A stretch of DNA of 64,000 nucleotides from an uncultured Gammaproteobacteria bacterium. Lineage in GTDB: Bacteria; Pseudomonadota; Gammaproteobacteria; Steroidobacterales; Steroidobacteraceae. The notes below the pieces were generated by a model. The model was not told where the DNA came from and ran no database searches. It saw nothing but the letters and a program-made list of their open reading frames with translations. Every line of letters starts with the position of its first letter. The first letter of the stretch is position 1. This document shows, in pieces, positions 1 to 64,000 of the stretch. Made by a program: the position numbers and the translations under genes. The DNA is taken from contig CAVPNH010000002.1 in the NCBI GenBank assembly GCA_963706755.1, positions 21,660 through 85,659 of the forward strand, given 5' to 3'.

Positions 1-2059
1 GCGGGCCGTTGCTGGCGAAGCTGCGACCTTCCTTGAGCGCGGCGCGCGCGGCCTCGGGGTCGAGCTTGCCGCCCGTGTCCAGGAACACGCGATTCAATCC
101 CACCGGGCCGCGGAGCGAGGCGTAGTTCGCCATGGCGTCCGTGCCGGCGCCGGCAGGCAGCTTGAAGCCGAGGTTGAGCAGGCGGTACCACACCTCCGCC
201 GTTGCCCTGTGGTCCGAGAACGCGACGATCTCGAGATAGTCGACCTTGCCCGCGATCACGTCCGCCGGCAGCTCGTGGCTCAGCGATTTTTCCTTCTCCG
301 GCACCACCGGGAAATCGAACGGGTGCACGTAGCCCACGAGCCCACCCTGCTGGTGGGCGAGGTCCGCGATTACGCCGTTGTAAGGATAGGGGCTCGCCAT
401 CGCCGTGTGCCTGTAGGCCGCGAAGTCCGGCGTGATCAGGTGATCGGAGAGGTACAGCAGCCCGAGGTGCCCCCAGAAGCTGGTGTGGAATTCCTGCGCC
501 TGCATGATGACGACGTTGTCCCTGCTCGCAGGGTCCTTGCCCGGTCGGAACCGGGCGACGTCCGGCACGCGCTCTTCCTTGTTCACTATGACGTTGTAGA
601 CGAGGTTCAGGTCCTCGGCCTCGGCCTGCGCGGCCAAGTGCTCCGGCGTGTTGCGGTACTGGCCGCCATAGTTCATGTGCACGTGCAGGTCGGCACTGAC
701 GAAGCGCCCGAATTCCGGCGGCAGGTCCTGCCGCGCCAGTTCCGCGCGCAGGCTCACATCGCGTCCCGCCTCGAGCTTGACGGCGACCGCCCACGGAATC
801 GTCGCGAATCCATGCTGGACCATGACGGTCGCCGCTCCGACCGGCACCTCCAGGACACAGGGCGGTGAGCAGTGGAAGTAATGCGTCTCCTGGGTTTGCC
901 GGCTGCGGTCGAATCCATCGTCGCCGTGCATCCAGGCATCGCGCGGCGCATAGGCGCGCCCGTCGCTCGCGAGCACCGACACCCGCGCCGGCGTGCGCTG
1001 GCCCGCGGCATCGACGATGTCGAGGGTGAGCTTCGCGCGCGGCATCATGTAGCGCCGCTCCGACGCGACGATTTCGCGCCGCGCGCCGCCGATGACGTCC
1101 TGGACCACCAGCGACGTGCTGCCGTGCTCGTTGCTGACATAGAGCACGCGCGCACCGTCTGGCGACCACCGTGCGTTGCGGTTGTCGTAGTCGCCGAAAG
1201 TCAGCGGCAGCGGCGCCGCGCCGTCCACGGTGGTGAGCCACAGCTGGTGCCACTGCCGGCCGTGGTAGCTGCTGTAGAGCAACCTCGAGCCGGACGGCGC
1301 CGCTTCCGGGTGCGCGCTCCAGGTCGTCTCCTCGCGGAGGACCACCCGCCGGTCGGCCGGATTCGCGACCGGCACGGCCCAGAGGTCACCCGAGCCCCAT
1401 GCAACCTCGGCATTGCTCACGAAGTAGATCGTCGACCCGTCCGGCGACCAGGAGGGATTCACCGCATGGTCGACGGCCGAGTAGTAATAGCGATCAATGT
1501 CGCTGCGACGCTCGCCCAGCAGCGGCTTCGCGCCATGCAGGCCGGCGGCGTCGATGTCGGCGACGAAGAGATTGAAGTGCCCGGTGCCGCGGGTCGAGAC
1601 CCAGGCGAGCCTGCGACCGTCCGGCGAGAGCCGCGGCTCGACGTTGACGTCTCCGCCGGTCGTAAGCCTGCTTTCCTGCCCGCTCTCGAGGTCGCGGCGC
1701 CACAATTCGACCGCGGCACCGTCGTAGCGGGCGAAGACCACGAAGCGTCCGTCGCGCGACACGTCGGGCTGGTAGTCGTACGCGCCCTTCGCGTGCGTGA
1801 TCTCGACGGCTTCCGTCGAATCGATCGCCTGCCGCCAGAGCGATCCTTCCATGCTGTACACGAGCGCCTTGCCATCCGGCGTGAAACTCGCCGCCGACGG
1901 CCCGGCCGTGAGCTGCGGCAGGTACAGCTCCCGCCAGTAATAGTTATGCGGCAGGTCCACCTGCTTCAGCACGGCCTCGCGATCGGCGCGGGCCTCGCCA
2001 CCCACGGCAAGGCCCGCCACCATCGCGAGCGCCGTAACTGCGAGCGCCGGACGCCTCAA
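1..2059 (-). CDS. Secreted TolB-like beta-propeller protein fused to a PHP/CehA-type metal-dependent hydrolase domain (3' end beyond left edge)
   Basis: Continuous minus-strand frame from TTG 2059 (alt. ATG 2023) to the window edge. It is absent from the ORF track only because no stop lies in the window. Own translation starts MRRPALAVTALAMVAGLAVGGEARA (signal peptide). Repeated propeller-blade motifs follow (FTPDGKALVY, VSRDGRFVVF, LSPDGRRLAW, WSPDGSTIYF, WSPDGARVLY), then an ADLHVHMNYGG... hydrolase-like C-terminal half. The TTG start overlaps the upstream stop (TTGA). Confidence 0.8.
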   Translation of the reverse strand, partial: MRRPALAVTALAMVAGLAVGGEARADREAVLKQVDLPHNYYWRELYLPQLTAGPSAASFTPDGKALVYSMEGSLWRQAIDSTEAVEITHAKGAYDYQPDVSRDGRFVVFARYDGAAVELWRRDLESGQESRLTTGGDVNVEPRLSPDGRRLAWVSTRGTGHFNLFVADIDAAGLHGAKPLLGERRSDIDRYYYSAVDHAVNPSWSPDGSTIYFVSNAEVAWGSGDLWAVPVANPADRRVVLREETTWSAHPEAAPSGSRLLYSSYHGRQWHQLWLTTVDGAAPLPLTFGDYDNRNARWSPDGARVLYVSNEHGSTSLVVQDVIGGARREIVASERRYMMPRAKLTLDIVDAAGQRTPARVSVLASDGRAYAPRDAWMHGDDGFDRSRQTQETHYFHCSPPCVLEVPVGAATVMVQHGFATIPWAVAVKLEAGRDVSLRAELARQDLPPEFGRFVSADLHVHMNYGGQYRNTPEHLAAQAEAEDLNLVYNVIVNKEERVPDVARFRPGKDPASRDNVVIMQAQEFHTSFWGHLGLLYLSDHLITPDFAAYRHTAMASPYPYNGVIADLAHQQGGLVGYVHPFDFPVVPEKEKSLSHELPADVIAGKVDYLEIVAFSDHRATAEVWYRLLNLGFKLPAGAGTDAMANYASLRGPVGLNRVFLDTGGKLDPEAARAALKEGRSFASNGP

Positions 2060-3384
2060 GCCTTGCGCCCCGCGAGCGCTTCGTCGAGGCTCTTGCGCAG
2101 CAGCTGCACGGCCTCGTCGATCTCCGCCGCGGTCACGCAGAGCGGCGGCATGAAGCGCAGCGTGCTCACGCCGCAGGAGAGCAGGATCAGCCCGTTGTGG
2201 TAGCCGCGGGTGACGAGCGCATCGCACAGCGCCCGTGCCGGCGCACGCTCGGGACCCGGCTCGATCAACTCCATTCCAATCATCAGCCCCTGGCCGCGGA
2301 CCTCGCCGATGCACGCGTAGTCGCGCGCCAGCTCGCGCAGCCGGCTCGTGAAGTGCTCGCCCATGCGCGCGGCGTTCGCCATGTACTCGCGCTTCACGAG
2401 GTCGATGGTCGCGATCGCGGCGGCACAGCTGAGCGGGTTGCCGCCATAGGTATTGCCGTGCGCACCCCTCCCCCACTTCTCCATGATCGAGCGCTTCGCA
2501 ATCACCGCGCCGATCGGCAGCCCTGACCCGAGGCCCTTGGCGCTGGTCACGATGTCGGGGCGCACGCCCCAGTGCTCGATGGCGAACATGCGGCCAGTGC
2601 GGCCGATGCCCGACTGCACCTCGTCGCAGATCAGCAGGATTCCGTGTTCGTCGCAGAGCGCGCGCAGGCCCGCCAGGAAGCCGGCGGGCGGGACGAGGTA
2701 GCCGCCCTCGCCCTGCAGCGGCTCGACCAGGATCGCCGCGACCTCGGACGGCGGCACGTTGCGTTCGAAGAGCATGCGGATGTAGTCGAGCACCGCCTTG
2801 CCCTGGTCCGAGCCCGCGAGCAGCGGCCGGTAGGTGTTCGGGTACGGCACGTGCGTGACGCCCGGCATCGTGGGCGCGAAGCCTTTCTGCTGGGTGACCT
2901 TGCTCGAGGTGAAGGACAGCGACCCCATGGTCCGGCCGTGAAAACTGCCCAGGAAGCCGATGAATCTCGGCCGGCCCGTCACGTAGCGCGCGAGCTTGAT
3001 CGCTCCCTCGACCGCCTCGGTTCCCGACTGGCCGAGAAAGCTCATGACCGGCTCGCCCATCGGCGCGATTTCCGCGAGGCGCTCGTTCACCGTCGTAAAA
3101 TTCTCGTGCCAGTAGTCGCTCGAGATGTGCAGGAACTTGTCCGCCGCGCTCTTTACCGCCGCGACGACCTCCGGGTGTGCGTGCCCCGTGGCGCACACCG
3201 CGATGCCCGCGGCGAAGTCGAGGAACCGATTGCCGTCCACGTCCCACACTTCCGTGCCGCGACCGTGCGACATCACGAAGGGGTAGTCGCGCGGGTACGA
3301 AGGCGAGGCGACGACCCGGTCGCGCTCGAGCAGTGCGCGAGCCTTGGGGCCCGGAAGCTCGGTCTTGATGTGCTGGTTGCTCAC
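2056..3384 (-). CDS. Class-III PLP aminotransferase, 4-aminobutyrate aminotransferase-like
   Basis: C-terminal 442 aa of ORF 2056..3972. GTG at 3384 is preceded by AAGGAGA. N-terminus is VSNQHIKTELPGPKA, with GIAVCATGHAHPEV and a PLP-lysine context DIVTSAKGLGSG. Confidence 0.85.
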   Translation of the reverse strand: MSNQHIKTELPGPKARALLERDRVVASPSYPRDYPFVMSHGRGTEVWDVDGNRFLDFAAGIAVCATGHAHPEVVAAVKSAADKFLHISSDYWHENFTTVNERLAEIAPMGEPVMSFLGQSGTEAVEGAIKLARYVTGRPRFIGFLGSFHGRTMGSLSFTSSKVTQQKGFAPTMPGVTHVPYPNTYRPLLAGSDQGKAVLDYIRMLFERNVPPSEVAAILVEPLQGEGGYLVPPAGFLAGLRALCDEHGILLICDEVQSGIGRTGRMFAIEHWGVRPDIVTSAKGLGSGLPIGAVIAKRSIMEKWGRGAHGNTYGGNPLSCAAAIATIDLVKREYMANAARMGEHFTSRLRELARDYACIGEVRGQGLMIGMELIEPGPERAPARALCDALVTRGYHNGLILLSCGVSTLRFMPPLCVTAAEIDEAVQLLRKSLDEALAGRKA

Positions 3385-3413
3385 GATTGTCTCCTTCGAT
3401 TGAATTCTGTAGC

Positions 3414-4199
3414 TCACGCCGGGAGGTGCACGGGTCGGGCGTGCGCCGCGCGCGTGCGGGCGTGCAGTTCGCGCAGGGTAGCGAGTTCCGCGGCAGAGGG
3501 CGCCTCGATCCTGCCGACCTCGGCCGCGATGCCGAGCGGCCAGCCGACCGCCGCCCGGGCCTCCTCGACGGTTGCGTCCGGGAAGAGCGCACTGAGCTGG
3601 AGCTCGCGGCTTTGCGGATCCGGCGCGAGGACCCCGAAATCGGTGATCACCGAGACGGGGCCCGCGCCCGTGGCGCCGGAGAGTTCGCGGGAGTCGCCCC
3701 CCTCGAGGAATCCGGCGCTGGTCCTGAAGTCGAGCCGCTCGACGAAGCTGCGCCTGGTTGCCTTCAGCATCACGAAGGTGCTGCGCGCGTGGGCCGCGAT
3801 CTCGGTCGCTCCTCCCGCCCCGGGCAGCCGCGTCGCCGGCGCGTCGTAGTCGCCGATGACCGTGCTGTTCAGGTTGCCGTAGCGGTCGATCTGCGCCGCC
3901 CCGAGGAAGCCGACGTCGACCCTGCCGGCCTGCAGGTAGTAGCTGAAGATCTCCGGCAGCGGCACGACGCAACTCGCCGTCTCCGCGAGTTCACCGTCGC
4001 CGATCGAGAGCGGCAGCACGTCGGGGCGGGTGCCGATGGTGCCTGACTCGTAGATGAGCACGATGCCCGGTGCGTGAGTGAGCCGCGCCAGGTTGCAGGC
4101 CGCGCTCGGCTGTCCGATCCCCACGAAGCACACGCAGCGGTCCCAGAGCAGCCGCGCCGCGGCCACGGTCATCATCTCGTCGCGCGTGTAGCCGCTCAT
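3414..4199 (-). CDS. Family-I CoA-transferase, subunit B (glutaconate/3-oxoacid CoA-transferase-like)
   Basis: Inner ATG 4199 of ORF 3414..5525 (MSGYTRDEMMTVAAARLL...VGIGQPS...). ATGA overlap with the subunit A stop. The upstream part of the long ORF is Arg/Ala-rich out-of-context sequence. Confidence 0.8.
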   Translation of the reverse strand: MSGYTRDEMMTVAAARLLWDRCVCFVGIGQPSAACNLARLTHAPGIVLIYESGTIGTRPDVLPLSIGDGELAETASCVVPLPEIFSYYLQAGRVDVGFLGAAQIDRYGNLNSTVIGDYDAPATRLPGAGGATEIAAHARSTFVMLKATRRSFVERLDFRTSAGFLEGGDSRELSGATGAGPVSVITDFGVLAPDPQSRELQLSALFPDATVEEARAAVGWPLGIAAEVGRIEAPSAAELATLRELHARTRAAHARPVHLPA

Positions 4200-5044
4200 G
4201 CCGCGCCCTCCAGGCTCGCGAGGAACTCGCGGTGGTCGCGGCTCCCGAGTACGTGCCGCTGCATCCAGGCCTGGAAGCCCTCGCGCTCGCGGGCGATGCC
4301 GTCCCATCGCTGGTAGAAGGCGTTGTCCCGGCCGTAGTAACCCTGCGCGTATGCGGGGTAGGCCCCGCCGGGACAGTGCGCCACGGCGTGCACCACCCAG
4401 TGCGGCAGCACGATCGAGTTCATCGCCGGCGGCAGCGACTCGACGATCTCCTCCACGGTGATCACCAGCGAGCGCGCCGCGAGCGCCGCCTCGCGCTGCG
4501 CGCCCACGATACCGCTGAGCGCGACGTTGCCCTCGCGGTCCGCGCGCTGCGCGTGCAGGATCGTGACGTCGGGATTGATCGCCGGCACCGCGGCGAGCCG
4601 CTCGCCCGTGAACGGGCACTCGACGCTGCGGATCCTCGGATTGACCTCCGTGAGGTCGGTGCCGATGTAGCCGCGCAGCATCCCGAACGGAAGCCGCGCC
4701 GCCCCGGCGCAGTACGCAGCCGCCATCCCGGCGTGCGTGTGCTCGTCCAGCTCGAGCGGCGACGGCCAGCCCTTCTCGACAGCGTCGCGCAACCGGTGCA
4801 GCGAGCCCACGCCCGGATTGCCGCCCCACGAGAACGTGAGGCGGCTCGCGCACCCCATGCCGATCAACTGGTCGTAGACGAGATCCGGCGTCATGCGGAC
4901 GAGGTGCAACCTGCGCCTCGCCTGCCGGACGATCTCGTGCCCTGCCGCGAACGGGATCAGGTGCGTGAAGCCCTCGAGCGCGATGCACGCGCCGTCGGCC
5001 ACGTACTCCTCGATCGCCGCCGCCAGCGGGAGGAACTGCGTCAT
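4196..5044 (-). CDS. Family-I CoA-transferase, subunit A
   Basis: Inner ATG 5044 of ORF 4196..5740 (MTQFLPLAAAIEEYVADGACIALEGFTHLIPFAAGHE...). ATGA overlap with the upstream ALDH stop. Confidence 0.8.
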   Translation of the reverse strand: MTQFLPLAAAIEEYVADGACIALEGFTHLIPFAAGHEIVRQARRRLHLVRMTPDLVYDQLIGMGCASRLTFSWGGNPGVGSLHRLRDAVEKGWPSPLELDEHTHAGMAAAYCAGAARLPFGMLRGYIGTDLTEVNPRIRSVECPFTGERLAAVPAINPDVTILHAQRADREGNVALSGIVGAQREAALAARSLVITVEEIVESLPPAMNSIVLPHWVVHAVAHCPGGAYPAYAQGYYGRDNAFYQRWDGIAREREGFQAWMQRHVLGSRDHREFLASLEGAA

Positions 5045-6615
5045 TCGTGCTCCACGACCGTGCGCGACTGCTCGCGCAGGTACTGCGCAAGATAGTAGAA
5101 GGACGCGATCGCCTTGCCGGTGGAGCCCGACCCCTTCCAGCCGCCGAACGGCTGGTAGCCGGGCCACGCGCCCGTGGTCGCGCCCTGCGGGCGGTTGGCG
5201 TAGGTGACACCCGCCTCGATGTTCTCCTGGAACCACGGCACCTCGTCGGCTGCGCCGTAGAAGCCCGCGGTGAGGCCGAGGTCGGAATCGTTGGCGAGCG
5301 CCATGGCCTCGTCGCGATCGCGTACCCGGTGCACCGTGAGGACTGGCAGGAACATCTCGTGCTTCCACAGGCGATGGGCGAGCGGCGCTTCCGCGAGCAC
5401 CGGCTCGACGTAGTAGCCGCGCGCGAGGGCGCCTTCGCGAAGCTGCCGGCCGCCTGCGAGGAAGCGCGCGCCGCCGGCACGCAGTTCCTCGACGTAGCGC
5501 GCGTAGCTCGCATACGCCGCGGCATTCACGACGGGGCCTAGCCAGTTCTCGCGCCGCAGCGGATCGCCAATGCGGATGGCGCCGATCGCTTTCGTGAGCC
5601 GCTCGAGCAATGCGTCCGCGACTCCGGCCTCGACGTAGAGACGCGAAGCGGCCGAGCACTTCTGCCCGCCCATGCCGTAGGCCGAGCGCACGATGCCTTG
5701 CGCCGCGTGATCGAGATTGGCGCGTCCGGTAACGATGCACGGGTTCTTGCCGCCCATCTCGGCGATGCAGGGACGCGGCCAGGCGCCACCAGCCATGCGA
5801 CCCAGGATCCGCATGCCGACGGCCGCCGAACCCGTGAAGGTAATTCCTGCGGTGTGCGGATGCTCGACCAGTGCCTCGCCCGTATCGCGCCCCGGGCCCG
5901 AGAGGTAATTGAACACGCCCGCCGGAAGCCCGGCATCGCGCACGCAGTCGGCGAGCAGCCGCCCGGCCCAGGGCGTGTCACTCGCGCCCTTCGCCACCAC
6001 CGTGTTGCCAGTCACGAGCGCGGCGGCCACCGGCCCGCCCGCGAGCGCCAGCGGGAAGTTGAACGGCGCGATCACCACCCACACCCCGTGCGGCCGCATC
6101 ACGCTCCGGTTGCGTGACACCCAGCCCGTCAGCGGGTCGTTCGGCAGCACGTGCTCGTAGCCCGCGTGCGATTCGAAGTCGCCGGCATAGTGGCTGAAGA
6201 AGTCCACCGTCTCCTGTGCCTCGCCCAGCGCTTCCAGGCGGTTCTTCCCCACCTCGAGCGAGAGTGCGGCGGCGATGTCGTAGACGCGCTCCTGCATGAT
6301 CTCGCCCACTCGCCGCACGAGCCGCACGCGATCGGCGATCGGGGTCGCGCGCCACGAGGGAAAGGCGGCCCGGGCCGCCTGCATCGCACGGTCGACCTGG
6401 CTGCGGTCCGCCACGGCGAAGTGGCCGAGGTTGATGTCGAGGTCGATCGGGCTCGGGCGCGGTGCGGTCGCCGTGGCCGACACGTCGGCGCCGTCGATGT
6501 AGAGGTCGTGCCGGGCGCCCAGCCCTGAGCGGACCGCGGCGAGCGCAGCCTCGAAGCGGTCATGCATCGCCTCCGGCGAATCGAACATGGTTGCATAGGT
6601 GAGATGGAAACTCAT
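5041..6615 (-). CDS. NAD(P)-dependent aldehyde dehydrogenase (P5C/semialdehyde dehydrogenase-like)
   Basis: 524-aa ORF with ALDH catalytic motifs EMGGKNP and GGQKCSAASR. Confidence 0.9.
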   Translation of the reverse strand: MSFHLTYATMFDSPEAMHDRFEAALAAVRSGLGARHDLYIDGADVSATATAPRPSPIDLDINLGHFAVADRSQVDRAMQAARAAFPSWRATPIADRVRLVRRVGEIMQERVYDIAAALSLEVGKNRLEALGEAQETVDFFSHYAGDFESHAGYEHVLPNDPLTGWVSRNRSVMRPHGVWVVIAPFNFPLALAGGPVAAALVTGNTVVAKGASDTPWAGRLLADCVRDAGLPAGVFNYLSGPGRDTGEALVEHPHTAGITFTGSAAVGMRILGRMAGGAWPRPCIAEMGGKNPCIVTGRANLDHAAQGIVRSAYGMGGQKCSAASRLYVEAGVADALLERLTKAIGAIRIGDPLRRENWLGPVVNAAAYASYARYVEELRAGGARFLAGGRQLREGALARGYYVEPVLAEAPLAHRLWKHEMFLPVLTVHRVRDRDEAMALANDSDLGLTAGFYGAADEVPWFQENIEAGVTYANRPQGATTGAWPGYQPFGGWKGSGSTGKAIASFYYLAQYLREQSRTVVEHE

Positions 6616-6627
6616 GGTTCGGCACCG

Positions 6628-7944
6628 TCAGCTGGATGGAAAGAAACGCGCGAGCAGCCGGTCGAGGAGCGCGAGCGCGTCCGCGAGTTCCCGCTCGTCG
6701 ATGACGAGCGGCGGCGCAAGGAGGATGAGGTTGCCCCGGCTTGCGAAGGAGACGCCCTGCTCCATTGCAGCCGCGACGAGTGCTGCGAGCTGCGGCGCGC
6801 CCTGCGGCCAGGGCGCGAGCGGCTCGCGCGTCAGGCGGTCGCGCACCAACTCGACCACCGCGAACAGGCCGTGACCACCGCGCACCTCGCCGATCACCGC
6901 GTGGCGTTCGGCCATGGCGTCGAGTTCGCGCTTCATCGCCGCGCCGAGCCGCCGCGAGCGCTCGATCAATCCGTCCTCGGCATAGGCCTCGAGCGCCGCC
7001 ACGCCTGCCGCGCAGGACAGCGGGTGGCCGCAGTAGGTGAGGCCCGTGAGGAGCATCTCGTTCTCGACCGCGGCCGCGACCGACGCCGACAGCACCACGG
7101 CGCCGAGCGGCAGCGCCGCGCCGGTCAGGCCCTTGGCGAGGGTCATCATGTCGGGGCGGCCGGCCTCGCCGTGTCGCTGCCATGCGAACCACTCGCCGCA
7201 GCGTCCGAACGCGCTCATGACCTCGTCCGCGATCAGCAGCACGCCGGCGTCGCCGGCCGCACTGCGCAGTTCCGGCCAGAAATTGTCGGGTGCGACGATG
7301 CCGTTCGAACCGGCGTTCGGCTCCATGATCACGGCGGCAATGCGCTCGACGCCGAAGTGAGCGATGCGCCCGGTGACCGCGGCGGCCGCGAGCGAGCCGC
7401 ACTCCGCCGCATCGCGGCTCCCGAACGTGCAGCGATAGGCGTACGGAGGGTCGACGTGGGTCACGCCGAATGCGTCCGGGTCGATCTGCGCGCGGGTCCG
7501 CGAGTCGCCCGACAGCGCCATCGCGAGGTGGGTCGAGCCGTGGTACGAGCGGTCGCGCGCGATGACCACGCCCCGCGGCTTGCGGGTGGCCTGGCGCGCG
7601 ATCTTGACCGCGTGCTCGTTCGCGTCGGCGCCACCGAGGGTGAAGAACACGCGGCCACCCTCGAAGCCGGACAGTTCCAGCAGGCGGATGGCCAGCTCGG
7701 CGCGCGGGGCGGCGCCCCATGAGTTGGTCACGAAGCACAAGCGTTCCGCCTGGGCGCGGATCGCCGCCACGAGCTTCGGGTGCTGGTGACCGAGGTTGCT
7801 GCACTCCGCGAGGCTGCTCATGTCGAGCACCTCGCGCCCGTCTTCGAGCAGCAAGCGCGCACCCCGTCCGCCGACCACCGTCGGCGCGTCCCATTGCGAC
7901 TGGATGGACCAGCTGTGCAGGACCGATCGGCGCTCGGCGCTCAC
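6628..7944 (-). CDS. Class-III PLP aminotransferase (omega-amino acid:pyruvate type)
   Basis: ORF 6628..8046. Likely GTG start at 7944, 6 nt after GAGG. Motifs: VSAERRSVLHSW..., LGGADANEHAVK, PLP-lysine context DMMTLAKGLTG. Confidence 0.85.
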   Translation of the reverse strand: MSAERRSVLHSWSIQSQWDAPTVVGGRGARLLLEDGREVLDMSSLAECSNLGHQHPKLVAAIRAQAERLCFVTNSWGAAPRAELAIRLLELSGFEGGRVFFTLGGADANEHAVKIARQATRKPRGVVIARDRSYHGSTHLAMALSGDSRTRAQIDPDAFGVTHVDPPYAYRCTFGSRDAAECGSLAAAAVTGRIAHFGVERIAAVIMEPNAGSNGIVAPDNFWPELRSAAGDAGVLLIADEVMSAFGRCGEWFAWQRHGEAGRPDMMTLAKGLTGAALPLGAVVLSASVAAAVENEMLLTGLTYCGHPLSCAAGVAALEAYAEDGLIERSRRLGAAMKRELDAMAERHAVIGEVRGGHGLFAVVELVRDRLTREPLAPWPQGAPQLAALVAAAMEQGVSFASRGNLILLAPPLVIDERELADALALLDRLLARFFPSS

Positions 7945-8136
7945 GTGTTGCCTCGGAATTGGACGGCGACCGGGCTTTGAGATCGCCGCTCGATTAAAGG
8001 TTTGGTGCGTAATCCTACAGCCGCCCCGCACTATAGGCACCTGCAAACGGGGCCGCCGGCCCGTCGCGTGCAGCGGGCTTGTAGTGCCTGTGCGTCTGCG
8101 CGACCATTGGGCCTCACTCGACCAGGGAGAACTGCC

Positions 8137-9450
8137 ATGTGGAACCGCGTATCCCGGGCGATTGCACCGCTGTCGGCCGTCGCCGTGGCAGTTTCGGCGG
8201 GCGCTGCCGCGCCGTCCGAACCCAGGCAGGTCGTCAAGCCCCCGATCTCGCAGGCGTGGATCGACGTCGCCACCTTCTCAGGGTTCAGCATGGGCGGCGG
8301 CATGGGCCAGGGCATGATGAATGCCACGCTCGGCGCCATGATGGGCGGCGGCCAGAAGGCCAAGGCGGAATTCGGCTACACGCAGACCGGCACCGCCGGA
8401 CGCTGGATGGACGTGACGCTCTACACCAGCCGCAACCCGAACCTGCAGCAGGCGCTGCAGAGCGTGCCGGCGGCGACCGGGCTCGCGCCGACCTTGCAGC
8501 TGCAGACACCCGCCCAGCCCAAGCCCGCTCCGAGGGTCGATGACGAATCCCCGACCGACTACACGTCCGAGCCGCCCAAGGGCAAGCTCGTCATGTACTG
8601 GGGCTGCTCCGAGACGGTTCGCCCCGGCCAGCCGAAGATCGTGAACCTCGAGACCGCGACCATCGCCGAGCTGGGCAAGTTCTTCGAGTCCCGCCACGCG
8701 ACGCAGCGCGGCGCGCACGCGGCCGCGGGCCGGCCGATCTGGCCGAGCAAGGACGACAAGCGGGCGTTCCCTGCGGGTGCATCCATCGTCGGGCAGCATG
8801 CGTACACCGGGGACGGCGTGCCCGAGAGCTTCAAGTTCTCCATCCCGGCGGCGCAGGACATCATGCCGGAGTTGAAGATCAAGCAGTCGGCGCAGCCCGG
8901 CTTCGTTCAACTCGAGTGGAACGCCATCCCGACGGCGCGCGCCTACTTCCTCGGCAGCATGGGGGCGCTGCCGGGCGGAGAGAACGGCATGGTCATCTGG
9001 ACGTCGAGCGAGCTGCCGGACAGCGGTTTTGGGCTGTTCGACTACCAGACCAACTCCGCCGTGGACAAGTGGCTCAAGGAGAAGGTCCTGCTGCCGCCGA
9101 CGACCACGAAGTGCGCGGTCCCCAAGGACGCCGCCGGCCAGGGCATGCTGCGCGCGATCGCCTACGGCACCGACCTCAACATGGCCTATCCACCCCGCCC
9201 CACCGACCCGAAGATCGCCTGGGAGCCGGAGTGGAACGTGAAGCTCCGGGTGAAGTCCATGACGACGACCATGATGGGAATGCCGGAGGGGGCCGGCATG
9301 CCGGGCGCCGAGGGTGCGGACGGCGAAGGCATGACGGATGCCCCGCCTCCGGCCGAGGGCGAGACGCCGGCGCCTACGGAACCCAAGAAGAAGAAGAAAT
9401 CGTGGAACCCGCTGGAGATCCTCAAGGACGTGGTGCCGGGCGGCGGGTAA
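8137..9450 (+). CDS. Hypothetical secreted protein with Met/Gly-rich segments and a lysine run
   Basis: ATG 8137 after GGGAGA, inside ORF 8002..9450. Signal-peptide-like MWNRVSRAIAPLSAVAVAVSAGAAAP. No family recognised. Confidence 0.7.
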   Translation: MWNRVSRAIAPLSAVAVAVSAGAAAPSEPRQVVKPPISQAWIDVATFSGFSMGGGMGQGMMNATLGAMMGGGQKAKAEFGYTQTGTAGRWMDVTLYTSRNPNLQQALQSVPAATGLAPTLQLQTPAQPKPAPRVDDESPTDYTSEPPKGKLVMYWGCSETVRPGQPKIVNLETATIAELGKFFESRHATQRGAHAAAGRPIWPSKDDKRAFPAGASIVGQHAYTGDGVPESFKFSIPAAQDIMPELKIKQSAQPGFVQLEWNAIPTARAYFLGSMGALPGGENGMVIWTSSELPDSGFGLFDYQTNSAVDKWLKEKVLLPPTTTKCAVPKDAAGQGMLRAIAYGTDLNMAYPPRPTDPKIAWEPEWNVKLRVKSMTTTMMGMPEGAGMPGAEGADGEGMTDAPPPAEGETPAPTEPKKKKKSWNPLEILKDVVPGGG

Positions 9451-9455
9451 CGGCT

Positions 9456-9575
9456 GGGGACTGTCCCCGCAAGGGACTGCCCCCCCGAACGACGCCTCGG
9501 ATTGGGGACAGTCCCCTGCGGGGACAGTCGCCGGCGTCAGGTTGGGGACAGTCCCCTCCGGGGACAGTCCCCAAC
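9456..9575. repeat. Three tandem REP-like units built from the palindromic 13-mer GGGGAC(A/T)GTCCCC
   Basis: Units start at 9456, 9504 and 9544 (spacing 48 and 40 nt), each holding two copies of the 13-mer. 9541-9575 (GTTGGGGACAGTCCCC TCC GGGGACAGTCCCCAAC) folds into a 16-bp stem with one A.A mismatch. The repeats lie between convergent genes. Confidence 0.8.
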
Positions 9576-11780
9576 GGGTTCCACGTCCACCGGCGTGCCA
9601 TTCAGCACCGCGTTACCCGTCAGCGCGTCGATCCGCCGATCATCGACGACGTCGTTGATGCTGACGCCGGGATTGCGCGCGGCGATGCCGAGGCGCACTC
9701 CCGGCCGATCGTGACCCCAGCCGTGCGGCAGGCAGACGACGCCCGGCATCACATCAGGCGTGATCTCGGCAGCGACCTCGACCTCACCCACGCGCGAACG
9801 CAGGCGAACCTTCGCGCCTTCTTCGATACCGCGCCGCGCTGCATCGTCCGGGTGGATCATCAACGTGCAGCGGGGCTTGCCCTTCACCAGCCGCTGGCTG
9901 TTGTGCAGCCACGAATTGTTGCTGCGCACGTGCCGGCGCCCGATGAGCATCAGTTCAGGCACCGGTTCCGCAAGACTCTGCGCTGCGCGGGCAAGGTCCG
10001 CCACGTACGGTTCGGGCGCGAGCTGGATGCGTCCATCGGAAGTCGCGAGCCGCCGCGACAGGCAGGGCTCGAGCGGCCCCAGGTCGACGCCGTGGGGGGA
10101 TGCACGCAGCCGCGCAAGGCTCAGGCCCTCCGGGCGACGGTCCGGCGCCTCGAGCTGCTTGCGCATGGCGGCGAATCCTGGCAGCCGCGCGAGGACCCTC
10201 AGCGAACCGCGGTTCTCCTGCCCGTAACGGCCGGTGCGCAGCATCCAGTCGAGGAGACCGTCGGGCCCGAGCCGACGCGCGAGCGCGCCGCGAGCGGAGG
10301 CAATGTTTCGCTCGAAACCCGGCTGCGTACGCAGCCGCAGCGCGAGTTCGGCCAGGATCTCGTGATCGTGCATCGTGCCCGGAGGCGGCTCGAACAGAGC
10401 CGGTGCGTACTTGGCGACGTTGCGCACCGCGAATCCCGACAGCGCGATGTCGTAGTGGCCGTGCTCCAGCGGACTTGTGGGCGGCAGGACCAGGTGCGCG
10501 TGCCGCGTGGTCTCGTTGATGTACGGATCCACCGAGACCATGAACTCGAGGCCTTCGAGCGCGCGGTCGAGCTGGCGACCGTTCGGCGTCGACAGCACGG
10601 GGTTGCCCGCGACCGTAAAGAGCGCACGTACCTGCCCCGGGCCGCCGGTGAGGATCTCTTCCGCCAGGGTCGCGACCGGCAGCTCGTTACCGAACTCCGG
10701 CAGTCCCCGGACACGCGAGCGGAACCGGTCGTAGTGGCCCTTCGAACCGTAGGCGCGCGTGAGGTCCACGGCGGGCTCGGCGAACATCATGCCGCCCGCC
10801 GCGTCCATGTGCCGCGTGATCAGGTTGAGGCAGTAGATGAGCCACAGCGTCAGGCCGCCGAACTCCTGGGTGCAGGCGCCGACGCGGCCGTAGACCAGCG
10901 CGCGCGGCTCGGCGCAGATTTCCCGGGCCAGCGCGGCTATGCGCGCCGCCGGAATACCGGTCCGCGCGGCAAGCTGCCCGGCGTCGTAGCCACTGACCGC
11001 CTCGCGCAGTCGCTCGACGCCATCGACGAGCGCGCCGAGGTGCCCTGTGTCGGAAGGACCGGTCGCAAAGGCTTCCTTGAGCAGCGCAAGCAGGAGGTAG
11101 ACGTCGGTGCCCGGGCGGATCGGCAGGTACTCGTCCGCGATCTGCGCCGACTCGGTGCGCCGCGGGTCGATGACAACGAAGCGCCCGCCCCGCGCCCTGA
11201 GCGCCTCCACACGCCGCTCGAAGCCCGGCGCGCCCATGATCGAGCCGCCAGAAGCCACCGGGTTGCCGCCGATGCAGACGAACAACTGCGTGCGGTCCAC
11301 GTCGGGCACCGGAATCAGGAACTGGTGCCCGAACATCATCTGCGACGCCATCATGTGCGGCAGCTGGTCGACGCTCGTGGCCGAGTAGAGATTGCGGGTG
11401 CGCACCGCGCGGATGAAGTCGCCGATGCCGAGCATCGCGCCCAGGTTGTGAACGACGGGATTGCCCGCGTAGATGGCCACCGCGTCGTTGCCGTGACGCG
11501 CGCGCACCTCGCCGATGCGCCGCTCGATCTCGTCGTAGGCCTCCGGCCAGGAGACTTCCTCCCAGCCGTCTGCCCTGCGCCGCACCGGGCGGCGCAGGCG
11601 ATCCGGGTCCTCGTGGATGTCCTTGAGCGCGACCGCCTTGGGGCAGATGTGGCCGCGGCTCAGGACGTCGTCGTGATCGGGCTTGATCGAGAGTACCTGC
11701 CCGTCACGGTGCTCGACGACGATGCCGCACATCGCCTCGCAGATCGAGCAGGTGCGGTGATGCAGCAGGTTTTCCGCCAT
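9537..11780 (-). CDS. Molybdopterin-dependent oxidoreductase (DMSO reductase/formate dehydrogenase superfamily)
   Basis: 747-aa ORF. N-terminal 4Fe-4S motif HHRTCSICEAMCG. Typical molybdopterin-domain sequence throughout. Confidence 0.9.
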   Translation of the reverse strand: MAENLLHHRTCSICEAMCGIVVEHRDGQVLSIKPDHDDVLSRGHICPKAVALKDIHEDPDRLRRPVRRRADGWEEVSWPEAYDEIERRIGEVRARHGNDAVAIYAGNPVVHNLGAMLGIGDFIRAVRTRNLYSATSVDQLPHMMASQMMFGHQFLIPVPDVDRTQLFVCIGGNPVASGGSIMGAPGFERRVEALRARGGRFVVIDPRRTESAQIADEYLPIRPGTDVYLLLALLKEAFATGPSDTGHLGALVDGVERLREAVSGYDAGQLAARTGIPAARIAALAREICAEPRALVYGRVGACTQEFGGLTLWLIYCLNLITRHMDAAGGMMFAEPAVDLTRAYGSKGHYDRFRSRVRGLPEFGNELPVATLAEEILTGGPGQVRALFTVAGNPVLSTPNGRQLDRALEGLEFMVSVDPYINETTRHAHLVLPPTSPLEHGHYDIALSGFAVRNVAKYAPALFEPPPGTMHDHEILAELALRLRTQPGFERNIASARGALARRLGPDGLLDWMLRTGRYGQENRGSLRVLARLPGFAAMRKQLEAPDRRPEGLSLARLRASPHGVDLGPLEPCLSRRLATSDGRIQLAPEPYVADLARAAQSLAEPVPELMLIGRRHVRSNNSWLHNSQRLVKGKPRCTLMIHPDDAARRGIEEGAKVRLRSRVGEVEVAAEITPDVMPGVVCLPHGWGHDRPGVRLGIAARNPGVSINDVVDDRRIDALTGNAVLNGTPVDVEPVGDCPRRGLSPT

Positions 11781-11807
11781 CGCCGCTCTCGCTCCCCGCG
11801 CCCTGGG

Positions 11808-13259
11808 TCAGTCCCTGCGGCGCCGCGGGGCCAGGCCGAGCGCGCCGAAGAGCAGCAACAGCCCCGGCGCGAGCGCGCCGCCGCCCGACTTGTTCTGCTT
11901 CTTCTGGCCGCAGGTCGTGTTGCCCACAACCGTCGCGCCTGTCGAGCTGTAACTGAACAGCGTGCCCCCGCTGCACTTTCCTCCGCCCGCCGCGATGCCG
12001 ACGAACGTGTTGGCGTCGAGTTGCAGCAGCGAGCCGGACGGGCTGGATCCATTGGTCCCGTCGAAGCTGTAGAGCTTCGTGAAGCCCGTGCCGTCGCGCG
12101 CGATCGAATAGATCGTGCCGAAATTGGTCGCGGTGCCACTCGAGTCGGTGCCGCCGCTGGCCGTCACGCCGTAGAGCCGGCCATCGAGTCCGAGCGTGAG
12201 TGCGCCGGACGGGCCGGCACCGTTGGCTGTCTCGAAGTCATGGGGCATGGGCACGGTGAGCAGCCCGCTCACGGGATCGAGCGAGAACAGTGTTCCGACT
12301 CCATTAGCACCGCCCGCGCTCGTCACGCCGTAGAGCAGTCCGTTCTGCCCGTCCGTGAGGCCGGACCTCGGGTTCGCACCTTCGACGTTGGTCGCCGGGC
12401 TGCCGCTCGACAGGTCCGCGAATGTGTGCACGACCTCGAACCCGGTGCCGTCCGTCCGGATGCGGAAGATGGTGCCGCGGCCATTGACACCGCCGCCGGA
12501 CGCCGTGCCGTACAGATAGCCGTCGGAAGCCGCCAGCAGCCCCCCCACGGGGCTCGCTCCATCGTCGTTTTTCAGGATGCTGACGGACGGGTCCGAGGTG
12601 ACCTGCCCGAAGTGGTGCAGCACCAGGAAATCCGAGTTGTCGACGGGCTGTCGGGGCTGGCGGAAGATCACGCCCGTGCCGTTCGTGCCCCCGGCACTGG
12701 TCACGCCGTAGAGGAACCCGTCGCTGCCCTCGATGAGCGCGGCCACCGGGTACGCCCCATCCGCGTTCTTCGGGCTGCCGTAGACGTTCGTCGTCGTCCA
12801 GGCCTCGAAGCGGTGCAGGATCGTGAATCCCGTGCCGTCCTGCGCAAGGCTGAATGTCGTGCCCGGGGTATCGGCAACCGTCTGGTCGCCGAGGCTGGTC
12901 GACCCGTACAGGAGCTCGTCGCTGCCCTTCAGGAGCCCCGCCTTGGGCACGTAACCCTCGGTGAGGGCAAACTGGTGCAGCGTCGTCACCGAGGAGCCGC
13001 TGACCGTCGACCGGTAGATGAGGCCGCCGGAAACCAGGTTCGACGCTGCAGTCGTGCCGTACAGCCCCCCGTCCGCGCCCTCCACGAGGCCGCCGTTCGG
13101 AGCCGAACCGTTGAACGGCAAGTTGAACGCCAAGACGGTCGACACCGCAGGCGCCGCCTGCCCGAAGGACGCAGCTGACGCCACGAGCAGCCAGGCCGCT
13201 AGGGGCACCCGGGCAAAGCGGAAATACTTGAAGGACTGCACTGGGCACATCGACGACAT
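11808..13259 (-). CDS. GloVer-type tandem-repeat (beta-propeller-like) secreted protein with GlyGly-CTERM-like sorting signal
   Basis: ATG 13259 within ORF 11808..13460. Signal peptide is FARVPLAAWLLVASAASFGQA. At least 6 repeats of G.LYG(T/V)T..GG..G.GT(I/L)F...DGTGF..LH.F. C-terminus is KSGGGALAPGLLLLFGALGLAPRRRRD. Confidence 0.8.
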   Translation of the reverse strand: MSSMCPVQSFKYFRFARVPLAAWLLVASAASFGQAAPAVSTVLAFNLPFNGSAPNGGLVEGADGGLYGTTAASNLVSGGLIYRSTVSGSSVTTLHQFALTEGYVPKAGLLKGSDELLYGSTSLGDQTVADTPGTTFSLAQDGTGFTILHRFEAWTTTNVYGSPKNADGAYPVAALIEGSDGFLYGVTSAGGTNGTGVIFRQPRQPVDNSDFLVLHHFGQVTSDPSVSILKNDDGASPVGGLLAASDGYLYGTASGGGVNGRGTIFRIRTDGTGFEVVHTFADLSSGSPATNVEGANPRSGLTDGQNGLLYGVTSAGGANGVGTLFSLDPVSGLLTVPMPHDFETANGAGPSGALTLGLDGRLYGVTASGGTDSSGTATNFGTIYSIARDGTGFTKLYSFDGTNGSSPSGSLLQLDANTFVGIAAGGGKCSGGTLFSYSSTGATVVGNTTCGQKKQNKSGGGALAPGLLLLFGALGLAPRRRRD

Positions 13260-13374
13260 CTGCTTCTGGTCTCCAGGTCCCCGGCAGGCCTGCCGGACAG
13301 GGCGAGGATGCGAATTGTGCCGGATTCCGGCCACGAGCGCATGAAACCCGCCGTTGCGCGGGCCAGTCGCTAGA

Positions 13375-15323
13375 ATGCGCCCCCTTCCCCGCATCGACAG
13401 GCGCCTGGCCTTGATCCTGCTCCGCCAACTGACGCTAGCGCGCGGCGCGCGGCCACTCATCGAGGACGCCAGCCTGCAGATTCACACCGGCTGGCGGGTC
13501 GGCCTCGTCGGCGCGAATGGCAGCGGAAAGTCGAGCCTCTTTGCACTCCTGGCCGGGGAACTGCACGCCGAGAGCGGCGATTGCGAAATTCCGCCCGCCT
13601 GGAGCATCGCCAGCGTCAGCCAGGAGACACCGTCCCTCCCCAGCCCGGCGATCGAATTCGTGCTCGACGGCGATACCGAACTGCGCTCGCGTGGAGCGGG
13701 CACTGCTCGAGGCCGACCGCGATCACGACGGCCACGCACTGGCCGAAGGCCACGCGCGGCTGGACGCGATCAGCGGATACTCGGCGCGCGCACGCGCGGC
13801 TGCGCTGCTCGCGGGGCTCGGGTTCGAGATCGACGGACCTCGAACGGCCCGTCGCGGATTTCTCCGGCGGCTGGCGCATGCGCCTGAATCTCGCCCGCGC
13901 GCTGTCGAGCCGCGCGGACCTCCTGCTGCTGGACGAGCCCACCAACCACCTCGATCTCGACGCCGTCGTCTGGCTCGAACGCTGGCTCGCCAACTGGCGC
14001 GGGACACTGCTGCTCGTGTCCCACGACCGCGACTTCCTCGACGGCTGTGTCTCGCACATCGCCCAGATCGAGTCGCGGCGCCTCACGCTCTACACGGGGA
14101 ACTACTCGGCATTCGAGGAACAGCGGGCAGCGCGCCTCGCCGTGCAGCAGGCGATGTACGAGAAGCAGCAGCGTGAAGTCGCCCACATGGAGGGCTTCAT
14201 CGCACGCTTTCGGGCCAAGGCCAGCAAGGCCCGCCAGGCGCAGAGCCGCCTGAAGGCACTCGACCGCCTGGAACGGATTGCCCCGGCCCACGTCGACGCC
14301 CCGTTCGACTTCGAGTTTCCGGCGCCGGAGCGCTCGCCGGACCCGCTGCTCGCGCTCGCCGACGCGGTGCTCGGTTACCCCGGACGCCCGGTCCTCGACG
14401 ATGTCGAGATGTCGCTCCGGCCCGGCGCACGGCTCGGGCTGCTGGGGCCCAACGGCGCGGGCAAGTCCACGCTGATCAAGGCCATCGCGGGCGTCCTCGC
14501 GCCACTGTCGGGCGGCCGGACCGAGGGCCACGGCCTCAAGATCGGCTACTTCGCGCAGCACCAGCTCGAGCAGTTGCGGCCCGACGAGTCACCGCTGCAG
14601 CACCTCGTGCGCGCCGAGCGGCAGACGCGGGAGCTCGACCTGCGCAGCTACCTCGGCGGCTTCGACTTCCGGGGATCGATGGCGGACGCGCCGACGGGGG
14701 CATTCTCCGGGGGCGAGAAGTCCCGCCTCGCCCTCGCGCTCATCGTGCGGCAGCGGCCCAACCTGCTGCTGCTCGACGAGCCCACGAACCACCTCGACCT
14801 GGAGATGCGCCACGCACTCACGCGGGCGCTGGCCGAGTACGAGGGCAGCCTGGTACTCGTGTCCCACGACCGCGCGCTGCTGCGCACCGTGTGCGACGGC
14901 TTCCTGCTCGTCGCCGATGGCCGGGCGGTGGAGTTTTCCGGCGACGTGGACGATTACCTCGCGTGGCTGGTCGAGCGACGCGCGAGGACCGATGCCGTGC
15001 AACCGGACGCACCTGCCACCCTGGACAGGGAGGCGCGGCGCGCGCAGCGCGAGAGCGCCGGCGCGGATCGGCAGGCACGGCTCGCCCGTCGCCGCCCGCT
15101 CGCGAAAGAGGCCCGCGAGCTCGAGCGCGAGGTCGAGTCACTCGAGGCGGAGAAGCGCGGCCTCGAGGCGCGGCTCGCCGACACGGCCTTCTACTCGGCC
15201 GGAAAGCTGGCCGAGGTGCAGGCGGCGACGCGGCGCTGCACCGAGATCGGACGACGCCTGGAGGAAGCGGAGTCGCGCTGGCTGGAACTGCAGGCCGAGC
15301 TCGAGGCGATCGGCGAGGCCTGA
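13375..15323 (+). pseudogene. yheS: ABC-F ATPase (YheS-like) interrupted by two single-base insertions
   Basis: Three frames join into a near-colinear match to my recollection of E. coli YheS: frame 1 up to FVLDGDTELRS; frame 2 VERALLEADRDHDGHALAEGHARLDAISGYSARARAAALLAGLGFEIDG; frame 0 LERPVADFSGGWRMRLNLARAL... through to the stop at 15323. Extra bases sit at about 13690 and 13838. The start may be ATG 13375 or TTG 13411. Confidence 0.85.
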
Positions 15324-16298
15324 TCAGGTCCGGACGACCACCTTGCCGCGGGCGCGGCGCGCCTGCAGCGACTCGAATGCCTTCGCGTAGTCTTCCATGG
15401 GGTGCGTCTCGCCGACCACCGGAACGAGCTTGCCGGCCTCGAAGAGTGCCCAGAGGTCCGCGACATTCTGGCGCTGCACGTCCGGCTCGCGCTGGGTGAA
15501 GCTGCCCCAGTAGACGCCGACCACCGAGCAGCCCTTGAGCAGCGGCAGGTTGAGCGGAAGGCTGGGGATCTCCCCGCCGGCAAAGCCGATGACGAGGTAC
15601 CGCCCGCCCCAGGCCATGCTGCGCAGCGCGGGCTCCGCGAGATCGCCTCCCACCGGGTCGTACACCACGTCCACGCCCTTGCCGCCGGTGATCTCCTTGA
15701 GGCGCTGGCGCAGGTCTTCGGTCGCGTAGTTGACCAGGTGCTCGGCGCCCAGCGATCGCGCGAGCTCGAGTTTCTCGTCGCTGCTGGCGGCGGCAATGAC
15801 CGTCGCTCCCATCTGCCGGCCGAGTTGCACCGCAGTCGTGCCGACGCCGCCCGCGGCACCGAGCACCAGCAGCGATTCGCCGGGCGCGAGCCGGGCACGC
15901 TGCTTCAGCGCATACATGCTCGTGAAGTAGGTCACGCAGATTCCCGCCGCCGACTCGAACGAGAGGCTCGGCGGAGCGGGAATGACCAGCGACGCGCGCG
16001 CCGCGACCTGCTCCGCCATCGCGCGCCCGCAGGCGGCGACCACGCGATCTCCGACGCGCAGCCCCGACACGCCCTCTCCCACCGCGCTCACGATGCCGGA
16101 CATCTCGGTGCCAACGACGAATGGCAGCGGCGGCCGGTCCTGGTAGAGCCCGCGGATCATGAGCACGTCCGGAAAATTGAGCGCGGCCGCCTTGACGTCG
16201 ATGAGGACCTCGCCGGGCGCCGGTACGGGTTCCGGCCAGTCGCTCACGAGCGCAAGCCCGTCGATTCCGGTGAGTTCCCTGCAGATGACTGCGCGCAT
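15324..16298 (-). CDS. NADPH:quinone oxidoreductase / MDR-family zinc-type dehydrogenase
   Basis: 324-aa ORF with the GAAGGVG nucleotide-binding motif and typical Qor-like sequence. Confidence 0.9.
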   Translation of the reverse strand: MRAVICRELTGIDGLALVSDWPEPVPAPGEVLIDVKAAALNFPDVLMIRGLYQDRPPLPFVVGTEMSGIVSAVGEGVSGLRVGDRVVAACGRAMAEQVAARASLVIPAPPSLSFESAAGICVTYFTSMYALKQRARLAPGESLLVLGAAGGVGTTAVQLGRQMGATVIAAASSDEKLELARSLGAEHLVNYATEDLRQRLKEITGGKGVDVVYDPVGGDLAEPALRSMAWGGRYLVIGFAGGEIPSLPLNLPLLKGCSVVGVYWGSFTQREPDVQRQNVADLWALFEAGKLVPVVGETHPMEDYAKAFESLQARRARGKVVVRT

Positions 16299-16347
16299 TT
16301 CTCCCCCAGTGCCGGCCCGTCGCCGGCCATTGAATTCGTCGCCAGGA

Positions 16348-17517
16348 TCAGGAGCGGATCAGGTGCCGCCCGAGATCGGAGATCGAACCGCAGCCGAGCA
16401 GCATCATCGCGCGGTCCATCTCGGCCCGGAGCATTCCGAGCGCGTGACTGGCGCCGGCCTCGCCGCCGGCTGCTAGCCCGTACAGGGCGGCGCGCCCGAT
16501 CAACACCGCGCGCGCGCCGAGCGCGACCGCCTTCAGCACGTCGCCTCCCCGCCGGAATCCGCCATCCACCATCACGGTGAGACGTTCCCCGACCTCAGAG
16601 GCGACCGCCGGCAGCAGCTCCACGCCGGAGACGGCGCCGTCCAGCTGCCGCCCTCCGTGGTTGGAAAGCACGATGCCGTCGGCGCCGACCTCGACCGAGC
16701 GCCGCGCGTCCTCGACGCAGAGCAGCCCCTTCACGACGAGCTTGCCGGCCCAGCGCTTGCGGATCCGTTCGACGTCGTGCCACGACAGGCGCGAGTTGAT
16801 CTGCGAGAAACTGTACTTCGCGCCGATCAGCGCCGAGTACTTCCCAGGCGGCAGGAATTCCGTCAGGTTCTCGAAAGTCGGTGCGCCGGAGGGCAGCATC
16901 ACCTGCGCGAGCCAGCGCGGGTGCCGCAGCACGTCGAGCTTGCTCGCGAGGCTCAGCTTCATCGGCGTCCGGTAATTGCGCTGGTCCCACTCGCGCGCGC
17001 CGAGCACCGGAGCATCGGCGGTGATCACCAGCACCTCGCAACCGGCCTCGGCCACGCGGTCGATCAGGCGATCGACGACGCTCTGGTCCTTGTAGGCGTA
17101 GAGCTGGTACCAGAGGTTGCCCTGCACGGCCGCCGCGAGCCTGCCGACCGCGCAGTTCGAAGCGGTGCTGAGAGTGAATGGTATTCCCGCCTCGGTCGCC
17201 GCCCTTGCGAGCGCGACGTCGCCCTGCGGCCAGAGCAGGCCGTTGAAGCCTGTCGGGGCAATGACGATCGGCATATTGACCTGTCGCCCGAACACCTCGG
17301 TGCCAAGGTCCGGCGGTCCCGCACCGATGAGCGCACGCGGCAGCCACGCGATCCGCTCGAACACGTCGCGGTTGCGGCGCAGCGTGACTTCGTCCTCCGC
17401 TCCGCCCTCTACGTATTCGTAGCTGAAGTTTGGAAGCCGGCGGCGCGCGATGCGGCGCAGGTCCTCGATGGTGATTGCGCGACGGAAGTCTCGCCCGGCG
17501 TAGTGTCCGCGCTTCAC
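16348..17517 (-). CDS. FMN-dependent alpha-hydroxy acid dehydrogenase (LldD/glycolate oxidase family)
   Basis: C-terminal 389 aa of ORF 16348..18222. The GTG 17517 start overlaps the upstream stop (GTGA). Motifs: SNHGGRQLD and VMVDGGFRRGGDV. Confidence 0.85.
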   Translation of the reverse strand: MKRGHYAGRDFRRAITIEDLRRIARRRLPNFSYEYVEGGAEDEVTLRRNRDVFERIAWLPRALIGAGPPDLGTEVFGRQVNMPIVIAPTGFNGLLWPQGDVALARAATEAGIPFTLSTASNCAVGRLAAAVQGNLWYQLYAYKDQSVVDRLIDRVAEAGCEVLVITADAPVLGAREWDQRNYRTPMKLSLASKLDVLRHPRWLAQVMLPSGAPTFENLTEFLPPGKYSALIGAKYSFSQINSRLSWHDVERIRKRWAGKLVVKGLLCVEDARRSVEVGADGIVLSNHGGRQLDGAVSGVELLPAVASEVGERLTVMVDGGFRRGGDVLKAVALGARAVLIGRAALYGLAAGGEAGASHALGMLRAEMDRAMMLLGCGSISDLGRHLIRS

Positions 17518-18476
17518 GGCTGCCTTGCCTCGCCCTGCACCAGTTCGGTGATCCTGAGGGCGGTCTCGAGCGCAAGCAGTCCGTCCTCGCCGGACACCAC
17601 CGGCGGGCGGCCCTCGCATATCGACCCGAGAAACGCCTCGATCTCGAGCCTGAGCGCGTCGCCCTGTTCGTAGGTGCGCTCCTCGATCGAGACCTGCCCG
17701 AGCGCCGCGCCCGAACCTTCCGGCGGCTTGCGCACGACGGTGAGCACCTTCTGCTGCAGGTCGATGGACACGTAGGCATCGTCCTGGAAGAGACGGAGCT
17801 TGCGCTCCATCTTCATGCTGATGCGGCTGGCCGTCGTGTTTGCGACGCAGCCGTTCGCGTAGCGGATGCGGGCGTTCGCGATGTCGAGACCCGACGAGAA
17901 GACGGACGTGCCGACCGCGTCGATCGAGACGATTGGCGCGCGCACCAGGCTCTGGATCAGGTCGATGTCGTGGATCATGAGGTCCAGCACGACGTTCACG
18001 TCGGTGCCGCGTTCCTTGAACGGCGCCAGCCTGTGCGACTCGACGAAGCGTGGCGTGCCTAGCGTGCCCTCGAGCGCCAGGATGGCCGGGTTGAACCGCT
18101 CGAGGTGCCCGACCTGGAGGATGCGCCCCTTGCGCGCGGCGAGCGCGATCAGGCTCCTCGCCTCCTCGAGCGTCTCGGTGACCGGCTTCTCGACCAGGAC
18201 GTGGACGCCGCGTTCCAGGCACTCGCTTGCGATGGCGTGGTGGACCGGCGTGGGCGTCGCGATGCTCACCGCATCCACCTCGCCCAGGATCTCGCGGAAA
18301 TCCCCGACAGCGCGGCAGCCGACCTCGGCGGCGACGCGCTCGCGCGTGGCGGGGTCTGGGTCCACCACGGCCACCAGCCGCGACTGCGGCAGGGTGGCGT
18401 ATTTCTGGGCGTGAAACCGGCCCAGGTAACCAACGCCGATGACGGCGGTCCGCACGGTCTGCATGCTCGCGATCAT
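17514..18476 (-). CDS. Gfo/Idh/MocA-family NAD-dependent oxidoreductase
   Basis: ORF 17514..18545, with likely start ATG 18476 or 18464 (MQTVRTAVIGVGYLGRFHA). LVEKPV motif, plus GHLERFNPA and VVLDLMIHDIDL. Confidence 0.85.
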   Translation of the reverse strand: MIASMQTVRTAVIGVGYLGRFHAQKYATLPQSRLVAVVDPDPATRERVAAEVGCRAVGDFREILGEVDAVSIATPTPVHHAIASECLERGVHVLVEKPVTETLEEARSLIALAARKGRILQVGHLERFNPAILALEGTLGTPRFVESHRLAPFKERGTDVNVVLDLMIHDIDLIQSLVRAPIVSIDAVGTSVFSSGLDIANARIRYANGCVANTTASRISMKMERKLRLFQDDAYVSIDLQQKVLTVVRKPPEGSGAALGQVSIEERTYEQGDALRLEIEAFLGSICEGRPPVVSGEDGLLALETALRITELVQGEARQP

Positions 18477-18516
18477 CCTCAGTGGACTATTGCGGTTCCC
18501 GCCGCCGGGACGCAGG

Positions 18517-18786
18517 ATGCCGCAGATGAAGTCTGGACACCACACCCGGTGGCTACTCGCGGGGTTCGCCTTCGGCGCCGTCGCGCTGCCGTTCCTGGTC
18601 TACATGACGGGCGTGGAGTTGCTCGGCCCCTACAGTGGCGGTGGCCCAGGAGCTTTCTACGCTGACTTCGCCGCGGATCTCGCGCGCCTCCGGCCGGCCG
18701 CCTGGACGCTGCTGCTCGGGCCTGCCGGCCTCATCCTGGTCTGGCGCATGCTCGCGGCGTATGCCTGGAGCGACGAAAAGCAATGA
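18517..18786 (+). CDS. Small hypothetical membrane protein
   Basis: Inner ATG of ORF 18439..18786. Two hydrophobic helices (WLLAGFAFGAVALPFLVYM; WTLLLGPAGLILVWRMLAAYAW). No family recognised. Confidence 0.5.
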   Translation: MPQMKSGHHTRWLLAGFAFGAVALPFLVYMTGVELLGPYSGGGPGAFYADFAADLARLRPAAWTLLLGPAGLILVWRMLAAYAWSDEKQ

Positions 18787-18846
18787 ATGTCGCGGGCGTG
18801 GAGGCAGGCCCTGGCTGCCGTGCGAGGGACGCCCAGGCACCTCGGC

Positions 18847-19140
18847 TCAGCCCCGGGTTGACCAGTAGAGCGCGACCAGCGCCGCGAGCGCGCCCCACAT
18901 CGCGAACTGGGCCCGCCGCCGCCAGGGACGCTCGCGTGCCTGCCCGACGAAACTGATCGCCGCGAGAGCTGTCAAACCCGCGAAGAGCGCGAAATAGAGG
19001 GCCAGCAACGGCAGTTCAGCACGGAACTGCGGATATTCGCCGGACAACACCAGGAATACGACCAGGGTCGCCCCCAGGCCGAAGGTCGTCGCGGCGGACG
19101 ATCCGAGCACGATCCCGGTGAGAACAGTGAGTGGTCGCAC
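18847..19140 (-). CDS. Small hypothetical membrane protein (3 predicted TM helices)
   Basis: 97-aa ORF, strongly hydrophobic, with typical high-GC codon usage. Confidence 0.55.
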   Translation of the reverse strand: MRPLTVLTGIVLGSSAATTFGLGATLVVFLVLSGEYPQFRAELPLLALYFALFAGLTALAAISFVGQARERPWRRRAQFAMWGALAALVALYWSTRG

Positions 19141-19170
19141 GGATGTCGCTGCCGCACGACACGACGGCGC

Positions 19171-21376
19171 TTGAGTCGCGGCCGGCGTGCCTCTAGCCTA
19201 GTTGGACAAGTCACAGAGTCGAGGTCACGAGAAGTGTATCAGGCAGGTGGTCGGGAAGAAGCATCGTCGAGGCTCCGGACGCGGGGCCGCGGCGGCGCCA
19301 CGGCCTTCGCGGCCGCGGTGGTGGCCGCCTGCACGCTGCTGCTCGGCACGGCGCGCGCGCCGTCGGCCGCGCCGGGGGCGAACGGGGCCGACCTCGCGCC
19401 GACCGATCGGGAAGCCAAGGTGTCGCGCCTCGTGAGCAGCGTCTTCGAGCGCTCGCACTACCGCCAGGCTCCGATCAACGACCCCATCTCCTCGCTCGTG
19501 CTCGACCGCTACGTCGAGTCGCTGGACGGCAACCGCGGCTACTTCCTCGCGAGCGACATCGAGGAGTTCGAGCGCTACCGCTACCAGCTGGACGACGCCA
19601 TTTCGCAGGGCCGGCTCGGGCCGGCGTTCGCGATCTACAACCGCTTCCAGGCTCGCAACCGGGAGCGCATGGCCTATGCGCTCGAGGCGCTGAAGACAGA
19701 GCCCGATTTCACGGTGCAGGAGTCGTTCGAGTTCGACCGCGAGCACGCGCCCTGGGCCAGCACCAGTGCGGAGCTCGACGAGATCTGGCGCAAGCGGGTC
19801 AAGAACGACGCGTTGTCGCTGATGCTGGCGGACAAGACCTGGCCGCAGGCGCGCGACATCCTGCAGAAACGCTACGAGCGTGCCGCCAAGCGCAGCGAGC
19901 AGGTGACGTCGGACGACGTGTTCGAGAACTTCATGAACTCGTTTGCGAGCGTCTTCGACCCTCATTCGAACTATTTCTCGCCGCGCAATTCCGAGGAATA
20001 CCGCATCCAGATGAGCCTGTCCTACGAGGGCATCGGCGCATCGCTGCAGATCGTGGACGACTACGTGACGATCATGGAGGTCATGCCTGGCGGGTCGGCA
20101 CAGGAGGGCGGCGAACTCAAGGCCACGGACCGCATCCTGGCGGTCGGGCAGGGCAAGACCGGCGAGATGGTGGACGTCGTGGGCTGGCGGCTCGACGACG
20201 TGGTGGCACCTGATCCGGGGCCCGGGCGGCTCGTTCGTGCGCCTGCAGATCCTGGGCGGCAACGCCGCGCCGGGCACGGCGGAGCACGTCGTCACCCTGC
20301 CCCGCAAGAAGATCACGCTCGAGGCACAGGCGGCGAAGAAGGAACTGCGCAAGGTGAAGCGCGGGGACAAGGAACTCAGGATCGGCGTGATCGACGTCCC
20401 GTCCTTCTACCAGGACTTCGACGCGCGCAGCGCCGGCGACGAGAACTACCGCAGCACGACCCGGGACGTCCGCCGCCTGATCGACGAATTCAAGAAGGAA
20501 GGCGGCATCGACGGCCTGGTCCTCGACCTGCGCGAGAACGGCGGCGGGCACCTCACCGAGGCGATCGGGCTCGTGAACCTGTTCGTGCCCAAGGGCCCGG
20601 TCGTGCAGCTGCGCGAAGCCGGCGGGAAGGTCGAGGTCCTCGAATCGGACGACCAGGGAGTCGCGTACGCCGGGCCGCTCACGATCCTGGTGGACCGCTT
20701 CAGCGCCTCGGCGTCGGAGATCTTCGCCGCCGCGATGCAGGACTATGGCCGCGGCATCGTCATCGGCCAGGAGACCTACGGCAAGGGCTCGGTGCAGAAC
20801 CTCTACCCGCTCGACCGCTTCGCGCTCGGGCAGGACCCGGGCTACGGCCAGCTCACGGTAACCATCGGCATGTACTACCGGGTCACTGGCGACAGCACGC
20901 AGAACCGGGGCGTACAACCCGACATCCGGTTGCCCTCCCCGATCAGCCCTGAGGAAGTCGGCGAGAGTTCGCGCGACGGCGCGCTGCCCTGGAATCGCAT
21001 CCGGTCGGCGAACTTCAAGCCCGACGGCTCGGTAACGCCCGTGCTCGGCGAACTGCAGCGCGACCACGACGCGCGCGTCGCGGATGATCCGGATTTCCGC
21101 TACGCCCAGGCCGAAATCGGGGCGATCGACGCCATGCGCACGGAAAAGAGCGTTTCGCTCAACCTCAAGGACCGCAAGGCGGAGCGAGAACGTCTCACCC
21201 AGGAAAGGCTTGCCCGCGAGAACACCCGCAGGACGGCGCTTGGCGAGGTGCCGCTCAAGTCGGTCGAGGAGATCAAGGACCCGCCGGACGCCATCCTGGC
21301 CGAAGCGGCGCAGATCACCGCCGACTACGTGAGACTCGAGCCGAAGTACGTGGCGCGGGCCGAGCCCGGCGGCTGA
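19171..21376 (+). pseudogene. prc: Tail-specific (C-terminal processing) protease Prc, S41 family, with one single-base insertion
   Basis: ORF 19171..20952 matches Prc up to ...MVDVVGWRLDDVVA. ORF 20237..21376 continues in the next frame with (L)IRGPGGSFVRLQILGG...FSASASEIFAAAMQDYGRG.... The extra C is at about 20209 (GCA C CTG). The true start is possibly GTG about 19231. Confidence 0.85.
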
Positions 21377-21412
21377 CCGGGCTCGCCGGCCGGCCGGCTC
21401 CAAACGTGAATG

Positions 21413-21450
21413 GTGTTGTACTTGACTACAACACTATAGGCCCTTAACAT
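21413..21450 (+). promoter_or_regulatory. Candidate sigma70 promoter with an overlapping 8-bp inverted repeat, upstream of the efflux operon
   Basis: TTGACT (21422-21427), 17-nt spacer, TAACAT (21445-21450), 33 nt upstream of GTG 21484. The perfect inverted repeat GTGTTGTA (21413-21420) / TACAACAC (21427-21434) straddles the -35. The region is locally AT-rich. Confidence 0.4.
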
Positions 21451-21483
21451 TAGCGGAGTTCTGACCGACTCCAGGGCCCTCCC

Positions 21484-22608
21484 GTGCTCAAACCAGATTC
21501 CACGCAACGGCTCGCGATCCGTCCCCTAGTCTGGCCGGCCCTGGCCGTGGCGCTTGCCGCCGTGCTGGTTGCGGGCTGCAGCAACGGCAAGGCCAAGGAC
21601 AAGGACGCGGCCGAGGCCGACAACTCGGTGCCGGTCGAGGTCCAGGCGCTCAGGCGGGCGCCGATGGTCGCCGTGTACTCCGGTACCGCGCCGATCGAGG
21701 CGCACGACGAAGCCGAGGTCGTTGCCAAGGTCGGTGGAGAAGTCCGCCAGATCTTCGTCGAGGAAGGCGACAACGTCACTGCAGGCCAGGTGCTCGCTCG
21801 CCTCGATGGCGACCGCCTGAGGCTAGAACTCGCGCAGACCGACGCGAACCTGCGCAAGCTCGAGCGCGACTACAACCGCCAGCTCGAGCTGAGCGAGAAG
21901 GGCCTGGTCGCCAAGGGCACGGCGGAGAACGCGAAGTTCGACCTCGACGCGCTGCGGGCGGCTTACGACAGCGCGAGGCTCGAACTCTCCTACACGGAGA
22001 TCCGCGCGCCGATCGCGGGCGTCGTCTCGGCGCGGCACATCAAGGTCGGCAACACCATCAAGCCGAACGACCCGACCTTCCGCGTGACGAACCTCGACCC
22101 GCTCGTGGCCTACGTCCACGTGCCCGAGAAGGAGTTCCGCAAGCTCGCCCCGGGGCAGGCGGTGGACGTCGTGGTGGATGCGCTCGGCGGCGAGCACTTC
22201 GCGGCAAGCATCGCGCGGATCAGCCCGACCGTGGATCCCCAGACCGGCACGTTCAGGGCCGAGGTCGAGGTGCCTGACCCCTCGCGCCGCCTGAAGCCTG
22301 GCATGTTTGCGCGCGTCAACGTCGTGTACGAGCGGCGCGACAACGCGCTGCAGCTGCCACGCAGCGCAATCCTCGATGCGGACGGCGAGCAGTCCGTCTA
22401 CGTCGTGGTCGGCGGCAAGGCACAGCAGCAACGCATCGAGACCGGCCTCGTCAACAACGGCTGGATCGAGGTCGTCAAAGGCCTCAAGGGCAGCGAGCGC
22501 GTGGTCGTGGTCGGGCAGGCGGGGCTCAAGTCAGGGACCGCCGTCAAGGTCGTGGACGACTCCGTGCCCGCCGCGGCGCCCGCCGGCGGCACGGCCAAGG
22601 CCGGTTAA
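21484..22608 (+). CDS. RND efflux periplasmic adaptor (membrane fusion protein), lipoprotein
   Basis: 374-aa ORF with lipobox LVAGC and typical HlyD/MFP coiled-coil and beta-barrel sequence. Confidence 0.9.
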   Translation: MLKPDSTQRLAIRPLVWPALAVALAAVLVAGCSNGKAKDKDAAEADNSVPVEVQALRRAPMVAVYSGTAPIEAHDEAEVVAKVGGEVRQIFVEEGDNVTAGQVLARLDGDRLRLELAQTDANLRKLERDYNRQLELSEKGLVAKGTAENAKFDLDALRAAYDSARLELSYTEIRAPIAGVVSARHIKVGNTIKPNDPTFRVTNLDPLVAYVHVPEKEFRKLAPGQAVDVVVDALGGEHFAASIARISPTVDPQTGTFRAEVEVPDPSRRLKPGMFARVNVVYERRDNALQLPRSAILDADGEQSVYVVVGGKAQQQRIETGLVNNGWIEVVKGLKGSERVVVVGQAGLKSGTAVKVVDDSVPAAAPAGGTAKAG

Positions 22609-22644
22609 GCGCGCGCCGCGCCGGCGCCGTCTCGGGGGACTTGC

Positions 22645-25600
22645 ATGCAGCTGATCGATTTCGCGATCCGCAGACGCGTGACCATCGTCATGTGCACGGT
22701 GGCCATCGCGCTCTTCGGCCTCGTCTCGCTGTCGCGGCTGAAGCTCAACCTCCTTCCCGACCTCTCCTACCCCACGATCACGATCCGCACCGAGCTGCCG
22801 GGCGCGGCGCCGCTCGAGCTCGAGACGCTGGTGACGCGGCCCGTGGAGGAAGCGGTCAGCATCATCCGCAACGTGCGCCAGGTGCGCTCCGTTTCGCGTG
22901 CGGGGCAATCCGACGTGACGCTCGAGTTCGTCTGGGGCACGGACATGGATGTCGCGGGCATCGACGTGCGCGAGAAGCTCGACCTCCTGCAGCTGCCACT
23001 CGAAGCGAAGCGGCCACTGCTGCTGCGTTTCGACCCGTCGAGCGAGCCGGTGCTGCGCCTCGCGTTCCTCGAAACCGGCGACCGGGCGCGCGAGGAGAGC
23101 GTCGAGCGGCTGAAGTCCATGCGACGCTTCGCCGAGGACCGCCTGAAGCCGGACCTCGAGGCGGTCGAGGGCTCGGCGGCGGTCAAGGTGAGCGGCGGCT
23201 ACGAGGACGAGGTGCAGGTCCTCGTGGACCAGCAGAAGCTCGCGCAGCTCGGGCTCTCGATCGACACCGTGACCCGGCGCATCCGCGCCGAAAACGTCAA
23301 CCTCTCCGGCGGCCGGCTCGAGCAGGGCATGCAGCGCTTCCTGGTGCGCACGCTGAATGAGTTCGAGTCCATCGAGCAGATGGCGAACGCGATCATCGCG
23401 ACCCGCGACGGGCAGCCGGTCTACCTCAAGGACGTGGCCAGCGTCACACGGGGTTACAAGGACCGCGAGGCGATCACCCGCGTGGACGGCCGCGAGGCCA
23501 TCGAGCTCGCCGTCTACAAGGAGGGCGACGCGAACACGGTGCTGCTCGCCGAGGGCGTGCAGAAGCGACTCGAGGACCTCAAGAAGAGCCTGCCGGAAGG
23601 CACGGAGGTGCGCACGGTCTACGACCAGTCCACGTTCATCGCGGCGGCCATCGGCGAGGTGAAGAGCGCCGCCCTGATTGGCGGCCTGCTCGCGATCCTG
23701 GTGCTCTACGCGTTCCTCCGGGACGCACGGGCCACGCTCATCAGCGGCATCGCCATCCCGGTCTCGGTCCTGGGTACGTTTGTGCTCATGTACGCCTTCG
23801 ACCTCTCGCTCAACATCATGTCGCTCGGCGGCATCGCGCTCGCCGTCGGCATGCTGGTGGACAACGCCGTCGTGGTGCTCGAGTGCATCGTGCGCAAGCA
23901 GGAACACGGCATGGAACGGGCCGAGGCCGCGCGCCAGGGCACGGCGGAAGTGGCGATGGCGGTCACGGCCGCCACGCTGACTTCGGTCGCGGTCTTCTTC
24001 CCGATGGTGTTCATCACCGGCGTCGCCGGACAGCTCTTCCGCGACCAGTCGCTCACGGTCGACCTTCGCGCTGTCGTTCTCGCTGGTCGTTGCGCTCACG
24101 CTCGCACCGATGCTCGCCGCCGGGAGCGGACACCATATCGGGGACTCGCCCGTGGCGGCCTCGGAACCGCGCAAGCCCAGCCGCATCGAAGTGCTGCTGG
24201 GACGCGTGGCCTCCATGCTGCGCGCGGCGTTCGGCTGGATTGCGCGCGCCTGCGCGCTCGCACTCGCCCCCCTGGTCCGGGTGACGCAGGCGCTGAACCG
24301 CTGGGCCGACGACCGCTACCCCGGTGCGATCCGCTGGGCGCTCGCTCACCCGGCGAAGACGATCGGTTCGGCGGCGGCGCTCTTCGTGCTCACGATCGTC
24401 CTGATCCTGCCGCGGCTCGGCACCGAACTCATCCCGCAGATGTCGCAGGGCGAATTCAACGTGGACTTGCGGCTGCCGCCGGGCACGCCGCTCGAGCAGA
24501 CCGACCGCTCGATGCGGGCCGCGCAGCGGGCCAGCGCGAAGCTGGGTGACGTCGCCCTCGCCTACTCCGTTGCCGGCACCGGCAACCGCCTCGACGCCAA
24601 CCCGGTGGACGCAGGCGAGAACACCGGCCGGCTCAGCATCACCCTGCAGAAGGGATCGCGGCGTGCGGACGAGGACGCCGCCATGGCCGGAATGCGGAAG
24701 AGTCTCGACGCCCTGCCGGGCCTGCAGTACCGCTTCAGCCGGCCGGCACTCTTCAGCATGTCCACGCCCCTCGAGGTCGTCGTGTCCGGCTATGACCTCG
24801 AGCGCCTCAAGGCCGCGGCCGGGCAGGTGCGCGCGAAGATGCTGGCGGACGAGCACTTTGCAGACGTGAAGACCACCGTCGAGGCCGGGAACCCGGAGAT
24901 CCAGGTGGTGTTCGACCAGGAGCGGGCGGCCCAGCTGGGGCTCGCGGTGCGCGACATCGCCGACCGACTGGTGAACAGCGTGCGCGGCGAGGTGGCGACC
25001 CGCTACAAGCTCCGCGACAAGCAGATCGACGTGCTGGTGCGGAGCGTGGACACCCGCGCGGCGTCCATCGAGGAGGTTCGCAACCTGATCGTGAACCCGG
25101 GCAGCGAGCACCCGGTGACGCTGGGTTCGGTCGCCGACGTACAACTCGCGGTGGGCCCGGCCGAGGTGCGCCGAGTTGCGCAGGAACGCGTGGCCGTGGT
25201 CTCGGCGAACCTGGCGAAGGGCGACCTCGGCTCCGCAGTGGTCGCCCTGCAGCGCATCGTGTCGGAAGTCCAGTTGCCCGTCGGCACGACGGCGTTCCTG
25301 TCCGGCCAGAGCGAGGAGATGACGGACTCGTTCCGCTCACTGCAGTTCGTATTGCTGCTCGCGATCTTCCTCGTCTACCTGGTCATGGCCTCGCAGTTCG
25401 AGTCGCTGATCCACCCGTTCGTCATCCTGCTCACCATCCCGCTCGCGATCACGGGCGCGGTGTGGGCGCTGTGGCTCACGGGCACGACGGTCAACGTCGT
25501 GGCCTACATCGGCCTCATCATGCTGACCGGCATCGTGGTGAACCAGTCCATCGTGCTCATCGACGCGGTGAACCAGGCGCGCGGGCGCGGACTCTCGAAG

Positions 25601-25870
25601 CACGACGCGATCGTCGAGGCAGGCAGGCTGCGCCTGCGCCCGATCCTGATCACCAAGCTCACGACGATCCTCGGGCTGATGCCGATGGCGCTGGGCCTCG
25701 GTGAGGGTGCCGAGGTGCGCGCGCCCATGGCCATCACCGTGATCGGCGGCGTGCTGCTCACGACCTTCCTGACGCTGCTCGTGATCCCGGTCGTGTATGC
25801 GGTGCTCGACCGGAAGACTTACGTGGCACCCGAGGCGTCCGCTGCCGAGGCTGCCGCCACCACGGGCTGA
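22645..25870 (+). pseudogene. RND efflux permease (AcrB/MdtB-like) with one single-base insertion
   Basis: ORF 22645..24549 is RND-like up to ...GQLFRDQSLTV. ORF 24110..25870 continues in the next frame with TFALSFSLVVALTLAPML.... The extra base is at about 24061. The joined length is about 1075 aa. Confidence 0.85.
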
Positions 25871-25877
25871 GGACCAC

Positions 25878-28800
25878 ATGCGCCACACCCGCCTCGCGCT
25901 CAACCGGCCCGTCACGACCGTGATGGTGTTCCTGGCCGTCGTGGCGGTCGGGCTCATCTCGGGCCGGCTGCTCCGCCTCGAGTCCATGCCGGACATCATG
26001 TTTCCGGGCATGTTCGTCACCATCCCCTACCCTGGATCCACGCCCGAGGAAATCGAGCAGACCGTGGTTCGACCGGTCGAGGAGGCGCTGGCCACGCTTT
26101 CAGGGATCGAGGAACTCCAGGCGAGCGCCCAGTCCGACCAGGCGACGTTCCGCATCCTCTTCAGCCTGGACCGCGACCTTGATGCGGCTGCATTCGACGT
26201 CCGGACCAAGCTCGACTCGATCCGCAGCCAGCTTCCGGCCGCAGCCGACCGCATGCTCATGCAGACGTTCAGCCCGTCCGACCAGCCGATCGTCATCATC
26301 CGCATCTCCGCCGAGCACGACCTGACCGACCAGTACGAGATGCTGGAGAAATACCTGCAGCGCCCGATCCAGCGCCTCGACGGCGTGGCTCGGGTCGACC
26401 TGAGGGGCGTGCAGCCACGCGAGGTCCGCGTCCTCGCGGACCCCACCCGCCTCGCAACCTACGGCGTGGACGTGCGGGACCTGCGCGCACTGCTCGTGGC
26501 AAGCAATTTCTCGGTGGGTGCCGGCGAGCTCACCGAGAACGGCCAGCGCTACACCGTGCGGCCGATCGGGGAGTTCCGCGACATCCTGGACGTGCGCAAC
26601 CTCCTCCTCCGCCCCGGCGTGCGCGTCGGCGACGTGGCCGACGTCGAGCTGGTCGCTCCCGAGCTGACCGAGGGACGGCACATGGGCGGACGCAAGGCGG
26701 TCGGCATCGACGTCTTCAAGTCCACCCAGGCCAACGTCGTCGAGGTCGCCGACAAGGTCGTCGCCGCGGTCAACGACGCGCGCAATGTCCCGCAGCTGCA
26801 GGGCATCCAGATCCTGGTGGTGGAAAACCAGGCCGACGACATCCGCGACTCGCTGAAGGAGCTGCGCAATGCGGGGCTGGTCGGTGCGGCGCTCGGTTTC
26901 CTCATGCTGCTCGTCTTCCTGCGGCACCTGCCGACGACGGTCATCGTGGGCGTGACCGTGCCGATCTCGCTGCTGGTCACGCTGGGCGCGATGTATTTCC
27001 TCGGCCTCACGCTCAACATCCTGACGATGATGGGCATGATGCTGGCGATCGGCATGCTGGTGGACAACTCGGTCGTGATCACCGAGAGCATCTTCCGCCG
27101 CCGGCAGCTCCTGCCGGGACACCCGGTCGAAGCAACACTCGCCGGGGTGACGGAAGTCGGCGTCGCCACCCTCGCGGGCACGGTCTGCACGACCATCGTG
27201 TTCCTGCCGCTGGTGTTCGGCGAAAAGAACCAGATGTCGATCTTCCTGGTGCACGTCGCCGTGCCGATCGTCGTGGCGATGCTCGCATCGCTCGTGGTCG
27301 CGCAGACGCTGATACCGATGCTGGCGGCACGCATGTCCGCGCCGCCGCCGGTGTCCGAGGCGTCGTGGTTCGGCCGGCTGCAGGCGCAGTATCAGCGTTC
27401 ACTTGGCTGGGCGCTGGATCACCGGAAGCTGATGGCGCTCTTCACCGTGCTCATTCTCGTCTCGCCGGTGCCGCTCTTCGCGCTGAAGCTCGCCAAGTTC
27501 GACCCGTTCCCGCAGGAGGCGACCCGCACGCTGGGGCTCGCCTATCACCTCGAAGGGTCATACCCCATCGACCAGGTCGGAAAGGCGGTCCAGCGCGTCG
27601 AGGCCTACCTTGAGGCCAACAAGGAGAAATTCGAGATCGAGACCTACTACACGTACTGGGCGACGGATGAAGCATTCACCCGCATCTACCTGAAGCCCAA
27701 GGAGCAGGCAAAGCTCCCGGCCGCGCAGCTCATGCAGATGATCAGCGACGGCATGCCCGAGATCATCATCGGCAAGCCGAGCTTCCGCTTCGACGACAGC
27801 ACGAGTGGCTCCACGGCGTTCAGCCTGCAGCTTTCCGGGGAGTCCACGGAACGCCTGGCCGAGATCTCACAGGAGGTCGCGCACCGCCTCTCCTCGGTCC
27901 CGGGCCTCGAGGCCGTGCGCTCGGAAGCCAGCACGGGCTCGCAGGAGGTGCAGGTCGTCGTGAACCGCGACCGGGCATCGCAACTCGGCCTCACGACCCA
28001 GGAAATCGCCATGACCGTGGCCGGCGCCATGCGCGGCGACCGGCTGCCGGAACTGCGCACCACCGACCGCGAATTGACCATGCGACTCGCGTTCCGTGAG
28101 TCCGACCGCCAGTCGGTGGAGGACCTCGCCCGCGTGCCGGTGATGCTCGCGAACGGCGGACGCACGGAACTCGGCGCCGTCGCGGACTTCGTGGTGAAGC
28201 CGAGCGACCGGGAGATCACCCGCACCAACCGCCTGACGTCCGTCAACATCAACGCCAATCTCGCGAAGGGCACGACCATGGAGGAGGCGCGCAAGCGCGT
28301 CGAGCCGATCATGGATGCCTATCCGCTGCCGCCCGGCTACGCCTGGAAGTTCGGGCGCGGGTTCGATGAGAACGACAAGGCCGTGCAGATCATGGTGCAG
28401 AACCTGCTGCTGGCCGTGGCGCTCATCTTCCTCGTCATGGCTTCGCTCTTCGAGTCGACGCTGTACCCGCTATCGATCATCACCTCGATCCTGTTCGCCA
28501 TCGTCGGATCGATCTGGTTCATGACCGTCACCGGCACGACCATCACCATGATGGCGATGATCGGTTTCATGGTGCTGATCGGCGTGGTGGTGAACATCGG
28601 CATCGTGCTCATCGCGCACGTGATCGACCTGCGCGAGGCGGGACTGCCCCGCCGCGAGGCCATCCTGCAGGCCGGCCGCGACCGCCTCCGGCCCATCATG
28701 ATGACCGTGCTCACGACCCTGCTCGGACTCACGCCGCTCGCCATCGGCGACGCGCACATCGGCGGCATGGGCGGCACCGGGCCGTCCTACCAGCCCATGG

Positions 28801-28985
28801 CGCGCGCGATCATGGGCGGGTTGGGGTTCTCCGCGGTCGTGTCGCTGCTGATCGTGCCGATGTTCTACGTCTGGTTCGATGACCTGAACCTGTGGCGCAG
28901 GCGTGTGTTTTCCAGGGCTTCACCGACGGACAAGGATTCTCCGTCCTTCACACGTCCGGCCGAATTACCGCAGGCCGTGGAGTAA
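25878..28985 (+). CDS. RND efflux permease (AcrB/MdtC-like)
   Basis: ATG 25878 inside ORF 25797..28985 (MRHTRLALNRPVTTVMVFLAVVAVG...). About 1035 aa with 12-TM RND architecture. Confidence 0.9.
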   Translation: MRHTRLALNRPVTTVMVFLAVVAVGLISGRLLRLESMPDIMFPGMFVTIPYPGSTPEEIEQTVVRPVEEALATLSGIEELQASAQSDQATFRILFSLDRDLDAAAFDVRTKLDSIRSQLPAAADRMLMQTFSPSDQPIVIIRISAEHDLTDQYEMLEKYLQRPIQRLDGVARVDLRGVQPREVRVLADPTRLATYGVDVRDLRALLVASNFSVGAGELTENGQRYTVRPIGEFRDILDVRNLLLRPGVRVGDVADVELVAPELTEGRHMGGRKAVGIDVFKSTQANVVEVADKVVAAVNDARNVPQLQGIQILVVENQADDIRDSLKELRNAGLVGAALGFLMLLVFLRHLPTTVIVGVTVPISLLVTLGAMYFLGLTLNILTMMGMMLAIGMLVDNSVVITESIFRRRQLLPGHPVEATLAGVTEVGVATLAGTVCTTIVFLPLVFGEKNQMSIFLVHVAVPIVVAMLASLVVAQTLIPMLAARMSAPPPVSEASWFGRLQAQYQRSLGWALDHRKLMALFTVLILVSPVPLFALKLAKFDPFPQEATRTLGLAYHLEGSYPIDQVGKAVQRVEAYLEANKEKFEIETYYTYWATDEAFTRIYLKPKEQAKLPAAQLMQMISDGMPEIIIGKPSFRFDDSTSGSTAFSLQLSGESTERLAEISQEVAHRLSSVPGLEAVRSEASTGSQEVQVVVNRDRASQLGLTTQEIAMTVAGAMRGDRLPELRTTDRELTMRLAFRESDRQSVEDLARVPVMLANGGRTELGAVADFVVKPSDREITRTNRLTSVNINANLAKGTTMEEARKRVEPIMDAYPLPPGYAWKFGRGFDENDKAVQIMVQNLLLAVALIFLVMASLFESTLYPLSIITSILFAIVGSIWFMTVTGTTITMMAMIGFMVLIGVVVNIGIVLIAHVIDLREAGLPRREAILQAGRDRLRPIMMTVLTTLLGLTPLAIGDAHIGGMGGTGPSYQPMARAIMGGLGFSAVVSLLIVPMFYVWFDDLNLWRRRVFSRASPTDKDSPSFTRPAELPQAVE

Positions 28986-29070
28986 CCGCCGCCCTCGCCG
29001 CCCGGTGCCGCAATGCTGCCGGCCCGTGCGTGCGACCTGGCGTCGGCCGCAGGCCGCCGGAGCGTGCCCA

Positions 29071-29520
29071 CTACTTGAGGCAGACAACGAGTCGCGCCGA
29101 GTGACTGCGCCAGTTGATGGGTATGACGATCGGCTGACTGCCGATTGGCCGCCGTGGCTCTTCGCCTCCAGCCGTCAGCACGGTCGGAACGGAGATGTGG
29201 AACTGGTTACCGAAGTCCCGGCGCGCATTACCGGCGATCGTGTTCGCCACCTCCCCGACGATGTCGCACAGGTTTTCGTGCGATACATCGCTCTCGTTCA
29301 TCCTCATCAGCAGGACGGTGAGCATGCCGCGTGGCGCCGTGAAGTAGACGATTCCGTCGCGACGCCCGGAGACGGAGATCACGCCGGTGTATTCGTACAA
29401 TTCCGTCGCGTCGTGAGACATCAGGTAGGGCGATCCGACCGACGCCGGCTGCTGTGCGGCGACCTCGAAGTAGCGGGTCGTTCCGTACAGGAAGGTCCGA
29501 ATTGCCTGTTCGTCGAGCAT
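29071..29520 (-). CDS. CheX-type chemotaxis phosphatase
   Basis: Inner ATG 29520 of ORF 29071..29703, 149 aa (MLDEQAIRTFLYGTTRYFEV...GEVANTIAGNAR...). Resembles the CheX/CheC-like fold family. Confidence 0.7.
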   Translation of the reverse strand: MLDEQAIRTFLYGTTRYFEVAAQQPASVGSPYLMSHDATELYEYTGVISVSGRRDGIVYFTAPRGMLTVLLMRMNESDVSHENLCDIVGEVANTIAGNARRDFGNQFHISVPTVLTAGGEEPRRPIGSQPIVIPINWRSHSARLVVCLK

Positions 29521-29525
29521 CGTGC

Positions 29526-29897
29526 TCAGGCTCCGCCCAGAAGTTCCTGGAGCGCCTCGTTGAGCTGGCGATCGGTGAACGGCTTGTTCAGGAAGCCGTT
29601 GGCACCCTTCTCCATCGCCTCGACCGCCGTGGCCTTGTCCGCCAGCGCCGACACGATGAGGATCAGTACGCCGGGTTTCATCCGCACGAGCTCCTCGACG
29701 CACTCGATGCCGTTCATGTTGGGCATCGTGATATCCATCGTGACGACGTCGGGGTCGGTTTCGATGAACCGCTCGATCGCCTCGCGGCCGTCGCGTGCGG
29801 TGCCGACGACCTGCAGCTGGGCCAGCCGCTGTGACCGCTCGATGCGCCGACGCATGACATTCGAGTCGTCGACGATCAGCAGCCGCAGCGGCGGCAT
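29526..29897 (-). CDS. Single-domain CheY-like response regulator
   Basis: ORF 29526..29930, with likely start at ATG 29897 (MPPLRLLIVDDS). Receiver residues are present: DD, acceptor D in VVTMDITMPNMNG, S in IVSAL, K in LNKPF. Confidence 0.85.
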   Translation of the reverse strand: MPPLRLLIVDDSNVMRRRIERSQRLAQLQVVGTARDGREAIERFIETDPDVVTMDITMPNMNGIECVEELVRMKPGVLILIVSALADKATAVEAMEKGANGFLNKPFTDRQLNEALQELLGGA

Positions 29898-29946
29898 GAG
29901 GCAGGGCACCTCATGGGCAAAGCCGCTCATGACGCGCCGACCCCGC

Positions 29947-32085
29947 TCACGCGACGGCGTCCTGCTGCTCGTCCGTGCCAGGGAGCAGGATGCGGAACCG
30001 GGTCAGCTTGCCGGGCACTGTCGCGACCGCAATCCTGCCGCCGGCTTCCCGGACGGACTTCCACACGATGTCGAGGCCGACGCCGCGCCCGGCGTCGAGG
30101 TCGTCTCCGCCGTAGGTCGAGATCCCGGCCTTGAAGATCAGGCCGAGCGTCGACCTGTCGTCGAGCGTTTGCGCTCGCACCTCGTCGACGAGGCCGAGCG
30201 CGAGCGCCTTCTCCTTCACGAGGTCGGCCCGTATGCCGGCCCCGTCATCCTGGAAAACGAGCTCGTACCCGTGCTCCCGGGCCTTGAACTCCACCTGCAG
30301 CAGACCCGCCGGGTTCTTGCCTGCGCTGTTTCGCAGCTCGACATCCTCGATGCCGTGTACCACCGCATTGCGGACGAACTGGACCACGACATTCTGCACG
30401 ACGCGGCGGTAATCACCGGGTACCAGGTCGAGTCCGGTCGTGACGAAGAGGATTTTCTTGCCGTGATTCGCGGCCATGCGGGCAGCGAGCGCTTCGAGCG
30501 TGTCGGACAGCCTGCGCGCCGGAGGCGGCGCTGGCGAAAGGGCCGGGAAAGTGGCCGGGGACGGGTCCTCCGTCGGCGTCGATGGCGCGAGCAACGATGC
30601 AGCCCGCAGGTTGTCGAGCCGGCCGAGCAGCTCCTGTATCGCCCTCAGGTGTGCGAACAGGTCGTCGAGACGCACGACGAGCGGCAGGAAATCGTTTCCC
30701 GACAGTTCCGCGCGCTCACGCAGTTCCTTGAGCCTGTCTTCGAAGGCATGGGCACGGCTCTCGACCGTAGCGACCCCGAGCGTCGCGGCGTCGCCCTTGA
30801 TCTTGTGCATCTCGCGGAACAGTGAGTCGACCTTCTTGCGGAAATCGGTGTCGCTGCGCGCAGGGACTTTCAGCACGCTGTTGACCATCCGCAACGAGGC
30901 ATTGCAGTCCGACAGGAACGTCTGCAGCTGGCCAGGTTCGACCTGCAGCATCGCAAGCAGCAGGTCCATCTGGGCGTCGGCGGAATCCTGCGACTGCTTG
31001 ACCTCCCGGGCCAGCAGCACCCGCGACGTGACATCGCTGACGGACACGAGGATCTGTCGTACGGCGCCGTCCTGCTTGACCCGGTGGAAGTCGAACTCGA
31101 GGTAACGGGTGTCCCGCCCGGCATTGCCGTGGTCGAAGGTCACCTCGACCTCCGCCAGCGGGTTGATGCTCTTGATCAGGTTTTCGTTGGCTCTCTCACC
31201 CCAGAGCAGCTTCACGTACTTGGACGCGGTCTCGAGCGTCGCTTCGGGGACGATCCCGCTGAGCAGGTCCTCGAAGGTCAGTCCGTCGAAGGAGTCGCGC
31301 CGGAAGAGCGCCGCGAGAGCAGCCGAGTGCGTCTTCCCGATGCGGAAGTCCCTGTCAATCAGGCAAAGGCCTTCCTTCACGGTCCCCAGGATGTCGCGAG
31401 TCTGCTGTCGCGCGTTCTGCGCCGCCCGTTCCTCGCGGGCTTTCAGCCACTGGAAACGTGCGACCAACGCCAGCAGAAGGCCGGCGAAGATCATGCCGGC
31501 GATCATCAGGCGCCGCAGCGTCGCGGCACCCGTCACTGCTTCACCCTCGAGGCGGGAGCCAATGGTCGCCAGGCCGCTGACCAGGCCTGCCGCGTTCTGC
31601 CGTCCGTAGGCGAGGGCATCGCGCGTGTCGGCCATCAGCCGCTGGCCACTGACGTTGAGCTGTGTGCCGGTTCGATCGGAATCGCGGTAGGGAATCCCGC
31701 TGAAGGCGGTCACGGGCTCGAGCAGGGCGCGATACTGCGTCCAGACCTTCTCGATGGGCTGCAGCTCCTTGGAGCCCGGTGCAGCCGTCCGGCGAAGTTC
31801 GGCGATGGCCAGGTCGTACTCGTGTTTCGAGGTGGCCAGGTCGGTGACCGCGTCACCGACGTAACTGCCCGACCTCAGGCGGTCCCGGATGCCCGCCAGC
31901 GAGCGCACCATGGCCTCGGGCTGGCTGCGCTGCTCGCTCACGAGCTTCAGCGCAGCCGTGCTCTGGGACAACTCGTTGGCAAGCCGGTAGCCCGGCAGCA
32001 GCACCGTGGCGATGAAGGCCACGAGCAGTGCCAGGAATCCTGCCGGCACGGCAAGGCCCTTGAATCGATGAATGAAGTCGCTCAT
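29947..32085 (-). CDS. Membrane-bound sensor fused to a CheA-type kinase core (Hpt + P4 ATPase), lacking a CheW-like P5 domain
   Basis: ATG 32085 (AGGA 10 nt upstream) in ORF 29947..32127. Two TM helices flank a periplasmic domain of about 165 aa. Hpt site is FREMHKIKGDAATLG. CheA-like P4 boxes are VRNAVVHGIE, FQDDGAGI and GRGVGLDIV. The protein ends right after the ATPase domain. Confidence 0.8.
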   Translation of the reverse strand: MSDFIHRFKGLAVPAGFLALLVAFIATVLLPGYRLANELSQSTAALKLVSEQRSQPEAMVRSLAGIRDRLRSGSYVGDAVTDLATSKHEYDLAIAELRRTAAPGSKELQPIEKVWTQYRALLEPVTAFSGIPYRDSDRTGTQLNVSGQRLMADTRDALAYGRQNAAGLVSGLATIGSRLEGEAVTGAATLRRLMIAGMIFAGLLLALVARFQWLKAREERAAQNARQQTRDILGTVKEGLCLIDRDFRIGKTHSAALAALFRRDSFDGLTFEDLLSGIVPEATLETASKYVKLLWGERANENLIKSINPLAEVEVTFDHGNAGRDTRYLEFDFHRVKQDGAVRQILVSVSDVTSRVLLAREVKQSQDSADAQMDLLLAMLQVEPGQLQTFLSDCNASLRMVNSVLKVPARSDTDFRKKVDSLFREMHKIKGDAATLGVATVESRAHAFEDRLKELRERAELSGNDFLPLVVRLDDLFAHLRAIQELLGRLDNLRAASLLAPSTPTEDPSPATFPALSPAPPPARRLSDTLEALAARMAANHGKKILFVTTGLDLVPGDYRRVVQNVVVQFVRNAVVHGIEDVELRNSAGKNPAGLLQVEFKAREHGYELVFQDDGAGIRADLVKEKALALGLVDEVRAQTLDDRSTLGLIFKAGISTYGGDDLDAGRGVGLDIVWKSVREAGGRIAVATVPGKLTRFRILLPGTDEQQDAVA

Positions 32086-32123
32086 GAAGGCTGGTCCTTT
32101 CTTGCGCGTACGCGCGGCCGGGG

Positions 32124-34223
32124 TCATCGCCGGGCTCCGTCGCCGGGTTTGAATACGACTGCAATCACCGTTGTGGATTCGACTGCCCGGCCCTCGACCC
32201 GCGGCGCCTTGAAGCGCCAGCGACTGACGGCCGCCAGGACCGACTTGTCGAATACGCCGGTCGGAGTCGAGGACACGATCTCCGTACCCTGGACGCGCCC
32301 GTCCGCGTCGACGGCGACTCGCACCCGGACCTCGCCGCTGAGGCCCTTCTCCATCGCTCCCGTCGGATAGGCGGGCGCCAGGTAGTACGTGCGCTCGAGT
32401 GAAGAAGATTGGAGCGGTGCGGGGGACGGCTGCCGCGCCGCGGCGAGGCGTCGCTCGAGCCCGTCTAACCGAGTGGGTTCGACGCCGAGCCCGCGCGCTG
32501 CATCCAGGTATCGCTGGGTTATTTCAAATTCGCCCGCTGCCAGTGCGCTGCTTGCCCGCTCAACCAGTTGCGACGAGAGCGCACGGGCCTGATCCGCAGT
32601 TGCCGCGCCCGCGGGGTCTTTCGTGCGCAACGAGCCGTAGTAGAACACCGCGCTGTCCTGGGTCGGGTCGATCAGCTTTCCTTCGCTGATTCGCTGCTGC
32701 ACCAGCATGGCCAGGCGCTCCGGTTCGGAAAGCGACGGCGGAGTCGGCGTCACGTCGACGCGAGTGGATGCCACCGGCACGGCGGCGAGGCCGGTTGCTG
32801 TCGTCACGCCAAGAGCACGCGCTTCCGCCAGCCAGCGTTCCATCTCGACGGTCTGCCGCTGCGCACCTGCAGTCTGCGCGCGCTGCAGGAATGCCTGCCC
32901 GAGCTTGCGGCTCGCTGCAGCCTGCGTACGCGTGTTCGGCGCCAGCTGGCTCAGTTGCGCCAGGTATTCCCTGGCGCTGTCCCCGGCGGGCTCAATGAGC
33001 CTGCCTTCCGCGATTCGGGCGTACACGAGGCCCGCGAGCTGGTTGACCCGCGCGCCGCCCTGCCGGCGGGTGATCTCGTCGCGCCAGTAGGTCGTGCGGT
33101 CGGCCGGCAACGATCGCGCCTGCGCAGCCTGCCGCACGAGCTGGCTCGCACGATCGGTCCTGCCCGCATCGAGGGCCGCGGCGATCTGTCCTTCGACGAT
33201 GCGGGTTGCGGCGGACTGGACTTTCGGGTCGTCGGGTCGCACGCGCGCGAGCTGAACGACCGTGGTTGCTGCGTCGTCGAGCCGCCGTTCGGCGAGCGCC
33301 GACTGCAGACGTTCGTCCAGTACTGCGGCAACGCGGTCCAGCCCCTCGCGCGCCTCCCCGTTGCCCGGCTCCTGCGCAAGGACCGATCGGTAGTAGAGAA
33401 GCGCACTGTCGGAGTCGGGTTCCACATAGCGGCGCTCGAGAAACGCCGTTGCGGCCTTATCCAGCAGGTCTTCGACCGATCCGTGCTCGATGAGATCCGG
33501 CACGGGACTCGCCGCAACTGGCGCGGGGCGCGGGGCGACCGCGGCGGCCACGGGCTTCGGAACGGTGTCCTGCCCTGCGTGGTCCAGCAGGAACCAGGTC
33601 GCTGACATGCCCAGCACGACCAGGCCGACCATTCCGGGTACCAGCCACCGCGGCGTTCGCGGCCTGGCGGGACGCGCGGTCGCGACCGGCTCGAGCCACG
33701 GCACCGACTCGGCGGGCTGCGATGCGATGACTTGCCTGGCGGCCGGCTGAGCGTCGGCTTTCGGTGCGGACACGACGGCCCGCGAGAGCGCCTCCTCCCG
33801 GGCTCCTGCGAGCACAGCCGCGGTCTTGCCGGTCTCGACCGGAATGGGCAGCACCGCAAATGCCGCCGATCGCCGGATCGCGTGCGCTATGTCAGGTGAC
33901 TGCGATGCCGGCGCGAATACGACGACGACACCGGAGTCGGAGAACGACTGCAATCGGTCTACCGCGCTGCCTGGATCCGCGGCCTCCCGCGCGTCGAGTA
34001 GAAAGACCTGGGCATGGGCGGCATCCACGTGCTCGCGAGCTGCGTCGACGGAATCCGCGAGCCGGATGCCGGTTTCGCCGTCGAGCTCCCGACCGACCTG
34101 CTCGAGCAGCGCATCGTCGCGGGTGACCGCGATGACGTCGACGCGGGACGTCGGAGCCGATTGAGCACCTGGGACGAGCGCAGGCGCCGGATGTGCAAGA
34201 GCGTGAATGGGCGTCGCGGCCAC
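32124..34223 (-). CDS. Receiver-like domain / TM / helical-repeat / TonB C-terminal domain protein
   Basis: GTG 34223, 6 nt after AAGGAG, inside ORF 32124..35183; 699 aa. N-terminal receiver-like pattern, then a TM helix (WLVPGMVGLVVLGMSATWFLL). Three repeats of R(Y/L)(V/I)(E/D)P..DSA..Y(Y/L). The C-terminus (YPTGAMEKGLSGEVRVRVAVDADGRVQGTEIVSSTPTGVFDKSVLAAVSRWRFKAP) is TonB-C-like. Confidence 0.75.
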   Translation of the reverse strand: MAATPIHALAHPAPALVPGAQSAPTSRVDVIAVTRDDALLEQVGRELDGETGIRLADSVDAAREHVDAAHAQVFLLDAREAADPGSAVDRLQSFSDSGVVVVFAPASQSPDIAHAIRRSAAFAVLPIPVETGKTAAVLAGAREEALSRAVVSAPKADAQPAARQVIASQPAESVPWLEPVATARPARPRTPRWLVPGMVGLVVLGMSATWFLLDHAGQDTVPKPVAAAVAPRPAPVAASPVPDLIEHGSVEDLLDKAATAFLERRYVEPDSDSALLYYRSVLAQEPGNGEAREGLDRVAAVLDERLQSALAERRLDDAATTVVQLARVRPDDPKVQSAATRIVEGQIAAALDAGRTDRASQLVRQAAQARSLPADRTTYWRDEITRRQGGARVNQLAGLVYARIAEGRLIEPAGDSAREYLAQLSQLAPNTRTQAAASRKLGQAFLQRAQTAGAQRQTVEMERWLAEARALGVTTATGLAAVPVASTRVDVTPTPPSLSEPERLAMLVQQRISEGKLIDPTQDSAVFYYGSLRTKDPAGAATADQARALSSQLVERASSALAAGEFEITQRYLDAARGLGVEPTRLDGLERRLAAARQPSPAPLQSSSLERTYYLAPAYPTGAMEKGLSGEVRVRVAVDADGRVQGTEIVSSTPTGVFDKSVLAAVSRWRFKAPRVEGRAVESTTVIAVVFKPGDGARR

Positions 34224-34423
34224 GGAACACTCCTTCTGGCTACCGGGATCGGCGAACGGCGTCCGCCACATTCCGGTCAATACAGGAGTGTAGATATGGC
34301 CTCGCACAGAAACTTGCGCCGCGTCACGGTTTGAGACTGGATACCGGGTCGCCGCACTTTTCGTGCCGGGGGTAACGGTTTTTCGGCCGCATGGCAGCCG
34401 GCGTTGGTCAGGCCGCCGACGAC

Positions 34424-35461
34424 TCAGCGCAGCAGCACGCGGTAGATTTCGAAGTACTCTTCCAGCAGCAGGTTGGTGGCGGGCGCGCCGCCCTGCGCCG
34501 CCGCGTCCGGCGCGTGGACACTGTCCTGGGTCGGAACGGCGTCGGATTCGTCCCGGTATAACGCGGTGCGCCGCAACCGGTCCGTCCGCCCCTTGATGTC
34601 CACCAGGTCCACGGCCTGCTTTTCGAGTTCGCCGACCGACACCGCGACCTTCGCGAGCAGGGCCTCGCACTGCTCCGGCGCGCCGTAGTTCGACTCGTAC
34701 ACACGCCGCAGCGTCGTCTGTCGTGCGAGGTCGGCGAGTCCGTCCGCGGCCAGCCGTCCGTAGAGCCATTCGGCGCATGCGATCACCGCCAGGTTCACCG
34801 CGCGCCGCCCTTCCACGCTCAGGGATTCGAATGCGGGCGGCGGCTCCGCCTCGACCTCGTGCCGCCGGTCGCCCAGGTCCGTCACGACGGTAAGCGCAGC
34901 TTCGACGCGACCCGCGCGAATCGCGATGGCTTCCTCGAGCCGGCGTCGGCGGAAGTGATTCCAGAACCCACCCAGCGAGGTGAGCTGCTGGCGTGCGAGC
35001 TTCTGCTCGGCCTGCAGCTGGTCGGCCAGGACCCGCGCCTCGACCAGTTCGCGGTCCACGTCCGCGAGGCGGGCGCGTTTCGCACGGTCGAACTCCGCCA
35101 GCTGCTGGCGGCGCTCGCGATCCTTCTGCTGCTGCGCGAGATCGCCCGAGAACTTCTCGAGGCGCTGCGAGGCCGTGCGCCACAGCCCCTTCAGCTGGAA
35201 ATAGACCAGGCTCTTGCGACCCTCCTCCGGGCGGCCGAGGTAGGCCTCGAGGGTCGCAAGCTGTTCCTCGACCCGCATGGTCGCGCCTTCCTGGAGCTTG
35301 AGCCGGTCGAGCAGGCGATGCCGATCGTCATCGAGCGCGCCCAGTTCCTTCTTGAGCTCCGCACGATTGCGAAACAGCGCAACCATGCGCTCGTCCTCGG
35401 TCGACGGTCTCCGCCCGGACAGGCGCTGGATCAGTCGGTGCAGGTCGTCACGCAGGTTCAT
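34424..35461 (-). CDS. Hypothetical coiled-coil protein
   Basis: 345-aa ORF with coding-like composition and long heptad-like E/R/Q/L-rich stretches. The start overlaps the upstream DUF1249 gene by 14 nt. No family recognised. Confidence 0.65.
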   Translation of the reverse strand: MNLRDDLHRLIQRLSGRRPSTEDERMVALFRNRAELKKELGALDDDRHRLLDRLKLQEGATMRVEEQLATLEAYLGRPEEGRKSLVYFQLKGLWRTASQRLEKFSGDLAQQQKDRERRQQLAEFDRAKRARLADVDRELVEARVLADQLQAEQKLARQQLTSLGGFWNHFRRRRLEEAIAIRAGRVEAALTVVTDLGDRRHEVEAEPPPAFESLSVEGRRAVNLAVIACAEWLYGRLAADGLADLARQTTLRRVYESNYGAPEQCEALLAKVAVSVGELEKQAVDLVDIKGRTDRLRRTALYRDESDAVPTQDSVHAPDAAAQGGAPATNLLLEEYFEIYRVLLR

Positions 35462-35939
35462 GCACTACGCCACAGGCTGGCGCGGGCGGCGCCGCGAAAC
35501 GATGGCCGCGATCGAAGCAGTAGTCGAGCCACTTGTTCAGCAGCATGTTGCGCAGCCAGCGGTCGCCGAGAGAGGCGGATGTGCGGCAGCGTATGGAGGC
35601 GAGCCCGGGGTGCCGCACCCAGCGTCCGCAGTGGCTGGCCTCCGCGAGGCGCGCGTCGTGATAGACGCGAACCTCGAGATCCGGATCGGCCACCGAACCC
35701 GGCGCGTCCTCGAAGAAATAGGTGAGCCGGAGCACCGTGGTGTAGGGACTGTGCTCCACCGTCTCGAGGTGGAGGTCACAGTCGGACGGCACGCGAGACA
35801 CGCTGCGCCCGGCCAGCGCGCGCAAGTCCCCGACGAGGCCGCGCAACCGCAGGTAGTTGCTCTCGTACAGCGTCATCAGTCCGACGAAGCTCGCCGGCCG
35901 CGCCCGCCAAGAGGTCACGCACAGGCTGTCTGCGCTCAT
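35448..35939 (-). CDS. DUF1249 (YqiB-like) family protein
   Basis: Inner ATG 35939 of ORF 35448..36053. LYESNYLRLRGL..., TTVLRLTYFF and VRVYHDARLAE resemble E. coli YqiB as I recall it. Confidence 0.65.
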   Translation of the reverse strand: MSADSLCVTSWRARPASFVGLMTLYESNYLRLRGLVGDLRALAGRSVSRVPSDCDLHLETVEHSPYTTVLRLTYFFEDAPGSVADPDLEVRVYHDARLAEASHCGRWVRHPGLASIRCRTSASLGDRWLRNMLLNKWLDYCFDRGHRFAAPPAPACGVVHEPA

Positions 35940-36000
35940 CGTTCGACTATAGCACAGGGTTTTTCCGCATCCGTGACGCGCTCCACACCCGCGCGCACCA

Positions 36001-36825
36001 TCACGGACGCAGCCTGCGCTCGATGCCCATGCGGTCGATGATCCGGCTCGCAATCTCCTCGATCGAGCACTCGGTCGTGTTCAGGTGCGGCACGCCGTAA
36101 CGCTGGAACAGCGCTTCGGCGCTGCGCACCTCGTAGTCGCACTGCGCGACCGACGCGTAGCGGCTGCCGGGCCGGCGCTCGTTGCGGATCTGCCGCAGCC
36201 TGTGCGGATCGATCGTCAGGCCGAAGAGCTTCGCGGCCCAGGGCCTCACCATCGCGGGCAACTGGCGGTTCTCGAAGTCGTCATCGGTGAGCGGGTAGTT
36301 GGCCGCAAATACACCGTACTGCATCGCCATGTAGACGCAGGTCGGCGTCTTGCCGGAGCGCGACACGCCGACCAGGATCACGTCGGCGCGCGAGTAGTCG
36401 GCCACGACGCCGCCGTCGTCCGCGGACAGCGCGAAATTCGTCGCGTCGATGCGCGCACCGTAGACGACTCGGTCCGCAATGCCGTGCGCGCGCCCCTCGC
36501 GCTCGGACGACTTCACGCCGAGCTCCCCCTCGAGCGGCGACATGAACGCGTCGAAAAAGTCGAGGAAGAGTCCGTTGCTGCGCTTCACGACCGAGCGCAG
36601 CTCACCCTTGACCAGCGTGCTGAAGACCACGGGCCGAATGCCGTCTGCAGCGGCCGTCGCGTCGATCTTTCTTACGGCTTCCACTGCCTTGTCAACGCTG
36701 GATATAAATGGCAGAGTCACCTGTCGGAATTCGAGGCCTTCGAATTGCGTAAGCAGGCTGTGTCCCATCGTTTCGGCAGTCACGCCGGTCTGGTCCGAGA
36801 CGAAAAACACTGTTCTCCGGTTCAT
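36001..36825 (-). CDS. ppsR: PEP synthase regulatory protein (bifunctional kinase/pyrophosphorylase, DUF299)
   Basis: ORF 36001..36843 with start ATG 36825 ([18 protein letters not shown]). P-loop GVSRSGKTP. Divergent from ppsA, as in many proteobacteria. Confidence 0.9.
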
Positions 36826-36901
36826 CCGCGCGACGCTCTCCACTGCTCCGAAGGCAGGAGCAGTGTTTCATTCATCCTCGGCATGTAGCAAGAGGCGACC
36901 C

Positions 36902-39280
36902 TTGAGCCGCTATACGATCCCGTTCGCAGGTCTGGGCCGCCACGACGTCGCGACCGTCGGCGGCAAGAATTCCTCCCTCGGCGAGATGATCGCCAACCTC
37001 GCGGCGCTGGGCGTTTCCGTGCCCGGCGGGTTCGCCACCACCGCCGATGCCTATCGGGAGTTCCTGGCCCGCGACGGGCTCGCCGACCGCATCAAGTCGG
37101 AGCTCGGGGCGCTCGACGTGGACGACGTGGCGCGCCTTGCCGAGACCGGCGCCCGCATTCGCGACTGGATACTTTCGGCGCCCTTCCCCCACGCCCTCGA
37201 GCGGGAGATCACGGAGCGCTACGAGGCCATGGACGAGGGCCGCGGGCAGGTGGCCGTGGCCGTGCGCTCCTCCGCCACGGCGGAGGACCTGCCGGAGGCG
37301 TCGTTCGCCGGCCAGCAGGAGACGCTGCTGAACGTGCGCGGCGCCGCTGAAGTCGTCCGCGCCGTGCACGACGTATTCGCCTCGCTGTACAACGACCGCG
37401 CGATCGCCTACCGCGTGCACCAGGGCTTCGACCACTCGCTGGTCGCGCTCTCCGCCGGCATCCAGCACATGGTGCGCAGCGATCTCGGTGCGAGCGGCGT
37501 GATGTTCACGCTGGACACCGACTCGGGGTTCCGCAACGTGGTGTTCATCACGGCGTCCTGGGGCCTCGGCGAGACCGTGGTCCAGGGTGCCGTGAACCCC
37601 GACGAGTTCTACGTCTACAAGCCGGCGCTGCGCTCCGGCCACGACCCGGTCCTGCGCCGCACGCTGGGCTCGAAGGCAATCAAGATGACCTACGCGCAGG
37701 GCGGCGACAGCGGCCGGCGCGTCGTGACGGTGGAGGTGCCGGAGGCCGACCGCGAGCGCTTCTGCCTCGACGATGCCGACCTCTGCGAACTCGCCCGGCA
37801 GGCGCTCGTCATCGAGGACCACTACGGCTGCCCCATGGACATCGAGTGGGGCAAGGACGGCGAGACCGGGCGCATCTACATCCTGCAGGCCCGCCCGGAG
37901 ACGGTGCAGAGCCGTGCGGGCCGCACGCTGCAGCGCTACACGCTCGAGTCCCGCGGCAAGGTGCTGGTGAGCGGCCGGAGCATCGGCCACCGGATCGGCG
38001 CGGGTCCCGCGCGCATCATCCGCGACGTACGCGAAATGGCCCGTGTCGAATCCGGCGACGTACTCGTGGCCGACATGACCGATCCCGACTGGGAGCCCGT
38101 GATGAAGCGGGCCTCCGCCATCGTGACCAACCGCGGCGGCCGCACCTGCCACGCCGCCATCATTGCGCGCGAACTCGGCATTCCCGCGGTCGTGGGCTGC
38201 GGCAATGCAACCACCGCGATCCGCGAGGGCCAGGCGGTGACCGTGTCCTGCGCCGAGGGCGACACCGGCTACGTGTACGACGGGATGCTGCGATTCGACC
38301 ATTCGCAGGTCGAACTCGATGCCATGCCGCCGCTGCCAGTGAAGATCATGATGAACGTCGGCAATCCGGACCGCGCCTTCGGCTTCGCGGCCATCCCGCA
38401 CCGTGGCGTGGGACTGGCGCGCCTCGAATTCATCATCAACCGCATGATCGGCGTGCACCCGAAGGCGCTGCTCGGCTTCGACGGGCTCGATCCGGAACTC
38501 AAGGACACGGTCCGGCGGCAGATGGCGGGCTACGACGACCCCGTCGGGTTCTACATCGCGAAGCTCTGCGAGGGCATCGGCACCATCGCGGCGGCGTTCG
38601 CGCCCGAGCCGGTCATCGTGCGGCTTTCGGACTTCAAGTCGAACGAGTACGCCAACCTGATCGGCGGCCGACAGTACGAGCCCGTCGAGGAAAACCCGAT
38701 GCTCGGGTTCCGCGGCGCCTCCCGCTACGTGGACGAGAGCTTCCGCCCCTGCTTCGAACTCGAGTGCCGGGCGCTCAGGCGGGTGCGGCGCGAGATGGGC
38801 CTCAAGAACGTCTGGGTGATGGTGCCGTTCGTGCGCACGGTGCGCGAGGCCGCGCAGGTAGTCGAGCTGCTTGCGGCGAACGGACTCGAGCGCGGCGAGG
38901 ACGGCCTCAAGGTCATCATGATGTGCGAGGTGCCGACCAACGCGCTCCTCGCCGACCGCTATCTCGAATACTTCGACGGCATGTCGATCGGCTCGAACGA
39001 CATGACACAGTTGACGCTCGGGCTCGACCGGGACTCGGCGATCATGGCGCGGCTATTCGACGAGCGCGACGACGCGGTGAAGGCGCTGCTGCACATGGCG
39101 ATCCAGGCCTGCCGCAAGGCCGGCAAGTACATCGGCATCTGCGGGCAGGGCCCGTCGGACCACCCGGATTTCGCGCGCTGGCTGCTGGACGAGGGCATCG
39201 AGAGCATGTCGCTCAATCCGGACACGGTGGTCGAGACCTGGCTCTTCCTCGCCGGCGACGCGACGGGCTCGCAGCGCTGA
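36902..39280 (+). CDS. ppsA: Phosphoenolpyruvate synthase
   Basis: TTG 36902, 6 nt after AAGAGG, inside ORF 36479..39280; 792 aa. Colinear with E. coli PpsA as I recall it ([50 protein letters not shown]). Confidence 0.95.
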
Positions 39281-39407
39281 CGCGATTGCCTCGACACGGG
39301 CCGTTCGGTCCTGCCGGGCCCGCGGTCACGCAGCAACGCGACGATCGCCACGCTACCGGCCGTTCGGCGCCGTGCTGCCGGCCATGCCGTGCCGTAGCTG
39401 CGCTACC

Positions 39408-39487
39408 GGCCGTGTGGGCGTTCGGGGTGTCCTTCTGCTCGCGAAGAAACATGCTCGCTGCAGGACACCCCGAACGCCCACACGGCC
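39408..39487. repeat. Perfect 25-bp-stem hairpin with 30-nt loop (hairpin 1)
   Basis: GGCCGTGTGGGCGTTCGGGGTGTCC (39408-39432) is the exact reverse complement of 39463-39487. The loop contains TGCTCGCGAAGAAACATGCTCGCT (39436-39459). Confidence 0.9.
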
Positions 39488-39524
39488 TGCGTTGCGGCCG
39501 ACGTCGCGACCTGCCACCACGCCA

Positions 39525-39596
39525 GGCGACCGCGACGGGGTCTTCTCCAGCGAGCATGTTTCTTCGCGAGCAGGAGAAGACCCCATCGCGGTCGCC
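39525..39596. repeat. 24-bp-stem hairpin with 24-nt loop (hairpin 2); the loop is the reverse complement of the hairpin-1 loop core
   Basis: GGCGACCGCGACGGGGTCTTCTCC (39525-39548) pairs with 39573-39596 with one mismatch (C39536/A39585). The loop AGCGAGCATGTTTCTTCGCGAGCA (39549-39572) is the exact reverse complement of 39436-39459. Confidence 0.9.
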
Positions 39597-39677
39597 GACG
39601 ATGCGAGGCTTATCCGGAATGCGCCCGTCGCGACGAGTTTCGGACGGTCGTCGCGGTCGCGCTGGCGGGCTGCGCGG

Positions 39678-40277
39678 CTACCTGATCGCCTGACGCCCGG
39701 CGAGCGCGTGGGCGATCGTGCCGCCATCGACGTACTCGAGTTCGCCGCCCATCGGCACGCCGTGCGCGATTCGCGTGGCACGCAGCCCGAGACGCGCAGC
39801 CACCTCGCCGAGGAAGTGCGCCGTCGCCTCGCCCTCGACCGTCGGGTTGGTCGCGAGGATCACTTCCCGGACCTCGCCTTCGCCTAGCAGCTTCTCGAAC
39901 GCATCGATGCCGATCTCGACCGGCCCCACGCCGTCGAGCGGCGAAAGGTGGCCCATGAGCACGAAGTAGCAGCCGCGGTAGCTCGCCGACTGCTCGATCG
40001 CCACGACGTCCGCCGGCGACTCGACCACGCAGAGCAGCGTGCGGTCCCGCGTCGTCGCGGCACAGGTCGGGCAGAGTTCCCCCTCGGCGAACATGCGGCA
40101 TCGCCCGCAGTGGCCGAGTGCGCTGGAGGCGGCGGCGAGCGCAGCGGCAATTTCGCGCGCGCCATCCCGATCGCGTTCGAGCAGGTGGAACGCCATGCGC
40201 TGTGCCGATTTCGGTCCCACGCCGGGCAGGCAGCGCAGTGCCTCGATGAGCCGGTTGAGCGTCGGCGGGTAGAGCAT
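39678..40277 (-). CDS. recR: Recombination protein RecR
   Basis: 199-aa [23 protein letters not shown] HhH motif, C4 zinc finger (CGRC...CPTC) and a Toprim domain. Confidence 0.95.
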
Positions 40278-40290
40278 CGCCCGGCGGCTC

Positions 40291-40617
40291 TCAGCCGAAC
40301 GGCAGCTTGAGGCCCGCCGGCAGGTTCATGCCGCCCATGAGCCCTGCCATTCGTTGCTGCGACGCGGCCTCCAGCCTCTGCGCGGCGTCGTTGATCGCGG
40401 CGGCCACGAGGTCCTCGACCATCTCGCGGTCATCGAGCGGGACCGACGGATCGATCTGCACGCGCTTCGCCTCGTGACGGCCGTTGATCGTAACCTTGAC
40501 CATGCCGCCCCCGGACTCGCCGGTGACTTCCATGGCCGCGATCTCGGCCTGCGCCTTCTGCAGGTTCGCCTGCAACTGCTGCGCCTGCTTCATCATGTTG
40601 CCGATGCCGCCCTTCAT
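40291..40617 (-). CDS. ybaB: Nucleoid-associated protein YbaB/EbfC
   Basis: 108-aa ORF ([23 protein letters not shown]...) in the conserved dnaX-ybaB-recR order. Confidence 0.95.
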
Positions 40618-40645
40618 GTTGTCGTTGACTCCGGGGTAAAAAAAA

Positions 40646-42259
40646 TCAGTTCAACGGCCGGACCGAACCCGGCTGCACCGTCGCGCCGAACGTGTCGCGC
40701 ATCGCCCGCACGGCGGGATCGCCATCGATCGCCTGTTCCGCGGCCTTGAGGCGCTCGTCGGCGACCTGCGCCTGCTGGCGTGCCAGCGTGGTCTCGCCAC
40801 CGGCCACCTCTCCCACGCCGATCTCGAGCCGCACGGGCTGCCCGTAGTGCAGCGACAGCGCCTGCACGAGGCGCTCCACGATCTTCGGGCGGTTGAAAGC
40901 CTCCCCCGCGGGGTCGAGCCGCAGCTTCACGACGTCCCTGACCCGGCCGACGAGCACGCAATGCGCGGCAAGCTGGCCGGCCGGCCCCTGCAACCCGAGC
41001 GCCAGTACCGTGGACGGCCAGTCGCCAGCCACAGTCGGGGCAGACGACGCGGCGGGCGCCTCGGCCGCGGCCGGGCCCGGCCGGGGCGCAGCCGCAGGGG
41101 CCGCGCCCCGCGACGGTGCAGGACCGGTGCGCGGCGCAGCGGAGGGCGCAGTCGCCGCAGGTACCGCGCCCGGGACCTCCGGCCTGAACGCCAGCATCCT
41201 GAGCAGCGCCATCTCGAACCCGCCACGCGCGTCCGGCGCGAAATCGAGGTCGCGGCGCGCCATGATCGCGATCTGGTAGAGGAGCTGCAGGTCCTCGGGC
41301 GAGAAGAGGCCCGCCAGCGCTGCGAGCACCTGGTCCTGTTCCTCGTCCTCGCCACGCAGGTCCGGCAGCGCCTTGAGCAGCGCCATGCGCTGGATGGCGG
41401 CGGCGAGTTCGCCGAGCGCCTGGTCGTAGTCCGGCGCGCGCTCGTCGAGCTGCTGCACGGCGGCCATGAGCGCGCTCCCGTCCTTCGACGCCAGCGCGTT
41501 CAGGATCGCCTCGACGTGACGCCGGTCGAGCGTGCCGAGCAGCTCCCGCACCTCGGCCTCGAGCACCCGCCCGCCGCCGAAGGCGAGCACCTGGTCGAGC
41601 AGCGACAGGGCGTCGCGCATGCTGCCCTCGGCGGCGCGCGCGATGGCCCTGAGTGCCGCCGGCTCGAATTCGACCTTTTCGGCCTCCGAGATCGCGGTGA
41701 GGCGCTCCTGGATCTGCGCCAGCGGCAGCCGCCGCAGGTGGAACTGCAGGCAGCGCGACAGCACGGTCACCGGAAGCTTCTGGGGATCGGTCGTCGCGAG
41801 CAGGAACTTGATGTGCGGCGGCGGCTCCTCGAGCGTCTTCAGGAGCGCGTTGAACGAGTGCGTCGAGAGCATGTGCACCTCGTCGATGAGGTACACCTTG
41901 TAGCGGCCCCGCGCCGGCGCGTACTGGACGTTGTCGAGGAGTTCCCGCGTGTCGTCCACCTTGGTGCGCGACGCGGCGTCCACCTCGAGCAGATCCACGA
42001 AGCGCCCGGCGTCGATGTCCCGGCACGCGCCGCATTCCCCGCAGGGCTTCGACGACACGCCTTTTTCGCAGTTCAACGACTTGGCGAAGATGCGCGCGAT
42101 CGTGGTCTTGCCGACGCCGCGCGTGCCGGTGAACAGGAACGCGTGATGGATGCGGCCCGAGTCGAGCGCGTTCGTGAGCGCGCGGCGGACGTGTTCCTGC
42201 CCGACGAGCTCGTCAAAGCTGCGCGGCCGCCATTTTCGGGCCAGGACCAGGTAACTCAT
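40646..42259 (-). CDS. dnaX: DNA polymerase III subunit gamma/tau
   Basis: 537-aa ORF ([33 protein letters not shown], zinc module [10 protein letters not shown]). Confidence 0.95.
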
Positions 42260-42295
42260 GCGGAGGCTCTTGCTCCCCGGGCAGCGTCAATCGTG

Positions 42296-42409
<114 letters not shown>

Positions 42410-42447
42410 ATGGAGGGCGGCGACTATACCAGTCTGGGCAGGTCGAG

Positions 42448-43896
42448 TCAGTCCTTGGGCACGGGCGGCGGACCGTCCGGCACGTAGGGCTTGTAGACCA
42501 CGTCGCCCTTCTTCGCCTTGAACTCGGTGCGGATCTCCTCGACGAGAGCGGGGTTCTCATACAGGTCCACCATCGTCGCCGTCATGGTCTTGCAGGCGCG
42601 CAGCAGCCCCTTGTGTCCGATCGACATGCCGCCGGTCGCGACGACCGGCCAGGCGTGCCATGGCGCGCCCAGAGGCGCCGTCGCCACGGTCACACTGAGC
42701 GTCGGCACCACCCAACTCACGTCGCCCACGTCCGTCGAGTAGCCGTACGGCTCCTGGCCTTCCAGCGGCTGGATGCTCGCGTCCATCCCCCATTCGGGCG
42801 TCCCGGTCGCGCGCTGGATGGCCCTGGCGAAGGCCTGCTCTTCGTCCGTGTAGGTCGGCTGACCGATCCAGAGGAGGTTCTCCTGCACCAGGCGCTGCCC
42901 GGACTCGATCAGCAGCAACTCCCAGGACCCCGTCTGGATCTTCACCGTCGACGTGGTCTCCGTCATCTCGGCGGCCCCCGAGGCGAGCTTGCGCACGCGC
43001 CCCACCAGCGAATCCACCTCGGTCCGCTTCCAGTCGCGCAGGTAGAGCCAGACCTTCGAATACTCCGGCACGACGTTCGGCACGTCGCCGCCGGACACGA
43101 TGGTGTAGTGCATGCGCGAGGTGGGATGGATGTGCTCGCGCATGAAGTTGAGTCCGACGAGGAAGACCTCGGCCGCATCCAGGGCGCTGCGGCCGTTCCA
43201 GGGGTCCGCTGCGGCATGCGCCGCACTGCCGCGGAACTCCACGGCCAGGTCCACGATCGCCTGACTCGACGTCATGTTCGACAGGGTCTGCTCCCCGGGG
43301 TGCCACGCGAGCATGACGTCCACGTCGTCGAACAACCCGTCGCGCGCCATGTAGATCTTGCCGCCCTCGTTCTCCTCGGCCGGCGTGCCGTAGAAGCGGA
43401 TGGTGCCCTTGAGATGGCCCGCCGCGATCTGCTCCTTGATCGCGAGCGCCGCGCCGAGACTCGCCGCACCGAACAGGTTGTGCCCGCAGCCGTGGCCGGC
43501 CGCGCCCGGCGCAAGCGGGACCTTCTCGGGGAGCGCCTTCTGCGACAGTCCGGGCAGCGCGTCGTATTCGCCCATGATGCCGATCACCGGGTGCCCGGAC
43601 CCGTACGACGCGACGAAGGCCGTCGGCATGCCGGCGACCCCACGCTGCACCTTGAATCCCTTCCGTTCCGCGTAATCGGCCAGCTCGGCCGACGACTTGT
43701 ATTCGCGCAACGCGGTCTCGGCGTAGGCCCAGATCCTGTCCGACAGTCCCGTCAGTTCGGCGGCGTGCCGATCCACGGACTGCACGGCCTGCTGCTTCGT
43801 CGGGCTCGGCGTCGCGGCAGCACTTGCCGCACTCCAGGGTGCCAGCGCTGATGCCACGCACATCAGGGCCAGGCAATACCGGATCAACCGCATCAT
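42448..43896 (-). CDS. Secreted M20-family amidohydrolase/peptidase (AbgB-like)
   Basis: 482-aa ORF with a signal peptide, HGCGHNL metal-binding motif and GTPAEE. Confidence 0.85.
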   Translation of the reverse strand: MMRLIRYCLALMCVASALAPWSAASAAATPSPTKQQAVQSVDRHAAELTGLSDRIWAYAETALREYKSSAELADYAERKGFKVQRGVAGMPTAFVASYGSGHPVIGIMGEYDALPGLSQKALPEKVPLAPGAAGHGCGHNLFGAASLGAALAIKEQIAAGHLKGTIRFYGTPAEENEGGKIYMARDGLFDDVDVMLAWHPGEQTLSNMTSSQAIVDLAVEFRGSAAHAAADPWNGRSALDAAEVFLVGLNFMREHIHPTSRMHYTIVSGGDVPNVVPEYSKVWLYLRDWKRTEVDSLVGRVRKLASGAAEMTETTSTVKIQTGSWELLLIESGQRLVQENLLWIGQPTYTDEEQAFARAIQRATGTPEWGMDASIQPLEGQEPYGYSTDVGDVSWVVPTLSVTVATAPLGAPWHAWPVVATGGMSIGHKGLLRACKTMTATMVDLYENPALVEEIRTEFKAKKGDVVYKPYVPDGPPPVPKD

Positions 43897-43923
43897 TGCT
43901 TCCCCTCCGTCTCGATTGCCGTG

Positions 43924-44406
43924 CTAGCCGCGACCGCGGTACGGCGCGACGCCCTGGTCGGGAATCCACAGCCCCGCGGGCGGGCGCCCGGTCTGCCAGA
44001 ACACGTCGATCGGCATGCCGCCGCGCGGGTACCAGTAGCCTCCGATGCGCAGCCACCGCGGCGCGAGGAAGTCCACCAGCCTACCGGCGACGGCCAGCGT
44101 GCAGTCCTCATGGAACGCACCGTGGTTGCGGAAGCTCGAGAGGTAGAGCTTGAACGACTTGCTCTCGACCAGCCAGCGGCCCGGAACGTAGTCGAGCACG
44201 AGGTGGGCGAAGTCCGGCTGACCGGTAATCGGGCACAGCGACGTGAACTCCGGCGCCGTGAAGCGCGCCAGGTACAGCTTGCGCGGGTGCGGGTTCGGCA
44301 CGCGCTCGAGCACGGCCTCGTGCGGCGAGGCCGGAATCGGGGTCGGCGCCCCGAGCTGCTCGAGCGCGGCATAGGCGCCGCCGCCCTTTCTGCGTCGGCC
44401 GGCCAC
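43924..44406 (-). CDS. queF: NADPH-dependent 7-cyano-7-deazaguanine (preQ0) reductase
   Basis: 160-aa ORF with the QueF motifs [15 protein letters not shown] and ESKSFKLYL. Confidence 0.9.
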
Positions 44407-44409
44407 GCT

Positions 44410-46305
44410 TCAGCCCTGCTGGCGCGCGTAGATGCGTTCCATCTCGTCCATGATGCGGTTCATCTCGCGCATCGCGGCATCGAACGGTTGCGAGGTCGTC
44501 ATGTCCACGCCGGCGTCCTTCAGCAGATCAATCGGGTACTTCGAGGACCCGGACGAGAGCAGCCTCAGGTACGCGTCGCGGTGCTTCGTCGCCTGCCCGG
44601 AACTGACCGACTCCCGGCCGATCATGCCCTCGGCGAGCGACATGCCGCCGATCATGCTGGTGGCGTACTGGTAGACGTAGAAGTCGTAGTAGAAATGCGC
44701 CACGTACGCCCATTCGGACGCGTAGGTGTCGTCGATCTTCACGACGCCCTGGTCCGATCCGTAGTACTCGCGCAGGAGCTTGAGGTACAGGGCATTCAGC
44801 GAGTCCTTCGTGAGCGGCTCGCCGCGCTCGACCGCCTCGTGAATCATGAGCTCGAATTCCGCGAACATCGTCTGCCGGAAGAGCGTGGTGCGCATCGTGT
44901 CGAGGTAGCTCGACAGGAGGAACAGGCGCGTGGCGTCGTCCTTCGTCTGGTCGAGCACGTGGTGGAACAGCAGGTTCTCGTTCAGCGTGGAGGCAACCTC
45001 AGCCACGAAGATCGAGTAGTCCGCGGTCGCGAACGGCTGGTTCGCGGCCGACAGATACGAGTGCATGGAGTGCCCCGACTCGTGCGCGAGCGTGGAGACC
45101 TCATTCCACGTGCCCGTGAAGTTGAGCAGCTGGTAGGGGTGCACGCCGTAGACCATCGTGCTGTATGCCCCCGGCGACTTGCCCGTCGTGGGCATGAAGT
45201 CCACCCAGCCAGAGGCGTAGCCCTTGCGCAGCGTATCCACGTAGGCCGGGCCCAGCGTGCCGAAGGAATCGAGCGTGAGCTTCATCGCTTCCTCGGGCGT
45301 GAACTTGAGGTCCACCTTCGCGACGATGGGCGCATAGAGGTCCTCGTAGCCGAGCTGCGGCAGGCCCATGATCTTCTGCCGGAGCTTCAGGTAGCGATGC
45401 AGCGTCGGCAGGTTGGCGTGCACGTCCGAGATGAGCTGCGTGTAGACGGACTTCGGGATGTTGTAATCGAACAGCGCCGCTTCGAGCGAACTCGGGAACT
45501 TGTGCACGTCCTTGTTGAAGACGTGGGCCTGCACCTGCGAGTTCAGCGTCGTGGCAAGCGTGCCGGTGAAATCGTTGTAACGGCCGAAGAAAGCCTGGAA
45601 CGCGAGGTCCCGGTCCGCCTTGACCGGGGAAGTCCTCACCCGGGTGAACGCCGAGGCATCGAGGCGCAGCTTCTCGCCTCCGGACAGGGTGATCTCCGGA
45701 AACGGCAACTCGGCGCTCGTGAACACGGACCGCACCGTCTGCCCGGCGTCGGACATGAGCCCGGCCTGCGCGATGATCTTCTCCTCGGCGGGCGAAAGCG
45801 TGTGCTGCGCCGCACGCAGGATGTCGTCGAAGAACATGCGGTACTGGCCGAGCTTCGGCTGCTCGGCAAGGAACCGGTCGACCGTCTCCTTGCCGACGGC
45901 CAGGAGTTCCGGCCGCATGAACGCGGTCGCCGTCTGCAGGTCGGTGTAGACCTGGCCCGCTTCCTGCTTCATCTGCAGCGTACGGCTGACCCGCGTGTCC
46001 TGGTCGCACAGCGCGCTCGCATAGACGTACAGCCGCTGCGCCCTGCGGTTGGCCTGCTCCCAGTCGGTCATCGCCGCGAGCAGGGTCGCAGCGGAGGTGC
46101 CGAGCTTGCCCTGCCACTGTCCGAGCCCCGGGAGCGACGAGACGAGTTCCTTCTTGGCGGCGACCCAGGCCGCCTCGTCGGGGTACAGGTCCGCCAGGTT
46201 CCACTTATATCCATCCGGGATTTCCGACCGCTCGGTCGCAAGGACCGCAGGGGCCGCGAGGACCGCCAGAGCCGCCACGAGGGCGCAAAGCCTCATCTGT
46301 CGCAT
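44410..46305 (-). CDS. pepF: M3-family oligoendopeptidase F, exported
   Basis: ATG 46305, 5 nt after GGAG, within ORF 44410..46419. Signal peptide MRQMRLCALVAALAVLAAPAVLA. HEXXH zinc motif LAHESGHSMHSY. Confidence 0.85.
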   Translation of the reverse strand: MRQMRLCALVAALAVLAAPAVLATERSEIPDGYKWNLADLYPDEAAWVAAKKELVSSLPGLGQWQGKLGTSAATLLAAMTDWEQANRRAQRLYVYASALCDQDTRVSRTLQMKQEAGQVYTDLQTATAFMRPELLAVGKETVDRFLAEQPKLGQYRMFFDDILRAAQHTLSPAEEKIIAQAGLMSDAGQTVRSVFTSAELPFPEITLSGGEKLRLDASAFTRVRTSPVKADRDLAFQAFFGRYNDFTGTLATTLNSQVQAHVFNKDVHKFPSSLEAALFDYNIPKSVYTQLISDVHANLPTLHRYLKLRQKIMGLPQLGYEDLYAPIVAKVDLKFTPEEAMKLTLDSFGTLGPAYVDTLRKGYASGWVDFMPTTGKSPGAYSTMVYGVHPYQLLNFTGTWNEVSTLAHESGHSMHSYLSAANQPFATADYSIFVAEVASTLNENLLFHHVLDQTKDDATRLFLLSSYLDTMRTTLFRQTMFAEFELMIHEAVERGEPLTKDSLNALYLKLLREYYGSDQGVVKIDDTYASEWAYVAHFYYDFYVYQYATSMIGGMSLAEGMIGRESVSSGQATKHRDAYLRLLSSGSSKYPIDLLKDAGVDMTTSQPFDAAMREMNRIMDEMERIYARQQG

Positions 46306-46496
46306 CTGAACTCCATGACGGCGGGCTGCCGCGTTTGGAAACAGGCAGCTTGCCTGCAGGCCGGGGCCGCTGCAATCCGCGGACGCCCTGACGCCGCCGG
46401 CCGGGCGGACATCCCGCATCCGCTACCCATAAGGTCGGTCGAAGGATAAGATTGCTGCGCTGCAAACAGGCAGCGGTTCTTGATCGCCGAGGTCCA

Positions 46497-47321
46497 ATGA
46501 CCGCGACTGACCGGTCCGGAAAACCGCCCCGGACGATCTGCACGCTGCTCGAGGGGCGGGGCCTGCTCGAAATGGCGGCGCTGCCCGCCTGGCTGCCGCT
46601 GCTGCAGGCGACGCCGCGGGGCGACGGGCATACGGTCCTGCTCGTGCCGGGCTTCACCGCGGGCGACGCCACCCTGGTGGGATTGCGGGTCTTCCTGCGT
46701 TCGCGCGGCTACAAGGTCGAGACCTGGGGCTTCGGCCAGAACACGGGCTTCAAGCTCAAGTTCTCGCAGGCCCTGGAGCAGAAGGTTCGATACCTGCACC
46801 ACCGCACCGGCGGCAAGGTCAGCGTCGTCGGCTGGAGCCTGGGCGGCGTCTACGGGTTCTATGCCGCGCACAGCGCGCCGGAATGCGTGCGCACCGTGAT
46901 CTCGCTGGGCAGCCCGTTGCGCTTTTCAGTCGGAAAGCTGCAGGTCCCCGTGCTCGTGCAGGCGCTGTACAGGTATTTCGCGCACCCGCTGGGCCCGGTC
47001 GCCCACCTCTCGCACGTGCGGAGCAAGGTCCTGAAGGCCCCGCCACCGATGCCGTCCACCTGCATCTACTCGTCTACCGACGGCGTGGTCCCCCCCGACT
47101 CCGCGCAACTCGATGACGCGTTCGGCCAGCACGAAAACATCTGGGTGCCGGGCAGCCACCTCGGGCTCGGGTTCAACCCGGCCGTGATGTGGGTACTTGC
47201 CGACCGGCTGTCCCAGCCCGAAGACGAGTGGCAACCGTTCAGCCCGAAGGGCGTGCTCGGCTCCGTCTACGAGCGCCTCGCAAGCCACATGCGGACCTCG
47301 ATCGCGCCCGCCGTCGCCTGA
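46497..47321 (+). CDS. Alpha/beta-fold hydrolase (lipase/esterase-like)
   Basis: ORF 46452..47321 with likely start ATG 46497. Nucleophile elbow GWSLGG and LLVPGF oxyanion-region motif. Confidence 0.75.
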   Translation: MTATDRSGKPPRTICTLLEGRGLLEMAALPAWLPLLQATPRGDGHTVLLVPGFTAGDATLVGLRVFLRSRGYKVETWGFGQNTGFKLKFSQALEQKVRYLHHRTGGKVSVVGWSLGGVYGFYAAHSAPECVRTVISLGSPLRFSVGKLQVPVLVQALYRYFAHPLGPVAHLSHVRSKVLKAPPPMPSTCIYSSTDGVVPPDSAQLDDAFGQHENIWVPGSHLGLGFNPAVMWVLADRLSQPEDEWQPFSPKGVLGSVYERLASHMRTSIAPAVA

Positions 47322-47340
47322 TCCCTCGGCGTCCCGACCC

Positions 47341-48852
47341 TCAGGCGGCCCTGCGGCGCGGGGCCGCGCTCTTTGCTTTGACCCTGGCCTTGGCCTTCGC
47401 CTTCCCCCGCTTCGCCCGCCCCTTGCGACCGGCCGACAGCCGGCTGGCGAGTTCGAGGTATTCCTGGAAGGACTCGCGGATGCAGAGCGCGAAGAATTCC
47501 GGGTCGGGAATCTGCTCGCGGCACGACGTGGGCGAGATGATGACCCTGCCGTCGTAGCTCGTCACGGCGAATACGAGCCCCATGCCGTCTGAGATCGGCA
47601 TGATTGCCGAGAAATACGTCATGCGCGCGCCATTGAGATAGAGGGGTATCGACGGCCCGGGCACGTTCGTCACCGTGCAGCTCGCGAGCGGCGCACGCTG
47701 CCCGACGCCGAGCGCCGACCCGGCGAGCAGGCGGGCTGAAATCGCGAGCGTCGCGGCGGGCGCGTGCTTCGTGACGTCGGTGAGTTCCTTCGCGCCGACC
47801 GCCTGCCCGATCTCCTCGGCACTCGAAGTGTGCTTGCGTATCGAACGCAGACGCCGCACCGGGTCCTCCAGCTCCGTACCGAGCGGCACGCGCAACATGC
47901 TGATGCCGCTCGCGGCAGCCACGCCGCTGTCCGCGTTGCGGATCGACACCGGCGCGATCGAGACCAGGCTCGGCCCGGGCAGTTCGTCGTGCGTCAGGAG
48001 ATAGCGGCGCAGCGCCCCGCCGCACACCGCCAGCACCGCGTCGTTGATGGTCGCGCCCGGCACCAGCGCGCGGATCCTCTTGAACTCGTCGAGCGTGAAG
48101 CGCCGCGACTCGTACACGCGGTGCGGCGAGACCTCCGAGTTGAAGCGGGTGACCGGCAGCCGATCCGGATGCAACCATGCGTCGCGGAGCGTTCCGAACA
48201 CCACCGGCGCCAACCTGCGCACCACCCGGGTCAGCGGTGCGGCGACCATCAGCGGCTGCACGAGGTTGTGCAGGGCCGCGCGGGCGAGCAGCGAGCCCGT
48301 CCCGGGCGGGGACTCCGGGAACCACGGTTCGGGCGGCTCCGGATGCGGCGGCAGCACCGTCGTGTCGTGCAGGAGCGTCGTGATCTCCGCGCCGCCCTTC
48401 ACGTCGATGGCGGCGTGGTGGATCTTGGCGAGCACCGCGAAGCTGTCGGGAGGCAGGTCGAGGAACGTGTCGAGGCCCTCGACGAGGTACAGCTCCCACA
48501 AGGGCCTGGAGAGATCCAGCGGCCGCGCGTGTATGCGCGAGGCCTGGATGCAGAACTGCCGCCAGTCGCCGGGCTTCGGCAGCGATATGTGGCGCACGTG
48601 GTACTCGAGGTCGAAAACCTCGTCCTCGATCCAGTAGGGGTAGTCGATCTCGAGCGGGACGCGCAGCAGTTTCTGCCGGAAGATGGGCGACAGGTGCAGC
48701 CGGCTTTCGATGTGCTTCAGCAGGCCCTTGAACCGGACCCGGCCCCCGGGGGCCGTCGAGGGGTCGTAGATGTAGACCAGGGTGATGTTTGAATTGGCGT
48801 GGCCGCGCTCCGCGTACACGAATCGGGCATCTTCACCGCGCAATTGGCGCAT
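47341..48852 (-). CDS. WS/DGAT-family acyltransferase (wax ester synthase/diacylglycerol acyltransferase) with variant active-site motif and basic tail
   Basis: ORF 47341..49065 with likely start ATG 48852 (MRQLRGEDARFVY) or 48900. Motif is HHAAIDV (canonical HHxxxDG). C-terminal tail is GRKGRAKRGKAKAKARVKAKSAAPRRRAA. Confidence 0.8.
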   Translation of the reverse strand: MRQLRGEDARFVYAERGHANSNITLVYIYDPSTAPGGRVRFKGLLKHIESRLHLSPIFRQKLLRVPLEIDYPYWIEDEVFDLEYHVRHISLPKPGDWRQFCIQASRIHARPLDLSRPLWELYLVEGLDTFLDLPPDSFAVLAKIHHAAIDVKGGAEITTLLHDTTVLPPHPEPPEPWFPESPPGTGSLLARAALHNLVQPLMVAAPLTRVVRRLAPVVFGTLRDAWLHPDRLPVTRFNSEVSPHRVYESRRFTLDEFKRIRALVPGATINDAVLAVCGGALRRYLLTHDELPGPSLVSIAPVSIRNADSGVAAASGISMLRVPLGTELEDPVRRLRSIRKHTSSAEEIGQAVGAKELTDVTKHAPAATLAISARLLAGSALGVGQRAPLASCTVTNVPGPSIPLYLNGARMTYFSAIMPISDGMGLVFAVTSYDGRVIISPTSCREQIPDPEFFALCIRESFQEYLELASRLSAGRKGRAKRGKAKAKARVKAKSAAPRRRAA

Positions 48853-48946
48853 GGCGTGCTCTCGGCTCGGCCCCAGCAGGACCGGGTCGGAGTCTAGCAT
48901 CGCCCCCGTGCCGCCACCCCTGTGGATGTCGCATACTTGCAGGGCC

Positions 48947-50383
48947 ATGGCTCGCCCGATCCCGGTGGCCGATTTAGTGTTCCTGCTGATTGACCGCGCG
49001 GAAGCGCCGGCCAACGTCGGCATCGCCCTGGTCTTCGAGCCGCCGCCGGGCACCAGCAGCGACAAGGCCCTGCGGGCCGTCCTGCGCGCCTACCGCGCCG
49101 CGCAGCCGACCTCGCCCTTCGACGTCGTGCCGGAGGTGCCCCCGCTCGGTGTGCCCCACTGGGTCGCTCACGGCCGAGCGGACATGAAGCAGCATGTGCG
49201 GCGCGAGACGCTGCCCCCGCCCGGTTCGCTCCGGCAGCTGAACGAGCGCCTCGCGGAACTGCACCGCGATCGTTTCGACCGCAGCCGGCCGCTGTTCGAG
49301 ATTCACCTGATCGACGGGCTCGCGTCCGGGCAGTTCGTCCTCTACATCAAGTCGCATCACGCGTGCTGGGATGGACACTCGGCGGCGGCGCGCATCTTCG
49401 GCAGCCTGTCCACCGAACCGGGCCCACTGCTCACGGGTTTCCACGCATTGCCCCCCGCAGAGCCGCCCGAGTCGCCGGACGCCGCCGGCGGACTGCGGTC
49501 CCTGATGACGCATGCGCTGGCGCTCAAGGAACTCTACGCGCAGGTCACGAGCCGGATCACTGCCCTGCGGGCGGCCCCGGGCCGGAGCCGGGGCAACACG
49601 CCCTTCGCCGGACCGCACACGCGGTTGAACCAGCGGGTCGTCGCCGAGCGCTCCGTCGCGCAGTTCTCCCTGCCACTCGAGGAAATGCGGCGCGGCGGGC
49701 ATGCCTTCGGAGGCCCCATCAACGACGTGCTGCTCGCCGTGACCGACGATGGCGTGCGGCGCTACCTGAGGGACCTGGGCGAGCGACCTGCGGAACCGCT
49801 GGTGGCGATGTGCCCGGTATCCGTGCGCACGCCAGGCGACTTCGAGGCCGGAACCAAGGCCTCGACCATGTTCGTAAGGCTCGCCGGGCCGGGCCGGGGC
49901 GCCGCCCGACGACTCACGGAGATCGTGGCCAGCTCGGCCGCGGCCAAGGCGGAGTTCCGCTCGATGTCCAAGGAGGCGACCATCGACTTCGCGCTGCTGG
50001 CATTCGGCTTGTGGCTCACCTCCGATGTCTTCGGGCTCGCTGCGTTCACGAGGCCGGTGGTGAACTTCGTGGTGTCGAACGTCGGCGGTATCAAGGGCGC
50101 TCGATACCTCGGCCGGTCGCGCCTGGTCGGCACCTTTCCCATCTCGATGGTCGCGGACCCTGCCGGGCTCAACTTCACGTCCTTTTCGCACGACGGGCGG
50201 ATGGATGTCGGGATCATCGCCAACCGCGCCGCGGTGCCGGATGCGGAGTCACTCGCGCGGCATTGCCTCGCCGCGTGGCAACAACTGCGCCGGGCCAAGC
50301 CGCCTCAGGACTTGACCTTGAGGAAACCTCCGGCCCGCAAGCCCTCGCGCACGCGGCGCATGCCCGCCAGCCAGCGGCCGTAG
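48947..50383 (+). CDS. WS/DGAT-family acyltransferase
   Basis: ATG 48947 in ORF 48782..50383 (MARPIPVADLVFLLIDRAE). Canonical HHACWDG motif. The 3' end overlaps the convergent SDR gene by 79 nt. Confidence 0.8.
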   Translation: MARPIPVADLVFLLIDRAEAPANVGIALVFEPPPGTSSDKALRAVLRAYRAAQPTSPFDVVPEVPPLGVPHWVAHGRADMKQHVRRETLPPPGSLRQLNERLAELHRDRFDRSRPLFEIHLIDGLASGQFVLYIKSHHACWDGHSAAARIFGSLSTEPGPLLTGFHALPPAEPPESPDAAGGLRSLMTHALALKELYAQVTSRITALRAAPGRSRGNTPFAGPHTRLNQRVVAERSVAQFSLPLEEMRRGGHAFGGPINDVLLAVTDDGVRRYLRDLGERPAEPLVAMCPVSVRTPGDFEAGTKASTMFVRLAGPGRGAARRLTEIVASSAAAKAEFRSMSKEATIDFALLAFGLWLTSDVFGLAAFTRPVVNFVVSNVGGIKGARYLGRSRLVGTFPISMVADPAGLNFTSFSHDGRMDVGIIANRAAVPDAESLARHCLAAWQQLRRAKPPQDLTLRKPPARKPSRTRRMPASQRP

Positions 50384-51111
50384 TCGGCCGCCTTCTTCTG
50401 GAAGAACCCGAGGACCTCGGGGTGGGTGAGGATCAGGAAGCTGTCCTGCTCGATGCCGTCGGCAATCGCGGACGCCGCCTGCTCCACGGTCAGCACGCCC
50501 GGGATCGAACCCGCTGCCGTTCCCTCGTCGAGGCCCGTCATCGCAGTCGCGACGTACTGCGGGCACACGACCGAAACGCCGATGCCACGGCTACCATAGG
50601 TGATGGCGAGCGACTCTGCGAGCCCGACCGCCCCGTGCTTGGTCACGCTGTAGGCGGTGTCGCCCACCTGGCTCAGGAGTCCCGCGGCCGATGCGACGCT
50701 CACCAGGTAACCGGAGCCGCGTGCGAGCATCCCGGGCAGGACCGCCCGGCACGCGTGCACGTGCGCCATGACGTGGACCGACCACATGCGCTGCCAGTCG
50801 GCATCGTCTGCCGACAGCGCGTCGTCGAGGTCCAGCGCCTTGACGCCGAGTCCCGCATTCGACACGAGGATGTCGACCCGGCCGTATTTCGCGTTCGCGG
50901 CATCCACCAGCCTGCGCACGGCGCCGGCATCCGCGACGTCGCACTGCAGACCGAGGCCGCCGAGCTCCCCAGCCGTGCTTTCAGCGAGCCCACCGTCGAG
51001 ATCGGCGACCACGACGCCCGCCGCGCCGCGGCGGACGAACTCCCGGCACACGGCCCGACCGATGCCGCGGCCGGCACCGGTGACCAGCGCGACCTTCTCC
51101 TGGATCTTCAT
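50305..51111 (-). CDS. Short-chain dehydrogenase/reductase (SDR)
   Basis: 268-aa ORF with TGAGRGIG cofactor motif and YSVTK catalytic motif. The start overlaps the upstream ACAD stop (ATGA-type overlap at 51108-51111). Confidence 0.9.
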
Positions 51112-52337
51112 GCCGAGGGCGTGAAGTAGCGGCCGAGTTCGATCTTTGCGATGTGATTGCGATGCACCTCGTCCGGGCCGTCGGCGATGCGCAGGGTCCG
51201 CGCATTCGTGTACAGCCAGCCGAGGCCGAAGTCGTCCGAAACGCCCGCACCGCCGAAGAGCTGGATAGCCTGGTCGACGACTTCGCAGGCGACGTTCGGC
51301 GCCACGACCTTGATCATCGCGATCTCCTTCTGCGCCGCCTTGTTACCGGCGACGTCCATCTTCCACGCCGCGTGCAGGACGAGGAGGCGCACCTGGTCGA
51401 TCTTCATGCGTGCGTCCGCGATGCGCTCGCGCCACACACCCTGCTCCGCCAGACGCTTGTGGAAAGCGATCCGCGTCAGCGAGCGCTTGCACATGGCCTC
51501 GAGCGCGCGCTCGGCGACGCCGATGAGCCGCATGCAGTGGTGGACGCGGCCGGGGCCGAGGCGACCCTGCGCGATCTCGAATCCGCGGCCCTCGCCGAGC
51601 AGCAGGTTCGTGACTGGCACGCGCACGTCCCGGAATTCGACCTCGGAGTGCCCGTGCGGCGCGTCGTCGTAGCCGAAGACCGGGACCTGTCGCACCACCC
51701 GCACCCCCGGCGCGTCCGTCGGCACCAGGATCATGGATTGCTGGCGATGACGGCTCGGATTCTGCGGATCGGTCTTGCCCATGAAAATGAGGATCTTGCA
51801 TCGCGGGTCGCCGGCGCCTGAGGTCCACCACTTGCGGCCGTTGACCACATACTCGTCGCCGTCGCGGGTGATGCTGGCCTCGATGTTGGTCGCGTCCGAG
51901 GAAGCGACCCCGGGCTCGGTCATTGCGAAGCCCGAGCGGATCTCGCCCTCGAGCAGCGGTGTGAGCCACTGGCGCTTCTGCTCCTCGCTGCCGTAGCGGA
52001 CCAGCACCTCCATGTTGCCCGTGTCGGGCGCCGAACAATTGAAGGCCTCGGGGCCGATGTGCGAGCGGCCCATAATCTCGCAGAGCGGCGCGTACTCGAG
52101 GTTGGTGAGCCCCGCACCGTACTCGGACTCGGGCAGCCAGAGGTTCCAGAGTCCCGCTGCCCTCGCCTTCTTCTTCAGGTCCTCGACGATGCGGGTCGGC
52201 ACCCACGCATTGCCCTTGCGCCGGTTCTCCTCGATCTCGGCATGGAAGCGACCCTCGTTCGGGTAGACGTGCTCGTCCATGAACGCGGCGACGCGCCGTT
52301 GCAGGTCCTGCACCTTCGGGGAATGTTGGAAATCCAT
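51108..52337 (-). CDS. Acyl-CoA dehydrogenase family protein (FadE2 / ACAD10-11-like)
   Basis: ATG 52337 after GAGGAG in ORF 51108..52442 ([28 protein letters not shown]...). Typical ACAD middle and C-terminal domains. Confidence 0.9.
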
Positions 52338-52347
52338 CGTCGTCTCC

Positions 52348-53412
52348 TCAGGAAAGTTTGAGCCGCTCGACCTGGCTCCATGCCAGTTCCGCGAGCGGGC
52401 GCGCCGCGCGTCCGGTCTGCAGCGCCTCGGCACTCGAGGCATTGCCCTGCAGTGCGCGTGCCATCACGCCCTGCGCGATCGCTGCGATCCGGAACATGTT
52501 GTAGGCCATGTAGTACTCCCAGTCGCGCCCGGGAATACCCTCATGGCCCGTTCGACGGCAGTATGCCGCCACGTAATCGCGCTCGGCGGGAATGCCGAGC
52601 GCGGCGAAATCGAGCCCCGCGAGCCCGCGGAACATGCCGGGCGGGATGCGCCACACCATGCAGTGGTAGGCGAAGTCGGCGAGCGGGTGGCCGAGGGTCG
52701 AGAGTTCCCAGTCGATCACGGCACGGATGCGCGGCTCGTCCGCGTCGAAGATCACGTTGTCGATGCGGTAGTCACCGTGGACGATCCGGGTCTCGTCGCC
52801 TGCGGGAATATTGGCGGGCAGCCACGCGATCAGGTTGTCCATCGCCTCGATCTTCTCGGTCTCGGAGGCCTGGTACTGCTTGCTCCAGCGCGCGACCTGC
52901 CGCGCGATGTAGCCGTCGGTCTTGCCGAAATCCCCGAGACCCACTGCGACCGGGTCGACCGAGTGCAGCGCGGCGATCACGCGATTGAGTTCGCCGTGGA
53001 TGCGCGAGCGCTCGGCGGCCTCGAGACCCGGCAGCGCCGGATCCCAGAACACCCGCCCCGTGACGTACTCCATGACGTAGAAGGCCGTGCCGATGACCGC
53101 GTCGTCCTCGCAGAGCGCATAGGTCCTCGCCACCGGCACGTCCGTCGCGGCCAGGGCCTTGATCACTCGGTACTCACGGTCCACGGCGTGGGCCGACTGG
53201 AGCAGCTTGCCGGGCGGCTTGCGGCGCAGGACGTAGCGCTGGCTCCCGGCCGTGAGGAGGTAGGTCGGGTTCGACTGCCCTCCCTTGAATTGCGCGACCT
53301 CGAGCGGGCCACCGAGCGGGGCCACCGTCGCCGCGAGCCACGCGGCCAGCCGCGCGACATCGAAGGCGTGCTGCGGCGCCACCGGCCGCGTGCTCGGAGG
53401 CGCCTCGCTCAT
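52348..53412 (-). CDS. Phosphotransferase (APH/choline-kinase-like) family protein
   Basis: 354-aa ORF with the kinase catalytic motif [13 protein letters not shown] and DWELS. Confidence 0.9.
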
Positions 53413-53458
53413 CCCCTGCTCCTCGCCCGACTGATCGCCCGCGTCCGCATCGGCAGTC

Positions 53459-54211
53459 TCACTTTCCGGCCCTGGGCCGCGGCGCCACGAGTGCCGTCGG
53501 CAGGACCCTGAGCAGCAGCGCTGCGAGCGTCCACGGCCACCACGGCACGAAACGGTGGGATGCTCCGCGCTCGATCAGCCGGGCCATGATGGCCGCGCCC
53601 TTCTCGACGGGAATCACGAACGGGCGATTCGGCACGCCGCGATTCATGTCGGTGTCGATGTACCCGGGTGCGAGTTCGGTGACCGTGATCGGCTCGTGGT
53701 GCACCTCAACCCTGAGCGACTGCAGATACCGGTGCAGCCCGCCCTTGGCGGCGGAATACGCGCCGAGGAATGGCATGCCGCGCACGCTCGCAATCGAGGT
53801 GATCGCGACGATCTGCCCGCCTCCCTGCGCTCGCAGGATCGGCAAGGCCTGCTCGATGGTCGCGATCGCGCCGGTGAGGTTGGTGTCCAGCGTGCTCTTC
53901 ACGAGGTCGAACTTGCCCTTGCCCACCGGCGTGTTGTAGCCCACTCCGGCGTTCACGACCACGATGTCGAGGCGGCCGAATTCTGTCGCCGCGCGTGCGA
54001 GCGCACCTGCGATGCCGTCGAAGTCCGTGACGTCGAGCGAGACGGGCAGCACGCGAGGCGCACCGAGACTGCGCAGGCGCCCGGCCAGGGCCTCGAGCTT
54101 GTCGGCGCGCCGCGCCGCGATTGCAAGGTCGTATCCCTTGCGCGCAAATTCGGCGGCGAGCGCCTCGCCGATGCCGGAAGACGCCCCGGTGATGAAGATT
54201 GATCGAGCCAT
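53459..54211 (-). CDS. Short-chain dehydrogenase/reductase (SDR)
   Basis: ATG 54211 in ORF 53459..54241 (MARSIFITGASSGIGEA). YSAAK catalytic motif. Confidence 0.9.
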   Translation of the reverse strand: MARSIFITGASSGIGEALAAEFARKGYDLAIAARRADKLEALAGRLRSLGAPRVLPVSLDVTDFDGIAGALARAATEFGRLDIVVVNAGVGYNTPVGKGKFDLVKSTLDTNLTGAIATIEQALPILRAQGGGQIVAITSIASVRGMPFLGAYSAAKGGLHRYLQSLRVEVHHEPITVTELAPGYIDTDMNRGVPNRPFVIPVEKGAAIMARLIERGASHRFVPWWPWTLAALLLRVLPTALVAPRPRAGK

Positions 54212-54474
54212 CGCGCTGCCCACCTGTCCGCCTAGAACCACTCGTCCCGCATACCGAGCGTCGTGTCGTCGAGGCTCGCAAGCAGGTCAACCCCGGCGAA
54301 GGTCTCGCGGGAGTGATCGGCGAATCGCGTCCGCGCGTTGAGCCATGAGGACATGGGTACGCATGATACCGGCTGCACGAGCCGGCCGAGAGCCGTACAG
54401 TATGCAGGGTGGCCCCCTGCGCCCGGGGCTGCCGGCGTGCCCAGGCGGCGTTCATCTGTTAGCTTGCGGAGGGC

Positions 54475-55524
54475 ATGGTGAAGACACCCAGCCTGCTCGA
54501 CATCGTCAAACTCCTGCCGGCCCGCGACCTGACCCGTGCCGCGCGGGCCCTGGGCCTGACGCCGGACACGCTGATCAAGCGCGTCGGGTCGCTCGAGTCC
54601 GCCGTCGGCACGAAGCTGATGGATGCCGCGGCGAAGGCCCTCAAGCCCGGAGAGGCCGGGCGCATGATGATCGACCACGCGAGCCGGATCTTCTCCCAGG
54701 CCCGCGACTTCACGCGCGACCTCGAGGAACTGGCCGGCCTGCAGTCGCCCGAGATCGTGTTCGGCACGGACATGTTCGCCGCGGAACTGCCGCTCGGCGT
54801 GGCGCTCGGCCGCATGGCCACGGCGAACTCGCGCCTGCGAGTGCACGCGGTCGTCGGCGATTTCGAGGAACTCGCGAAGTCCGTCATGGCCGGACACATC
54901 GAGTTCGCGATCGCCGACACCACCAGCGCCGAGCGCCATCCCACGCGACTCGCGATCGAGCCGGTGGCCGAGCACCGCGTCTTCTTCTTCACCCGCCAGG
55001 GGCACCCGCTGACGGCCGCGAAGGAGCATTCGCTCGAGACGCTGCTGGTGTTTCCGCTCGCCACATCGCGTGTGCCGCACCGCATCGCCATGCACATCGC
55101 CAAGTCCATGCCGTCCGCGAAGGTGGAACGCGAAACGGGCGACCTGTCCCCCAGCCTGATGCTCGACAGCTTTGCGGTCGCGCGGGCTGCAGTGCTGGCC
55201 GGGGACGCCATCGGGCTCGCACCGCTCACGGCGATCGAGCCGGAACTGCGGTCCGGGAAGCTTGCGCTCGTCCCCTTCGACGCCCCGTGGCTGCACCTGA
55301 GCTACGGCCTCTTCTATCCGCGCAAGCGCTCGCTGTCGCGCGCGGCGCAGCTCTTCGTCACCCAGTTGCGCCAGGTCGAGACGGACATCCAGGAGCGGGA
55401 GCACCGCGCGCTCGCGCGCATGAATCTGAAGCGGCGACCGGTCCGCAAGGCCGCGAAGTCCGGGGCAGCCGGCTCCGGTCCGGCCCCGAAGCGACGACCG
55501 GCGCCGACGCGGAGTCGCAGGTGA
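54475..55524 (+). CDS. LysR-family transcriptional regulator with a basic C-terminal extension
   Basis: 349-aa ORF. N-terminal HTH (ARDLTRAARALGLTPDTLIKRVGSLE) and a LysR substrate-binding domain. About 45-aa K/R/P-rich tail. Divergent from the SDR-kinase-ACAD-SDR cluster. Confidence 0.85.
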   Translation: MVKTPSLLDIVKLLPARDLTRAARALGLTPDTLIKRVGSLESAVGTKLMDAAAKALKPGEAGRMMIDHASRIFSQARDFTRDLEELAGLQSPEIVFGTDMFAAELPLGVALGRMATANSRLRVHAVVGDFEELAKSVMAGHIEFAIADTTSAERHPTRLAIEPVAEHRVFFFTRQGHPLTAAKEHSLETLLVFPLATSRVPHRIAMHIAKSMPSAKVERETGDLSPSLMLDSFAVARAAVLAGDAIGLAPLTAIEPELRSGKLALVPFDAPWLHLSYGLFYPRKRSLSRAAQLFVTQLRQVETDIQEREHRALARMNLKRRPVRKAAKSGAAGSGPAPKRRPAPTRSRR

Positions 55525-56942
55525 TAGCCCGCCTGGCGATCGCGCTCGCGGCCGTCCTCGTGGCCGTCGCCTCGCCTGCACGGGCCGCCGATCAGCCGGC
55601 GACCATGCGCATCGACTACTTTCACACGGGGGGCCAGGGCAGCGAGATCTACGCCGTAGACCGGATCGTCATCGAGCCCCTGCCGTGGCCGGGCAGCCCC
55701 GAGCGCACGGTGGACGACACGAACCTCGGCACCTACCGTTTCGAGGTCCGCGATGCCGCGGGCAAGCTGCTCTACTCCCGCGGCTTCGACGCCGTATACG
55801 CCGAGTGGGCAACGACGGCCGAGGCCGACACCTCGCATCGCACGTTCAGTGATTCGCTGCGATTTCCGGCGCCTCCGGGCCCGGCCAGGGTCGTGCTCCA
55901 GGCCCGCAACGCGGACCAGGTCTTCGAGACCGCCTGGCAGGTCGAGATCGATCCGTCGAGCCGGTCCATCGATCGGGCGCCCCCGGCGAAGCAGGCGCTG
56001 GTCGAGATCGAGCGCAACGGCGCACCGTCCGACAGGGTGGACGTGCTGCTGCTAGGCGATGGCTATACGGCCGCCGAGTGCGCCACGAAGTTTCGTCCCG
56101 ATGCCGAGCGCCTCGTGGCGGCCTTGTTCCGCCACGAGCCGTTCAGGTCGCGGCGCAAGGACTTCAACGTCTGGGGCCTCTGCCCTCCGGCCGCGGAATC
56201 GGGCATATCGCGACCGTCCACCGGCATCTACCGGCGCTCGCCGGTCGGCGCGACCTACGACGCGTTCGGCTCGGAGCGCTACGTGCTCACCTTCGACGAC
56301 CGAGCGCTGCGCGGCGTGGCGTCCTGGGCGCCGTACGAGTTCCTGACCGTCCTCGCGAACGGCAAGACCTACGGCGGCGGCGGGATCTTCGGCGCCTTCT
56401 CCACGGTAGCGGTGGACAACGACTGGGCCGACTACGTGTTCGTGCACGAGTTCGGACACCACTTCGCCGCACTGGCCGACGAGTACTACACCTCGCCGGT
56501 GGCCTACGAGCCCGTGACCCGGATCGTCGAGCCATGGCAGCCCAACGTCACGGCGATGCTCGACGCCGGCCGGCTCAAGTGGCGCGAGCGGACGGACAAG
56601 AGCACGCCACTGCCAACCTCCTGGCCCAAGGAGGAGTTCGAGGCCCGCGAACGCGAGTTCCAGGCGCGCCGCAAGCAGATCCGCGCGGAGGGCCGGCCGG
56701 AAAGCGAGATGTCGGCCCTGTTCCGCGAGGAACAGGCCTACACCACGCGCGTACTCGGAGCCGCCCGCTACTCGGGCAAGGTCGGGGCGTTCCAGGGGGC
56801 CAATTACGATGCCCTGGCCTACTACCGCCCCCAGCTCGACTGCGTGATGTTCACGCGCGACGAGGTGCCGTTCTGCCGGGTCTGCCAGGACGCCCTCGAC
56901 CGGGTGATCGACCTGTATGCAGGGCGCCCGGGAAAGGACTGA
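55521..56942 (+). CDS. Secreted M64-family (IgA-peptidase-like) zinc metallopeptidase
   Basis: GTG 55521 overlaps the lysR stop (GTGA), in frame with ORF 54345..56942. Signal peptide VIARLAIALAAVLVAVASPARA. Zinc motif VHEFGHHFAALADEYY. Confidence 0.8.
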   Translation: MIARLAIALAAVLVAVASPARAADQPATMRIDYFHTGGQGSEIYAVDRIVIEPLPWPGSPERTVDDTNLGTYRFEVRDAAGKLLYSRGFDAVYAEWATTAEADTSHRTFSDSLRFPAPPGPARVVLQARNADQVFETAWQVEIDPSSRSIDRAPPAKQALVEIERNGAPSDRVDVLLLGDGYTAAECATKFRPDAERLVAALFRHEPFRSRRKDFNVWGLCPPAAESGISRPSTGIYRRSPVGATYDAFGSERYVLTFDDRALRGVASWAPYEFLTVLANGKTYGGGGIFGAFSTVAVDNDWADYVFVHEFGHHFAALADEYYTSPVAYEPVTRIVEPWQPNVTAMLDAGRLKWRERTDKSTPLPTSWPKEEFEAREREFQARRKQIRAEGRPESEMSALFREEQAYTTRVLGAARYSGKVGAFQGANYDALAYYRPQLDCVMFTRDEVPFCRVCQDALDRVIDLYAGRPGKD

Positions 56943-57083
56943 GCCCGGAGCCACGTCAGGGGCGCGGCTCTCTTCCGAAACTACGTATTTCCGTTTGACA
57001 GGGCCGGGCCTATTTGGGATGGAGCAGCCGGCCGCGCGCGGACCCTCCGGCCCCGGCACGACCATTTGATCGAGGTAACGGAC

Positions 57084-57611
57084 ATGACTGCGACAGGAAG
57101 AATCTGGGCACCACTCACGGTCGCGGCGCTGGCGCTTGCCGCCTTTTCCGTCCACGCGGAGGAACTGAACTTCGAGGCGACACTCACCGGCGCAGGACAG
57201 ATTCCGGAGCCGACCAAATCCAAGGCCACCGGCGAACTGAAGCTTACGGTGCACGACGGCGGCAAGAAGATCTCCTACACGCTGACGGTGACCGACCTGC
57301 AGAACGCAACCGCGGCGGAACTGCACCTCGGCGCGGCCTACATAAACGGCAAGCCGGTCGCGAAGCTCTTTCCCACGCACGGCGCAACGGCCAGGAAGGG
57401 CGCGTTCAGCGGCGTGCTCGCGGAAGGCACGATCACCGCCGCCGACCTGCTCGGGCCGTTGGCCGGCTCACCGCTCTCGGACTTCGTCGACCTGCTGCGC
57501 GAAGGCTCCGCCTACGTCAACATCCACACCAGCGACGGCGTGGACCCCCCGGAATCCGGTCCAGGCGACTATCGCGCGGGCGAGATCCGTGGCCAGATCA
57601 CGATGAAGTAA
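57084..57611 (+). CDS. Secreted CHRD domain-containing protein
   Basis: ATG 57084 (GAGG upstream) in ORF 57066..57611. Has a signal peptide. LTGAGQIPEPTKSKATGELKL...AELHLGAAYINGKPV and VNIHTSDG are CHRD-like. Confidence 0.75.
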   Translation: MTATGRIWAPLTVAALALAAFSVHAEELNFEATLTGAGQIPEPTKSKATGELKLTVHDGGKKISYTLTVTDLQNATAAELHLGAAYINGKPVAKLFPTHGATARKGAFSGVLAEGTITAADLLGPLAGSPLSDFVDLLREGSAYVNIHTSDGVDPPESGPGDYRAGEIRGQITMK

Positions 57612-57626
57612 GACGCGGCCGGGTCC

Positions 57627-58448
57627 CTACAGCCTGAACACGCGGGCGGCGTTTCCGGACAGGAACGCCGCCCGCGTCTTTTCATCGAGGCCGAGCTCGT
57701 CGAGGCCTTCGAGCGCCTTTTTCGGCGCGATCATCGGCCAGTTCGAGCCGAACATCACTTTCTCCCGGCCGTGGGCCTTGAGGTACGCGACGAGGCCCGG
57801 CGGATAGCGTCGCACCGTGTATGCCGAGGTGTCGATGTACACGTTGCGATGCTTGGTCGCGACCGCGACCATCTCCTCGGTCCACGGATACCCGATGTGG
57901 CCGCAGACGACGACGAGCTCCGGAAAGTCGATCGCCACCTGGTCGATGTAGGGAATCGGACGCCCGACCTCGGAGGGCATAAGCGGCCCGGTGTGACCGA
58001 CCTGGGTGCAGAAAGGCACTCCCAGCTCGCAGCATTCGCTGTAGACCGGATAGAAGCGCGCGTGCGTCGGTGGCAGTTCCCAGAGCCACGGCAGGATGCG
58101 GATGCCCTTGAACCCGAGTTCCTTCACGCAACGGCGGATCTCGCCGACCGCGTCGCGCGGCCGGCGGATGTTCACCGAACCAACGCCGGCCAGGCGATCG
58201 GGCGCCTGCCGCACGAACGACGCGACCTCGTCGTTCGAGATGAGCGCGCCCTGCGGGCCTTCCCATGCGCTGATGAGGCTCTTTGCGACGCCGGCCTCGT
58301 CCATGCTCGCGACGGTAAGCGCCACGGGCCATTCGGCGGCCGCCGCCGCATCGTCCTGCCCGGCGCGCGCCCAGCGACGCAGCGACTCGAACATGGGCTG
58401 GCTCAGGTGACGGGCGGTCGGGTGCTGCGCCCAGGCATCGATGATCAT
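57627..58448 (-). CDS. Amidohydrolase-2 (ACMSD-like) family metal-dependent hydrolase
   Basis: 273-aa ORF (MIIDAWAQHP..., VVCGHIGYPW, YIDTSAY). Confidence 0.85.
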   Translation of the reverse strand: MIIDAWAQHPTARHLSQPMFESLRRWARAGQDDAAAAAEWPVALTVASMDEAGVAKSLISAWEGPQGALISNDEVASFVRQAPDRLAGVGSVNIRRPRDAVGEIRRCVKELGFKGIRILPWLWELPPTHARFYPVYSECCELGVPFCTQVGHTGPLMPSEVGRPIPYIDQVAIDFPELVVVCGHIGYPWTEEMVAVATKHRNVYIDTSAYTVRRYPPGLVAYLKAHGREKVMFGSNWPMIAPKKALEGLDELGLDEKTRAAFLSGNAARVFRL

Positions 58449-58633
58449 GCGGATGTCCTCTCCGTCGCGGGTCGGCGTTGAGCGTCGCGGGGCATCCTTG
58501 CACGGCCACGGCCCGGGCGAATAGGGAGATCTGCGTAATCAACTCGCGTGTGAGCCGCTCTCGGCTTCCACTGACGTATTGTGGGCGGGACCTCGGTAGG
58601 ATTTTGAGGGTCTGTACACAGAGGGTTACCCCC

Positions 58634-60694
58634 ATGAAGGCTGCCGGGCGCGCCGCCGCACTTGCGATCCTCCTTCTGCTGGGAAGCTGCGGTGGTGGCG
58701 GCGGCGGTGGATCGCGGCAACCATCGCCACCGTCGCCGCTCGTCGTCAACAGCCTCCTCGACTCCGCCACACCGCCGCCGGGCACGACGACGCTGCGCTC
58801 GGCCCTTGCGCTGGCCACGGCGGGTCAACCCATCACCTTCGACAGGAGCCTCGACGGGGGCACCATCGCGCTGTCGGTCGTCGCGGACGAGCACACGCTG
58901 CTCAAGGGCGAGGTCATGGGCATGCGGAACGAGCCCAGTGGTCCCGTCTCCTACCTCGTCGGGTACTTCGACCGCGACTACGGGCGATCGGCGCTCGTGG
59001 CGCGCAAGGATGTGGTGATCGACGCGTCGGATCTCCCGTCGGGCATCACCCTTGCGTGGACGGGAGGGACACAGCCCGGTGCGCGCGTGCTGGCCGTCGA
59101 CGGCAATCTCACGCTCACGAATGTCGCGATCACGGGCGGGTACAACGTGGCCGAGGCCATTTCGATCACCGATCCGTATCCCCAACCCTGGACCCTGGCT
59201 CGCGGCGGCGCGCTGGCGGTCTGGGGCGTGGCCAGGCTCACCGATTGCCGGCTCTACGGCAACTACGTCCAGGGCGATTTCGACTCATCGCGGGATCGCG
59301 GTGCGTTCGGCGGCGCGATCTACGCGGACATCGTGGAGATGCGGAACTGCGTCGTCAGCGGCAATTCGGTGCTCGGGGGCGGCGCAGCCGGGGGCGGCGT
59401 CTACTCCGTCGGCGGTGCCGGGCACTCCGGGACGACATCGACCATCGACCGGTCGACGATCAGCGGCAACCGTATCAGCGGCCTGTTCACTTACGGTGCC
59501 GGCGTGTTCTCGGATGGAGGCAGCATCGGCAACCGAAAGAAGCTGCGACTGACGAACAGCACGATCGCCAGGAATCTCGCCGAGCCCGCGCCGCGCCTGC
59601 CGCAGTTCCTGCTGGCCATGGGCTACTGGCGCGGCGGCGGGATCTACATGTCGAACGGCTACCTGGAGATCCAGGGCTGCACGATCGTGGAGAACAAGGT
59701 TTACGGTGTCCCTCGCACCGACAGTCTTGGCCGGCGCAACCTGGCCGGCGGTATCGCGGCGACGGTCGGCAATGCCCACGCCGTGGAGGACCTGGTCCTC
59801 GGCGACTCGATCGTTGCCGGAAACACCGTGCAGGAGGTCGGCGGCAATCTATATCCGCAGGACATCTACACGGGCTCGCTGTTCTACTTCCGGAGCGCGG
59901 GACACAACCGGATCGGCGTGCTGGATTTCACCCAGATCCTGGTTCCCGTCGGGGAGCCTGGCTGGGCCTCGCTGAGCCGCAAGCATTACCCGCAGCCGGG
60001 GGACGCGGACGGCATCCAGTTGCCCGACGTCGTCGACCTGGCGGGTGGGATCACGCAGTCGACCTCGATCTTCTCGGCCGGCACCGACACGGGCGAGCTC
60101 GCAGTGCTTCACTACCAGCCTCGGGGCAGCGCGCTGGACCAAGTGCCTTCGTCGCCTCGCAATCTCGACGAGACCCTGGCCGAGTACTCTCTGGCGGCCG
60201 GAGCTACGGACAACTTCCTCGCGATCATGCTCGGCCGGCTGGAGAGTCGGTACGCCCTCCCCGGTTTTGCGGCCAGCTTCCGAACAGACTTCGAGGCATT
60301 CCTGCAGTCGGTCGACACGGACACAGCGACCCCTGGCGTCCAGCCGTACAGGGATCCGGCCGGCAATCCGATCCTGACGCTCGCCGCTACGCGCTGGTTC
60401 GGCCCTGCCCAGACCTGGCCGACGGAACTCGAAAACCATCCATACATCCACTTCTGGCACCGGCTCGACGCAGCGGTTGCGGTCGCGCAAATCCCGGGCA
60501 TGGGGCCGGAGCTGCTCGGCGACAGGTCATGGCGACTTCTGTTCTCGAGCGGCGCCCTCGCCGAGAATCCGGGCATTCACATGACGGTCAGCACTCAACC
60601 GCGGCTGGCGGTCCAGCGACTGAGCGTCGACCAGCTTGGGCGCTCGCGGCCTGCGGCTACGGCCGCCGACATCGGGGCGATCGAGGCGCCCTGA
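58634..60694 (+). CDS. Lipoprotein with right-handed parallel beta-helix repeats (CSLREA/choice-of-anchor-Q-like)
   Basis: ATG 58634 in ORF 58478..60694. Lipobox LLLGSC followed by a G7 linker. TLRSALALA motif. Repeated ...N(C/S)..(S/A)GN.. beta-helix turns (LTNVAITGG, MRNCVVSGNSV, STISGNRI, LTNSTIARN, IQGCTIVEN, GDSIVAGN). Confidence 0.75.
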   Translation: MKAAGRAAALAILLLLGSCGGGGGGGSRQPSPPSPLVVNSLLDSATPPPGTTTLRSALALATAGQPITFDRSLDGGTIALSVVADEHTLLKGEVMGMRNEPSGPVSYLVGYFDRDYGRSALVARKDVVIDASDLPSGITLAWTGGTQPGARVLAVDGNLTLTNVAITGGYNVAEAISITDPYPQPWTLARGGALAVWGVARLTDCRLYGNYVQGDFDSSRDRGAFGGAIYADIVEMRNCVVSGNSVLGGGAAGGGVYSVGGAGHSGTTSTIDRSTISGNRISGLFTYGAGVFSDGGSIGNRKKLRLTNSTIARNLAEPAPRLPQFLLAMGYWRGGGIYMSNGYLEIQGCTIVENKVYGVPRTDSLGRRNLAGGIAATVGNAHAVEDLVLGDSIVAGNTVQEVGGNLYPQDIYTGSLFYFRSAGHNRIGVLDFTQILVPVGEPGWASLSRKHYPQPGDADGIQLPDVVDLAGGITQSTSIFSAGTDTGELAVLHYQPRGSALDQVPSSPRNLDETLAEYSLAAGATDNFLAIMLGRLESRYALPGFAASFRTDFEAFLQSVDTDTATPGVQPYRDPAGNPILTLAATRWFGPAQTWPTELENHPYIHFWHRLDAAVAVAQIPGMGPELLGDRSWRLLFSSGALAENPGIHMTVSTQPRLAVQRLSVDQLGRSRPAATAADIGAIEAP

Positions 60695-60763
60695 ACGGGA
60701 GCCCCGGAGACGACGACGCCGCCCGAAGGCGGCGTCGCCGAGGCAAGACTGCGGACTCCGCAG

Positions 60764-61213
60764 TTACTTCATCGTGACCTTGACGCCGTTGGCCGAGCCG
60801 ACGTTGATCTGCAGTCCCTTGTTGCGCGAGAGGAGCTTCATCACCACGCCGTTCTCGTTCTTGAGATACAGGGCGCCGGCGCCGCCGCCGAGCGTCGCAC
60901 TTGCATCCCACTGCGTGTAGGTGCCCGCGAACTTGGACAGGTCCTTCAGGTCGTAGACCTCGCCCGAGGCCTCGATCTTCGTGACGCCGACGTTGGCGCC
61001 GACGGTCAGGCCGCTCAACTTGAACTCGTGGGTCTTGCCCTGGTAGGTCAGCGTGCCGCCGCCGGTGCTGCCGCCGAGGACGAGGGCGAACTGCGTCGAA
61101 TCGATGGAGACGGTGCCGTCGGGCTTCTTGGCGTCCGCGGCGAGCGCGAGGCCGCCCGCGAAAAATGCCGCCACCAGAGCCAGCGCGCCGAGGACATTGC
61201 GAAAATTCTTCAT
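60764..61213 (-). CDS. Small secreted beta-rich hypothetical protein
   Basis: ATG 61213 after GGAGGA in ORF 60764..61441; 149 aa. Has a signal peptide (MKNFRNVLGALALVAAFFAGGLALA) and Gly/Thr-rich beta-strand-like sequence. Confidence 0.7.
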   Translation of the reverse strand: MKNFRNVLGALALVAAFFAGGLALAADAKKPDGTVSIDSTQFALVLGGSTGGGTLTYQGKTHEFKLSGLTVGANVGVTKIEASGEVYDLKDLSKFAGTYTQWDASATLGGGAGALYLKNENGVVMKLLSRNKGLQINVGSANGVKVTMK

Positions 61214-61430
61214 GGTCAGGAATCCTCCGGGAAATCGGGGTGAATCGTGTTGGGGGGTGAACACCGTCATCTTACACGGCCTGTCGGTCCATTTTGACCA
61301 GCCCCGCCGCTGGCGGAAACGCCTTTTGTCACCATCTCGCAGGGCGCATCTGCGGAAACCGAAATGCCCCTCCCGTTCCGGTGGCCTAGACTCCCGGACC
61401 GGCGGCACTCGTCTGCCGGGGAGGGCGAAC

Positions 61431-62435
61431 GTGACTTGCATCTTTGCTCACAGGCGGATTCCCCGCGGCGTACTGGCGCTTCCGGCGCTGTGTGCGCTCG
61501 CCTCGCTGGCCGGACCCGCGGCCCACGCAGACCCCCTGCTCACGCGCAACCAGAACCCGTTGCTGCTGCCTTTCGGCCTGCCGAATCCACTGCCCGCCCG
61601 GCTGCCGGCGGCGGATTCGGGGCGCTACGCGCTCTACGTGAACTGGTCGAACGCCGCGGACGACGACATTTCCGACTCGCACAACTTCACATTGGACGAG
61701 GAAAGCGAGGACGTGCGCCTGAGACTCGAGTACGCGTTCGCAACGGACTGGGCCGGGCTCGTCGAAATACCCTGGCGCCACCTGAGTGGCGGCACGCTCG
61801 ACGGCTTCATCGAGAACTGGCACGACCTGTTCGGGCTACCGAACGGCGCGCGCGACCACATGCCCGAGGACCGGCTGCTCATCGAATATCAGGAAGGCGA
61901 CGAACTCCTGCTGCAAGTCGACGGCAGCGCATCAGGAATCGCCGACGTACCGCTCGCCGTGGGATATCAGCTCAAGGCGACGGAGCAGAGCGCACTGTCG
62001 ACCTGGCTCACGGTCGATGTCCCGGTCGGCGATTCGAACGACCTGCTGGGCAACGGCGCCGTGGATGTCGCATTGAGCATTGCCGGCCAGACACAACTGG
62101 CCGAGCACTGGCAGATGTTCGGGCAGGTCGACGCCGTCTGGCTGGGCCAGGGCGACATCCTTCCCAGGTACCAGGAAAGCTTCGCCTGGGCCGGGCTTGC
62201 GGGCGTGTCATGGAACGCGTGGCGCAGCCTCGACCTGACCGTCCAGTTCTACGCAAACTCGCAGGTCTTCGACATCCCGATCAACGGACTGTCGGGTGAC
62301 GCCGTCGTCCTCACGTACGGCGGCACCTGGCGCACACCCGGGGGCTGGCGATTCGACTTCGGCATGAACGAAGACATCCAGGTGGACGCATCCCCCGACA
62401 TGACGTTCTACTTCGCCGTACAGCGCGGGTTCTGA
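61431..62435 (+). CDS. Putative outer-membrane beta-barrel protein (DUF3187-like, assignment from memory)
   Basis: GTG 61431 in frame with ORF 61053..62435. Has a signal peptide (LPALCALASLAGPAAHA), N-terminal LLTRNQNPLLLPFGLP, alternating amphipathic strands and a C-terminal ...TFYFAVQRGF aromatic terminus typical of OMPs. Confidence 0.65.
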   Translation: MTCIFAHRRIPRGVLALPALCALASLAGPAAHADPLLTRNQNPLLLPFGLPNPLPARLPAADSGRYALYVNWSNAADDDISDSHNFTLDEESEDVRLRLEYAFATDWAGLVEIPWRHLSGGTLDGFIENWHDLFGLPNGARDHMPEDRLLIEYQEGDELLLQVDGSASGIADVPLAVGYQLKATEQSALSTWLTVDVPVGDSNDLLGNGAVDVALSIAGQTQLAEHWQMFGQVDAVWLGQGDILPRYQESFAWAGLAGVSWNAWRSLDLTVQFYANSQVFDIPINGLSGDAVVLTYGGTWRTPGGWRFDFGMNEDIQVDASPDMTFYFAVQRGF

Positions 62436-62533
62436 CCGGTACGCTGCGCAACGGGCACCACGTGTCGGAGCCGGAGGACGCACCGTGATCGGAATCTGGG
62501 GAGCGCACGCACAGGCTCTTCCTGCTCGTCCTG

Positions 62534-62875
62534 ATGCTCGTCACGTCCGCCGTGTTCGCGCTGCCGATCTTTCTCGCCCCGCTTGCGTGGGCGCGGCGGC
62601 TCGGCTGGCGGATCCCGGAGCACACCGACCTCGCCGTCTATTTCGGTCGTTGCCTCGGCGCATTCATCCTGATCGTCGAATTGCTGATGCTGCGAGCCGC
62701 GTTCACCGGGACCGGGCTCGTGTTCACCTTCCAGGTGCTGATCGCGGTCGCCGTCCTGATGACGGTCGTGCACATCTGGGGAGCGCTGCAGCGCATCCAG
62801 CCGATGTCCGAGACGCTGGAGATCGGCATGTATGCCGGACTGGGGATCCTGGCGGTGCTGTTTTATCCGGGCTAG
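62534..62875 (+). CDS. Small hypothetical membrane protein (3-4 TM helices)
   Basis: 113-aa hydrophobic ORF. An in-frame stop lies at 62486-62488 upstream. No family recognised. Confidence 0.5.
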   Translation: MLVTSAVFALPIFLAPLAWARRLGWRIPEHTDLAVYFGRCLGAFILIVELLMLRAAFTGTGLVFTFQVLIAVAVLMTVVHIWGALQRIQPMSETLEIGMYAGLGILAVLFYPG

Positions 62876-62906
62876 GGAAGAGCCAGCAGGCTTGCCGCCT
62901 GGCCAT

Positions 62907-62996
<90 letters not shown>

Positions 62997-63018
62997 ACTC
63001 TGAACTATCCGCGACCCG

Positions 63019-64000
<982 letters not shown>

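Follow-up and report, generated by a model that had tools for sequence, protein, structure and literature searches.

In classical TonB proteins, the N-terminal transmembrane (TM) anchor carries a conserved Ser/His (SHLS) motif that couples it to ExbB/ExbD. Pseudomonas aeruginosa also has a paralogue, TonB3, which is encoded beside pilGHIJK-chpA and is tied to a chemosensory, motility-related system (twitching); to our knowledge, it is a short TonB with no receiver-like cytoplasmic domain and shares no operon with a CheA-type kinase. In chemosensory signalling itself, CheA serves both CheY and CheB, and in receiver–Hpt complexes helix α1 is the receiver face that touches the Hpt/DHp helices. 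CheA is defined by four core domains that invariably co-occur, HATPase_c and CheW being diagnostic (PMC10782961). GltJ (AgmX), from the Agl-Glt gliding machinery of Myxococcus xanthus, unites a cytosolic regulatory domain, one TM helix, a flexible periplasmic region and a TonB C-terminal domain (CTD), with the cytosolic portion acting as reader of a cytoplasmic switch, MglA-GTP/AglZ (PMC11135422).

The locus described here lies in a 64-kb stretch of DNA from an uncultured soil gammaproteobacterium, referred to below as the window, and encodes a TonB-like protein, a CheA-type membrane kinase, CheY and CheX (Table 1). No characterised counterpart of this four-gene architecture was found in the literature searched, in agreement with the earlier note on this DNA, which could name no characterised protein fusing a receiver-like domain to TonB-C.

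Layout and conservation of the four-gene block

ORF analysis places the four genes in one direction on the minus strand, in the order TonB-like, kinase, CheY, CheX, with the coordinates and tight spacing initially described: the gaps are 38, 16 and 5 nt, the second becoming 49 nt with an alternative internal start. Since the gaps are this short and no coding-strand terminator-like site occurs in any of them, the four genes are likely co-transcribed. The TonB-like ORF starts with GTG, and its homologues share the same MAATP... N-terminus. The proposed domain anatomy of the four proteins was recovered by Pfam, with TonB_C, Hpt, HATPase_c, Response_reg (in CheY) and CheX all scoring.

Table 1. 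Features of the four-gene block, with coordinates in the window
Feature	Residues	Coordinates	Strand	Evidence
Gene 1, TonB-like, 699 aa: pseudo-receiver / TM / TPR-like / TonB C-terminal domain		32124..34223	-	ORF, homologues, full-length AF2 model
Cytoplasmic receiver-fold pseudo-receiver domain	27-152	33768..34145	-	AF2; Foldseek; profile vs PDB
Single TM helix, Arg-rich N-terminal flank	194-212	33588..33644	-	Hydropathy; AF2 helix 194-215
Periplasmic TPR-like helical repeats, blocks 250-470 and 500-597	250-597	32433..33476	-	AF2; Foldseek; Pfam TPR_19 weak
TonB C-terminal domain	617-692	32148..32375	-	Pfam TonB_C E 4e-21; TIGR01352 E 4e-19; Foldseek
Gene 2, membrane sensor kinase, 712 aa: CheA-type P1 + P4, without P3 and P5		29947..32085	-	ORF, Pfam, NCBIfam, PDB alignment
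Periplasmic sensor loop between TM1 and TM2	30-192	31510..31998	-	Hydropathy; PilJ in family representatives
Cytoplasmic PAS-like domain	239-356	31018..31371	-	PAS_4 E 0.015, weak, below cutoff; invariant residues
Hpt / P1-like domain; predicted phospho-acceptor His427, codon 30805-30807	387-482	30640..30927	-	Pfam Hpt E 1e-9
CheA-type ATPase (P4) domain	537-704	29974..30477	-	phmmer vs PDB; NCBIfam CheA models
Gene 3, single-domain CheY-type response regulator, 134 aa		29526..29930	-	Pfam Response_reg E 9e-29; active-site residues
Gene 4, predicted CheX-type CheY-P phosphatase, 149 aa		29071..29520	-	Pfam CheX E 1e-17; catalytic motif

A further 30 coding-like ORFs of the 64 kb, scanned with Pfam, included no MCP, CheW, ExbB/ExbD, TonB-dependent receptor, flagellar or pilus gene, bearing out the earlier statement that the window holds neither MCP nor CheW; CheR, CheB and Agl/Glt genes were likewise absent from Pfam scans of the window. 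MCP and CheW genes are not conserved across the ~37 related loci, and no motor (ExbBD/TolQR/AglRQS), outer-membrane partner or TonB-box protein occurs in the window or is conserved in relatives.

The TonB-like protein has more than 285 homologues, mostly full-length. Gene order and strand of the block, whose conservation in related genomes had been set as a check, are kept in ~37 of 39 full-length loci, these ~37 being all the loci whose flanks are long enough to show it; the four-gene loci all belong to uncultured Steroidobacteraceae-like metagenome-assembled genomes (MAGs), and TonB-like identity among the syntenic ones drops to 37–38%. The next best-conserved neighbour accompanies the block in only 9 loci. 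The arrangement is not due to chance, because it is seen again in ~37 independent loci. Two more distant relatives of the TonB-like protein are found in other contexts. One (L033) has the same body plan, adjoins a REC-Ser/Thr kinase and, as an out-group, retains the receiver Lys ('YRFLHKPV'); in the other (L040), a histidine kinase and a REC-REC-like protein are followed by a TM-TPR-TonB_C protein, a canonical REC preceding the related periplasmic module. This location of more distant relatives near other phospho-signalling genes was counted in favour of reading the protein as an inside-out effector. All members found come from uncultured soil and groundwater MAGs.

The kinase–CheY–CheX trio is also found without the TonB-like gene; it is widespread and free-standing and represents a much wider family that is apparently unstudied. 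At E ≤ 1e-30 the kinase family counts 1148 cluster representatives, though some of these may be ordinary CheAs that match via P4 only. Because the trio occurs elsewhere on its own, the TonB-like gene is a clade-specific addition and does not define the output of the module, which corrects the earlier reading.

The sensor kinase and its CheY and CheX partners

Hydropathy places the TM helices of the kinase at residues 11–29 (TM1) and 193–211 (TM2), enclosing a periplasmic loop of ~163 aa. The equivalent region is recognised as Pfam PilJ in 28 of 60 cluster representatives sampled from the family; the window kinase itself does not score with this model. In the PAS-like region, G239, S254, N308, P309 and F333 are invariant across the 60 representatives, and JGI names for kinase relatives include 'PAS domain-containing protein'. 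The Hpt domain, present in 56/60 representatives, aligns with residues 10–98 of E. coli CheA P1 (HKIKGD vs HSIKGG), and its H427 and K430 are invariant in the sample. HATPase_c (60/60) covers residues 563–702 of the window kinase (Pfam, E 1e-9), its N, G1 and G2 boxes being invariant among the representatives, and the best phmmer matches in the PDB are the P4 domains of E. coli and T. maritima CheA (E 2e-21 to 5e-19).

NCBIfam CheA models cover only this P4 region. No Pfam match to the P3 dimerisation domain (H-kinase_dim) was obtained for the window kinase or for any of the 60 representatives, and the Hpt-to-P4 spacing is only ~55 residues, mostly a Pro/Ala-rich linker. The same set of proteins gave no Pfam match to a CheW-like P5 (CheW 0/60), and the window kinase ends 8 residues past the stretch aligned to E. 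coli CheA P4 residues 343–508, so that the absence of a P5/CheW-like region noted earlier is confirmed. The label "CheA-type" therefore holds for P1 and P4, whereas a true CheA is ruled out: with P1 and P4 only, and neither P3 nor a CheW-like P5, the protein falls outside the published definition (PMC10782961).

Gene 3, with one receiver domain and all five catalytic residues, is a canonical CheY; its active-site DD, D, S and K show no variation among 30 loci. Gene 4 is a CheX, a predicted CheY-P phosphatase with the D/S-x3-E-x2-N catalytic motif, which is conserved as D-x3-E-x2-N (DIVGEVAN) in 29 loci, D, E and N being invariant. The trio thus resembles CheA–CheY–CheX pathways (with a CheX of the Thermotoga/Borrelia type) in an Hpt with an H-x-x-K-G motif, a P4 aligning best to CheA, a CheY whose set of five active-site residues is complete and a CheX bearing D-x3-E-x2-N. 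This combination of CheA-like P1 and P4, intact CheY and CheX motif implies fast phosphorylation and dephosphorylation kinetics. Unlike those pathways, the kinase lacks P3 and P5 and has two TM helices, a PilJ-type periplasmic sensor and a PAS-like domain, and MCP, CheW, CheR and CheB genes are missing from the window, sensing being placed inside the kinase.

The receiver-fold domain and periplasmic module of the TonB-like protein

The full-length AF2 model of the TonB-like protein has a pLDDT of 82.8, and its N-terminal domain is modelled as a (βα)5 fold with pLDDT >90 throughout. Every top Foldseek match of this domain is a REC domain (3kcn, DctD, PhoB, HupR, TadZ/CpaE), the structural matches including TadZ (4lda), CpaE (4dn6) and KaiA (1m2e), and a profile search against the PDB returned 3kcn (E 9.5e-4). 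Pfam Response_reg gave no match to the domain, and no sequence-level family membership was found; the receiver-like character proposed for this N-terminus stands at the level of the fold, not of the Pfam family.

The proposed retention of the acidic pocket and of a putative acceptor Asp, together with loss of the Lys, extends to the homologues. DD2 is Asp in 42/42. At the acceptor position, 38/42 have Asp (Asp77 in the window protein) and the remaining 4/42, which form a subclade, have Glu. The Lys position holds I/V/L/T in 42/42 and never Lys; 41/42 carry Ala in place of Thr/Ser, and at DD1 Ser, Arg or Asn is common. Because the acidic pocket is kept while Thr/Ser and Lys are lost, the domain is a pseudo-receiver, that is, a receiver fold with an incomplete catalytic set, as defined in bioRxiv 10.1101/2025.06.23.661182. 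It shares the (βα)5 fold and the lack of the full catalytic five with atypical receivers (the N-domains of TadZ, CpaE and KaiA, and FrzS-type domains), and differs from them in its fusion to a TM helix and periplasmic TonB-C and in keeping DD2 and the acceptor Asp.

Judged from the alignment, loss of Lys throughout and of Thr in nearly every member, together with the replacement of Asp by Glu in a subclade, argues for partner binding over phosphotransfer. Alternatively, the near-invariance of DD2 and Asp77 could reflect genuine phosphorylation, in which case the Hpt would phosphorylate both CheY and Asp77, and the protein would be a working, if inefficient, phospho-acceptor, acting as a membrane-anchored response regulator with TonB-C output or as a phosphate sink. 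This is improbable in our estimation, although the Lys is kept in L033, a canonical REC stands ahead of the related module in L040, and T or K substitutions do not always abolish receiver phosphorylation (bioRxiv 10.1101/2025.06.23.661182). Besides the missing Lys (42/42) and Thr/Ser (41/42), the variable DD1 and the absent Pfam receiver score, the Glu of four members is not phosphorylatable, and α1 of the domain (DALLEQVGRELD) bears little resemblance to its counterpart in the cognate CheY (SNVMRRRIERSQ), a difference in sequence that makes shared Hpt specificity unlikely.

Invariant residues of the domain lie on α1 (L40, G44, L47, G49) and on β5-α5 (F122, A123, L125, P128, A136, G140, E144, R148), both recognised receiver interaction surfaces (bioRxiv 10.1101/2025.06.23.661182). 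Such surfaces would also suit an input or scaffold role, in which the TPR-like arm and the TonB CTD monitor the periplasm or outer membrane, e.g., a TonB box exposed by a transporter that has bound its ligand, and the pseudo-receiver docks on the Hpt or P4 of the kinase, tuning its activity or positioning it in the cell and standing in for receptor/CheW coupling. The invariance of the Hpt/DHp-contacting α1, a kinase without P3 and P5, the place of the TonB-like gene at the head of the operon, its strict linkage to the kinase, and structural neighbours that include TadZ and CpaE, atypical receivers of pilus-assembly proteins, are all consistent with this role. It is nevertheless rather unlikely, as the kinase already has a periplasmic sensor and a PAS-like domain, its relatives work without the TonB-like protein, and no linked transporter gene occurs in the window or is conserved in the related loci.

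The TM anchor, which follows the cytoplasmic domain, has a near-invariant Trp210, and the homologue TM segments examined lack a conserved His/Ser (SHLS-type) motif. Foldseek matches of the TPR-like region are TPR superhelices, the Pfam TPR_19 match being weak, and a motif, '(R)I..G+L.EP..DSA..Y(L/Y)', is present three times with invariant P, D, S and A columns. The C-terminal domain is a genuine TonB CTD: Foldseek TM-scores are 0.8–0.88, with matches to 6i97_D (TMt 0.86, rmsd 1.3 Å) and 2gsk_B (TMt 0.88), and identity to solved TonB CTDs, including chains in complex with TonB-dependent transporters, is 28–32%. This CTD fold and the N-in, C-out single-pass topology are shared with classical TonB (E. 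coli, P. aeruginosa TonB1), from which the protein differs in its ~150-aa cytoplasmic domain, in TPR-like repeats replacing the Pro-rich rod, in the missing His/Ser motif and in the lack of linked exbBD. The description as an "energy transducer" given in the earlier note is thus not supported, neither by this TM helix nor by the gene surroundings, ExbB/ExbD being absent from the window and, as a conserved neighbour, from relatives.

An ordinary CTD, and a trio that exists alone elsewhere, would also fit a TonB variant that serves outer-membrane uptake, has no functional tie to the trio and merely co-travels with it in this lineage. We consider this very unlikely: the four genes are adjacent in ~37 loci with very short gaps and no other conserved neighbour, the cytoplasmic domain has a signalling fold, the TM helix lacks the His/Ser motif with no ExbBD nearby, and the more distant relatives also stand beside signalling genes.

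GltJ is a better documented analogue than tonB3/pilG (PMC11135422). The TonB-like protein follows the GltJ/GltG order of cytosolic domain, TM, extended periplasmic region and TonB-C, and the NCBIfam AgmX/PglI C-terminal model matches it weakly (26 bits, cutoff 40). The cytosolic domain is, however, a receiver-fold pseudo-receiver and not ZnR-GYF, the periplasmic region consists of folded TPR-like repeats in place of a disordered linker, and the partners are a CheA-type kinase, CheY and CheX, with no Agl/Glt genes nearby. A GltJ/GltG-type gliding protein was rejected on account of the REC-fold cytosolic domain and the window's lack of Glt/Agl genes; the likeness concerns the overall plan only.

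A possible inside-out route and its implications

Taken together, these data may be read as a self-contained, chemotaxis-derived phosphorelay whose state is read by the pseudo-receiver and passed to an envelope partner, a proposal to which we give slightly less than even credence. The kinase has an input of its own in a periplasmic PilJ/NarX-type helical sensor and the cytoplasmic PAS-like domain, which take the place of the P3 and P5 that bind true CheA into receptor/CheW arrays. Its CheA-type ATPase should phosphorylate His427 of its own Hpt, the phosphoryl group should go on to the single-domain CheY, and CheX should quickly dephosphorylate CheY, making the signal fast and reversible. This part of the proposal, from the input to CheX, is either demonstrated here or direct from established family knowledge. 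As the trio functions alone in genomes without the TonB-like gene, CheY has another target there, and it may have a target besides the TonB-like protein here too.

In the Steroidobacteraceae-like clade, the trio would have recruited the TonB-like membrane protein, whose cytoplasmic pseudo-receiver would read the pathway state, most likely by binding CheY-P or the kinase Hpt through the invariant α1 and β5-α5 surfaces. The signal could then cross the inner membrane and travel along the TPR-like arm to the TonB CTD, which would engage an outer-membrane partner bearing a TonB box, or the cell wall. The protein would thus act as an inside-out envelope effector, on the plan of Myxococcus GltJ and not of a classical ExbBD-energised TonB. 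A broader generalisation is tentative and on balance doubtful, namely that receiver/pseudo-receiver–TPR–TonB-C membrane proteins constitute a class of two-component output not recognised so far, carrying phospho-signals outward to an outer-membrane partner; it would be driven here by a self-sensing, CheW-independent CheA-type kinase at CheY/CheX speed, amounting to rapid inside-out control of an envelope process, and in relatives by input from Ser/Thr kinases or classical histidine kinases.

The kinases form a large, apparently unstudied family in which P1 and P4, the catalytic core of CheA, are combined with direct sensing by their own periplasmic and PAS-like domains, always together with CheY and CheX. 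Such CheW-less self-sensing kinases blur the accepted boundary between chemosensory and ordinary two-component systems and raise the question of what a fast CheY/CheX switch controls without a receptor array. The receiver-fold–TM–TPR–TonB-C protein is a testable candidate for relaying a cytoplasmic phospho-signal to the outer membrane; GltJ, from myxobacterial gliding, is the one parallel studied in depth. If this proves true, response regulators would gain a new type of output and the TonB C-terminal domain a new role.

The four-gene block and its surroundings

Within a window of ~68% G+C, four minus-strand ORFs with coding-type GC3 encode a TonB-like protein, a membrane kinase, CheY and CheX, and the earlier note's observation of this block proved correct in detail. 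The N-terminus of the TonB-like protein (MAATP...) agrees with the annotated starts of its homologues. No terminator-like site was found on the coding strand in the gaps between the four genes, which therefore look like a single transcription unit by inference, and a scan for promoters and terminators returned nothing informative.

Features of the window and of related loci in other genomes and MAGs (positions in nucleotides of each sequence, unless given as residues)
Feature	Position	Strand	Details
Four-gene block	29071-34223	-
Gene 1 (TonB-like)	32124-34223	-	699 aa, GTG start
Gene 1, REC fold	residues 28-152		AF2; disordered linker follows
Gene 1, TM helix	residues 194-212; 194-215		hydropathy; AF2, disordered Pro/Ala-rich linker follows
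Gene 1, helical-repeat blocks	residues 250-470 and 500-597		AF2, well predicted
Gene 1, TPR_19	residues 271-342		Pfam E 2e-4, weak
Gene 1, β-rich C-terminal domain	residues 605-695		AF2
Gene 1, TonB_C	residues 617-692		Pfam E 4e-21
Gene 2 (kinase)	29947-32085	-	712 aa; 38 nt after gene 1
Gene 2, TM helices	residues 11-29 and 193-211		hydropathy
Gene 2, Hpt	residues 387-482		Pfam E 1e-9
Gene 2, HATPase_c	residues 563-702		Pfam E 1e-9
Gene 3 (CheY)	29526-29930	-	134 aa; 16 nt after gene 2
Gene 3, Response_reg	residues 18-127		Pfam E 9e-29
Gene 4 (CheX)	29071-29520	-	149 aa; 5 nt after gene 3
Gene 4, CheX	residues 44-135		Pfam E 1e-17
Gene upstream of block	34424-35461	-	345 aa
ORF	7981-9450	+	489 aa
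Molybdopterin oxidoreductase	9537-11807
ORF	11808-13481	-	557 aa
HlyD-type adaptor	21454-22608
AcrB-like RND, split	22645-25870	+	overlapping frames 22645-24549 and 24110-25870
RND, intact	25797-28985
Wax-ester synthase/DGAT	47341-49089	-
Wax-ester synthase/DGAT	48776-50383	+
L033, region of the gene 1 relative	7983-11289		669 aa
L040, three genes in a row	4730-9317		first: DAHL-HisKA-HATPase kinase
L040, two-receiver protein	6560-7942		460 aa
L040, TM-TPR-TonB_C protein	7962-9317		451 aa; 20 nt on, other frame
L080, fragmented genes	8001-12227		long-read MAG
L081, fragmented genes	8001-12668		long-read MAG
L082, trio only	3883-13375

The proposed module holds together in related genomes, its gene order being kept down to TonB-like identities of 37-38%, with CheY at 71-93% and CheX at 63-85%. 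The TonB-like protein has >285 homologues, mostly full-length, and a scan with one genome per species yielded 39 loci; no isolate is among them, all being MAGs that bear the label Steroidobacteraceae or uncultured Gamma-/Proteobacteria. Wherever the flank is long enough, tblastn placed kinase, CheY and CheX directly downstream on the same strand. Clustering of all flanking ORFs added nothing to the four conserved genes (the most frequent other family is present in 9 loci only), and all-against-all clustering found no conserved ExbBD, TonB-dependent receptors or motility genes in the 39 loci. The block thus stays together as the genes around it change, which is good evidence of functional linkage.

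The upstream genes of the window are absent from every related locus. The nearest, separated from the block by a 200-nt gap and unrelated to it, is matched by nothing in Pfam, NCBIfam or PADLOC; its product, with many charged residues (Arg, Glu, Leu, Ala), may be a coiled-coil protein. A reading of the block as anti-phage defence was rejected, PADLOC giving no hits. On the downstream side the neighbour is an RND transporter gene in convergent orientation. Among the RND genes of the window, the AcrB-like one appears split, with low-complexity junk in the translation of its first ORF beyond ~470 aa, as a result of either a frameshift in a pseudogene or a fault of assembly; an intact RND gene follows. 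Elsewhere, two ORFs with coding-like GC3 on both sides of a molybdopterin oxidoreductase gene went unmatched in Pfam at E ≤ 1e-4, and the longest ORFs of a divergent wax-ester synthase/DGAT pair share ~300 nt at their 5' ends, so the actual start codons probably lie farther downstream.

A sensor kinase on a CheA catalytic core and the wider trio

The two TM helices of the kinase bracket a periplasmic loop of ~163 aa. Against solved structures, residues 537-704 align with residues 343-508 of E. coli CheA, its P4 ATPase (E 2e-21), and also with the P4 of T. maritima CheA, and residues 388-477 with CheA P1, HKIKGD standing opposite HSIKGG. As the protein ends 8 residues past P4, and Hpt and P4 are spaced by ~55 residues of mostly Pro/Ala-rich linker, it lacks P2, P3 and P5. 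In CheA proper, four core domains invariably occur together, and HATPase_c with CheW forms the diagnostic pair (PMC10782961); by that definition the protein is no CheA but a sensor kinase with a CheA catalytic core as its base. In CheY the full set of five active-site residues of a receiver is present, and in CheX the D-x3-E-x2-N motif, both invariant over ~30 related loci.

Searching 1.84 billion cluster representatives with the kinase yielded 1148 that match at E ≤ 1e-30, a number that may take in ordinary CheAs matching through P4 only. Many have a length of ~700 aa, with end-to-end alignments at 27-48% identity. In 60 such representatives, HATPase_c was found in all, Hpt in 56 and a PilJ-type periplasmic domain in 28, with neither CheW nor H-kinase_dim in any; H427 does not vary, nor do the ATP-binding boxes. 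For the PilJ/NarX-type fold of the sensor, small anions such as nitrate would be candidate ligands. One of the 60 (alignment A5) carries a full Ammonium_transp domain (E 1.6e-118) fused to the Hpt/CheA-type ATPase core.

Gene context divides with kinase identity. Kinases 36% and 43% identical to the window protein are preceded by a 737-744-aa TonB_C protein and followed by CheY and CheX; those at 27-34% have CheY and CheX beside them without any TonB-like gene. From these contexts it follows that the trio is ancestral and widespread, with the TonB-like gene as a clade-specific addition, so that what the earlier note had cast as a candidate output of the module is better placed as an add-on to a free-standing trio. 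Such free-standing trios might suggest that the TonB-like protein has no functional link to its neighbours; beside the conserved synteny of the quartet this is very improbable. One trio-only locus (L082, 32% identity) lies between phoB-phoR and phoU-pstBACS, a hint that part of the kinase family may respond to phosphate status. P. aeruginosa PA5362-5364, by phoU, was considered as a possible trio and dropped; PA5364 is listed solely as an orphan regulator with no known function.

Literature searches found no description of either trio or quartet, no characterised TonB with CheX, CheA or Hpt or with a pseudo-receiver, no characterised receiver with a TonB C-terminal output, and no characterised CheA-like kinase without P5. 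The anatomy set out in the earlier note and its view that the system has no described counterpart largely stand, with corrections on three points: the kinase is by definition not a CheA, the term "energy transducer" lacks support, and the TonB-like gene is an add-on.

A pseudo-receiver joined to a TonB C-terminal domain

Pfam and NCBIfam give no receiver match in the N-domain of the TonB-like protein, and on sequence models alone the description "receiver-like" would fall, but structure prediction and a PDB profile search overturned this and bore out the fold. With an alignment of 35 N-domains (A2) as input, AF2 produced a confident (βα)5 model (pLDDT >90 over residues 28-152, pTM 0.77), for which the top Foldseek ranks in the PDB were receiver domains throughout: 3kcn (E 1e-5), DctD, PhoB, HupR, the atypical receivers of TadZ and CpaE and the KaiA pseudo-receiver. 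The A2 profile likewise matched 3kcn among PDB sequences (E 9.5e-4). In the 3kcn alignment, D37 falls at the acidic pair, D77 at the phospho-acceptor, A104 at the Thr/Ser position, I127 at the Lys position and P128 at the cis-Pro that follows it.

Across 42 homologues, the first acidic position (DD1) is D in 24, S in 14, R in 3 and N in 1, and the second (DD2) is D in all; the acceptor is D in 38 and E in 4, the Thr position A in 41 and T in 1, the Lys position I, V, L or T and never K, and the K+1 position invariably P. Bourret and colleagues (10.1101/2025.06.23.661182) define as a pseudo-receiver any receiver in which one or more of these five is missing, and the N-domain is one, with its acceptor Asp kept. 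This retained Asp raises the prospect that Asp77 is truly phosphorylated, which is improbable in a family where Lys has been lost throughout, Thr nearly so and the acceptor replaced by Glu in four members. Outside the pocket, invariant positions cluster in α1 (L40, G44, L47, G49) and β5-α5 (F122, A123, L125, P128, A136, G140, E144, R148). These are the faces by which receivers usually bind partners.

A profile search for the N-domain elsewhere returned short proteins only and no independent stand-alone copy or other architecture; two matches on long contigs are frameshift-fragmented TonB-like genes from long-read MAGs, both with kinase, CheY and CheX downstream. In L080 and L081, frame shifts divide the TonB-like and kinase genes into 2-5 pieces, as they also do in L003, L006, L014 and L034, and such pieces enter protein databases as seemingly "stand-alone" receiver-like proteins, 150-260 aa in length, that are spurious.

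The remainder of the protein was modelled at full length from a 42-sequence alignment (pLDDT 82.8). Foldseek relates its helical repeats to TPR superhelices and its C-terminus to TonB C-terminal domains (6i97_D, TM-score 0.86, rmsd 1.3 Å; 2gsk_B, 0.88), including chains solved bound to TonB-dependent transporters. In E. coli TonB, a His/Ser motif of the TM helix provides coupling to ExbB/ExbD. The homologue TM segments examined have no conserved His/Ser column, Trp alone being near-invariant, so that this helix, unlike that of classical TonB, is without the coupling motif; with no linked ExbBD in the 39 loci either, the term "energy transducer" is unsupported.

Distant relatives and a proposed role for the TonB-like protein

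In L033, a protein 28% identical over its whole length shares the receiver-like/TM/TPR/TonB_C plan and still has the receiver Lys in its N-domain (YRFLHKPV); GspA-like (AAA_22 + PG_binding_1) and T2SSB genes precede it and a receiver-Ser/Thr protein kinase fusion comes after. Three consecutive genes in L040 encode a classical histidine kinase, a protein in which an acidic linker joins a canonical receiver to a second receiver-like domain, and a TM-TPR-TonB_C protein; the second and third could be split genes, or else a single gene interrupted by an assembly frameshift in this long-read MAG. A "Rosetta stone" argument from L040 was rejected: its second receiver-like domain can be aligned in register with the pseudo-receiver of the window, at an hhalign probability of 6.6% and without BLASTP significance, and the resemblance is suggestive only. 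The periplasmic TM-TPR-TonB_C module nevertheless recurs next to phospho-signalling genes.

By sequence, structure prediction or family knowledge, the membrane kinase brings its own periplasmic and PAS-like inputs, and its CheA-type P4 should phosphorylate His427 of its Hpt; the canonical CheY would then act as acceptor and CheX would remove the phosphate. The place of the TonB-like protein in this scheme is less certain. An input or scaffold role, with which the periplasmic repeats and invariant partner-binding faces would also agree, is unlikely for a protein encoded beside a kinase already provided with inputs. Because of those inputs, the loss of the catalytic Lys and Thr with Glu at the acceptor in some members, and the position of relatives downstream of other kinases, an output role is tentatively favoured. 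GltJ, which combines a cytosolic switch domain with a TonB-C domain, offers a worked example of such a plan (PMC11135422). In this clade, the pseudo-receiver may bind some component of the pathway and thereby couple it to the periplasmic TPR/TonB-C arm.
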